Assembly: GCA_030704615.1 (NCBI GenBank)
Contig: CM060733.1
Coordinates: forward strand, 49,600,001 to 49,664,000
Source: Takakia lepidozioides
Taxonomy: Eukaryota > Plantae > Bryophyta
Direction of reading: 5' to 3'
DNA: 64,000 bases
In this document: positions 1 to 64,000 of the stretch, piece by piece
How positions within the stretch are numbered: position 1 is the stretch's first letter
Layout of the letters: each line of letters opens with the position of its first letter
Notes under the pieces: generated by a model
The model's database searches: none
The model's input: the letters and a program-made list of their open reading frames with translations, nothing else
Told to the model about the DNA's origin: nothing
Made by a program: the position numbers and the translations under genes

Positions 1-4
1 GGCT

Positions 5-1408
5 TTGTGTTTTTTTGCCTTGCAGCATATGTCCATTGAGAAGATGGCGGACATGCCGTCTTGCAATCTAACGGAGACAGTGCACAATGCCTGGTTGCAG
101 CAATCCGGCAAAAAGAGAAGAGATTTGTATGCGACTACGGCCGATGACCTTATCCGTGCTCTGCAGCAGCAAACCAGATACAGGTAATTCTTGAGGGGTG
201 GCCTTGGAGGCAAAGGCCCGGACAGGAGCGAGTTGATGTTGCGGGCAGCCAGAAGATCGGGGGATCCCAGCAAAATAGCGTGGGCAGTGAGCATATGTGC
301 AGATGGCACCCCTCTCGTGGGAAGAGTTCCCCATCTGGAAGGCGAAGAGAGATTCGGGTCTTGCAAACGGAAATTGGATACCCCTCCCGGATCGGATGCA
401 GACTCCCATAGGGTGGACAGGGTCAACTTCTCGAGGCCACGTGTTCCCTTGGATCAGAGATGGAATTGCGGAACATCCACAGGTGAGGGCCATTCTGCCC
501 CAGACCGGACCCCTGCATCAAGCACTGTGACTGCAATGGTTGAAGACCAGAACGTGGTGCGGCATGTAATAGAGTCCATGTGCTTGGACGAGGTTTGGCA
601 TATAGAACGCACAAGTGCTGGATCGCGTGTGAAATGCGCGGCGATCAAGGCCACCAATCATGAAAAATGTACATCATTAATATCCAGAGGGAAAGAACGC
701 ACTACAGCTCCTACATTCACTGGTTTGTTTCTCCCTTACGGCCAAGGAGAGGCAAAGAACCACAAGTTTTGGTTTTGCGCTGACGATTGCCGGAGATGTG
801 TGCGTGGGACAGTGAGGCCCTCCGTGGTGAGGAAGCCTACTCCACCAACCGTGTGGCCTGTGAAGATGGGCACAAGTCTCACTCACCAAGAGATCGCAAT
901 GCTGGAAGAGGCGGGTTTCTCCCTAGCCAGACATTCCATTATACGTGAAGGTGCTTCAAGTATAAGCGGTTCACGGGTACCTCCGCCTGACGCTCACTTG
1001 TGACCAACCAGACGGAATGGGAAGCTGGTTCGACGATTCCCTCCAACCGCAGAACACTATGGCAAAATCGAGTCCGCGAGAATGCTTCACGCTCGTGTTG
1101 CGGGAAGAATGGAAGTGCCTGATCCAGGGTATGGTCGGGTCTTCAACATGATCTCATCCGCATCTGCGCTGTAGGACAAGACGTACGACATCACTGTTTC
1201 CAATTTTCCCAATTGTACTTGTCCTGATTTTGTTGGTATGCTTTCAAGTAGTTTGGGAAAGAGAGGGAAGTTCATACCGTGCAAACACCTTTACTTCGAC
1301 TTCTTGAGAAGGATGGTTTGTGATCCAAAGCGGGACTTCTTCATTCACCAAGCCACTATGAGTTTCAATGAAGTCAACACACTTCTACAACGGGATACAA
1401 GCCCATAG
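5..1408 (+). pseudogene. MULE-type transposase remnant, C-terminal part with SWIM zinc finger (runs in from window edge)
   Basis: One reading frame broken by stops at 185-187, 1001-1003 and 1172-1174; contains CNLTETVHNAW (E-helix-like) and SWIM motif CTCPDF...FIPCKHLYF; ends TAG 1406-1408. Confidence 0.8.
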
Positions 1409-1611
1409 AAAGCATTCACTTGACACTCCGAAATCTGTGTTTTCCTTGACTACAACTTGTAATGGAATGACTGTTCAAGTCCAGTGTCTCTCAATGTATG
1501 TCGTCTAACATCTTTGCTATGCGTGGGTCAATGCATTTGTCGCATTGGTCTGTCATTCTGTTTTCATTAGCAAACACAAGAAACTACCTTCAGATAGACA
1601 GATGATCAAAT

Positions 1612-1830
1612 CAACCTCGTGCGTTAACACGAGGATTACTTGGAGTTTTCCAAATCCCCCTTGTGCCGACACAAGGTTGATTTTAGTTCTAAGAAAAGAA
1701 GTATGAAGTTCTCTGAATCAACCTCGTGTTGACACGATGTTGATTTTAGTTCCAGGAAAACAACCTCGTGTTAACACAACGTTCATTTCAGTTCTAGGAA
1801 ATGAAGCTCATGTTAACAGAAGGTTGAACT
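1612..1830. repeat. Array of about 5 degenerate palindromes (consensus AACCTCGTG-TTAA-CACGAGGTT) in the transposon 3' arm
   Basis: Copies near 1614, 1660, 1720, 1762 and 1805, with related TTTTAGTTC(T/C)A(A/G)GAAAA spacers. Confidence 0.7.
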
Positions 1831-1924
1831 CCAGGAAAGCCCGAAACCCTTCATCCGTTTCACCTTCATGTGGTGAAATCAGCAGTTGGGGGCCCCACGG
1901 TTATAGGCCCACCTTCTTTGTGGT

Positions 1925-2060
1925 GATGTGGCATGACCTGGACCAGGCTCACGCCACGTCAACATCAGCGCCACATCAGCTGCGTGAGCGTAGGCTCACG
2001 CCACGTCATCGTTGTGTGAGCGTACGCTCACACTGTTGGGGAGGGCAGTGGGGTTAGCCT
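1925..2060. repeat. Subterminal GCTCACGCCACGTCA motif cluster (transposon end)
   Basis: The same motif clusters again at about 3160-3280, and in reverse orientation (TGA(T/C)GTGGCG) at about 3980-4095. Confidence 0.6.
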
Positions 2061-2061
2061 C

Positions 2062-3310
2062 GTGAAGCGGATGCAGAAGACTGGGGACTTGCAGAATTGT
2101 TTTCTTATGTTTGATCATGTGAAACGAGTAAAAGATTGGACGAGTCATGTCTACGATCCAGTGTACCAACGAGTTATGACATTGCAGTTTGTGACATGCA
2201 ATCCGAGGATACTGAATCCCAGAAGCTCATGTGGAATTCCCTGATACGTGTTATGGTCTGCCATGGGGTGCCATCTCCAAATTTCGCAGGTTTCATGGCG
2301 GATAGTGCTCAGGCGAATTTCAATGCTGTTCGAATTGTCTTCGGATCGGGTGACCCAATAGTGCCAATGTCGGGAAGAGAGCGTACATGTCTATTCCATT
2401 TCTTTGACATCTGCTGTTCATGACAGGGCCTACGACATCACGGTTTCCAATTTCCCCAATTGCACATGTCCTGATTTTGTGAATATGCTATCAACCAGTT
2501 CGGGCAAGAGAGGTAAATTCATACCCTGCAAACATTTGTATTTCATATTTTTGAAGAGGATGGTTTGCGATCCCAAACGTGACAACTTCGTTCACCAGGC
2601 CACTCTGAGTTTCAACGAGGTCGATACTCTATTGCAGCGGGATACAACACATGGGTAGAATCAACTATGCAATGTGGTATGTGGACGACCATGCTTTGAA
2701 ATGTGAAATTCAAATCAATTCGTTTGCAACATCGTCGGCGGTGCAATGATATGGCGTCCCTTATCCCTCCATTATAACTATACTGAGTGAGCTCTGAGTG
2801 GCAACTTTTAAAAGCACATGCATCATTGCACTGTTCGAAGTCTACATGTCTTCCTGTCGCTATGCACTGCAATCATCTTTTGAAGATGATCCTAACTCTC
2901 ATTGTTATTTGGAGAGGGAGTAAAGCCTTCCCGTGGCAGCCTCTATGGCGCACACTTTGTGAGGATATTTTCTCGTCCTCGTAATTGTAAAAGTGAAACA
3001 AACATTTGTAATTGCACAATGGGATGCTACAATTGTAGGCCTCATGGTAGTCTTGATTGTATTCAGCCAAGGATTCCCTGCATTAATCCCACGGTCATAG
3101 GACCATCCTCCGTTATAGGCGACGCATATTATAGGCGGCGCAGTGCCATGTCATCATTTGCCGCCACATCAGCCTGCTGACATGACGCTCACGCCACGTC
3201 AGTGTGGGTGCAGGCTCACGCCACGTCACTCCTGCGTGAGCATACGCTCGCGCGCTCACGCGCCAGGCTCACGCCATTGCGTCGTTGCCGTAGGTGTAGC
3301 CATCGTAGAT
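2062..3310 (+). mobile_element. Second, internally deleted copy of the same MULE family
   Basis: DDE-region peptide FDHVKRV..IAVCDMQSED..FMADSAQANFNAVR..CLFH joined directly (about 2403) to SWIM segment YDITVSNFPNCTCPDF..PCKHLYF, near-identical to 1180-1400; subterminal motif cluster 3160-3280; boundaries approximate. Confidence 0.7.
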
Positions 3311-5119
3311 CCGAAGTTCTAAAATACAGAGGACGTGGGAATACATTGTACTGACTCTGAGTCAGACTGAACTACACATTTTTAATGTTATGTTCTCATC
3401 CTCTTCATAAAAGATTGAATTCCCCTACTTTATTGCAGATGTTTTGGCAGAAAGAAAAAAGAACAAAGAATCCACTCATAATGAAATGACAATCTTCATG
3501 AATCCATCCCACAAATACCACAACCTCATGTCAAATCCATTGTGCATACATCTACACTGTATTCATGCATCCTCATTCATAAATGTTTTCCATCATTCAA
3601 CATCTATCGTACATTCATCCACTGCACTCTCGAATCTATCTTACAAACCCCACACACTCATGTCATATACGTTGTGCATTCATGTACTGTGTATGAATGC
3701 ATCCTCCATTCATGAATGTTTTCCATTATTCAACATCCATTGTACATTCATCAATTGTACATTCATCCATTGTACTCTCATCCATCTCTATTTTCATCCA
3801 TCTTCTTGCATTGTTCGCACTCATCCATCAATGTTTCATCCACTTTACATTCATCCATCCCGCATTCATCTGTTTGCTTTCAGGTGGGAATGACCACATC
3901 ATTTTATTATGTCGTCCAACTTGTTTCCGTGGTTAAAGACATTCTTCCGCGGAAATACACTTCGCTTCTTCCTTGGCGCGCGGTGATGTGGCGTTTAAGC
4001 GTGATGATGTGGAGTGAGATTGGTGATGTGGCGTGGGCGCAAGGTGACATGGCGTGCACGCAGCTATGCTCACGCGACCGCGCTCACGCCGAGGCATCCC
4101 TGAACAGGTCATACACATTTTCGGGAGCATCGTCGGATTGTTGTTTACAAGAAACACAATTGGGCTGGATTCTTCCAATTAGATCCAGGCAGTATGATTT
4201 TGGTTGGTAAATGAAACATTGTTGCTACAAGTTCATGTTTTTCCACCTCGTCACCGTCTTGGGCAATATGGTCGTCCGGGCCTTGTTCTCCGCGGTACCC
4301 CCAAGACCAAATAGAAATAGGTTGAGCCATTTTTATCTGGTAAGTATGTGGTAAGTATGTGGTGAGTATCTGGTAAGTATGTGGTGAGTGTTGTACGTTC
4401 TGTTATGTTGCAGGCCACAGATTGGTATCCTACATTCAAGGATATGCTGGACAGTAATGACCTTGATAAAGTGCTTCTTGGGATCACAGCTATTACCAGA
4501 GGTAGATATCCATTGCTGTTTTTTCTTATGAGGTCCTACCACATGTTCATCACCAAGACTCCACCTTTCCAGCAGACTGTTTCATGGATGATGTCTTGCA
4601 AGTACACCAAATGGAATAACTGACCTATAAGCAGCACTCAACGCCATGTTTTGGCAAACACTGCATGTTCAAACGTAAAGCAGCTAGAAAAGTATCAAGG
4701 TGCTTATTCACCTAAGACTACATTGAGTTGGGACACAAAGCAGCTATAATTAGTTTGAGCTCGTGATATGTTGTTATGACAGTGATGGTTCTTTGTATAT
4801 GTAGGTGTGCAGGTTCACATGCAATTTTACACAGAAGAAAAGGAGAGCAAGCAAATGGAGTGTTGGCCATTCATGTTTCTCGGTCTTATGTTCGAAGGCA
4901 AACCCATGGAGCTTTTGTCTGACATGTTGAATGTTAGTACTGTATGTTCCATGTATCATTGACTTTAAGGGTTCCGTTATGTTTCCATCCTAGGTTGTCT
5001 CCCTCCGTGTTCCAACTTCAATTTGAATGTGTTTCTGAGCAGTTCAGTTGCCGGTTGCCGGTTGAGATGTTCTCTCAGTCTTGCAAATTGAGTTTGGATG
5101 TTCTGGTCTGCTTGCTCAT

Positions 5120-6615
5120 ATGCAGAGGAGAAGTAGAGAGGGGAAGTCCAAAAAGCTTCTTTTTGACCCCAGTCAATGGTGGGACAATAGAGGCAAAAAG
5201 GTGAATGCCTGTTGGATTACAGAGAGTAGGAGATGCCATTGAGCATAGGGTGATAACTGGAGTTGGGTGTTTGCTAGAACAAATATAGGCTGTCATTGTC
5301 AGCTGCTAGCAGTAAGGCAAGGATGTATAAATAATCTGTGCAGAGGCATGGATAGCTGAAGGAGCAGGGATAGAGTGTGGGTCCAGCATCAAAGAGGGCC
5401 GGATTTCAAGCACAAGATTATCTATGATTCCCTGTGGAAGCAGCACGGGTAGATGGTCAACTAGAAGCAGCAGCAGCAGCGGCACAATTGATAATCTCAG
5501 GCACTGCTAATCAAGGCACCTTCTTCAACACATTTCACCCTGTTTTTCCCTCTTATCAGAATCGGCCCTAGATGTTGAATTCTTCACGTTAGCTGGTTGA
5601 GTGAACCTTTGATAGTTTGGAGTGACTTTGACATGATACTGCCAATGTAACAACAGGAAAGTATCCACAAACAGGTAACAAAGAGAGGAGGAGAAACTGT
5701 GGAATGAATACTTTCTGCCCCAGTCAATGGTGGGACAATCGAGGCAAAAAGGTGAATGCCTGTTGGATTACAGAGAGTAGCATATGCTATTAAGCATAGG
5801 AACTAGTGTGATAAGTAGGGTTGGGGTGTTTGCTGGAACAATTCTAGGCTGTCATTGTCAGCTGCTAGCAGCAATGCAAGGATGTATTCATGATTTGTGC
5901 AGAGGTATGGATAGTTGAAGGAGCAGGGATAGAGTGTGGGTCCAGATTCATCCAAGAGGGCTGGATTTCAAGCTCCAGATTACCTATGATTTCATGTGGA
6001 AGGGTAGCTACAAGAAACCTGCATGGGTAGATGGTCAACTGGAAGCCGCAGCAACAGCGGCACAATTGATAAATTTAGGCACTGGTAATCAAGGCACCTT
6101 CTTCAACACAATTCACCCTGTTTTTCCCTCTTATCAGAATCGGCCCTAAATTTTCATGTTGCATTCTGCAAGTTAGCTAATTGAGTGAATTTAGTTTGGA
6201 GTGACTTTGACATGAAACTGCCAATGTGACAATATGAAAGTATCCAGAAACAGGTAACAGAGACGAGGAGACGCTGTGGAATGAATACTTTCTGACCCCA
6301 GTCAATGGTGGGACTATCGATGCAAAAAGGTGAATGCCTGCTGGATTACAGAGAGTAGCGTATGCCATTGAGCATAGGAACTAGTGTGATAAGTTGAGTT
6401 GGGTGTTTCCTAGAAAAAATCTAGGCTGTCATTGTCAGCTGCTAGCAGCAAGGCAAGGATGTATGCATGATTTTGTGTAGAAGCATGGATAGCTGAAGGA
6501 GCAGGGATAGAGCGTAGGTCCAGATTCATCCAAGAGGGCCGGATTTCAAGCTCCAGATTACCTATGATTGCCTGTGGAAGGATAGCTACAAGAAACCTGC
6601 ATGGGTAGATGGTCA
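5120..6615 (+). pseudogene. Tandem array (about 3 units of 550-580 bp) of decayed two-exon OSB-type PDF-motif modules
   Basis: Each unit encodes (LWNEYF)-DPSQWWD(N/Y)R.KK|GT..AG|IHPRG(P/L)DFK..I.YD..W...KPAWVDGQLEAAA; WWD at about 5177, 5727 and 6306; frameshifts present. Confidence 0.7.
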
Positions 6616-7159
6616 ATTTATTGTTGCGGTAGTGCTTAGCAACATCGTGCTTGAAGAATGAAGTATATTTGGGAATATATATAGGCAGACTAGTTCAAAC
6701 ACCATGTCACTGTGTGATGTATTAACATCCAATATCGTTCGAAGGTGCAATGTCCTCTGAGGTTGTGTTATGGTGTTTCTATGGATGACATGTTTGATTG
6801 TAGTTGTGTCTTTCATATTGTATCATATTGTTGCTTCTGCCAGTCTATGCAATAGGGTTGGTGTAGTAGAATCTTTTTTTGCCACTCTTTGCAATTGCCA
6901 GCAGGGTTGGGGATCGATTCTTTGGTCATTAGAAGATTAATGCATGCTCTCTTTCCCTGCAGAGGGTTGTGTCTTGGTATAGATGGTCTTTCCTCTTTGC
7001 CAATTGTTGTCCTTATGAGAGCTCCACCGCATGGTTTATTAAATTTCATATTAATTTAATATAGTTTAATATCTAAATTAGTCATCTAAAATTAAATAAT
7101 ATTTAATAAATTGTAAAATCTACATGATCAACACGTGTCAGTCACACCTGCTCCAACAA

Positions 7160-7581
7160 GACCACGTGACATTAGTAGTGTTGTATGTTGTAGTGATATA
7201 GTCATACCCATAGTCGTGTAGTCATGAAGATATGACTACTCCATTGCACCATCAGACGATGATTACACATGTCAAATCCCCAGGATCCCACATGTCACGC
7301 AAAGGCCTCTCCATATAGGCGCAATGTTGTAGTGATATAGTTGTAACCTCAGTCATAACTTTCAGTCGTGTAGTCATATTTGTTATGACTACATCACCAA
7401 ACCCTGCATCACTATCCCATGCCACGTCCTCAGTGACGACCATGACTTCGCACTTATCACTCCGTAGTCATGGTAGAACTGACTTTGTGTTTATCACTGC
7501 AGAGTGAGGTAGTCATAGAAGCATTTATCACTGCAAATGCAGTGATATCCATAGTCATAAAAACGTTAATATGTACTAGTG
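7160..7581. mobile_element. Probable CACTA (En/Spm) element end fragment
   Basis: Ends in ATGTACTAGTG (reverse complement CACTAGTACAT), preceded by repeated GTAGTCAT/ATGACTAC/ATCACTGC subterminal motifs; matching other end not found. Confidence 0.45.
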
Positions 7582-7774
7582 AAATGATTTCATGAGTAGG
7601 GGCTTACTTGTTTTTGTTGTGGCACTGGTAGAAGAAAGACCGAGCAAGCAGTCCAAGCTTGATTGAGCTGGCACATGCCGCAAAGGTGGACAAAGGATAT
7701 GGCTCCCAGTCATGTCATGACGTAGAGGTAAATGTCGTGCGGCCCTTACTTTGTCACTACCTAGATTTCTTGCA

Positions 7775-10020
7775 TCAGCAGACAGACCATACAAACTCAT
7801 TATCTCCATGTTGTTTGGGTCTGTAGGGAGGAGGGAGTGCGATGCAGGCTCGACTGTCCCATCTTGAGGGTAGTGTGGTTGCCTTGTCAGAAACCCAGAT
7901 CCTCACGATTGAGGGCGCATTGGCCACTATAAAAGCTGAAGCACTATCGGAGGCAGATGATTCCCTCTGAGGCTCAGTATCTTCACTCATCGAATGTACA
8001 TCAGAAGCAGAGTCTTCGGAATGCAAATTCTTCTTATACCATGCTGCAACATCATCCGCTGCCCTCTCACGTAGTAGTCGGCAATTGGTATACATATAAA
8101 TCAATTTGTCAGCCCTCGCGGGATTCAACCTGTTGCGAATCTGGTTGTGAATAAATGAATAACTGCTCCAATTGCGTTCGCAAAATGAGACAGAGCACAC
8201 TTGAGGAGAGTACGCTTCGCAATGGGAGCCATTGTTCTTGCTCCAGCTCCAATCAGATCCCACCATTCATGTGGCAACATATTAAGCTCTTTTGGATCCG
8301 ACGTGACTTCAAAAGGGTTGCGGCGATCTGAGAAGCATTTGTACTCGGATATAGCTCTTTCTGCCATGTTCGGTGGAGCTAGTCGCATGAGCACTCGCAC
8401 TCGGCCGGCCTTGGCATCAGCGTCGTCTCGGAGCATGGTATTGTCGAGCAAGAATGGATTGAGCAAAGCCCCCGCATAATGCAAGTCCGTTCGAACCATC
8501 GAACGATAGTCGTAAAATGCATCCTTAGCACTGTCCACAAGTTCAGGTTCCAAGGAGAAAAGATGATGCCTCAAGGATTGGATGTGCTTCTCAAGATTTT
8601 GCATTAGTAACCATGCCTTGCCCATAACTGGTTGCTTTCCATCAAACTCCCCCAAAACGATTAACACCGGCTCTAACATATAAACAAAATTTTCACATTT
8701 CTTCTAGAAATTATTGCTGCGAATGCTATTTCGAACTTTTCGACTTTTGCCCAATGATTTGGTTTTTCTGGAGTCCCGCAATGTCCATGTGTACGCATCC
8801 CATTGAGGATCGATGATGGTGTGCTCTAGACTGCTCTTCACCGTCACCAACCAATCCACCATCAAGAAGTTAGTGGCAAAACGAGTTTCGCCTGGATTGC
8901 GGAGACTGTATTTGGGTTCGTGCCTCCTATATATTGCCAAAAAGATGTGGTGTGTGCAGATGAACGATACAACAGTCTTCGCTCGCTTGACAAGTTGTTT
9001 CATCCACTGTTCTTTTCTCCGATCTTCCAAAAAGAGGTCAAGGATATGAGCAGAACAACCTTGATAGTACATATGGGGATACATGCCAACAACATGTCTG
9101 TAGTGTTTCTCATGTTAGCGACATTGTCTGTGCATATTTGCACCATTCTATCGCTTCTAACCTGTTCGATGAAGTCCGTCAATAGTTGACATTGATAACG
9201 TCCATCTTTCTTCTCGCCACTAGTGTCGACCGATTCCAAGAATTGTTCCCCAGCTGGACATACGAGCATGACATTGAACAACGGTCTGTTTGTAATAGAA
9301 CTCCAACCATCGGCACATATAGTGCTTACATATTTTCTGATGCACTCGCCCGTCCTATCGTTGACATTTTGGGTAAGCTCGGTCATGACGTCTTCTAGCA
9401 ATCATGTGCGGAGATTGTGATAAGTCGAAGGCACATATATGGATCTGGACTCCGAGGAAGCTTTAACGGCAGAAACAAATGCCGGAAGCTTTGCCACATT
9501 AAATGATATGTTGGCCTCGAAGAAAAACTACTCCCATTTTTATCCAACCGTCTTTTTGCAGACAAGCTAAGACTATCCTACATGGATTGTTGCCGTAATT
9601 CTCTACTCCGTTGAAGTGTAGGGGTACAAAGAAGTGTTGAAGCAGGTGTTGCTCCGGCACAACCCACTCGTCCAAGGACACCTGAAGCCTCACAAGAGTC
9701 GCCTTGGGTACTAATCGAGGCATCCTGACGGGAAGATGAAGTGTTTTGCTCAGAGGTCATGTCCAGATCCAGAGACATTGGAATATTACCTCCACACTGA
9801 GCAAAATGGCTTTTTACCCGCATAGATGCTTTAGGGCATAAACCCACCCCATCGCGCTTCATACCGAGGTGAGCGAGCAACCGATCCTTACGATAAGAAA
9901 ACTTTAATCCACATAAATTGCACTAAACACTACCAGTGACACTAACAGTGTTCGGGATTGACGTATACCAAGGGCTCCATTCCTCCATCATCTTCACCCA
10001 ATATCTACTCCCTTGGGCTC
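7775..10020 (-). pseudogene. hAT transposase pseudogene (BED finger, DUF659-like catalytic region, hAT dimerisation domain)
   Basis: CNLCG...RLLAHL (BED); ADGWSSITNRPLFNVM; CSAHILDL; ETRFAT; HEWWDLIG..CERNWSSYSFIH..RNRLNPARADKLIY; split over several frames by frameshifts and stops. Confidence 0.9.
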
Positions 10021-10419
10021 TAGCGATGTAAGCAACAAAAAACAATCACCTATAAATGAACGTGTTGTGAATGTAGAATGCAATGCGATAGCCCAACACT
10101 TCTATACCTGTCAGCAACCAAAGGGTCGATGTGGGTGTGTGTTGAGCTTATACACAATTGCTGAAGTGGTTTGGGTGGAAGCCACAACGGCAAAAGGTGC
10201 GCACCTTCCTCTTGGGCTACACTCTCGTTCAATAGAAGAGAACATCCAAAGCAACCTCAAGTATTTGCGCCAAAAGAAGTGAGGAGCTTGGTGACACTCC
10301 TCCCTTATATATGATCCAAGAAAGATGAAAGTGAAATGAAAGTGAAATGAATAAATGACGAACCAATACCGCCCACCCGAAAAAGGCGGTACAACCATAT
10401 TTGTTATAATTTTGAAATT

Positions 10420-11410
10420 AAGCAACCGCTAATACTACGGTCGCTATTTTTATTTTTTATGAAAAACAAGCGACCGCCACTACTGCAATCGCTTTTATTT
10501 TATTTTATTTTGTGCAATATTGCGGTCACTTCTATTTTGTATATTTTTAGATTCAAGCGACCGCCCGTATGGCGGTCGCTATTATTTTTTATTTCAAAAT
10601 ATGTTGCGACTGCCGGTATGGCGGTTGCTTCATTTGTTAATATATTTAAAATAAAGAGACCGCCAATATGGTGGTCGCTTTTATTTTTAATATTTTTTAA
10701 AAAATGCGACCGCCAATAAGGCGGTCGCTTTTAATTTTTATATTTTCAAGTTTAAGTGACCACCAGGCTGGCGGCCGCTTTTATTTTATATATTATTAAA
10801 TTAACGCGACCGCCGGTTTGGCAATTGCAAATATTGTATTGTTTTAAAACAAGCGACCACCGGTGTGGAGGACGCTTTTATTTTCATATGTCGCTTGTTT
10901 TTTTATATAATTTTAAATTTACCGACCGTCATATGGCGGTCGTTTATTTTTCTATATTTTTAAAAATTAAGCGACCCCCCAATGGCGGTCGCTTCTTTTA
11001 TTTTTATATTTTTGAAATTATCCGATCGCCATATGGTGGTCGCTTGTTCTGTACATATATATAAAATTGTGCGACCGCCAATACGGCAGTCGCTTGTTTT
11101 ATGTTTTAAATTAGGCGATCGCCAATGCGACCGCCAATCTTGTTTAAAAAAATAAAAAAATTGAAGCGACCGCCAAGATAGCGGTAGCTAATTATTTTTT
11201 TAATTCAAAAAATAAAGCTACCGCCAGTGCGATCGCCAATCTTGCTTTAAATTTTTTTTTTTGAAGCGACCGCCAATTATGGCGGTTGCTATTTCTTTTT
11301 TTAATTTTGAAAAACAAAGCGACCGCCATAATTGGCAGTAACGTTCATTTTGTTAATTTTCAAAATGTATTTGTCACCGCCACCGCCACCGCCACCGTGT
11401 CGGCGACGTG
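10420..11410. repeat. hAT subterminal array of GCGACCGCC / GGCGGTCGC motifs in AT-rich spacers, ending in a probable terminal sequence
   Basis: Dozens of copies in both orientations, often as palindromic pairs; ends CCGCCACCGTGTCGGCGACGTG at about 11410, upstream of the hAT transposase. Confidence 0.75.
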
Positions 11411-12950
11411 GCTGCTTCAGTGGCAGTATTTTATCTGATATTGATCAAAATATTCCCCGAACCTGACGTGACGGAGGTCCCGTCAGCGTCAGGTTTGATG
11501 TTACCCGACGCTGACAGACAGACGTGACGCTGATAACCGGGCCGACACTGGACCAAAACTTCAGAGGTCCGACAACATTGCTAAATGTGTGTTGCCAATA
11601 TTAATTTTGTGTGCCAAAGAGTTACCGACTGCTAGGTGTTAATAATTAATTACAAGAAGAATAATATGATATTTTAATAAACTGAAATTTAAAGTGTATG
11701 TGCAGGCTGCTTGCTGTATTTGCGGAGGTCATATGCTACGAGCTTAGGAGTAGATGATGGGCTGAGCAAGGTGGTGCAGGCTGCTGATATGTGGCAAGCT
11801 CGAGGTTCTTTGTGAGCAATGTACTTAGCTGCGTAGATTCATTCCAGCTCTTGGCGATTATGCAATAGCGGCTGGTTTTATGATAGTGATTTAATTCAAT
11901 GTAGCTTCTGCAACTTTCTAGTTTAGCATGGAGATAAGAATGGGTTGGCAAGGTGGGAAGCTAGGGCGGCAAGGGTGTAGATGTGCGCTGGGCTATAAGG
12001 CGGGTGGCTGGCTCATTTTGTCCTCTCTTTTTCTGCATAGAGTGGAGGATGTAGTGTGGAGTGAGAAGGCGATTCAATGAGATTTCAATTAAATGATCAA
12101 ACTTGTCAATATTGACGCATTGACTTGAACTATAACATCAATCATGTTATAAACATAAAGGTATCTCAATTGTATCATGGACCCCAATTAAATTGACTAC
12201 AGTTAAGATGTCATTCAATTTCTATAATGATAATCTATAGATGCGTAGTTGAATATAATTTATAGATGTATGTTGGATGTAATTCATTACAATCGCGTGT
12301 TGACCTATGACCTCCTATATAAAGCTATATGAGGACTTTTGCATGGGGCAGAATGGGACCACCGCATTGCATTGATTGTGACAACTAGAAGATGTTCACT
12401 TTTGAAAAGTTAGCTTTAATTTAGATGAAACAATAATTTATGCTTGTTTTATCAATTTTTTGTTTTCAGTCATGGCTCGCCTATTATACTAATTATGACA
12501 CCAAAATTTCAGAGGATTGCTTTCACGCGTCATGTATTTAGGCATGGTTGATTCAAATAGTATTTATCTATTTCTAATTAAGCATATTTACACTTATTTG
12601 TATTTTTGGGTGTTAAATTAAACTTCATTTGGTCCCATGTGTCATCTCAGCGTTGTCTTACTTGCGGCATGGGCAACCTTAAATGTCCATGCACTGGGTG
12701 GATGAGACTCATCTTCTTCTAGTTGAGCTTCTACACTCCATAGCACAAGTTCTTAAAAGAGAACTGTGTGGTGAGGATTAATAACTGATTGATTCCTTTA
12801 ACATGGTGCCATTGGCTTAACTTAGTTTATGTGATAGAGTAGTTGATTTGCACTTGTAAGGGCTGAGTACCCGACCTGAGAGAAGCAAGCTTGAGTACAT
12901 ATGAGAGCTTGAGAGCATATTACAACTCGAGTACTTAGGCGCCCAACAAC

Positions 12951-13971
12951 ATGATGGTTGCAACTTTGTTTTGCTTGATTATATTTCTGACACCAATATT
13001 CTTATTGAATGACGTATCTGATTACTGTGTGTATAACGATGCCTCATATGATATCTTCGCCGTCGAGGTACTCATGAATTAGTAGTTACGAGTCACGAAA
13101 CCTACATGAAAGTGCATTGATCAGTTGCAAAGTAATTTGAAATTATTCTAAAGTGTATAGAAATAGTTATCAAAACAAGTCCACTTCACATAGGGGAACT
13201 ATACCATTTTCTCAACGGAAAGAACCTGAAAAATACACTCACGACTTCCACAACTTTATGAAATTCCTCTTCATAGTCTAACAATTCCTTGAAAAATCTT
13301 CAAGTCTCTATGTTTATCATGGTCCTGATACCAATTAGATTGAAAGAGATGTTTGCTTATATATCATATATACAAAACACAACAGTACTCTATAGGCTAC
13401 AATAACTTTTTAAATTTTTAGATTAATAGGAAATATAAGACTAGTTTTGACCACGGTTTGAGATCTATCAGTAGGATTGACAATAAAATCAAAGTTTGAA
13501 ATTACTTATTAATATATATTTTTCAACTTTCGATGATTAAAAATATAATAATATTGCATTTTACTGCTTCAACATAAATTATGTTGATATTGCATGTTAC
13601 CATATAGTATTCACATAATCATCTACACAATGTGTCTACATATCTCAAATTTTCTCCAAAACTGATCTGCGGGTAGCTATGAATGTTGCAATTGGCGTTT
13701 GCTTGGTTGCATTTACGTGGATTCGGTCCATCTTGAAGATCCGTATATCAATATGCAATGCGGATTAACCAGAATTGCCGTCTATATCAATGTTTTAAAT
13801 ATGGATCATGCCTTTGCATTTCCTGTATATGTTATCAACGGGGGCATACTATATTGGGATGGTAACGCTGATCCGGTTTCATGTTGGGAAGGACCATGCC
13901 AAGGTCCAAACATCAATTGGGACGGAAGCATAGGCCCTCCGTCTAATATTTGTCCTGACGGCATTGTCTAA
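12951..13971 (+). pseudogene. Small secreted cysteine-rich protein gene, probably disrupted
   Basis: Exon 12951-13067 MMVATLFCLIIFLTPIFLLNDVSDYCVYNDASYDIFAVE|GT (signal-peptide-like); downstream coding segment SAGSYECCNWRLLGC...ICPDGIV* ends 13971; acceptor/frame near 13630-13665 unresolved. Confidence 0.45.
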
Positions 13972-16003
13972 AATGTGACAAGATTGTGCCGGACTGAGCC
14001 AACCCAACCGTGGAGCACTTTTTTGGACCCGCGCGCCAGTAGATTGCTGTTTTGGGGCAAGTGCCATGGCAGTGAGGGGGTACACCAAACAACACTGCAA
14101 CCGTAACCTCATGCGGCCTCCAACACTCCCCTCCCCTAGTGGCAACCCCATCAAACCACCCTGCACATGTCTCCTTGGCTTATGCGCCTTGTTCCGGGGA
14201 ACCACCTAGACAGACGCCTGTCTTTTTGGCTGACGTGCCTTGCTCCGGGGGAACCACATGGACATAGGCCGCCTTATCCTCACGCCATAAATGCAGACGG
14301 TCGTTTTTTTTAGTATCTCCAGTAGGTACCGGCCGGGCCTAGAGGGCCTGTATCTTGCACCCAGGGGCGCGGATACCAGGGCCGGGGGCTCCTTTGCCGT
14401 TGCCCCCGGCATTTAGGGACCCTGGTGGAGATGCTCTTAGATGAGACACTTGGGCCAATGCCACGCCAACGGCGCAAGCTACGCTAGTATGAATTAGCGT
14501 ACAAATGGATGAATATGCTGCCCGCTAGATGGATGTAAAGGTGACTGTCGAGTCATCCATCGATCATCCTCCTCAGATGAAAGTAGCTAGTAAAGAGGAA
14601 GGATGGATGGACAGACCTAAGCCCTAAACCTGCCCCGCTGGAAAGACAGGATGCCCCTCATTATTGGCCCAAATAATACCTCGGCGACCGGTTCTGCCCG
14701 TCTCCAGATCAAAAGTATGCGGTATTGACCGGCATCGTACAGAAAGATCGGAATCTGACCGGTGATAACCGGTCGACGTTGGAATTCCAAAGACAGATTG
14801 CGAGGGAGGAGGAGGAGGTAGTGTTGTGAAAGCGAGGAGCTCCGCTACGGCGGCATCACCTTAGCGATCAAGGTGCGAGAAGGAGCTCTGATATGGCGGC
14901 GCCACCTTAGCGATGATGGTGTGAGAAGCATGCAGTGGGGTGTGAAACAGCAAGGTGAGAACGAAATGTGTTGAGTGATGAAGGAACGGTCATTCCCTGG
15001 TAGCCAGCTCCGCAATCAGTGTTAGGTAGTATCTGAAGGTAAGACATGTAAAGTTGCACTGAGAGAGGGACAGAAATAAGAGAGAAAGAGAGAGAGAGGT
15101 GAGACTGTTCGTCGAACAGCCACAATGTGTGCGGCCTGGGGTAGGTAACAACTAGACAGATGCATTGAGCCGAAAATTCAACGGCCTCTTTGGTGTTTTT
15201 TTTGTAAGATTGACTGGTTTCCATGTACACTTGATGTGAAGTTCCACAAAGTTCTTGTCCAATGCATCTATTGTGGTCCTGTTTGGCCAGAGTTGGGATG
15301 AGGGGTGAGAGATAGAAAATAGCGGATACGGACAAACAGGTTCCTTGTACAGATAAGTCGTGTTTACAAATACAACACGAACGATGGTATGATCCAACAG
15401 AGCAGGAGGTTCCGCGAAGGAAAGTTTTCGCTAGATAGTATCTGTATCCTTTTTGCTTGTTCTCGTGAGATCAAAAAGTTTCTGTAGTCTCATCTCTTCA
15501 TGTTGGCTGTGATCTAGCCAGGCAAAAAGAGAGCAGGAAATCGTTTGCAAGTAACGTGAGGCCACCAAGCAGGCCTTCATGTCTCTCCATAGCTTTTTTG
15601 GCTGGTAATGTAGGTGGTTACAATCACGGTTACTCTGGTTGGGCAGGTTTTTCGTGGATCTTGAGGCATAGCTTTCACCAGCGTTAGTGTAGCATGGAAC
15701 TGCCGTTGGTTCTGAATTGCCAGCTGCTGCTTTGTTCATTATTCTGTGGCCGGCATCCTGTCAACATGAACAAAGGAGCAAATGTGGAATCCAGTTGTGG
15801 CTTTAATACGAAGTACGTTACCTTAGATAACGATAGAATCCTAACTGTTAGAGTTATGCAGTTGAACATGCTAGGTGAGAGGGTAGCCATGGGTGGCGCT
15901 CTCTTTTATGACAGAAACACAGTTCTTTGTTACAATTGTGAGAAGGATCTATATTGACAATTGAAATGGCTTACCTCTACAGATTCATAATACATCGCCA
16001 GGT

Positions 16004-17065
16004 ATGGCGACAGAAGGCTTTGATGGCATTAGTACAAGTTCCCCCAAACACTGGGTTTTGGCATGGAAAGATAAACTTTTGGTCTGGTGGGAGGATCTAG
16101 CGGTCTTTGGAATTGCAATTGGCTACTGTCTATCTGCCGCCCTTTTGTCCATCATCAATAAATGGGCAGTTATGGTATTCCCCTTCCCAGGTTCGCTGAC
16201 AGCCCTCCAGTATGCTGTAAGTACTGGAGCTGTCTTCATTCTTGGGAGATTTCATGTCCTGCAGCATGATCCTCTCAGCCTTCGGACAATGTGGCATTTT
16301 TTGCCTGCTGCAGTGTGCTTTTATCTCTCGCTTTTCACCAACAGTGAGCTCCTCCTCCATGCTAATGTGGATACGTTCATTGTGTTCCGTTCAGCTGTTC
16401 CGATATTTGTAGCAATTGGTGAGACATTGTACTTGAAGCAGCCGTGGCCCTCACTGAACACTTGGCTGGCTCTTGGAGTTATTTTGGGGGGTTCCATTGT
16501 GTACGTGATCACGGACTCGCAGTTCACCCTCAATGCGTACATCTGGGCTTTTGCCTACCTTGCCAGCATGTCCATAGATTTCGTTTACATCAAGCACATA
16601 GTCATGACCATTGGTTTGAACACTTGGGGTCTTGTTTTGTACAATAACTTGGAGGCCTTCCTCCTCTACCCCATTGAGCTCCTTGTGATGAGGGAAGCAA
16701 TTGAGTTGAAGAAGGGCACAGCAGACCACACAATAGACTGGACGTCGTTCCAAGTTTGGCTCCCTGTGGGGCTTTCTTGTCTCTTTGGGCTCTCTATTTC
16801 CTTCTTTGGTTTTTCTTGCCGGAGAACAATTTCAGCAACAAGCTTTACTGTGTTAGGGGTGGTGAATAAGCTACTTACAGTGGTGATTAACCTAGTGATT
16901 TGGAATAAGCATGCATCAGCAATTGGGACACTGGGGCTTTTGACATGCATCAGTGGGGGTGTGCTGTATCAGCAAGCGACTTCGAAACCTAAAATTGCTG
17001 TTCCCTTAAAAAGTCCAGACAATGTGGAAGGAGATGTTGAACAGCAACCGGCTGACAACGGATAA
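16004..17065 (+). CDS. GONST3: Golgi nucleotide-sugar transporter, GONST3/GGLT1 type (GDP-L-galactose transporter family), intronless CDS, 353 aa
   Basis: GYCLSA.LLSIINKWA, FTNSELLLHANVDTFIVFRSAVP, GLNTWGLVLYNN, ISAT.FTVLG.VNK match the GONST3 clade as I recall it; likely 5'UTR intron ending CTCTACAG about 15982. Confidence 0.9.
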   Translation: MATEGFDGISTSSPKHWVLAWKDKLLVWWEDLAVFGIAIGYCLSAALLSIINKWAVMVFPFPGSLTALQYAVSTGAVFILGRFHVLQHDPLSLRTMWHFLPAAVCFYLSLFTNSELLLHANVDTFIVFRSAVPIFVAIGETLYLKQPWPSLNTWLALGVILGGSIVYVITDSQFTLNAYIWAFAYLASMSIDFVYIKHIVMTIGLNTWGLVLYNNLEAFLLYPIELLVMREAIELKKGTADHTIDWTSFQVWLPVGLSCLFGLSISFFGFSCRRTISATSFTVLGVVNKLLTVVINLVIWNKHASAIGTLGLLTCISGGVLYQQATSKPKIAVPLKSPDNVEGDVEQQPADNG

Positions 17066-20000
17066 GCTCCAGAGCAAGGGAATGATGAGGAAGTTCGGCT
17101 TGCTCAGGCTTTTTATCAAGGTGTTTCCTCAAAAGCTCATGATTCAGGTGATCCTTCCAGTCCAGCATTGAATCCATATGCAGTACTTTCTGCTTTCTCT
17201 CCATCCCTCCCTTCTATGCCCGGCACTTTTTCGAAGCACTCAGGCCTTCTCTGCCCATCAACAATGATTTGTTCTTGTCACTGTCCTCACAAATCTCAAC
17301 AGGCAACGCTCAATCTTCAGTCCCACCACCTTCTGTCTCTCTCCATGATCCCTTTGAGCGCCTTCTTGGAAACCAAGCAAACCCGTCTCTTGGCTATGGA
17401 ATTCCAGGCTGGCTTTGCAGGATGAGGATGCATTCTTCTCGGTGCCTACCCACACACTTCAAGGTGGCCCAAGATCAGCGCCTGTAACTCCGGGAATCAC
17501 TTTGGAGCTCTCCGGCCTTTCAGAGCTACTTTGGGACACACAGAGCCTGGGTCTTCCACGGTCTCCATCAACGACACATGCACCATATTCACACTATCCA
17601 GGGGAGCTTTCTTCCGACCTGAGTTTTGATGGGGACACCGCGTCTCGATTCTGTTCTTTTGAATCAGTGAGTGATTATCCAAGTGGGTTAGGGCTGCGAG
17701 CCATGGGACGCACCCACCAGTTAGGAGAAGATATGATCTGGTACAGATGAGCTTGTCCGTTGTTATCTTATGTCCCTAGTAATGTAGCTTTGTCCACTAT
17801 CCTTCTCCATGCTGGGGACATTGGAGTCGTTCATAGTTGCCTTGGAGTGGCCAAAAGCCAGGTATGCTCTGTGTGTTATTTTCTTTGATAGTACATAAGT
17901 TGGTGCCTCTTCAAAGTTCATATATAATAAACTGCAGTTCTGAGCAGTAACAATAGCACTGTAGGAAGGAAAGTGGAGAGTGTTCGACTTGGAGGATCTC
18001 GCCCTCTTTGACTCCCCCAATATTTGAGGTTATTTTGTTTGCCATATGTAAGATGTGCTTGGACTCTACTGGAAGATAGATCTATCTGGCAGATCATCAT
18101 GATAAAAGTACTCTTCTCCGTGACCTTCATGGCCAGCAATTTAGTCTGGGATACAAATGCAACAGATTGATACAAGAGTCAACCTGAAGGGTAATGAAGC
18201 CTCATATAGAACCAGGGATACCCAGGATCAGTCGAAGCTAGCACCAGTATCCTTCCCTCGGCCGTTGCCACATCAGTAATGCACTGTTCTGCCCAGCTCA
18301 TGCATATTGACATCCACAATCAAATGTCCGCTGCCTCACAATACCGACCAGCATCTCGGCCTCTGCTTTATCTTATTTGCCGCAATTAGCCACAGACATG
18401 CAAGTAGTTTTCTCCTGCAACTTGATCAGTATATGGCCTGTAATGAATCCCCCAGGGAGATATGTGATTGAATGATCCGGTTGCAGGACAAAGATCGGCA
18501 GTACACCTTCAAAGAACAGAGAGGTGACAAACGATCAGAGGGGTTTAGAGAGACAGATATGTTGAGGAGGCCCTGAATTGATCTGAATTGTTTATGGCAA
18601 TGCAATTGAGCAAAACACTGATCACATAACTATACAAAGATCAACACTCAGTTATGTCTTACCGACAATATTCTTCTTCCTCAACAGCTAATTTATCAGG
18701 GTCAATGATGCACTATGAGAATGATCTGTAAACTTATTTCCCAATGAAATTCTCTAGTCGTGGTTGTGTATTGTAAACTCCATAAGGAATTCAATTTTGA
18801 GTTTTTGTTGTGACTTCGTTGCACAATGCAGCCGTCCTCACTTGTATTTGTTAGGACACCCCAATCACCCACAGTCGTCAATAGTTCTTACTTTTCTTCA
18901 AGATTCACATGGTCTTCTTTTGTCTAACTATGAAAAACTTAAGTTCCCATGTATGCCAGAAAAATGTGAGGTAAAATCTAATCAAAATACACCTACAGAC
19001 GCACAGAATCAGGTTAGTTCTACTTCAAATTGCTTGGTCCGAATCACAAAAGGGACCAACTGTGGCCCAATGGGCACTGAGTTGTCCACGCAAAGGATAA
19101 GGATGAAGCATGCACAGTTCCTGAAGCACAACATGCACTACACAGACATATGTGTGCATATATACACAAATTCCATTTACAACTAGCAGGAGATTGCATC
19201 TGTTGATTCAATACAGATTTGCTTTCCTGGGGAATCCAAAATAGAATGCTTAGTTTGATAGATTGCTTACCGCATCATCTATCTGTAAATCATTGAACTC
19301 CCAAGGGGAATACAGGACCGGGGCGACTTGATGGCACACTGAGAGACAGACGAGACTGCTGCATGATGCTTGGCAACACCCTACTTGGAGGAGATACCAA
19401 TATAGGTTAAAAAGACCTTTTCCAGGACCAACCGGACAACCCTCCCATACTGCTGTCACTCCACAAAGATGTGCAAAGAGAGGAAACATAACGAAAAGGC
19501 CAGGTGTGCCATACTGCTTGGGTGTCATTTACCAATTGAGTAGTAGCCAGCAAAGTAAAAGTTCACCCATGGATGCAAGAAATTTGTTGTTAAGAGTATG
19601 ATGCTAGAAGGGATTCTGAACAGAATAGACTGTACCATTATCAGAACAAACACTCATGAAAAGAGAATGTGGTATATAACCAGTACTCTCTTCGAGGTGC
19701 TCACACAGAACCTAATATGTTGCAGGCAAAAGGCAAGGGAGTGGATCTGAGCCAGAATGTACCCAGTGCGAGTCATAATACATTCAGAGCCATTGATATA
19801 CAGAATTTTGAAGTCACTGAGGGACAGCTTGCTCAGATCATCAGATGTAAGCTGCTAAAGCACCTGCACTGCTAGGGCCCCCTGCAAGCAACGACCATTC
19901 ATCATGCACATGCCACCATACAGCCTTACCCCCATCCTGGAAGGGCTTCAAATGCTTTGCAAGGTGCCCCAAATCCTTGTCCCTACAGCCAGCAGGTAGA

Positions 20001-21315
20001 GATGCTCATCCGTCACTTGCAGTTTTTTTCATACGAGTATACTTCGGGGTGGACTTCCATCGCAAGCAAAACTAGCATGTACCAAACCAAACCCGAAGTC
20101 TCCAATTGATTGAGAGGACTTCATACATAAGAACTACTTTTCAGGACACACTCTGAAGCCTCAACAACCAGGAAAACCATTCTCCTTTGTCTCTGTACAT
20201 TCCAGCTGAAACCAAACCCAGCAGATGCGCAATAAGAACTACCAAGTTCTCCCTGCGGCTTGAGCTCACCAACTAGGTAGACTTGCCAAAGTCACATCAG
20301 ATCTCGAAGCAAGAGGTGTGGTTTGTCGGCCTAATACAGATAAGGCGAAACTTGGACGAGTGGTTTCTTCATGCGGCATTTCAACTATACTGCCGCACCT
20401 GTTGCCTTGATTTCGCCTGAGTGAATCCCATATCAATTTGTTTACCCACCATCTCTTTTTCGGATTCAGCAGCAAAGTCCGTTTCCTGAAAGTCTTTCGT
20501 CATTGCACCCCCCTTGTCTCGCAGGAACTGCACGGCATTGTCCGCCCTTTCTCTCTTGACACTACCTGCAGCCTCGACTTCTACTCTCCTTGCGGTCTTC
20601 ACCTTCACTTTTGCTTCCCCTAACAATATCAAATGATAGGGACACCCCCTTTGGTCTCCGATTCCGCAGCTTTCTCCTCTCCTCCAGCTTTAGCTTCGCA
20701 GCCTCTCTCACGGTTGTCTTCTCTTGATCCGTCAATGTCTTTCTCTTACTTGCTTCGGTCGGAAATAGCATCGTCCTCATTAGGTGAATCTTCCGACGGT
20801 CTGTCAGCCTTGCACTCGACAAGTCTTGCACGCATGGCATTTTCAATTCCTGCAATGAAGCCGCCATCTGCTGTCGCTTCTGTTTCGCAGTCATCACAGT
20901 CCACTTTACCTTCACCGTTGGAGCCTCTTTCATCACCTCTACCTCAAACAAGTACAGTTGCAAGTGCGACAAAAGCAGGTGCAAATCCTTGTTTGTCGGT
21001 ATCTGCGGGACTCCCATCCTCACCATCTCCTTCGTGCTTAGACGATTCGAATCTGAACGAAAGAGTTACCTCACCACAACCAACTTCCACATCTCTATCA
21101 CCTCCTGGCGCTTTGGCTTCTTGTCTGCAGTGTCTCCAGCACCAAGCAGATTTGACGGGTCCCCTTCTCTCTCTCCGGAATTTGTTTCAGATACGCAGAA
21201 GATCGACTGTCCCTCAAAACCAGAGAGCACCTCCATGCCTAACCCCGATGTAGATACTGCATTGTGCCCTGAAGACAACATAGGATTAAAAGGCAATGAA
21301 AACAATGAAAACATT

Positions 21316-21361
21316 ATCCCATATCGATTGCCCAGTTTTTCAGTTGGGCGTAGTATATAAA
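21316..21361 (+). promoter_or_regulatory. Plant snRNA promoter: USE (ATCCCATATCG, 21316-21326) and TATA (TATATAAA, 21354-21361)
   Basis: One mismatch to USE consensus RTCCCACATCG; TATA at -31 from the U2 start. Confidence 0.85.
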
Positions 21362-21384
21362 CCCCAAGGATCAGAAGATGTGGT

Positions 21385-21578
21385 ATACCATTCTCGGCCT
21401 TTTGGCTAAGATCAAGTGTAGTATCTGTTCTTATCAGTTTAATATCTGATACGAGACTCATCGGGTCTCATGGTATTAATCTAATTTTTCTCGGGTGCGT
21501 GTCCACCCGGCAGCTTGCTGCCCGGGCCCGCGTGCGTCGCCTTGGTATTGCACAACCTCCTTGGCTGGCGCAACCCTC
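21385..21578 (+). ncRNA. U2: U2 spliceosomal snRNA
   Basis: ATACC.TTCTCGGCCTTTTGGCTAAGATCAAGTGTAGTATCTGTTCTTATCAGTTTAATATCTGATA 5' domain with branch-recognition GTAGTA, Sm-like AATTTTTC, loop IV-like TTGCAC; 3' end approximate. Confidence 0.97.
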
Positions 21579-23447
21579 CCCTCACGGGGAACCATATAAA
21601 GCAAACACGGAGTAGCTTGGTAGCTTGGCAAACTTCGAAGATAATGTGTGCAATTCCATGCAGAGAAGTCTGAAGCTTTTGTAAGTGGTGGTGCCTTGCC
21701 ACTGCCAGGTGTGGAAACAGAAGAAGGGCCAAGCTTCTTTCAACCTTCGACAACTCTTGGGGGGTAGAGATGGGTTCCTTTGCAGGAGAATTGACGAGTC
21801 CCGCGTCGTTTAAGAGGAAATCCCCTCCTGCTGGAAGCTCCGTCAGTTCTAAGCTTTTTCCTTGGGGGGTGGAAGAGACAGATGTCAATTGGAGGTACAA
21901 GAGAAGTCTTCGCAAAGGAAAATCGAAGACCCAAAAGGAAGGGAGGCAGCGTATAATTGAACTGTAGTTTAGCCTTTAGCTTTAAGGCTCAGGTTCCCTG
22001 TCCATAAGCTTGTTGGACAGGCTGGCTCCATTGCAGCTGCGCACTCGGCTGATCGCTTTTTCCCTCTTCTTGGCTTGCACCTCTGCTGGAACTTTTCATA
22101 GAATTGCGTTAGGGTAGAAGCACCTATGGCTTAGTAAATTGCTATAGAGAGGAAAAAATCTGAATAGTATACTTGGTGGGGTCCACCATAGTGTCATTGG
22201 AAAGCTCTTGAGTGAGGCTTGTTTTTTTGTAGTTCGTGGCCAACGCTAATTTCGCCATTTTATGCATTTAATTGAGGGAGGATTGGAGGGACCCCATCAG
22301 TCGCATGTGGCCCACCGTGTTCTAGATATGGTCAGTTTCCATGGTCCATAATATTCTATATGTGCTGCAAGTTGCACCCATTATGGCTCATTATGATTCA
22401 TGTTTGGCCCATAAGAGATTTGCAGGAGCCTTTCATGGCGAAAGAAGGGATTATCCTAAAACAAATCAATTGCGTTATACAAATTTTATGAACACCTGTA
22501 ATTCATGGAAATCCTTGCAATTGATCAAAGATTTTCTCTCTTTGTCTTGTAGGTCTATTTTAGGGGGGATAGCAGTCGCGAGCATGTGAGCGTGAGTGAC
22601 CAATTTTTTTTAGGTTTGGACATGAGAATCTAATCAAACCTGTAGGTTTGGTGAGATTTATAGGTTCGACACCAATAATATGGCTTTGGATATAGGTTCG
22701 ATTTAGGTTCGGAAATAGGCTCGGACTTGGTTCTCCGGCAAACCACACATTGATTGTATAATATGTGGTTCGCTGGATAACTATATGATGCCGAACCTAA
22801 TCCCGACCCAAACTCCAAACCTAATAAAATACAAAATTAAATGCTCATATGTATAAATTAATGTGAGCATATATATATATATTAAAATTAAAAAGGGAAA
22901 CACCTGGGAGCGACCCTTGATAGAGAGAGGAGAAAATAACCTCTCACTAACCTCGCCGTAAGGCTTTCTGATGCGACACTGCGCAGAGAAGGGGGAATTT
23001 ATTGTATCTGAAAATCATAAATTGTGCTCACATAATATTCATTTTTGCTTTTATGCTCACCGAAAATTTGGTTTGCTCACCTGCTCACCAACTATCAACA
23101 CCCCTATTTTAGGTGTGCAAGGAAGCATTTTCGCTGCTTTGCTGAGCCTTGGTATCTGACAGACTGCATAAAATCTTGCAGCAGTGTTTATGCTGTTTGG
23201 TAGGTTGACCTATGGTGCTTGCCTAATATTGGTTGTTCTTTCCTGCTGGGCTCTGCTTAGCATGCAAAGCTTACCCTTCTTCTTTTCTTCTATCATTCTT
23301 TCTTATCTTGGCTTATGGTTTGGAGTGGAACCTCAGTAATCTGTCTTATGGGTCTTTGTAAGGTTATTTTTTCCTTACCTTCTTAATAAAGTTTATCAGG
23401 GCTACAATCCCCATGTTCTCTAATTTGTTTTAAAAAAAAAAAAAAAA

Positions 23448-23790
23448 TCAAATTGGGGGAGTGTGTGCACAAGGGGCAGAATGGGGATGGGTATATGTGA
23501 GGCCAAAATCGATGTTTCCGTGCATATCTAAATTTGAGTGTTTGTCTTATTTGTGCATCTGTAGTTGCTTTTGAACTCCAGAAATAGTTAGAGAATTTGT
23601 GGTTGAGTACCGGGGATTGTGCCCATTTTTTGATATGGCCGGTTTTAGTGAGGCCATGACATGCTTGTGTGCTTCTGTTGCAAGGATTGTTGACATTATG
23701 TGGTTTTGAATCCACAACCATAAAAATACACTACGTGGTATCTTATATTCAACTTTCCATTCATTTGTAGATGGTTTAGATTCCAACTTT
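23448..23790 (-). mobile_element. LINE (non-LTR retrotransposon) C-terminal remnant
   Basis: SNYFW...TDAQIRQTLKFRY..HRFWP..YPSPFCPLC resembles LINE ORF2 C-terminal zinc-knuckle region; abuts a plus-strand AATAAA (23385) and A16 tail (23432-23447) of a probable second retroposed piece. Confidence 0.5.
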
Positions 23791-23800
23791 ACATTTTTTA

Positions 23801-25076
23801 GAAGGCCCTGCTAGTTAGCAGAGCCCACCAACGTGAGGTGGAGGCGAAAGAAACTCGTAAAAGACAGCCTTCACCATCTTTATATAGTGTCTCAAGGCGG
23901 CGGTGGAGCCTTCTAGAAGGGGCCATCGCCTCATCCTCCTTCTTCAAAGCTCTAGAACTAGAAAGAGGGCCCACCTTCCTACTTCTATACTAGCTTCCAT
24001 GTGGCCTCCATTCCTTCTTTCTTGCTTTACTTACTTCTTTCTTGCTTTACTTGATACCTCACAAGCCAAATTAACTTACCCCAACGCACACCCGTGCCAT
24101 CCCACTATCCGACCCTCCATATCTTATTTTTGGACCTTCAAAAGAATCCCTTGTTAATGAAATTGCTTTATATAGTGAAACATATGACCCTTGCTTAGAT
24201 TTAAAAAAGTTCACAATTTAATCCTTATTGAGCTAGCATATACTTTTTCTATGATACCCGTTCCATATTTTTTCTTTTTAGTGCAGGCAGGCCCTGGGTA
24301 TAGATTAGTTAGTAGTAGGTAATAAGTTGGAGGCAAGAGAGGCCACTCAGAGCAAGCCTCCCCTCCTTTACATACCCTCTTGGGGCGGCGCGCTCACCGT
24401 CTAAGTTAGAAGGCTGGTTCTCACCAAATGTGCACACTCTCATAGTTGGGCCCTAGACGTGGCCGGACACCTGTCCCATCGCTCTATTGCACGCTTTCCT
24501 GCATCCCTATTGGTCGCTACAATCATCGTTTTTTTGTTTTTGGGCCTTCAAAATTTCCCCCAACTGATGTTCAGTACTTTTTCATGTTGTTAATTGCATC
24601 CGACCGTACCTTGAAATATAACTCCACGGCATCTGGCCGTAGGAATTGGAATCTCACTAGTATCATTTTCTAGAGCATGAAAGGTTTATGCAACATTTGC
24701 AGAGTAGATTAATCTTATTGAAATTCCTAAATGGTTGAGCCAATTAATATTGAGTTCAAATTCCGCATATACTAATAGGGGCTGATCCTAACGGTCGAAA
24801 AAAGGTAGAAGATTGGACCGGCCAATGGGGACGGAGGGCAGGCCTGTTGGAATGGGTGACATACAAGGACAGCTGTAGAAGGTAGCATAGAAGTAGGACG
24901 GTTGGCCTGCTCATAGTCTAGAGCATTCCAGAAGCACGACTTAGGTGGTGGAGATGAGGCGGTGTGCCTTTCTAGAAGGCTCCACCACGGGAGTATATAA
25001 AGAGGGCAAGGGCTAAACTCTACCGGGTTTCCTCTGCCTCCACCTCACTTAGGTGGGCTCTGAAAGCAGGGCCCCC
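23801..25076. mobile_element. Non-autonomous PIF/Harbinger-like element with long (about 140 bp) imperfect TIRs
   Basis: Left GAAGGCCCTGC..CAGAGCCCACC..GTGAGGTGGAGGC..GTGGAGCCTTCTAGAA mirrors the right end ..GCAGGGCCCCC; TTA flanks both sides (23798-23800, 25077-25079). Confidence 0.75.
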
Positions 25077-26158
25077 TTAGAAAAGTAAACCTAAACCATC
25101 TTCAAATGAATAGAAATGACAAATAAGTAGACTAGCCACTTGTGACTCCGGACCAAGATCAAGAAACATCGAGACCAACCAATTTAAAGCAAATTGGTCC
25201 GGATCCTGGTCCCTAATGTTTTTTCTCTTAATATTAATATTGTAGGGACCAAATTTCGCGGTGGTGTGCGTAAGGGCCTTGGGATCAAAACCAAGAAAAC
25301 TTAAATTGGGATGTATCACCTTCCACCTTTCCCACTTGACATATCGAGATTGGTTTTAGCCCCCGATCGACCCGGGGAAAAGGGTTTCTTCAAACGTGAC
25401 ACATATTTTTCTGGATTTATATTTGATTGAAAATTCGTCAAAAGCTAAGTTGTAGCCCCTAACAATGGCTTTTGAACCCCAGCTGCCCAAGGTGATTAGT
25501 GAAATTGGTAGAAAGTTATGGTGATCGACGCAACCCAAATGGTGAAATGCGAGATTGTCCCCATATATGCCTTGTCCCCTATCCCAAGCTTAGTGGCGGG
25601 GCTGCGCCTGGCCGCACTGGGGACATTGGACCCAAAGTGTCCCATGTATTGCCCATTGGATACACCATAAGAAACAAGGGACAGTGCAGAATTAGAGGTC
25701 AGGCAAGGGAAATCCATATCTGAGGGGGTTTGCAATGATGAATTCAATCAGAAATTCATGAGGACCTTCCCACTTGAATCACAACATTGCAATGTTCTTA
25801 AGTAAAAAAAGAAAAAAAAAAAGGTTCTTTCTTAGTTCTTAATTGATTTTCCCAGAAATCATTCCCAGGTTTTTCCCAAAATCCAAAAAGGTGGCAAAAT
25901 ACAGAAAATGCAGATGTGCACCCCCGCAATCACTACAAAGGAGGTATATGCAAATGTTGTCCAAGAACTCTGAAAAATTAGGAGAAGCCGGCTAACATCA
26001 TGAGGTGGCATTTGGGACCCTTATATGCAGGCGGCGGGTGGCACTCCTCCACGGAACCATGGGTGATCCATGATCCCTACCCGCATATATATATATATAT
26101 ATGAGACACCAACCCAAGTTTGCGTAAATAAGAGCCTCTTCCCTTTGCGGGTACGGAC

Positions 26159-26665
26159 CAGTGTTGGACTGGTATATAGGTGAAGGACTGATATAAAGTA
26201 CTGGTATATGCACTGATATTAGATACCAGACCGGTCTGGTATCGTTTGGGAGAATACTTGGTCATATACCAGACCAGGCTGGTATCAGTTTTTTCATACC
26301 AGCCACAATACTAGTACTTCCCCGCAGTCTACCTCATTTACTCTGGTATGTGTACCATATTAATTTATGTGTACATTTGCCTATACAATTGTATTTATGT
26401 ATATTTACTTCTAAAGCCATCTTGAATTACAAGTTTATCAAATAGCAAATATCAAGTGAAAATAAATACAATACACATAAAGGATGATACCAGAGTTGAT
26501 ACCTCATACCAGCTGGTATTGTGGTCATGATACTCATACTCATACCAGTATTTGGATGAATATACATCCACCATTATATAGACCAGACTGGTATGAAAAA
26601 TTTGTGATACGCCTGGTACCAGGACCAGACTGGTATGTAAAAAACTTGATACCAGTCCAACCCTG
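26159..26665. mobile_element. hAT-type MITE, 507 bp
   Basis: TIRs CAG(T/G)GTTGGACTGGTAT; perfect 8-bp TSD GTACGGAC (26151-26158, 26666-26673); many internal CTGGTAT/ATACCAG motifs. Confidence 0.92.
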
Positions 26666-27030
26666 GTACGGACCGACCCCTTTTGGAGGGTACCCACAAG
26701 AAGAAAGGGTGGGAGGTCGCCCAAGGCTCCAAACATGGGACACATGGGTCCCTCAAAGGTGTCCCCATGGGACTTGAAGCATGGGACACATGGGTCCCTC
26801 AAAAGATGGGAACTGTAGGAATGAATGAGGGAAAGTTTTGGATGGGCAGAAAGAGGGTGCGGTGTGATGGATGAGTGCGTGACACACAGGGCAGGTTCCT
26901 TTGAGTGTCTCAGTCTGCAAGGAAGGCAGAGGAGGACTGGAGTTGATTTTGCAGGAGAGGATCCTTTGTGTGAGAGAAACTGCAATTCTTAGCTGTCTGT
27001 GGCAGAAGGGATCTAGAAAGAAGGGGAATT

Positions 27031-28192
27031 ATGATGTCGTCGGCACAGCTCCGTCTCATGTCAGATTTGAAGGCCATTCGGCAGGAGCCCCCTGAGGTTT
27101 GGAATCTGTGATTGATCGATTGATTGTTTTGGGCAGTCTCGTGTGATTCATGGGGTTTTGTGATCTGGGTTTTCTGCAGATGTTGGTGTCTGGATGGTGT
27201 GAGTAAGCACCGTGGATGTGGGGTGCTGGGTGGAGACCTGATGCTTTGAGGGATACTGGTGGACTGATACTGACTGGTGCTTCAGGGTTGCAGCGCAAGT
27301 CCTCATGGCGAGGAGAATCTGTTTGTCTGGGGAGCAACTGTCTTTGGTCCAGACGAAACTCCTTGGGAAGGTAATGTTTTGTGAAGTGTTCCTGCGACGA
27401 GAAGAAGGTTGTGTTATCAAATCTTTGGTTGCTGGTGGTTGTTTGATGTAATTTGCAGAGGCTGATGCGACTTCGTTGTCAACAGGTGGGATATTCTGTC
27501 TACGTCTGATTTTTGGGGAGTACTATCCAGAAAAGCCACCTCGCGTGCGGTTCACCTCTGATGTTTTCCATGCAAATGGTAAGATTTCAATCTTTCTTTC
27601 CGAAGGAATCATGTAACAGACGGAAAGTGTGCAAAAATCTGACGTGTGAGATGTGGAATTTGTGGCAACAATCAGTGTACAGTGATGGGACTCTGTGCAT
27701 GGACGTTCTTCAGGATAATTGGTCCCCTTGCCAAAACGTGTCGACGATTTTGACCTCGATACAGGTGAGTTATGCTGTCCTGCACGCATTTGCCCTAGTG
27801 GGTTTACCAGTCCTCGTTGGATGCTGTACAGTACGGGAGCTCCGGCTCAGCATACGTTATTTAATATGTAGCAGGATCCATTCATGTTGGTAATCTGATA
27901 CCCTTGTTTTGTATGTGATGCTGTTCTATCAGTCTCTGTTGACGGATCCGAATCCCGCAAGTCCAGCCAACCCTGAGGCTGCACAGTTATATCAGAGTGA
28001 CATCCAAGCCTACAACAGGTGAGGTCCTGTGAGCTTTGTTGATTGCTGGTACTACTAATTGAAGGTTGTGATGGATGTAAAAGGAAATTAGCCTGAGTAC
28101 GCCTAGGATGTGGGGTATCAATTGACATGTCTGAGTGCATGGACAGGAGGGTGCGGCAATGTGTGCGCAAGTCATTGGAGTGTGAATCATGA
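27031..28192 (+). CDS. Ubiquitin-conjugating enzyme E2, RAD6/UBC2-like, 6 exons, 154 aa
   Basis: Exons 27031-27096, 27286-27370, 27486-27578, 27676-27764, 27933-28018, 28147-28192, all GT-AG and in frame: MMSSAQLRLMSDLK..GPDETPWEGG..YPEKPPRVRF..FHANVYSDGTLCMD..W..SLLTDPNPASPANPEAA. Confidence 0.92.
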
Positions 28193-30763
28193 CATCCAGA
28201 AACCTCGACTAGTAGTCTGGGTATAACCTCAACCTGGGTCCATGCACTTGAAATGTTCATGTCTGAATTTTCCTGTGGCATAGAGCAGGCTGCTAGAGTT
28301 GCATGAAAAAGTAGGGTTGTGGTGTGTGTTCTTTGCTTGCCTCCCCTACTGCCTGAAGGTAGGGAGTCCACGTAGGTTTACTGGCCTTGCATAGGGCATG
28401 TGCACCAGTTGTATTTTTAGTTGTAGTCTTGTGTCTGAAGTCATTGTATGGACTTTGAATTGCTTGCGAACATGTTCAAAATAGGCTCGATGTTCTCATG
28501 CCAATTTCCAGAATGTCAAATTTCAGTTTGTGACTTCAACTCACTGGCTAGCTGGTTGCAAAGCTGTTTGACTATTTGTGATAACTGAATTTCCTTGGTG
28601 AGGTGTGGAAATTATCATCTGTAGTAGTTTATGACTGCTATTTATGCATACAAACCTTGAATGGCGAAAGTTCTTTCCAATGTTGGGTTTGAGCCTTGAT
28701 CAAGATTTGTTTGTGTAAAATATAAATTGTACACAGTTTTCCTGCCACTCCTTGAATTCACTGGCATGAAAGAGGAAAGAAGCTTCACTGGCAGATCTCC
28801 TTGCCTGCTTTCTCAGCCAAGTTTGTCTCCCCTTTTCATTGTGTACAAGGGACCTGGCGTCCAAGATGTCTGCAAGTGAGCTCGGAAGGTTATTTCCGTG
28901 ATTCCTCTTCAGAGAACATTTCAGTAGTATGCGTCGGTAAGTTCTTGGTATTGTCAGTCTTCGGTGGGCATGTGGGTGAAATGATCTCTTCAGCATGTGC
29001 AACCGTAATGTTGTCTCTGGATGTGTTTCACATGGGACTCCACTATTTACTTTGTGATTAGGGCTTGAGCACCTCAGTTCCATTTGAAGTATAAGAGGGG
29101 AACGGGATACCTAAAGGACTGAATGTAAGTGATAACAGTGCAGGACCCAAGTTTGAGGGTGTTGTATGTTCCAATTGTGTCATCTGCATGTCCTGCTTGA
29201 CTGTTTTGCTGTTTTTCTTTTATTTGCGGTGTAGACACTGGGCTGTGAATTGTTGCCCAAGTGTATCTCATGCGGCGTCGTTAATTGTCAGAAGTGGATG
29301 TTGAAATGAGTGTTCTTGAAAGGTATGTGAATTATTCATTTGGCCCTTTACGTAGTGGTGTCCAAGACGAACTCAGAACTAACACTTGATGTTGATGTAT
29401 TCTAGTACTGATGGGATGTATCGAAACTTCAACGCGTTCATGATGAGATATGGGCAAAGGCCTGCACATTTTTCAAGTTTGAAATCGTACAAGGATTGGT
29501 CCCCAAAATTTCTGTAAAGTATGCTTTCTTTTGGCAGCAGTTTGTTGGTACTATTGAAATCAAGAGGTTGTCCCCAGCTACATATTGTTGAAGCTGCAAG
29601 GCAACATCTGTTTTCGATTTCCCACCTGTGGTGCTCCAATGACTGATGATTCAGTACTGTGAACTTCAATGCACAATGTTCAAGTGCAGGCTTGGATGCA
29701 CCACATGCTGTTATGCAGAACATGAAGCTCTTTTGTAATCCGGTGCCACACGAAATCTGACCAATGCAAGTATTTGTTTGATAATGAATTCACTTTGTTA
29801 GGTGCCTCCTGCAATAGCTCCTGCAGCTCACATAGGCTCCAACATTCCCACTCTGGAAGGATTTCATCTGAAAGCCAAAATTCACATACTGGATAGGCAC
29901 TCAAAAAATTCTTTCCACTCACTGATCTGCCAACAGCTGCAGTATCTACAAAGTCTATTGGAGGTTCCATGAGTCCCCCTCCACATGACACAGTCTAGCA
30001 ACAACGATTTGCTGTTGCTTTCTGCTCACATCCGCCATAACTTCTTGTTGCAGCTCATGACGCCCCAACAGTGTTGTTCTGACGTGCCATGCTTGTGCAT
30101 TTAGGATGCGATTCCATGGCCGCAACGTTCGTGCACACGATGCTCTTGCTTCTGAATTGGAATTTCCATCTGTGCCCTCTCACTACATGCCATGGGGTCC
30201 ATGCCCATGCCTCTCTTGCTTTGCAACAAGCTAACTAGGTAATTTAGGCCCCACGAAAAGTGAGATACCTGCTTACGTATACCTTCTTGCAGCACACTGT
30301 TTTGGAGTTACCCAAGTGGAGAAGAAGGGCTTGCATATCATTGAGCATGGGGCCAGCTCCTGCCACTCTTGCCACCTTGCATGCTGCTTACTTGTCTCCC
30401 GCGAGGCCCGATCTCTGCACTCCCACCAAACCATCCTTTGCTTGGATGAACCCTGTCCCACTCCGGGATCTGATTCCTGTAGGTAGAAACAGGATCCTCA
30501 CGAAGGAATGGCCACGCGGCTCGGGCCATGGCCAGTGCACACAGGGCGCGTGGCTGAAGAGCTGGGCGCGGGGAAGCTTCGGCTTTTTCTCGAAGAAAGT
30601 TTTTTCTTGTCTTGGATGTCGGCCGCTCATCTGCAATCCACCGCCCACGTTTGTTGCCGCTTCGAGCTCCTTTTTCTGCATTTGGGTGCTTCAGTCTTTA
30701 TATAATCATCACTTCGTTTTGTCTCGGTCCTCGCTGCGTGCTACAGCTATTGTATTCGTCTGT

Positions 30764-30803
30764 TGAGAGAGAGCGAACGAGAGAGAGAGAGAGAGAGAGA
30801 GAG
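30764..30803. repeat. (GA)n microsatellite in the CYSTM 5' leader
   Basis: Interrupted GA run. Confidence 0.85.
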
Positions 30804-30853
30804 TTGGGTGTGTTTGTGTGTGTAAGAGACATCAGCCGTGCTTGCTGCTAATC

Positions 30854-31472
30854 ATGGACCAACAGAAGGGATACGGTTACCCTCCTCAAGGATACCCACC
30901 TCAGGGGTACCCTCCCCAGCAGCCTTATGGCTACCCTCCTCAAGGTGTGTTGATCAATCGTATGTTTTGTCGATCCTCTGCCCTCCGGTTAGACACTTGT
31001 TTTTGTGGAGTTCTGCTGATTGTAACTTCATCTGCAGGCCTGCTCGGACATGTGTTTGAATTGGGTAACAGATGTTATGGTGCAATATTTGTTTGACAGG
31101 TTATCCACCTCAACCGCAGGGTTATTATCATCAAGCGCCACCAGTTATGCCTCCCCCTGCTTACCTGCCGCAACAGCCCACAAGAGGCGGTGGCGGTTTT
31201 CTTGAAGGATGGTATGTTTGCTCTTCTCGTGTCCTAGGTCTTCGCCTCCTTGAGACGTTTGATATGGTGTAATTTGGCTCGCATGGTGTCATATGTGTTT
31301 GGTCATGCGTTGGCAAGTGCCCATAGGAGATTATAGAGACGTCATTTGTACGCAGAAGTTGTCAGCTTCTGATGATTTGATGATTGTCTTGATCATGTGC
31401 AGCCTGGCTGCCCTGTGCTGTTGCTGTTTACTGGACGACTGTTGCTGCGACCCAACAATTTTTATTAATTGA
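30854..31472 (+). CDS. CYSTM (cysteine-rich transmembrane module) peptide, 3 exons, 90 aa
   Basis: Exons 30854-30944, 31100-31211, 31403-31472: (GYPPQ)n repeats, GFLEGC|LAALCCCCLLDDCCCDPTIFIN*. Confidence 0.93.
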
Positions 31473-34400
31473 TGTGGTATAACCCTGCCTGAAGATCTTC
31501 GGACATTATCCGCTGTTAGCTCGACACTCCACGGGACACTCTCGAATAACGTACTCATTCAGTTCGGTGAGGGTTTTGTCAATGTAGAACGAACTGAAGA
31601 TGGACAATGTTACTGTGTAGTCATGTCTAGTTCTATTTGGTGATTGAAGCAGGTGGATAGTAGCAGTAGTTTTTGCAGTAGTTTGACTGCCAATTCTTTG
31701 AAAGCAGTTATTGCCATCCTTGGTCTGGAGTTTGTGGAGATTGTAAATACTGGAGTTTCAATGGAATTGAACTTCTAAAGCAGGGTTGTGCAGTAATTAG
31801 AGTGGTCCTGAAATGTGTGCACAAGTATAAGACAAATTTGTCAGTTAAAAGATAAAAAACTTTCCTCTCTTAGCCCTTTCTCTGAGCATATTACAATCTT
31901 CATGAGTATTCCCTTTGGAGTTGATTTTGGAAAGATAAATTTTTGGACAGTATCCCCCTAGACTTCGGACACAAGATGGGATTATGTATGAATGTGCCAT
32001 GTTCTTGAATCATCCATTTGTATATCCTTCATATTCTTTGTGGTTCATATCATGGAAGTTATGCAAGTCTTAGGGAATTAGTTCGGTGTCGTGGAGTTGT
32101 CATTTCATCCACATTGATTGTAACATGTTTCCCAAGCAATGCATTCTTCTCGCGCCAGCGTTTGTATTCGGCATTATGTTGCCCCACCCCCATTCTTGCA
32201 GCCTTGCACAGAAGCACAACAATTGCTGATGGGAGTTACCTTGGAGTGAACTTTGGTGACAAGCCTGCAAGATGTGCAATGTACCTGTTCGTAGTAAGCA
32301 GCATGTTGTGCATGCCTTGTAACTTGCCTATGACAATCTCCAAGTTGGGGGCTTTGTTGCAAAGCTTTTACTGCCTGTGGCTGTACATACTACTAGACCC
32401 CGGATGTTGGAGGATAGTACTTCAAAACTTACATCATTTGCCCTATAGGTTTCTGCCCTCTCATGACTGAGTTTGTGTCAGTGTTCACGCCAGCGATACT
32501 ACTACAAGATTCACAATATTCAGAAGTGGGCCAATCTCAATTACTATGGCATATAAACACTTTTATATGCCTAGAGAGTGGAGCTAGAAACCATCATGCT
32601 GTTCACAGACTCACCCTTTGGCTTGCCATAGTTCAAAGACCATTGACCCCTAGAGAAAGCGAATGTACTCATAAGATGTTTGCCGTAGTCCCAAGAGAGG
32701 GAGAGAGAGAGACAGAGAGGTGGGGGGGTGGGGGGAGAGAGATTCAAGTAGAAGTTAGTGTCAGTAAGTGCCACTTCCCCTTGTGAGTAGGGCCTCCTGT
32801 GGGGGTAGGTTATTATGAGGCCCTTCACAAAGTTGAACTGCAACTACAAGAGTCCTTTTAAACCAACCGAATTGAAACTGTGGCGAAAGGAGAGAGAAAA
32901 GGAATCAATGTGGTAACATCCAGTGTTGGTCTGGTATCTTGAATTGGAAATACCATAAGGGTCCTGGTATGCCGTGCTGAATTTTTTTAAGGCAGGTAGG
33001 TTTTCCAATAATGCAGCCCCTGATTTTTTAAAGTATGAATCTGGTATGCATAGAGGCCTCTCATTTTAAGATAATAGGGTCTGCAATGGGCACGTGCGAT
33101 GTGCCCGGCTCCCCCTTCCCCCGCCCACGCCCCCGTCCGTTGCGCGGCCAGTCCCCCGCCCATGAGTCCGTTGCCCTCCAGTCTGCCAGTCGGCCAGTCC
33201 CCCGCCCATGAGTCCGCTGCCCAGCAGTCTGCCAGTCCGCCGGTCTGCCCGCCAGTCCGCTGACGGCGCAGGATCTCCACCGTCCATTCCCATAACCCAT
33301 CCGAGCCCTCCATTTTTAGGGCTGCGAAACTGGCAATGATCTTGCTACCAAATCCCGGCCGCTCTCTTTTGACGGCTGTTTGTTGTCCGATGTTGCGGTA
33401 GGCGTTTCCATGCACGCGACTGTTCCTCTTTTGCGCGCGATGTTCATGATGATGATGAAGCGTGTGCTTGAACATGAGAGGACTGTCTCGGCACTACAGC
33501 CACCATCGTGCATATGCTTCCACTATTTTTGCCTTCTTGTTGTGCTTTCGGGAACCTTCATTTTATGGTTTGGTTATATGTCATAAATATGGAAAATGCA
33601 GACATCTGTCGTCGATAACGTCTTCTGCTTGTGATCCATCATGATACGTTTAGCCCCTTCGTACTGCATCCCTCATGAGAGCCTTCACAAGTTTAGTTCG
33701 TTAAAGGAACCCATGGGTAACATGGGCGCGGAAATGGCAGAAGCGTATGCACATGGGGGCGTGTACTGCAGATTTCGTATCGGACGATGGGGACTGTTTA
33801 TGTGACCAAGTATAGCGGCTTGCATCCATCGTGCATAAGTTGTGGAAAAGGGTGGTGAATATGGAGAAACCCAACTTTGTGATGGATCCACATGGTATTA
33901 TATAAGGGATGGCAGCACAAAAAAGCAATTCGAGTCGTCACGGAACACCATCCAGTCCTAAGGTCCTCAAACATCCACACGCATTTGCTGAATGCAGATG
34001 TTTGAGCCACGACGGGAATAGGTGCAGAATCGGTACATTGTCGCATTTGCCAGGAGACGGACCAGGCTGAGACAATTGCATTTGCAAATGCGCGTGGATG
34101 TTTGAGGTCCGTTGTGTCGCGAGTCTGTTCACAGTGGGTCCGCTGGCCCGTCAGTGCTCCGGATATTCCCCTTATCGCGTGCATAACAGTTAGTTTGGAG
34201 GCGGTCTGCTGGAAGTCCGTCTGTTGGGATATCAGTTTGTCGCACTTGTGAATTTATCAGTCTGTTGTGTCGGAAGTCTGTTGCACTAAGTCTATTCGAC
34301 TTCTTATTTTCCCTCCGGTCAGTCTTTTGGCTTGTTCTCCCGCCAGTCTGGCGAAACGTCCGTCTGCTGGACAGTTCTCCTCTATGGATATCAGTCTGTT

Positions 34401-37400
34401 GGACTATGTATGCATCAGTCTGTTGTGCCGCGAGTCTGTTCGCAATGGGTGTGTTCGACTTTCCTGTTCTCCCCTTACTCTCTTTTGTCTTCATTCCGCC
34501 CACTTCTTTGCAAACCAGTCTGCTGAACTGGAGGCGTGCTCGACAATCATTCCCCGATGGATATCAGTCTGTTCGCCTGGTACTTTGTCAGTCTGTTCTG
34601 CTGCCAGTCTCTTTGCAGTGTGTCCGTTGGCAGGGAAGTGCCTCCAATATGAAGCCGCTTCGCCTAAGAAAAGCGAGCAGTCCGGTGGACTGGCGGTCCG
34701 GTGGGCTCTCAGCCCGATGGGAAATGAGTTTACTGCACGTGCAAGGACCGTGGATGAATCTAGTACGATGCGTTCGTTTGGTGGACGTATTCAATGCGAT
34801 GACGGCGGATAGTTGGCGCCTGTGAAATCGCGCCACGTTGGCAGTGCCATGCCCGCTTTCCCCCTTCTACTTCTACTTTCTTCTCATGTTCCATGTGCGA
34901 TCGATTCCATTCTCTTCGCGCCTGTTTCTTCGTACTGTTTCGTTTTCATCTTTGCGTTTCCATCACCGTAACGAAAGACGGCCGTTCTTCCCCAGGGGTG
35001 GAGAGTCGCGGTGAGCCGCGAAGCGTCGCAAACACGCTCGCCTTCGTAACAACTCGAAGTTCATCGGCTCGGTGAGGTTCTCACTTGCTACGGTGTTTCC
35101 ATTCCATTCTGTGTCCTCTTCTTGCTTAGGGTGAGTCTTTTCATAGGACTTTTGTCTGTCACTCATTGTCCTTGCACCCTCGTTTCATTCTGCAGCGATG
35201 GAGGATGCTTGAGAAAAGGGTGGAGCGGACTGGGTGGATTTTGTGCACCAAACCAGACTGAAGAAGGAGCAAAGGTACTGGTACTCACCAGAGGAGTTTG
35301 ATCATAAAATAGTGGAAGCATTTGTAGACCTCCGCGCCCGGAAGCCCAAAAACTCGAATTGGCAGAAGGACAAGCTCTTCTGTCCCTTCTGTGAAGAGGT
35401 TATCAAGGACAAAATCCAACTAAATCGGCATTGTGTTGACACGGGTTGCAAGGAGACTGCTGCAACGATTCCACGGGATTTCAAGCCTTGGCCGATACTG
35501 AAAGAAATGTCGATTGCCAAAGAGGCCACAATGCGCATGCGCGGATCAGTGCTTGACCCCCGCACTTTGGAATTAGACGAAGTGCGCGCACGGTATGGCG
35601 TCTATTCTGGTGGCCCGTCAATGGAGGATTTGCAAGTGCACGGAACGCCGGACGCTGCCAGAAAACGTAAACTGAGTGATGGGGCCCAAAAAAAGGAGAG
35701 GCAAAAAAAGGAGAAAGCTGCAAGGTCTGCTCGCAAGGCAAGGGCAAAATCCACGCAGCAGACTGAACCCCGTCTTGGGCGGCAGACCCACACCATCAGT
35801 ACTGATACTGAAAGTGAATCTGTTCAGGGCTGGCAAACCATTATCCGGAATGATGACTTCGAAGGCCTGGTGACAAGTCCAGTGGACATTGACTTGCCTG
35901 ACCAGACTGGGCAGCAGACTCACACAAATATCGCGACCCATGCCAGAGGTTTAGGGTCAAAACCAAAAACTCAACAGAGCATTGAAGGGCCAGTTTGCCC
36001 TGGCACATTGCGCCTCGTTGACTTTGGGCTTTTCCCACCAGAGTGCCCACCAATTGGGGATCCAGACTTCTTCCGTTATTTCTACAGAGTTGCCCAGTCA
36101 GGTCTACCACGCACATTCATCCGACAGGCGGAACAGAACTGGTTGAACAGCTTTGAAGATGAAGATGACAATAAAGAAGTAGAGGAGGTAATGGTCAGTC
36201 TAACCGCCCAGTCTGTTCTCTGTGTTGCTTGAGTCCATCATGGGGGTCACGTTGCCTATTCAGTCTGGTCAGTCCACTATGTTCTTTCCTCAGTCCGCTG
36301 GCTCACTCCGCTCGTCAGTTAGTCTGTTTTATATCACTGCATTACTTACTGAGTCCGTTTGTCAGTCCGCTGGTCCAATCCACTGGTACAGTCTACTAGT
36401 TGCCTCCACCCTACGTACGCACGTTACGTCTATCAGTCTGCTGGTCTATGAGTCCAGTCTGTTGCATGAGGTGAATATAGAGTCCACGTCCATGTTCCTG
36501 ACGTCCAAGTTCTCTGCCGTGTACCAGGATGAACGTGTTTCCATTCGTAGGGCCATTCAGGCTTGGCGGATACCTAGCAATGATGCTCATTTACAAGCGA
36601 CTGCGGTGCGTGCGGAAGTGGACCGCGTGCGGGAGTACAGATTATTGAAGTATCCTGGGTCATCTGCTGCTATAGCGGCATTACATATTCAAGACACATC
36701 GGGGGGGAATGACTCTGGGATAGCCGAGTCTGCCATCCAGCAGACTCCCATTCAGCAGCCTATCATTCAGCAGACTCCAACAAAGCAGACTCCCAACGAG
36801 CAGCCCGTCATCCTACAGACTCCTCTCCAGGAGCCCATCATGCAGCCTATGCCAATGGAAAGTCCTGTCATCCAACAGACTGCGGACCAGCAGACTGCCT
36901 TTCTCTCACATAGCACGGCGCATTTTGCAGTTTGATGATCGCCATCACCGGTAATTCGACCCGGAGCTGAAGACCTCACACTTCCTCGGCTTAGGGTGGG
37001 AGAAATTAATCCCCATTTGGATTGGCATAATGAGCTCCACCGAATTGTTGCGGACCGCCGGTGGTCATTTGTACCCTTTCATTATTCCATGGAGTTTTCT
37101 ATTGAGGAAGCCAACCATGTTCTGGAAGCCGCCTCTGCTGTTGCCATTGAAGCCACAACTGTCCAAAATGCGTCGCCTCTACTTGTGCAGCTGATTCTCA
37201 TGGATGACCCACGGCCTGAAGACCTCAGACATATGCCTATGGCACATCCAACCTTTGGGGTGCGAAGAAAGCACTTGTTTGGATTGACTGAGGAGGACTT
37301 TGAGCGCATGGCAGCTTCTTTCCCACAACACAGATGGATGCAATTTGGCAATTTCCGCTCGTACAACAAGTTCATGAAGGATCTACATAGTTTGAGGATG

Positions 37401-40041
37401 GACTTACTCCAAGGAACAGACCATTCACAGAAGTTTGTGGTGGATGACGCATTGCAGTGGTTTGCATTGGTGATGGAGCGAGCAGTATTCGTCATTGTTT
37501 TGCAGAATCCCAATGTCTTCAAACTCCTGTGGTGTGGGACCCCAACTAAAGACCGCATCGGCGCCATAGCTCATCTCGATGGAGCATGCCGGTGCCGACA
37601 AATCAAGGACATTGGACTCGTCGGAAATCTCTTGGAAGGTAAAATGTTCTGGGCAACTTTCGTGTTTCAGCTCTATTTCTTTTGTCAACTTTTTTAGAAG
37701 TTCACATTTGCAGAAACATGTGTTGCAGGGCGAATTGATCTGGGAGACAAGCAAGTGCAGGCTGCTTTCGACTCTTTTGCCAGAGGTGCAAGGGACCTTG
37801 TCCTAGCTTTACAAGGAGTTCGGGAGACTGTCCAGCAGACTGGCCACGAGAATGTCCAACAACATATTCCCCACGACACATGTGGGCAGACTGCCCAAGT
37901 GGTGGAGACTGAGTATGTGCACCAGACTGTCCCGGGTAATAGGCCGGACCACTCCCAACAGACTGCCCCGCACACACATACTCACTATGTGCAAACAGTA
38001 CTGAGCGGGCAGCGAACTTTGCAGACTTTGCAGCAGACCGGAGAGCAGACCGGCCAACAGACTGCCCCTCAGCCGACTGTGCAGCAGACTAGCGAACATG
38101 GCCAGCAGATTGTCCCGCAGCAGACTGTGCAGCAGACCGACGAATCCAGCCAGCAGATTGCCCCTCAGCAGACTGTGCAGCACACTGACGAACCCACTCA
38201 GCAGATGGCCGAGCAGACTATCCAGGAGACTAACAACCAGTCTGTTCCCTGGATTGTGCAACAGACTCGGATGCACTGGCCTCACCGGGACCCTGTGGAC
38301 GAATTTGTGCTGAGTTCCCATCAACATGTTTTTGGATCTGCCCGTATGAGTATTTTGACCGAGTCCACTTTTCCCCCAGGCACATTCACTGACGACGTCA
38401 TCAGGTCACCGGTAAAGCATTCTTATCCAGCTCCCCGTGGCGTGCCTTCTATGACCTTCCAGCTAAGTCTCGTTTTCGTGCGCTCAGTGGCGAAAGCCAT
38501 AGATGAGTCTTAGGTGATGACCAAACTCAATCTGGGAACGCAAAACCGTATCATAGATCTTACAGAAGAGTTTGAGGAAGCAATTTCCGGTGGGTCTTCA
38601 ATACATGTTCTTGATATTTCCCAAGTCCATAGAGATCCGAACACCCAGCCGGCTGTCCACCAGACTAACCAGCACACTGAACAGTCGACACATGGAAGGA
38701 CTGCCGAGCAACTTGTGGCGGGGCAGCAGACTATCTTCATTGATGAGCAGACTGAATCGCAGACTAACCAGCAGACTGCACAGGTCACAGAGGGAAGGAC
38801 TGACCATGATGGCTCAGAGCGGCAGACTGCACAGCTCAGCTCTGACTGCACAGTTCAGACTGCACGGCCTGACCAACACACTGCACACTTCACAGAGGGA
38901 AGGACTGACCACCAACCTGCCACCGAGCACACTGCCCACATTGAGGAAGAGACTGAACCGCAGAGTTGCCAGCAGACTGCACAGTTCACAGACGAAAAGA
39001 CTGACGAAGAACCGGCGGCCGAGCAGACTGCCCACATTGAGCAACAGACTGAACATGCTGGCAAGCACACTGACGAGGAACCACATGCGGCGCAGACACC
39101 GTCTGGTATAGCGCTGGATTACATGGAGTATGCTCCCTCACCCCTTGGGCAGGTTGTGCCATTTCCTCTTTCAGCACTGTTGTTTATGTTTTAGCACATT
39201 GTGAAATTGGGCTAATTCGCCATTTTGCTCGGTATCCTCACAGGATGTTCGTCCCTCCGTCGGCAGACTGCCTACTTCAGAGGACATGACATCTTCCGCC
39301 CATGCCGCAAATGTGGGATCGACAACCAAGAAAGGTGTGGGGGTGAGCACGCCCCCCGATGCGCGGGTCAGTTCTACACATGCGACCCACAAAGCTGCAA
39401 AGACAGGTCCAGCAAGTGTAAACAAACCTGCTGACCAGCCTCTGTTGCGAAGTAGGGCGGTAGTGCTGCGTTTGTCTGCTCTATCCAGCCCGCCTACAGC
39501 TGTCCATGCTTCCCAGGGGAGAGGCAAAGCCAAGAAGCGGACTGTCGTGGACCATGCTGAGGAGGTCGAGGAGGGTCCGAGCACCAAGAGACCGGCGAAG
39601 AAAAAGTCTGGCGTCTTTATAAACAAGAACCGCAAGCTGGCCTTGGACATAGACAAAGATGTGGGTCGTTTCCTGGAGCAACACAGGTGAGTACTGTGCT
39701 CAGTCTCCTCATTTGTCTTTGTCATTAAGTACTTTGCGATCTGTTGTGGTCAGTCTGCTGCTGGTTGTCATCATTGTTTGTTGTGGTTAGTCTTGTCAGT
39801 CTGCTGATGAACTATTCAGCCTGTACAGTGTTTGGTACCAAGTTGACATCAGTCTGTTCAGTACATGAGGCTTCCCGAAGGATGGTCTGCTCTATGCAGG
39901 ATGGGTGCTCGGTTTGGCAAAGCACGTCAAGGCGGGTAATTCTATGCTGATGTTTTTTGAAGGGGACCCACGGTTTGAATGCGGACTGTCGCCCGATGAC
40001 ATAAAGGCACTCCAGAAGGTTGAGTCGGAGTGCACAGATAG

Positions 40042-40772
40042 TGTCGCGGCCCTTTGCCTTGAGGGCAGGGGGGGTCGGGACACATGAGGGGCTGCCCCTG
40101 TGGTGGGGGCAGCGGCAGCGATAGGTACGGGGGGCTGAAGCACCCTTGAGTGCCCAAGGCACTCAAGGAGGCGGAGGCGCTCACTAGGTGGAGCCCCGCA
40201 CACCGGGTTGCGGTGGGGGTGGCTCCACAAGGGGTGGTGGTAGCTTAGCGGGACTTAGTGGGGGTGGCATAGGACTCACCATGGGGGCGGAGACCTCGTG
40301 GTGGGAGTCGTGGGGAGTCTTGGGACTCATCACGGTCCATAGGGGCCGTGGTGAGTGGGCCAAGACTCACCGCGACTCACCACCGGGAGTCGAGGGTTTT
40401 TGTGGTGGTTTGCCATAAAATGGCATGGCTGGTTGTGAAACCCCCGCGGACAGCTACAGAAGTATATATAAGGGGGAGTAGTGACCCCGAGAACGGTGCA
40501 AGCCCGTTGGTGACCAAAAACTAGTGAGTAAGCGAGCGAGCCGGAAAGCGACCAAAGAGTGAGGAGCTGTTCCGGACTGCCAACTACCAAAGGGAATTCC
40601 ACTAGGCCCAAAGAGGTGGAGGGTTTAGTGGGAGCCCGAAGGGGGACCGTTATGTCCCGGTGAGCAGCCGAAGCTCCAAGTTGGCCCGGCGGCCAGGTTG
40701 GGAGTCAGGCGCGCGCATCAGAGCGAGTAACTATGACTTGAAGGGGAGCTTACCGAAGTGAGGTGCGCGACA
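40042..40772. mobile_element. Solo LTR (731 bp) inserted in the Ulp1-like region
   Basis: TGTCGCG...CGCGACA termini; 5-bp TSD GATAG/AATAG (1 mismatch); internal TATATAA about 40465; removal restores frame CTD|RLLELW. Confidence 0.8.
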
Positions 40773-41629
40773 AATAGACTCCTGGAGCTGTGGTGTCGAT
40801 TCTATGACAAGTCGGTTGAGGCTGCGTTCACCAACACTATTGCTGTTCTTCCAACGTTGACGTGGACGGTGTTGAAGTCATAGGGGGTGGGGCAACATGA
40901 AAGCCTTCTGGAGGTCTTCAAAGGTTGCCTCAGCACTGAACGACTGGGCAAGGACTTGAAAGAGTGCGATTTCATTTTGGTGCCAATTGGGGACGAGTAA
41001 GAACTCTTCCGAGTCTGCTAAGACTGTCTCCTAAATCATAGTCTGGTTTCGCAGTGTCGTCTTGACTCTGAGCGATTAAGTTGACCTCTGTATTTGTGCA
41101 GTGGACTGGGTTTGAAGATTGAGTCAGCTGAGTGGTCGGTCTGCTGAGTGTCAGTCTGCTGAGTCTGCCCATCATGATTGTGCAATGACACCATGTTGTT
41201 TGATACCATTGCAGGGGGCACTCTTGGGGGGTGCACTCCAGCCAATATGTACCAGCCACGTGCGTGCACAGGAGGGGGTATTTTAAACCCCCCCATGTAC
41301 AACATTATACATAAATAGGGGGATTTAAAATACGTTAAATATAATATTACAGGAGGGGGTTGTTGAATTGTAAGGGGTAGTCTAGTGGTAAGGACATCGT
41401 TCAGGCCACGATGCATGGCGGGATCAAATCGTGGTATCCATTTTTTTGCTCTCTCTTTTCCCTCCTCTCCTCTCATCTCCTCTCATCTCCTCTCCCCTCC
41501 TCTCCCGCGTTCGCGGGTGGGTGGTCGACCGCAGGGCATGGTATTCTTCCTGATGTTTACAAGGTTCTTGGGAGGGTCAGCTTGGTCTTAGCAAGCCGTG
41601 TTTCAATCTCTGCTTGCTCAGCTGCACTG

Positions 41630-42490
41630 TGGTGGTTCTCAAAGACCAATCCGACATTACCTGACTATAGCCATCAGCAGCACACATAAGAGATCATTTT
41701 GGGGTTGATGGGAGGTCAAATCCTCCATGGGTCACAACACAAGGTCAAGGACAATGTGGTGAGGGCACCTTCTTCTTCGACCTATTTCAGCCTATTTTTC
41801 CCTCTCATCACACTCGGCACCCCTGAATTTGCAGCACGGAGCAGAGCTTGACAAAAGTTTTTTAAAGATCCTTCACGATGGTGGGACAACTGCAGTCGCA
41901 AGGTGTGGCGTTTTCTTAAGGTACAATGTGAAGAAGTTTGTCCATCCTGGAAATGCGGGCTCTTGCGTCCTGTTAGTACCATGATTTGGTATTCTTCCAG
42001 CCCAGGCCAGTCACATTCATTTGTTTTTGCAATGCGTGTGCGATCCTGGCAGCCCTGGAAAATGAGGAAGAGGTCCATGGTGGCATCATCAAAGCTGGGA
42101 TTGTATCAGATGTCAATCTGACCAGTGCCGTGGTGGACATGTATGCCAAATGCGGGTGCATGAAGGATGCATTAAAGGGGGTGTTGGGCAGTATGGCTGA
42201 ACGGAATGTGGTGTCATAGAGCGTGATGGTGGCATGCTATAAGCGCTACAAGGGCAGCGGAGGGAGGCTTTGGAAACCTTTGAGCACATGTACAAGCTTG
42301 GCAGCCCTGGAGATTGGAGAAGAGGTCCACGGTGGCATCGTCAAAGCTGTAGTGATTGTATCAGATGTCATTATGAAAGCTGCCTTGGCAGACATGTATG
42401 TCAAATGTGGGTATGTGTAAGATGCAAAGGGAGTGATGGACAGCTAAGGGGTTGTGTATGCAATGTGGTGTCATGGAGCATAGTGATGGA
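41630..42490 (+). pseudogene. PDF-motif plus PLS-PPR gene fragments
   Basis: KTNPTLPDYSH...DGRSNPPWV; KFFKDPSRWWDNCSRK|GT; VTFICFCNACAILAALE..EEVHGGIIKAG..SAVVDMYAKCG..AERNVVS*. Confidence 0.75.
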
Positions 42491-42629
42491 GCAAAGGTCG
42501 GGTTCCCCCCCTGAGTTTGAATTAAGTCTAGTGCAGAGAGGGTGATTTAGGGGCTGAGCTTTGGCTCAGCCTCAAGATTTAGAAAGTTGGTGCATAGAGT
42601 CCATTCAAATGGAGTACTGTTGGGCAGTC

Positions 42630-43670
42630 ATGGAAAAGGGGGAAGAGGTGCATGGTGACATTGTCAAAAGCTGAAATTAATGTACCTTATGTCATTCTGA
42701 ATAGTGCCCCCTGGTGGACAGGTCTGCCAAATGCGGGTGCATAGAGGATGCAAAGGGAGTGTGGGGAAAACCTGGAAAAGGGGAAAGAGGTCCATGGTGA
42801 CATTGTCAAAAGCTGGAATTGTACCTTATGTCATCTGAACAGTGCCCTGGTGGACAGGTCTGCCAAATGCGAGTGCGTAGAGGATGCAAATGGAGTGTGG
42901 GGCAGACTTAGAAAAGGGGGAAGAGGTCCATGGTGACACTGTCAAAAGTTGGAATTGTACCTTATATCATTCTGAATAGTGCCATGGTGGACAGGTCTGC
43001 CAAATGCGGGTGCGTAGAGGATGCAAATGGAGTGTTGGGCAGACCTGGAAAATGGGGAAGAGCCATGGTGACATTGTCAGAAGCTGGAATTGTACCTTAT
43101 GTCATCTGAATAGTGCCCTGGTGGACAGGTCTGCCAAATGCGGGTGCGTAGAGGATGCAAAGGGAGTGTGGGGCAGACCTGGGGCAGACCTGGAAAGGGG
43201 AAGCTGAGGTCCATGGTGACATTATCAAAAGCTGGAATTGTACATTATGTCATCTGAACAGTGCCGTGGTGGACAGGTCTGCCAAATGCGGGTGCGTAGA
43301 GGATGCAAAGGGAGTGTGGAGCAGACCTGGAAATGGGGGAAGAGGTCCATGGTGACATTGTCAAAAGCTGGAATTGTACCTTATGTCATTCTGAATAGTG
43401 CCCTGGTGGACAGGTCTGCCAAATGCGGGTGCATAGAGGATGCAAAGGGAGTGTTGGGCAAACCTGGAAAAGGGGGAAGAGGTCCACGGTGACATTGTCA
43501 AAAGCTGGAATTGTACCTTATGTCATCCTGAATAGTGCCCTGGTGGACAAGTCTGCCAAATGCGGGTGCGTAGGGATGCAAAGGGAGTGTGGGGCAGACG
43601 TGGAAAAGGGGGAAGAGGTCCATGGTGACATTGTCAAAAGCTGGAATTGTTGTACTTTGTGTCATTCTGA
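42630..43670 (+). repeat. Tandem repeat, about 137-bp unit x about 7.5, derived from PPR L/S-motif coding sequence
   Basis: Units start GGAAA(A/T)GGGG..GAGGTCCATGGTGACATTGTCAAAAGCTGG at about 42632, 42774, 42911, 43047, 43192, 43329, 43466 and 43602; decode to EKGEEVHGDIVK.G....LNSALVD.SAKCG..EDAKGV. Confidence 0.85.
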
Positions 43671-45674
43671 GAGTCCAAATTATCTAGGGAAGGAAAATCA
43701 CTGAGGGATACATTTCACCCTGTTCTTCTCTCTTATCAGAATTGGCCCTAAAATTCCATGTTGAACTCTGCAATTCCCAATGCCCTTTATTACTTAGGCT
43801 TTCACTTCCCGAAGCAACTTACATCTGTACCAGCCTTGAGTTTTATTGACAGAGCAACACATACTCTTAGTGCTCTTTATCATTAAAGTATACAGAATAT
43901 ACTGGCATGGTTCTGTTCACCAGCCATAGATAAGAGTATACATTGTACCATTTGGTGGTTAATCCAAAGATAACATTATTAATCTGAAAACCCCGGACTC
44001 TTGGAGATAAGATGTCTTGAATAGTACATTCTGATTCAGAACTGAAACCATGGTACTATTTAGTATTTAATCAGCATGGTAGGTAGCTTAAAAACTACTC
44101 TATAAGCTGGCTCAACTTATTAGTATTATGGAAGTTATGTGGTGTTGGAGGAAAACACAATTACAATGATCGGAAAGTCTTTGACAATCTTATCAAGGGC
44201 AAATATATATCTTTTTAATTAATTTATTGGATTTTATTCTGTTTCTTAATGAATAAACTTGATATAATATAAAAACATACATATACATATTTGAGGGTAT
44301 TTTTTAATGATTGAAAAGGAGAATATACATATAAAAGGGGTTTTTTTTTAATTATAAATTTTTGTATATGTACAGGAGAGGGTTTTATAATCCTCAAAAA
44401 GTATGTACAGAGGGGATATAAATTATCCGAGGACCCGTATACAGGGGTTTTTTTTATTAGTCGGCGAACGCACGTGATACGGACATTTTATAAAAAGTGC
44501 ACCCCCCAAGGGGGCACTGGAGTGTTTGTATCATCGACCTCCGCAAGGGCTGTTACACTCACCTGAACTCTATCAGAGACTCGCATAGTTGTCCTTTTGT
44601 TCTAGGGTGGATTCGGAGCTTCATGCTGAGTGCTTAGGGTACTCGATGGACTCACCGGAGTGGCACGAGATTGTCCAAGCCTTTTAGTTCCACGCGCCTG
44701 ATGTGCCCCAACAACCATTCAACTGGGAGTGTGGCTTTTACGTCATATCATTCATTCAAGTGTTTTATGAGTGGGTAAAAGTTAGAGGAAATGTCTCCAA
44801 GACTGCAAAGCCAGAGAGAGGAACACCTTTCACGAAGGACTGGTTTACTTTCAAGTTTGCACTTGGGCAACGAATGCAGTGTGCCCAATATATCGTGCGG
44901 GGGTTGGACAATGTAGAGAAACTGCTCTCATGAGTATGATGTACTTGTCCTGTGAAGTCTATGTACCGAAATAAAAAATGCGAGTCTTTTCGCTTACTAT
45001 TCCAGTGGTGATGAGCACTTTTGTGTACTGTGGGTGCTGGCATGTTTTGTAATGTTGTCACTAAACTTAATGGACACAATGGTGTCAATTTTTCCATGCA
45101 CTGTGCACCCGAGTCTGCTGAGCTTGAATGTGCGAGCAGTATGCTGCCGAGGCTGGGACTAATGGGTCTGGTACCTAGTCTGGTAGGCACCATGTCCATG
45201 AGTCCGCTGGGACGCTGGATTGGCATGAGTCGTTAGGGAGGTAGTCCACTGGAGCCTGTCCATTTTGAGTCTGCTGTTGTGGATGAGTCTGCTTGAGACT
45301 TAGTCTGTCCATCAGTCTGCTGGGAGAGTTGCAGGGATGAGGTGGGAGTATGGTGAGCAGACATTCGGAGTGGACATCGAACTGGGCAGCAGACTGACCA
45401 GCAGACTGGCTTACTGGCGTGCGCAGTCTGCTGACTGTGACTATGTTGGGAGACTGTGCGTGACACTGTGACTCTGTTGAGAGACTATGCTTGGGAGACT
45501 GTGTGGGAGTCAGTTGGGAGACTGGAGAAGTCCGTTGGGAGACTGTGCATGAGTCCATTGCGGACTTGTATTTCAGAAAGGGATAATGCTACCAGAGGAA
45601 TTGCAGACTTATATTGTCTTCTTCGTGACACCTACACGACCTGACACCTTGTCTCTTTTCGATGCATTGCAGAC

Positions 45675-48600
45675 TTATATTGTCTTCTTCGTGACACCTA
45701 CACGACCTGAAACCTTGCGAATTTTCGAATATATATGTGCTGCAAGTGCAGGTGCAGACACCCTCTTGCTGGTTCTCCGCAAAACCCTAGGCCGGGTTTT
45801 CCAGGGCTCCACGAAATCTCGTCTCCTTTTCAGAGACATGTTGTTGTTGTCGTTCAGAGGACGGAAAGCCTTTGCTGCCGCAGGGTGCAACATTCCAGCC
45901 GCACTTTTCGCCAGGATATCAACGAGCTGCCCTCTGCACATACGAAGAGCAGATCGGGCATGTACCTCCAGGTATTTGTCATCACCACAATGCGAAATAT
46001 GTCCGCGAATTCTTGGTCCATTGAGGCTGAGACCTCTAGAGGTGCCTCGTCGTAGGGAATGGTTCCCAGTGTCGTGCCACAAGTGTGCACAAGGAGGCCA
46101 TCCTTCAGGTCAGGGTGAAGCATCTTCAGGACACGGACCTGATGCTTGCATAAGTTTCCCTTCATTGCCCATGGGCACGTGCAACAAGCCCAATCGCAAT
46201 TAGGATTGTAAACAATGTATGTTGTGCCGGGGTGGTTGCTGCTGAGAACGTAGGCTGGTTCACCAAGACCCAAAGGAAGAGTAACATTCTCAGCAGGAAT
46301 GTCTCGTGCCGCAAGTATAGAACTGGATATGTACTTTTCGTGTTTGTCATTTCTTATGAACCCATGGGTCTTCAAATGGATTGCGTACCAGTAGTGTGTT
46401 AGCACACGGCCAGCGAGTTCCCATATAAGCCAATCCACTCTACGACCACTCATCTTGCCTTTCCCCATGGCAAGTCTTGCCTTCAGATTTCCATGGTATG
46501 CCTCAATGCTTGCGTTTGTGTCTTGGCTCACATGAGGGACATGACGGGCTGCTGTACACCACATTGCTATTTTGGGCTTCCAGTACTGCTCGATATAGTC
46601 AAGAAATTTATGTCATTTCGGGTATTTTGACCTCATACGACGGATTCTCCTTGCAACCCACCGAAGCGCTCTTTTCTCGTTGCGTGGTCCCCCTCTACAG
46701 TACATGAGGTCTCCCATATCCTTCAACAAGTTTACAGCGGTCACCGGATCCTTTGTTTTCTTGCATGATTGCTTCACCTATGCCTTGCGGACATGCCAAA
46801 GACAGAGGAAAATGAGTACTCTTTAAAAAACAATTATGTACAACACACATGGTACACATTAGAGTCTTGGGATCGGACTGCAATGGTGGACTGCCGGAGT
46901 GGACTGTAACAGTGACCTGTATCAGCGGGCAGAGCCACTAGACTCGCCCAGTGGACAGTACAATGCCATGACGTTGATGTGCTAGAATAACCCCATTGGA
47001 CTACCCAGTGGACTTCCCCGTTGGACTTCCCCCTAGCTAGGACTGGGGCAGCGGACTGCCCCATTGGACTGCCACAGCGGACTGCCGGGACTTGCCAGGG
47101 ACTGTCGAGTGGACTTGGCAGCGGACGGCTGACCTCAGGGACTGCTGAGTGGACTTGCCAGCGGATTGCCGAGCGGACTTGCCAAGGACTGCTGAGTGGA
47201 CTTGCCATGGACTGCTGAGTGGACTTCCCAGTGGATCGCCGAGCGGACTTGCTGGGGACTGCCAGCGGACTTGCCAGGGGACTGACGAGCGGACTTGACA
47301 GCGGACTACCAGTGGATTTGCCCAGCGAACTGCCATCGGGTTTCGCCACAGATTTCTGCCAGCGGACTGTAGCTATGGACTGCTGCAGTGGACCTCGACA
47401 ATGGACCGGTGCTGTGGACCAACAGACTTACCGAATATCGTTGATTTCTGCTTCGGCATCGTTCACAATGAAGGCATTGGGTCGCCAACTCGGCAAATCT
47501 GCGAGGAGTGAATCACGCAAGGCTCTCATCCACGGCACCAGGTCTGTTGTCCGATTCCTCGCGGATATGATATATGCAACTGGTATAACGTTCAACCACT
47601 CGTCGAAGACCATCAACGTGTACAGTGGGAACTATTGGAATGCACAATGTCAGATGGTCAGAGCATGCAAATTCCGCTCAGTTCTGCACGAGAAGACTTC
47701 ATAAGAGTGATGAGGTTTGCAGCGGTTCACAGTGGGTCTGTCCCTTGGTCTTCCGCAACGTACACATAAAAACATACAGAAAGAGTCAGCACACCAAATT
47801 TTATGTGAATGTTGCATGGTACTATGCTATCATGCTCCTACAAGTCCATGGAATCGTTCGAATAGTACCTTTCATGATTTGTCCCAAAGGTTGCATCACA
47901 TGCAACGATACGGTCATGTCCTAGTTCCAGCATTCGTCGTTTCTGCCACGGAGTCTGTATGCCAATAGTGAATGTTAAATCTCCATCAAAATGCTCGAAT
48001 GTTGGCTCTAATTTCTCCTCTTGATAGAAAAAAACGGACGTAGGATTCTGGTCTCTCCACATGCGCACACTCTCTGCATCATCGGCGTGCTTTTTGAAGG
48101 TTTGCCACGCACGTTTCTCGGCAAGGTTGCGAACATCTTGCTCCAACAAGAAATCATCGCGGGGCCATGCATCGCCCAAGCCGGTGTTGTTCATCACGTG
48201 CTCTTTATGCTCCATCATGATTTGGGTGACCGACAAGCCTCGGCACAAATACTCGTCGACCCAGGCTTTCAATTCCTCGCTAATGTGTGGTGCATAGGCA
48301 TGGCGGGTGTTCCTGAACTCTGCGGACTTCCCATGCGAGGGTTTTTCTTGCGCATCTGTATGCTCCATGTTGTTGTAGTACACGAGGACACAGATGTCAG
48401 GGGCGAGATAACATTGCTGGACCTTGAAACAACATTGGCAACCACGCTTGTAAGACTCTCCATACTCCGACTTCTTTCTCCTTGGGCATTTATGAGGGCA
48501 AGATGTTCTAGCATCCACAAGAGGTCCTCTACACTTCTGTTTTGGATCCTCCACTATTGCCTTGTTGATGCGCTTGTCATCAAGACCGTAACAACATTGA

Positions 48601-49051
48601 TACCTGGACAGAAAATTCAAAAATCGATATCCAACGACTTGAGGAAGCATAAAATCAGAGAACTCGTGAAACAAAAAATGGCAACAAATATGCAATGAAA
48701 CATCAAAAGGACTGAGGATGGTGCACACATAATACTGGACATAAATGTGTCGGTTCTGGGTGCTTTTCGTGAGCCGGGTTCCACTTTAGAATGGACATTC
48801 ACCCAAAACTGAGTGGGGTAGTCCTCCAAACTCTCCTCTCCCAAGACAAAGTCACCAACTCTATCCCAAGGTATGCAGGCCTTCTCAACATTCACTCACA
48901 CACCCATAAACCCATATTGCGTCTCACTCTTCCAATGGAGATCCTTCCTGTTGAAGGGTCTTAGTTTTGCTGTTTGCAAACATTGTCGAAGAGGCCGTAT
49001 AAGCGGGCTTTCCGTGATCAATATATCATCGGGTTTTGCTTCCACGTCCAT
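45675..49051 (-). pseudogene. MULE transposase (DDE + SWIM), multi-exon, disrupted
   Basis: DLHW..ACIPWDRVGDFVLGEE; KRGCQCCF; CDATFGTN; VFDEWLNVIPVAYII; FIVNDAEAE; LWHVRKA; DTNASIEAYH; SWIM CTCPWAMKGNLCKH; stops and frameshifts. Confidence 0.88.
46880..47420. repeat. Tandem GGACT(T/G)-core motif array inside a transposase intron
   Basis: Roughly two dozen GCGGACTTGCCA / GTGGACT variants. Confidence 0.8.
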
Positions 49052-50328
49052 GCCCTATACAGTACAAATGACACGCTTCTGAACATGCAAGAAACGCGCC
49101 GCAGTACCCAGGACACGATCGACAACGTGCCAGGAGAACAATGTGCACATTCGCGGTTGCTGGCAAGTGGCAGGCGGCAGGGATAAAGGTTTGAATTGCA
49201 GCCCTAAAAATGGAGGGCTCGGATGGGTTATGGGAATGGACGGTGGAGATCCTGCGCCGTCAGTGGACTGGCCAGCGGACTGGCGGGCAGACTGGCAGAC
49301 TCATGGGTGGGGGACTGGCCGCGCGGGCGGGGCGGGCGCAGCGCGCAACGGCGGGCGGGGTGGGGGGAGCCAGGCGTCCGTGCGCGGGGCCCACCGGCCA
49401 CATCGCACGTGCCCATTAAAGACCCTATTATCTTAAAATGAGAGGCTGCATAGAGTGGTTTTAAAAAAAAAATCAATCCGGATATTAGCAATGGTATCTG
49501 AATGTCAATAACCTAGAAATATGAACTCGGATATGGTATTAAAAAAAAATAAAAATAAAAATGGTACTAGTATTCAAATTTAATATTGAAATGGCCATCT
49601 GAATTATTCAAATAGCCATTTGAATAATCAAGAAAACCACAAGGAAACCTGCTCATCTCGTAGGATATCAACCCCCATACAATTATACACTCAATCAGAA
49701 TTGCATCCATAGTGCCTCGCAAAATGAAGATCATAAAGAGGCGCTCATAAACACATGAAACCCTGCATCCATAATGTCTATACATATGTGCATATTAATA
49801 TGATACCCGAACAGACCTCCAGGAGTCGAGCTCTGGTAGGGGCCGGGGAAAGGGGAAAGGAGAACCCAAACCGCCACCTGGTAGGGTTTGGGGGGCCGCC
49901 AGGGAACTCGAGAACCTGCTGGTAGGGTACTACAAATGTTTACGGGAACAGAGAACAGTAGGTTAGGTTAGGAGAGACCCGGGTTGATGCCCGGCGAAAC
50001 CCTGATACCAGACCAACACTGGTGACATCTCCAGCTTAAGGCAAGTACAAAATGTAAATCTCCACAGCTTTATTGCTCCCAATTCACTCTAAACACAATT
50101 ACACTGTAGCCACTTGGTTTTCTTCCATGTTTTGGAACTCCAAATACGCAAACCTCCTGTTGCTGCAGAACTTCCAGTTTTCATAATATGTTCTTGATAA
50201 GTTTTCCTTCAATAATGTTTCCCAGCAGATGACACATTTCCATTCTACTTTACACTACTCATGACCATTTCCATCCTCTTCTTTGAAGCTAAGCGCTTTC
50301 TTTTGTGCCGTTTATTTGCATGCTTGTT

Positions 50329-53300
50329 TCACCAGTAATCCCCACAAGAGCAAATTCCATTTTGAAAGTGGTGAAAGCGGTTGGCATCCCGTACAACAAT
50401 TGCTCTGCCTACAATGTTTGAGATAAATTTGGTGGCAGTGTGGCAGTCACCACACACTCGAAGGTTCTTGATAATGCGGATAGGCATCCCAGGGGGCATG
50501 CTGATGAGCCCGAAAGCAATGGCTAGCCTCTCGCTGTGGTGGCAAAGGAATGATTCTCTTTGCTCCTCCTCCACATCATGCAATACAAAGCTTGTGTCAG
50601 GCACATACCCGGCCTCCTTCATTTGCCCAGACAATCTCTGCAGCTCAGCATGGATCTCCCCAATTTGTGGATGCAATTTGTCATCTGCAACAAATGTATG
50701 CAACTGGTTGTCCACTTCTATGGAGCTGCGGCCAGACTCCTTTCTGACACCTCTGTCCTTCATCAATTTTCTCACATTTGCTTTATCCTCCCACCTGCCA
50801 GCTGCAGCATAGATATTTGATAGCAGCACGTAAGTTGCAGCATGCTGTGGATCACTCTCAAGGATACTTTTTGCTGTACATTCTGCTAGCTCCACATTAC
50901 CATGAACTCTGCAGGCACCGAGCAAGGCCTTCCACACAGAAGCATCTGGTCTGATTGGCATTTTCTTAATGAAGGCCTCTGCTTCATCCAATTGCCCAGC
51001 ACGAGCAAGGAGGTCCACCATGCAGCCAAAATGCTCCTCTGTAGGTTTCAGGCCATAAGTGTCAGTCATGAAGTGAAAGTAGTGACGGCCTTCATCAACT
51101 AGGCCAGCATGGCTACATGCAGAGAGAAGAGATATAAATGTGATACTCTCTGGCTGAAAGCCTTCCTGTTGCATTTTTTCAAATACTTGCACGGCCTCTC
51201 TACCGCACCCATGCTGACCATATCCTGCAATCATCGCACTCCATGAGACCACATCTCGTTCAGCCATTTTGTAGAACACTTGATGTGCATCCTTCAAGCT
51301 CCCGCATTTGGCATACATGTTTACAAGGGTATTCTCCAAATTAAGATATGATGCAATTCCAGCTTTGATGATGTCAGCATGAACCTCTTTACCCTTTTCC
51401 AGAGCTCCTAGGCCTGCACAAGCATTGAGAATGCAAATGAATGCGACCCTATCGGGCTTCACCCCTTCCCGTATCATTTGCTCATACATCTCGAAAGCCT
51501 CTCCACCACACCCATGCTGAACATATCCAGCAATCATTGCACTCCATGAGACCACATCTCGTTCAGACATTTTGTTGAACACTTGACATGCCTTAATCAT
51601 GCTCCCGCATTTGGCATACATGTCAACAAGGGCATTCTCCAAATTAATGGTTAACCCAACACCAGCTTTGATGATGCGAGCATGAATATCTTCGCCTTTT
51701 TCCAGGGTTCTGAGGGTGACACATGCATTGAGAACGGATATGAAAGTAGCCCTGTCAGGTGTCACCCCTTCCTGGATCATTCGCTCATACATTTCACATG
51801 CCTCTCTTCCATACCCATGTTGAGCATATCCGTTGATCATTGTGGTCCAGGAGACCACATCTCGTTTAGCCATGTTGTCGAACACTTGATGGGCATCCTT
51901 CATGTTCCCGCATTTTGCGTACATGTCAGCCAGAGCAGTCTGCAGAACAATATCTGGCGCAACTCTAGCTTTGATGATGTCAGCATGCACCTCTTTTCCT
52001 TTTTCCAAGTTCCCTAGGCTGGCACAAGTATTGAGAGCACTAATGAACGTGACTCTGTTGGGCGTAAACCCCTCTCCTTGCATTCGTTCATACAGTTCGA
52101 AAGCCTTCCTACCACACCCATGCTGACAATATCCTGTGATCATCGCATTCCAGGAGACTACGTCTCTTTGAGCCATATTGTCGAACACTTGACAGGCATC
52201 TTGTATGCTCCCACATTTGGTATACATGTCCGCAAGAGCAGTCTCCAGAATGATATCTGGTGCGATCCCAGCTTTGATAATGTCAGCATGGACCTCTTTG
52301 CCCTTGTCCAGGATTCCTAGGTTGGCACATGCCTTGAGAATGCAAATGAATGTGACCTTGTTGGGTGTCACACATTCCCGCAGCATTTGCTCATACATCT
52401 CGAGAGCTTCCCTACCACAACCATGCTGAGCATATCCTGCGATCATTGTGCTCCATGAGACCACATTTCGTTGTTCCATATTGTCAAACACTTGACGGGC
52501 ATCCATTAAACTCCCACATTTGGCATACATGTCTGCAAGGGCAGTCTCCAGAATGATCTCTTGTGCAACCCCAGCATTGATGAGGTCAGCATGGACCCTT
52601 CTACCCCTTTCCAAGGCTCCTAGTATGGCACATGCATTGAGAACAGAAATGAACGTAACCCTGTTAGGTGTGACCCCCTCCTGTTGCATTTGCTCATACA
52701 CCATTAAAGCCTCCTTACCACACCCCTGCTTGGCATATCCTGCCATCATTATAGTGTATGAAAACACATCTCGTCTTGGCATTTTGTCAAAGACTTTACG
52801 TGCATCCACCACACTCCCACACTTGACATACATGTTGACAAGGGTGTTGAGCAGGAAGATGTTTGCCTTGAATCCACTTTCAATAATCTGAGCGTGAACC
52901 TGCCTTCCCTCTGCTAGAGCTTTCAAGTTGATGCACTCCTGCAGGACAGAGACATAAGTATTGGAGTCTGCCTCAATGCCTTGTTGAGTCAACATGTTCA
53001 CAGCCTCTTTCAGCTGTCCTGCCTTCCATAGTGGCTTCACCTCCCCAAAAGAGCCAGAAGAGTTCTTGTTGACTCCCTCTCTTTGTCCTCTTTCAGAAGC
53101 AGTGATGACAGTGGAGATGGTATCCATGCCGGCAGCCTCATGTCCAGGAAAAAACTGTGCCTGATTCAACCCTGCCAACCTGCATAACTCAAAACTCTGG
53201 GTGGCAAACCTTTATCCTTAAACTCACCTAAGACAACCCAAAGCACCTAGATACTCCAAATATGATCCCTCCATGAAGACGAGCTTCTTGCTACATATTA

Positions 53301-53886
53301 ACACAGCTACAATACTACTGAGACATCTACATTTAGAATACCTATCCCATTTGTTTGAGTTAGAACCCTTTAAATAAAATCATCAAAAACAATACCCATT
53401 GTCTTCACGGCCTTGAGCTCCATGGTGTACATCGGCATTACAATTATCAACAGATTCTCCTCGACCTTGTATCCTGGCAGCTAGCTCAGATTTCACCCAA
53501 GAAGGATTCGACCAACCCTCAATCCAAAGGACCTTGTATGTATGCTTATGTCTGAAGTCGGGTGATCTTTGACTTCTCTGTGAAAACGACCAACCGGCGG
53601 CTGAGCGGCCATAGATTCAAAGACAGCCTCAGATAAACTAAACGATAGGAGGAAATAACCTTGAACGACCTACTGTTTGCACAGCCAGCTCATGACGAAG
53701 AGAAAAATTGTGATAAATTAAGGCAACTGCAGATACGATATCATGGTAAAACCTTTCACATTCAAAATCAAGACAGCCTACCTTGTCAAACCTGTTGTCC
53801 CACCACTGGGAAGGATCTGCAAAAAACTCCTTCCAGAGCCCTTCTAGACTCATTGCTTGACCTGCGTGAGAAATTCGCAAGCACAT
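50329..53886 (-). CDS. PLS-E1-E2-DYW pentatricopeptide RNA-editing factor with N-terminal OSB-type PDF motif
   Basis: Main exon 53171-50329: 20 PLS motifs, E1/E2, DYW with HSERLA, CGDC and terminal DYW; upstream exons 53886(?)-53782 and 53577-53466 splice in frame; true start and transit peptide unresolved. Confidence 0.93.
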
Positions 53887-54572
53887 GAGAACTTCGACAG
53901 ATTCTGATTCCTTCGCTCTGGATCAAAAGTGGAAGCATTTGTGCATGCACACATCCTCTACACGAAACTTTCTCCCACCAGCGTCTAATTTTGTGTCGGA
54001 TGGGTGAAAGCAACTATGGACCCTAGATATCACCCACGTACAGAATTTGCAAACCCATAACGATGCAGAGAGCTACAAGCCGATACCTTTCCTCACTTTC
54101 CCCGGAGGCTGGGGAAGCGTCATCGCTATCACTTGCAGATGTCCCAGGTCCAGCATCTTAAACGTGAACATCCATTTCAGCTACACAGTCTGGCCTCATA
54201 ATCTGCTGCACATACAGCGCCTCACACTCCCTGAGTGCAACGACAAGACAGGGACTTGCGTATGGCCTCCCCCTACACGCGCAGCAGAGGTGCCATCCCT
54301 TGAGGCTTGGTGGGTTCCACATTCCAACTGTGCAGTTGAAGGTGGGGTGCGTTAGACGGACGTGAGAGACACTGTGGCGTTCATCCGACGACAGTTGGCG
54401 TGCAGACTTGCAAAATACGTGTGGGGGCAGTCCTTCTCTGTACTTGTTCTGGGAACCAACAGCGACGCGGGTACTTTGCCCCGCTTTCAAATCAGATAGA
54501 AGAGCGGGGGCGCGGCCAGATCTGTATTTCTTGAGCTCCCAGGGAGAGGTGCGGGACAGGGAATGCGTGAGA

Positions 54573-57500
54573 ATGGCGGAGGCTGTGTTCAACATTATTC
54601 CGGTGGACAATTTCTTGTCGGATCATGCCGCTCTGCGGTTTCCTGAGGTTTGTTCGGTTCTCTCGATTGTCCATGGTAGTTGTCACTAGAGCAGCGGCTT
54701 GGAGCTTGACATTGTGGTTGTGGTGACGTGCGCGGAAGTTTTTGGCTGTCTTGAGCATTTCAGCTGTTACCGGTCTCAAACTGTACCGTATGGCTAGTCT
54801 CGAAGTAGAATATATGGTTGTGTGAGTGGGGTTGGCTTTGGAGGAGCAAACGTCATGCGCCTTTGATGAAACATGTCGCTGAGGCCTAATTTGCGCCTTT
54901 CGATTCGGATTCTACAAGTTTCTGTCTCGTATCTGCTGATCTCGAGGTCCGCTGAGCGTCCCATCTCTCAGTGCTTGTTTACCTTTGCAACAACGTACAC
55001 CAGTTCTGTGCGCCTATTTTGTATACAACAATAGGCGCACCTCCCTAGTGTGGGCAGGAGCTGTTGGCTTGGAGGGGTCTCTGCATTTGTCGGAGCCCTG
55101 TTTTCGAATTGTGATGCTCAAGTTGCTGACTGGTTACTGGTTCGGTCAGCATCTTTGATGTGTGGGATCCAGTGTCATATGCGACATTGCTCAAGCTCAT
55201 TCAAGAGCTTATCCTTGTGGTATAAGCACAGGGGACTATGGTGACTGTGCCTCACTGTTGCTCGTTGGAAGTGTATGAAGATGAAGGGTAGAGGTGGTTT
55301 TTTTCCAGTTTGCTACTGTTTCAGTACAACTAGCGTCTTTGAGCCAATAGGACACACCACTTTCCTTAAATGGCAGTATCACATACCTGCTGGAATTTCA
55401 GTAGGCCTGCAGTCAAATAGGAATTGTAAGAGGACGGCATTGCAGTCATTATCTGGGGCAAGCTCATGATTACTGGTAAAGGCTTTATGTTTTCAGTGAG
55501 CAACTTTGTGATCCCAGTTTTAGGTCTACCTGTGTCTCATGCTCAGACAAGGTGTTCAATTTCTCACTCTAAATTGCTCAAAATAATCAGAACTTCATGT
55601 TTTGGAAACCTGTTTAGATGCACGATCAGGAAAATATCACTTCTTATCCACTTCCAAGGTTCCGAGCTTTTGCTTCTTGCTGTTTGTTTCCTCAATTACC
55701 TTCACTTACAAACTGAGGTGCTCCATTTGATTGTTTAGAAGGTGAGATATTGGCTCGTGAGACTGTAGCTTTTAAAACTTTAGTAGCTTACGATTTTATG
55801 TGTCTGTTCCCTTGGATACAGGCACAGCTAGTTGCTCCTGCAATGTAGATGTTGCATGTACTGTCCTGTCTGTTGAGGAAGGTGTCGATCGTGAAGGAAT
55901 TCTTCAGTATCAGGCTTCTAACTTGTGGTGCTTGAAATTGTGCCTGGTTGTGATAAAAGGTTCGAGCAGCTATAGCTGCGTTGCAGTGTGTTGGTGACCT
56001 AGCCAAGCCGCCAGATGTGCGGTGGACTTCTAACATGGATATACTTGACTGGCTTGGAGGCTTCTTTGGCTTTCAGGTGTGCATTTTTTGTTCTCACTTC
56101 CTTCATATATTTAAGAAAAGTTCCTGTTCTTTAACCAGCATGAACTGCTTTGCCTTGCCTCCAGAATGTAACAAGAGGCTGAATTCACTGCCCAGAGCCA
56201 CCATTTTATAGCTATTGACTAATGTTACTTTCGGTGTACCCTTTCATTTGGGAATATCAGGGATTTTTTCCCCCTTTCTACATTTCTTGCAGCTGTTAGC
56301 TGTTGTGGATAATTGTTCCGTATCTGGCTATCGTGGCGTAGTTATGTAGTTGTATCGGTGACTTTACGTATAACTACTTGCATCATAACGTGGTGGTAGT
56401 GTTATTTGACACTGGTAAGCGATCTTTTTGCAGCGTGATAATGTGAGGAATCAGCGAGAGCATCTTGTTCTTTTATTAGCCAATGCCCAGATGCGGTTGC
56501 AGCCTGCACCATTATCAATTGACAAGGTAAGAGTCTTTAACAATATGTGCCCTTTATGAACATCCTTTGGATTCTATTTGCTTACAAGATGAACTTGTGA
56601 TGCTCTTTGGTTTTGGAGCATAGCTTACTTGTACACTGATTCTTAGCAGTTGATTCCTATAACAAGCATAATCGTCAGTGTGAGGAGGGTAGGCGAGGTC
56701 AGAGAGTTCTTACAATAAGTATGTGAATGATGTCTTGCAAGAAGGAAAGTCATTGTCAAATATTTGACAGGCCACATGGATTGAAAATTTTGCTTTCTCC
56801 ATTTTATTGTTGGTTGTGTTAAGCAACAGATAACCCCGTAGTCAATGGTAAATAATTAGTCGTCATAGTCAGTGAGTCCTTGCCATGGTGCAGGCTATGC
56901 TGCATTCTACAAAGTGGGATCTTAGGCTTTCAATGGTCTAGAATCAGACTGTGGTAGGTTGCACTATTCCTTGACTGGAAATAAGTGCTCCCATGTGGAT
57001 TGGAGTCAAGAGTTTTAATGGGAATGATTGATGCCGACCTTGGCTTAATCTCATTCTTGTCGTTACTTCTATAAAACATTCAAACATTGTGGAAGATTCT
57101 CAGTAACTCTGCAAGCTTTTACCATATTGCGTGATTGTTGTCCGAGGAAGCAGGTGTCGTCCCCAGTGGGTCACCAGGATGAGAGCTGGTAGTGATTGTG
57201 CAAACTGCTTCTTTGGTAGAGGCTTTAAGCCAAGAAATATGTTGTAGTTACAAGCCCATAGGAACAGCAGAGGGTCTCAAGCCTCTAGCTCTCTGTCTAT
57301 TAATGGAGGGCTCCTCTTGCCCTGTAATTTATTTGAGTGGTTGCCATGTTGTGTGCTGCAGCTGGAGGCCAGTGTGGTCAGAAAGATTCGAAAAAAGGTG
57401 ACTCAAAATTATGTGTCTTGGTGCAGGTTTGTCAGAAAGCCACACCACTTAAGGTAAGAGTACCCATAGCATTAAAAAAGGTTCCTATTCACCTTTGGGT

Positions 57501-60500
57501 TAATTGTCTGCCTCTTCGTACTGATTGGGTGGAAAAGCATAATGTATGCCAACTGCTGTTCGCCTCTGGCATGGTTCAGAATGTGCACCAATGAAAAAAA
57601 TAGTGTGATGCCAACACACCCTATGTTGGTTTTCAGTGATAGTTGCTGTTTGTACAGTAGTGCTCTGTAAACTTAGTGGATCTGTGTGCGAAGCATGACC
57701 TCTGTTACCACAGAGGAAACTCCACATGTTTCATTTGCAAAGGTGTGCTTTCACCCACCAGTTCATATTGGGTGCAACAACTGAAGAGTGCAGAGTGTGG
57801 CATGTATGGATGCATGTCTAACATGAATATCGTGGGCTGTAAGGCTGTTGGACGGAAAGCAAGAGGTATTGGATGAGCGGCGGGAGTTGCTGTATACGTC
57901 ATTGTACCTTCTTATCTGGGGAGAGGCTGCCAATCTACGTTTTATGCCTGAGTGCCTTTGCTTCATCTTCCACCATGTAGAGCTTCTACATTTCCATGTG
58001 TCTGCACACTCAACTGTCTCGTTTAGAATTGTGTTACTCCACATGGCCTGTGCATTATCAGCTTTGGCATGGTGTTCTATTTCAAATGACTCAGTGACCT
58101 ATTTCAGCATCCAACAGATGGCCCAGTGGTTAGGGCACAAGGCCGCCTTATGAGTGGTTGTGGGTTCAAAGCCACATGTGAAAGTTGGATGTCACCCATA
58201 ACTGGGTCAACATGTTATGTAGTGTGTAACCTGGGGACTCTCAAGTCCTTGGGGGAGGTTTGTGCAACCACGTTGCCCCGGTCACAACCATTAGAAGGTG
58301 TCCACTTTCCAAATGGAAGGTAGTAGTCCTTTGGGGTGAAGTTATGCTTGCTTCAGCAGGAGTCTTCCTCTGACCTATTCTTCTGGATTATACATATTAC
58401 TCACACTGAATGTGAACTCTGTTAGATGTGTTTTAGGCATTCCTAAATCTTCAAAGGAATGTCCACGTGCTTCCCCGTTATGACTAGTGGACTGCGGATG
58501 TGCACTTTGTCCGTCATGCATATGGTTGTCAATACTCTCTTCAGGCCTGGCAAGTGATGGAGATTACGTGTGTGTATGTCAGATGACCTTTGAGTTGAAT
58601 AGGATGTTGGAGAGGTTCATCGATGAGCTCTCGGCACAGTCTGTGAGGCCTACATACTGTGAGCCAAATGGATTTTTGTTACGGGTGGTCCTGCCATTGT
58701 ACACCATTGTGAAAGCAGTAAGTCTCTGGTTCTCACACTTCACCGGTGTATCATTCAAGCTTCAATGTATGTTGTATGTGGTGGAGATGAGATGGTTTTG
58801 GTGTTGTGGGTAGGGGGCTGGTTGAGATGTTCATTGGTTGGTTACAAGGAATTTAGTGATTTGTATGCAAGATGGCCATGGCCACTGGCTGGAGATGGCT
58901 GAAGCAGATCTGCTGTCATTCTTGCAGGAGGCAGAGTCGAACAACAATGGAACAGCTCCCCATTCATGGTGGCGGAACTATGATGACCTTAACGAATACT
59001 TTTGGTACTTCTTGTCACCATTTGTGATATGCACTAAATGTGCTGTTCTAGGAAAGAGAAGAACTGTTGTTATTTGTCTACTACATTTCGACATGCCCTA
59101 TTTTGTTGAAAACTCCCTTTTGTTTGTGCTAAGTTGGTACAAACTGCATGATGGGACAGGTTTCTTCTGCACCACTTTTTGAATGTTCTTGGCACCAGAA
59201 GGATTTGCTGATGTGTGTCAAACGTCATGGTTCTCTGGGAGTTGCAAGTGGTTTGGCATATTTTCCTAGATGTTAGTCAAGTGGCCTGTCAGGATGCAGC
59301 TACGTAATGATGAACACTTTGTGAAGCTGAGTAATTGCTTGGGGGAAAAGACTCTTCTCTACATGGAAGAGTTCCTGCAGGGAGGTCATGACCTCATCAT
59401 TGTCTACATTTTGCAGGAGCAATAGATGCTTTACGCAACTGCAATGGCCATTGCAACTGGATTCAAACTTCCTCGTTGAGCCTTGGAAAGAAAAGGTAGC
59501 GGGGAAAGATTCCATGGAGTTTGTGAGGATGGTTTTGTGCATATCATTGTTTCTTGGTGAAGCGATTAGTGAAAAGCCATCTCTTGGTCATGTGCAAGCA
59601 GTCACATGTTCTCTGTTATGATGGGGCCATGTCCTTTATTCTTGCTTTAAATGAAGAAATGTTATTTGGTTGGCAGGTTGACAGGCACACCAAGCAAAAG
59701 GTTGGGAAGACTGGATTTGTGGAACAACGCTCTTTTTGGAATGTGTTTCGTAGCTTTGACCGGCTATGGATAGGTTATATTCTGGTACTGCAGGTGAGTG
59801 CTTCAGGTCTGTCAATCTTCAGCATGCATTATTAGCTCTTAGCGACTGGTTGGGATATTGTTGGGGGCCAATTTTGAACAAAATAGTGCTATGACTACCC
59901 TGCTGCGTCCTATGTCAGGGTAGCCAATACATGCATTTTTCAAACTGTGTCCTAGTTGTATTGCTTTAGAAATAGGGGTCTTCAAGACAATAGGCTAGTA
60001 CTTGTCTTAGACTGCTGCAAGACTGCAATTGGAATATGATGAAGACCTGGTAATGCAGCTGTAAGGGTTCCTGGAACCATTGAAGCTGGTGGTATGTTTG
60101 TTCTGAATCATGCTAGATTCGTGGGTACAGATGTGGATTCTATGGTTGATGGGCACTTGCTACTTGCAGTGAATTAGACTTGGGTTAAACTTCTTTAGTT
60201 GGTCACCTCATTTGTAGAGTAGAACTTCTCCAACGAAGGGGAAGTAGGGGTTGAGCTTGCAGGGTAGGCAGGATGGTGACACATGGATGCTTCGATGTTA
60301 AATGGCTCAGCAATTGGGTTCTGTAAAGCTTGAGGTTGGATGTACTAGAGATAGTTGAGTATCAGCATTGTGAACTAAGATACTGAACAGAGCTTTTTCT
60401 AGTTACCCTGCTGGCCATATGAGACAAATGGTGTCGGTGCGTTTTTGCTTAAAACACAATTTTAATTTCATGGGAAGATTGGTATGTTGTTGAAGAAAAA

Positions 60501-63500
60501 AGAGAATGGCATCATGTTTTATTGATGTTGCTAATAGCAGCTTGCTATTGGTAGGCATGCATCGTAACCTTGTGGCATGGGAGTGGGCCACCTTGGGTGG
60601 AGCTGCAAAAGAGAGATTCGTTGGCCCGTTTCTTAACTATTTTCATTACTTGGGCAGCATTGCGTGTGCTTCAAGGTATTGGCGTCTCTGTCCGTTAGTT
60701 GGTATATTGCTAGAGTATTCAAGACTATGATCAAGGCTATTATTTCAATAACATTCTCATTTCATGTTTCATATAGGGGACTATGGTTTGCATTTTCTTC
60801 CTTTCTTTTTGCCGCTTTTTGTCTTTGTTCTTGTTTAGGGTGGGGTATTGTAGTTTGTCTGTAGCCTTTTGCAGGCTCCTATAGTGTCTGTCTGTTGTGT
60901 AGAGACAGCCTCTCTAGTCATGCAACCGTGCTTGATTGGAGCGACGTTAGTGTAATGCTCTTGTAGGCCATGTGTTGTTGGCTGTACATTTTCAGCTGTC
61001 TTCAAATAGATGAGCATTTTGCTTCATGACCTAACTGTTTTGTTGTTTGGTTTATGGTTGTCTGGTAATGTGAATGTGCTTGGCAGCTTTGCTTGATTTT
61101 GGGATGCAATATAGCCTTATCTCCAGGGAGACAATCTCAATTGGTGTACGAATGGTCCTGAAACCCTTGGTGGCTACTGGATGGGTTATAATCTTTACTG
61201 TGTTCTACAGGTTGAGATTAAACACTTGTTTCAACTTAGTTTCTCCATATTCATTTCGGTGCGATTTGTTCTGTGAATGTATTGCTTCTAGTCTTCTGAG
61301 GGTAGATGCAAAGACCTCCAAGCGACATTGTCTGTGAGTGTATGTCTATCTTCAAGGGAGGGGGAAGAGAAAGGGCCCTCGTAGGGGCGGGGTTGCCGGG
61401 TAGGGTGAGAGCAGGGGAGTACAGACGTAAACCTAAGAAAGGGGGCATTTCATGTATTAACCTCTTGCTCTGATTGAGGGATCTGCAGGAGTATGTGGGC
61501 ACAACGCCACCGAGATAGGTCTTGGTCAACATCAGCAAATAACCTACTGATTAGATTTCTGGAAGCTGCTGCTGTATTCGTTCTTCCAGAGGTTTTGGCA
61601 CTTCTACTCTTCATTTTGCCATGGGTGCGAAACTTCGTCGAAAACTCAAGTTGGAGGGTCTTAAATCTCTTAACTTGGTGGTTTCAGGTATTTGTTTTGA
61701 TCTATTTCACTCAATATGTGATTTGTACTGTAAAGTTTCTGTGCCATGGATGGATGCATTTGAAACTGCACCAGGATGAATTTGTGGGACATGTAAGGTT
61801 TTGCTGGTAGGACAGCAACATCTTTTCTGTTTCTGGGATATAGAAATGCTGTATAAATGATATATCTTACAACTGTACTAGAGCTATGGTAGTCATTGTT
61901 GAGGTTCTTGTTCCCATGTTCAACACTCCATCTGTCAGCCAGCTTGAGATATGCCTAAGAGCAGTCTTTCTTGAAACTTTAGGAGCTCTTCTCTGACCAG
62001 GGCACATGTTCTAGCTTTGCTGTTAAGTGGGGCTATGGCCATAGGGCTATCATTTCAATACACCGCCTGCCTTCTTTACCACTATTGGTCCATGGTATTT
62101 TGGTATCATGGAACTGGTGCATATGCTTGTCTACAATAAAGCTTTTCACTGCGTCCGTGCAGAGTCGTACATTTGTGGGCCGAGGTTTACGGGAGGGTGT
62201 TGTCGATAACATCAAGTGAGTGTCTTGGTTTTGGATAACACTGTCATATTTGATTTGGACCCTTTGTAGGACATCTGGATGATATTTGAACCTTAAGACA
62301 AAACTACATTTTAATGCATATTCAAGAACTTCAAGTCACTCTTGAAACAACTGGAGATCTGATCAAATCTCTTGGCTGGTCCTGCAAAGACTCAGAGATT
62401 AACCAGGTGGCATCCCAGCTCTTGGCTTCCAAATGAGATGGTTCATGAGGGAGCGCTGTCCTTTGATAGCCAAACTGACAAGCAATAGAAATGGGCATGA
62501 TGGTGAAGATATACTGTTGATGGTGAGGCTTACAATCATGAATTTGGCCGTTGGATATTAAGTAGGAGAGTATCATTTGAGTGAGGTTATGGAAGATCCC
62601 TCTTGTGGGGGGTGACAGCTGTGGTGCTTTCAAGGCAAGGCATTCTTGGATGGTGGGTGCAGTCCTTTTGTAGGTTCTGTTGACAGGTAGCACCTCCTGA
62701 TCACAGAGGTGCTGCCAAAATCCTCCTGAAGTTGTTGATGTATTAACCTTGGATTGAAGAAAATCCTCCAGTGGTTCTCAGTGTTATATGTTCTCTTACT
62801 TCTCTAACTCCCTCTATGTGACCCTTCGGATTGGCAGGTACACAGTGTTCTGGTTGCTAGTACTAGCATCAAAGTTTGCTTTCAGCTACTTCCTTCAGGT
62901 AAACCACAGCTACTGATGCTCTTTTGTTCCCAATGGTGCCTGCACATATGGCACTGTAGGTCCTTTTGTGCAATTCTGTTGGAGAGTGCTCTCTTGCTGT
63001 AGATCCTGTTGTGGTCCTGTCCCCCACATTTTCGTTTATTGCTGCATATATAGCAATGCTATCATCGATCTTCTTACCACCTTGTCCCACATTCTGATTT
63101 GATTTATGCTTCTGCTTTGGGCAGATCAAGCCTTTGATAAAGCCCACCAAAGAAATTCTACAGATCAGAAACATCACATACAAGTGGCACGAGTTTTTTG
63201 CACACGGTATGGAGCTGCTAGTCCTTGTGCTATTTGCTGTCCTAGTCGGTCTAGGACATGACATTCTCAGGTCCTTCTCTTTGACTTACAGGTTTGATCT
63301 TGATGAACCTTGATCACTTGGCATGTGCACCGGTGGACATTTCCTTTGACTTATGTCATGAGAATTGGCAATGGATAGGAGACTTAAAAATCATAGGTCT
63401 TGTGGATGAAGATGCCTCAATGGGTGGACATGATTCTTCATCTGTTCCAGGTGTCCTCCTTTTTATGGAGGGTCGGCACTGATAACCTTAATCACTTGCT

Positions 63501-64000
63501 CAGAGTCCCTTTGTTGTGGGTTTCTGCAGGCAATCGGGCTGCTGTAGTCGCATTGTGGGCTCCAGTAATTCTGGTAACAATTTGATTGAGTCTTGTCACT
63601 TTCAAAGTCCCTTCAAAGTTCTAACTGGTGTTACAGCTGTCTATAAAAGGTGGAGGGTTTGTTGGCTCATGGAACTGATTCTACAGCGCTATACAATGTG
63701 AAGAGAACAGCTTATCAGTCTGTAGGTTGTGCTTACTGCAAACCAGAAGCAGTATGTATTCTTTGCTGTATTAACACAGATCAGTGTGAGGTGTCATAGA
63801 CAAGGATGCACTTGTCCTGTTTCAACATTTAACAGATGCAAATGGACACACCAAAGTTTTAATTGCTGCTGTTGTTTTGTCCAGATCTATTTTATGGATA
63901 CGCAGATTTGGTATTCTATTTGGTCTGCCCTTGTTGGAGCTTTAGTGGGTCTCTTTGAACATCTTGGAGAGGTCATTCTTTTCTATCTCTACACTTAGTT
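54573..64000 (+). CDS. Callose synthase (1,3-beta-glucan synthase), CalS11/CalS12 (GSL1/GSL5)-like clade, 5' part; 17 exons in window, continues beyond
   Basis: [25 protein letters not shown]|VRAA..DILDWL..FFGFQ|[17 protein letters not shown]; [20 protein letters not shown]; [12 protein letters not shown]; [20 protein letters not shown]; [14 protein letters not shown]; exons start about 54573, 55960, 56434, 57362, 57844, 58583, 58928, 59417, 59677, 60555, 61087, 61489, 62164, 62838, 63125, 63530, 63885. Confidence 0.95.
58110..58330 (+). mobile_element. Probable tRNA-derived SINE in callose synthase intron 5
   Basis: A-box TGGCCCAGTGG (58119-58129) and B-box GGTTCAAAGCC (58163-58173); no complete cloverleaf; 3' limit uncertain. 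Confidence 0.5.

Follow-up and report, generated by a model that had tools for sequence, protein, structure and literature searches.

The window analysed here comprises 64,000 nucleotides of Takakia lepidozioides and carries, on its reverse strand, a gene whose product places a PDF motif of the OSB type ahead of a PPR-DYW protein. In the initial annotation a 949-aa ORF (50329-53178) was described as a PPR-DYW cytidine deaminase preceded by two small exons that encode the halves of the PDF motif; Pfam matches to PPR, E, E+ and DYW domains bore out the ORF, and both half-motifs were located in the exons where they had been placed. Read from its 5' end, the gene starts with the first exon seen in transcripts (54087-54245, the most 5' extent seen, with a phase-1 donor), in which three short, out-of-frame upstream ATGs (54213, 54199 and 54175) precede the in-frame ATG at 54171 that opens a 28-aa leader. 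Intron 0 (53862-54086; 225 nt, GT-AG, phase 1) is followed by PDF exon a (53782-53861; 80 nt) with the first half of the motif (W..FF.DPSQWWDNR..K), by intron 1 (53578-53781; 204 nt, phase 0), which lies inside the PDF motif, and by PDF exon b (53396-53577; 182 nt), which contains the PDF core up to 53476 and then a linker. Intron 2 (53180-53395; 216 nt, phase 2, as in the homolog-like model) has an alternative acceptor 8 nt downstream, giving an exon start at 53171. The large exon opens with a low-complexity linker and a degenerate helical cap (52966-53179) before the first L motif, and continues with 20 PLS motifs (50944-52965), E1 and E2 motifs (50740-50943) and the DYW deaminase domain (50329-50739; 151 bits), with a deviant PG box, the gating domain, HSE at 50538, CxxCH at 50454 and a terminal DYW followed by the stop codon.

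This gene model is based on assembled contigs of the organism from two runs (X1 and X2), which we presume to derive from RNA. Bins over the introns were nearly empty and those over the PDF exons were deep, mostly with paralog-derived contigs. The two small exons had originally been spliced in frame from an ATG at 53886 through junctions 53782/53577 and 53466/53171, and the GT-AG junctions and open frame of that model both hold. Its first junction agrees with the contigs: the first base of a zero-mismatch contig is 53577 itself, and in both X1 and X2 a paralog joint passes over the same intron, intron 1. The start codon and the second donor required correction. ATG 53886 is intronic, because the boundary of an X2 contig (record 15, zero mismatches), which spans 54085-54245 and then continues elsewhere, matches an upstream exon spliced from 54087 to 53861, the boundary at 54085 being the predicted splice shift; PDF exon a thus corrected begins as in Sphagnum, with G-x-A-M in phase 1. 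An X1 contig (record 8, zero mismatches, 53577-53395) runs past the donor at 53466 to the GT after 53396, and the 70 nt beyond the former donor code for a linker resembling that of the Sphagnum protein P0017. Homologs have a phase-2 intron at this later position instead, including Diphasiastrum (L003) and a moss-like ENA locus (L006), and in Diphasiastrum the ATGCAG acceptor before L-x-G is identical to the acceptor found here. The homolog-like model (54171-54087, 53861-53782, 53577-53396 and 53179-50329) has an open frame of 1065 aa.

Head to head with the PPR gene lies a gene on the forward strand (54458-64000), represented by a contig of 6029 nt, which from its motifs we take to be that of a callose synthase; its first coding exon spans 54573-54647, with the ATG at 54573, and further exons follow from about 56000. 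The observed 5' ends of the two genes are approximately 210 bp apart, an arrangement that suggests a shared promoter, and the position of the callose synthase ATG on the other strand leaves little room for a longer PPR leader exon. A 150-aa ORF (54610-54158) was considered as a transit peptide and rejected, as the first callose synthase coding exon overlaps it on the opposite strand and the interval 54246-54457 had no contig cover in X2. Elsewhere on the forward strand, three decayed tandem units of both PDF exons, spaced by about 550-580 bp and containing stops or frameshifts, occupy positions 5138-6616, and no PPR array was found downstream of them. A second, decayed PDF-PPR copy (41639-43666, forward strand) consists of PDF exon remnants (41639-41905) followed by broken PLS repeats, and no DYW domain was detected. 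The window also contains a single ORF (353 aa; 16004-17065, forward strand) encoding a member of the triose-phosphate/nucleotide-sugar transporter family, a run of GC-rich ORFs with no clear Pfam match (35234-39194, forward strand) and an ORF (45857-46564, reverse strand) in which a weak SWIM zinc finger may point to the remains of a Mutator-like transposon.

In proteins of this class, target choice lies with the PLS array, which reads about 20 nt upstream of a single cytidine, and deamination of that cytidine falls to the DYW domain. By this established knowledge, the C-terminal 880 aa can be read as an ordinary C-to-U RNA editor. Parsing gave exactly the 20 PLS motifs claimed previously, arranged as L, five S1-P1-L1 triplets, S1 and P2-L2-S2, i.e. 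the array of P-L-S triplets ending in P2-L2-S2 by which editing factors are recognized. It is followed by E1/E2 and by a DYW domain with HxE, CxxC, the second zinc site and the terminal DYW, the zinc ligands being complete. Of 13 P and S motifs, 11 have canonical code pairs (TN, SN, TD, SD, ND and NN), the noncanonical ones being those of the last two, P2 (SE) and S2 (GD), and the array is predicted to recognize an RNA element spanning -22 to -7 with the sequence U A n A A n G Y n G G n U G n U. The description of the DYW domain as intact is correct for the catalytic residues, HSE, CxxCH and the terminal DYW, but not for the PG box, which reads ESGRSSIEV in place of the consensus PGxSWIEV. Among 82 homologs, PG is retained in 81 and W in 72; replacement of P by S occurs in none of them and that of W by S in one. 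Nor does the box belong to the KP (U-to-C) type. In PPR56, a P2A change in the PG box impairs editing (PMC10482289).

The leader that begins at ATG 54171 is 28 aa long (about 45-165 aa in homologs), is not rich in S or R and has short uORFs ahead of it, and would make a weak transit peptide. With the PG box doubly deviant and the leader poor, "intact" was an overstatement. The locus had also been treated as singular; it is in fact one of many copies (T. lepidozioides has 750 DYW genes; PMC13386178) and may be partly decayed. It is conceivable, at a probability well short of even, that this copy makes no working editor. A related possibility concerns junction 2. Donor 53396 joined to acceptor 53171 causes a frameshift with a stop after 126 aa, and the end of X1 record 8 at 53395, together with an inferred 30-nt overlap with record 7, fits acceptor 53171 better than 53179. 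The main transcript of a decaying copy would then encode a PDF-only peptide of 126 aa, and at this locus the PDF exons would not be on the editor; the weak leader with its upstream ATGs, the promoter squeezed against the callose synthase gene and the deviant PG box, given the effect of P2A on PPR56 (PMC10482289), all agree with such decay. Two splice options nevertheless remain in frame (53396/53179 and 53466/53171), the homolog-like acceptor at 53179 is intact, and the 2.85-kb ORF and the PDF motif are lesion-free. Since acceptor 53171 is suggested by one contig of depth 6, through its end and overlap, we consider a frameshifted main transcript a serious but doubtful alternative to an in-frame junction 2. 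The locus is best regarded as a usable but imperfect example of the PDF-PPR-DYW family.

The identity of the PDF motif itself is clear. In a search with a profile of 81 OSB PDF motifs, both small exons matched on their own far beyond chance, the first with 31 bits (E 2e-11) and the second with 47 bits (E 3e-16). The motif is about 50 aa long and contains W, WxDxR, K, PDFxH, LW and PxW; the near-invariant OSB residues are all kept in this copy and are 83-100% kept among 24 fused motifs. The profile scores and these retained residues ruled out both a chance match and a fragment of a transit peptide. When the second exon was searched singly against 1.84 billion proteins, 141 matches were obtained, many with an OSB-like architecture; one of them falls into a cluster together with a protein called OSB1 and is recognized by SSB models, and the OSB matches with SSB-model hits include P0129 and P0055. 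An SSB-like OB fold was found by Pfam neither in the 949-aa ORF nor in the exons or upstream ORFs, which places the protein outside the OSB family, and the PDF motif matches no family in Pfam, NCBIfam, PHROGs or PDB sequences.

AlphaFold predicts the PDF module to be a compact helix-hairpin-helix domain (pLDDT 88), whose best match among PDB folds reached Z <= 2.8, a value that does not in itself prove a new fold. The same fold was independently found in the ESM Atlas in three PPR/DYW clusters of 57-127 members. In a model of the PDF module with the PPR repeats, confidence dips at the joint (pTM 0.68), and the linker between the PDF module and the array varies about tenfold among homologs, from approximately 7 to 90 aa. 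The PDF module on its linker is therefore more likely to act as a tether than as a fixed cap. Further ESM Atlas matches to the fold were two clusters of proteins from tailed phages (TM 0.71 and 0.61) and, at a weak level, a cluster of the bacterial Rad52 family, a hint that the motif may have come from a phage. To our knowledge, the PDF motif has been described as limited to green plants; we observed a protein made of nine PDF repeats in the dinoflagellate Effrenium voratum (P0042) and a weak PDF match in Branchiostoma belcheri (P0139).

A PDF motif followed by PLS repeats is annotated in the liverwort Calypogeia fissa, the mosses Sphagnum and Ceratodon purpureus and the lycophyte Diphasiastrum complanatum, in many cases with a full DYW end, and always under the name of a hypothetical or plain PPR protein; in the ferns Adiantum and Pteridium the motif is joined to PPR repeats. 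Some homologs bear two or three PDF motifs, and one transcript contig from another species encodes three of them and a PPR array in a single intron-free ORF. Among proteins retrieved by their C-terminal region alone, and so without selection for the motif, PDF is present in 14 of 22 intron-aware models from seed-free plants and in none of 65 from seed plants (Ginkgo, Cryptomeria, Pinus and angiosperms), counts that may both be biased by incomplete 5' models, the seed-plant models possibly missing 5' exons. An ENA contig placed among moss-like sequences by a tree (L006, 5750-9644, forward strand) likewise carries PDF exons hidden ahead of a PPR ORF of 1027 aa; as seen there, intron-blind gene calls split off the PDF exon, which explains the many short orphan PDF matches. 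The profile match, the intron positions, the annotated homologs and the spliced contig of another species jointly indicate that the architecture, an OSB-type PDF motif ahead of PLS-PPR-DYW, is a real fusion. Judging from these sequences, it is old, common in seedless plants and absent from the seed-plant editors sampled. Since homologs place the strongly conserved motif after a separate leader exon, it probably does not belong to a transit peptide that is cleaved off.

The intron positions also point to the source of the module. The OSB gene of the angiosperm Castilleja (L005) is interrupted by an intron in phase 1 ahead of the PDF motif and by one in phase 0 within it, a layout common to the fused genes of liverwort, moss and lycophyte (seen in L001, L003 and L008) and the gene studied here, and the position of intron 1 is shared by angiosperm OSB genes and those of Sphagnum, Calypogeia and Diphasiastrum. 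The simplest reading of these shared positions is that the PDF exon pair was captured from an OSB-like gene, ahead of a PPR-DYW gene, before the liverwort, moss and lycophyte lineages split. In a quick tree of the DYW region, built with half of the rows for Ginkgo, Cryptomeria and ENA, 7-9 changes were needed for PDF presence or absence. Many of the rows without PDF represent truncated models, one of them identical in this region to a PDF-bearing row, and we therefore read from this tree neither a single origin nor an order of gains and losses.

The initial annotation knew of no functional description of this architecture, and we likewise found no description of the PDF-PPR-DYW fusion in the literature available outside subscription, including OSB and editing surveys. 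A 2026 survey of OSB proteins required the OB fold and never mentioned PPR (PMC13393729), a kingdom-wide survey of editing factors from the same year listed domain fusions without PDF or OSB (PMC13386178), and a 2022 review of Physcomitrium listed no PDF-type domain (PMC9459714). The fusion is easily overlooked, because the motif has no Pfam model, its 5' exons are small and the usual assay constructs drop the N-terminus. It apparently constitutes an undescribed variant of a known enzyme class.

These genes would represent old organellar C-to-U RNA editors of seed-free land plants, with the layout leader, PDF, linker, PLS-PPR array, E1/E2 and DYW. The PDF module may be a built-in single-strand clamp; from its N-terminal position, on the side where the bound transcript probably exits the array with its 5' part, it would most likely grip RNA 5' of the PPR site, adding affinity or keeping the target unpaired, and would aid editing without being the catalyst. 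We tentatively favour this role of a sequence-independent helper gripping RNA, with a confidence that does not quite reach even. It is favoured because PDF motifs without an OB fold occur in algal four-repeat proteins, presumably RNA binders, and because the lineage with MORF helpers is the one whose sampled editors lack the module. P0068 of the volvocine alga Astrephomene (383 aa, four PDF repeats, no OB fold or SSB domain) is, judging by size and repeat count, presumably the ortholog of Chlamydomonas RB38/RBP40. The latter is a chloroplast RNA-binding protein, with presumed PDF repeats that would bind U-rich RNA, and partners the HAT protein Nac2; it acts in trans on psbD translation and has no deaminase. 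If RBP40 is a four-PDF protein like P0068, chloroplast RNA already offers a case in which a PDF protein and a helical-repeat factor act together. MORF helpers, which act in trans, are confined to seed plants (PMC13386178), a complementarity that amounts to a single phylogenetic contrast. Against the helper role, Physcomitrium PPR56 cut short at its N-terminus is an active editor in E. coli, human cells and Nicotiana (PMC10482289, PMC9508816, PMC13656186), so that nothing upstream of the array is needed there, whether or not PPR56 itself has a PDF motif.

What also counts against a grip on RNA is that OSB1 and OSB2 prefer ssDNA (PMC4166229), and because of this preference a second reading ranks close behind. 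The fused motif may keep the OSB specificity and tether the editor to nucleoid ssDNA, such as transcription bubbles or R-loops, with editing taking place near the site of synthesis. The PDF motif of OSB1 suffices for ssDNA binding (PMC6963530), the OSB residues are retained in the fused motif, two or three motifs occur in some homologs, and many PPR proteins associate with nucleoids (PMC10226603). A single motif per monomer may, however, bind weakly beside abundant tetrameric OSBs, and seed plants edit hundreds of sites using editors without PDF; we regard such tethering as possible, though on the unlikely side.

The lack of PDF in many relatives and in the sampled seed plants, the orphan and decayed PDF exons in the same window and the function of PPR56 truncated at its N-terminus might instead indicate that the motif has no nucleic-acid role and serves folding, import or protein contacts, or that it is a passenger, kept because of its place in the founder gene, with the promoter/leader exon on one side and the PPR exon on the other. 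Its aromatic and basic residues are nevertheless 83-100% conserved in the 24 fused motifs, across lineages that split more than 400 million years ago, while leader and linker cannot be aligned. Conservation of the motif but not of its flanks argues for continued selection on the same surface, and we consider the absence of a nucleic-acid role rather improbable.

The possibility that the protein deaminates cytosines in organellar ssDNA, with PDF and PPR both reading DNA, was raised together with the tethering. PDF binds ssDNA, designer PPR arrays can bind it as well (cited in PMC9508816), and SsdA, a DYW-like bacterial deaminase, acts on this substrate (PMC11789416). Yet enzymes of this kind, present in their hundreds, would load organelle genomes with mutations and remove the very sites they act on, no DYW feature suggests a switch of substrate, and canonical RNA-code pairs prevail in the P and S motifs of an architecture that is otherwise that of an ordinary RNA editor. 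The moss PPR-DYW clade to which we infer the protein belongs is moreover one of proven RNA editors (PMC9459714). We therefore hold ssDNA deamination to be very improbable, and hardly more credit is due to the broader notion that PDF-PPR-DYW proteins are natural cytosine deaminases of ssDNA with a programmed sequence preference, or editors tethered to R-loops, and can in addition introduce C-to-T changes into the DNA of organelles.

The protein shares with the PLS-class PPR-DYW editors (Physcomitrium PPR56 and PPR65, Arabidopsis OTP86) the PLS triplets, P2-L2-S2, E1/E2, the DYW domain with HxE...CxxC and terminal DYW, and the canonical code residues; unlike them, it adds an N-terminal PDF motif on extra exons and deviates at P and W of the PG box. 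With the ssDNA-binding proteins OSB1-4 and pTAC9 it has in common the PDF motif together with its two introns (phase 1 ahead of the motif, phase 0 within), but it lacks their SSB-like OB fold, and its motif is N-terminal (C-terminal in OSB) and joined to a deaminase scaffold. PPR-RRM, PPR-SMR, PPR-SAP and MORF-P fusions similarly combine a helical-repeat reader with a helper domain in cis, but these are mostly P-class proteins or rare fusions.

RNA editors of mosses, lycophytes and ferns have been described as self-sufficient PPR-DYW enzymes, while those of seed plants depend on MORF and further helpers. If many seed-free editors bear a conserved module that binds nucleic acid, they would carry their helper in cis. 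With the fusion, a coupling of editing to nucleoids and the nature of whatever replaces MORFs in seed-free editors can be tested directly, and the PDF module could be tried as an affinity booster for designer PPR editors. Should the reading in which these proteins write into DNA prove true, RNA editing would be linked to organellar mutation in seed-free plants. If the module is indeed a helper, the PDF-first layout may be ancestral for land-plant editors.
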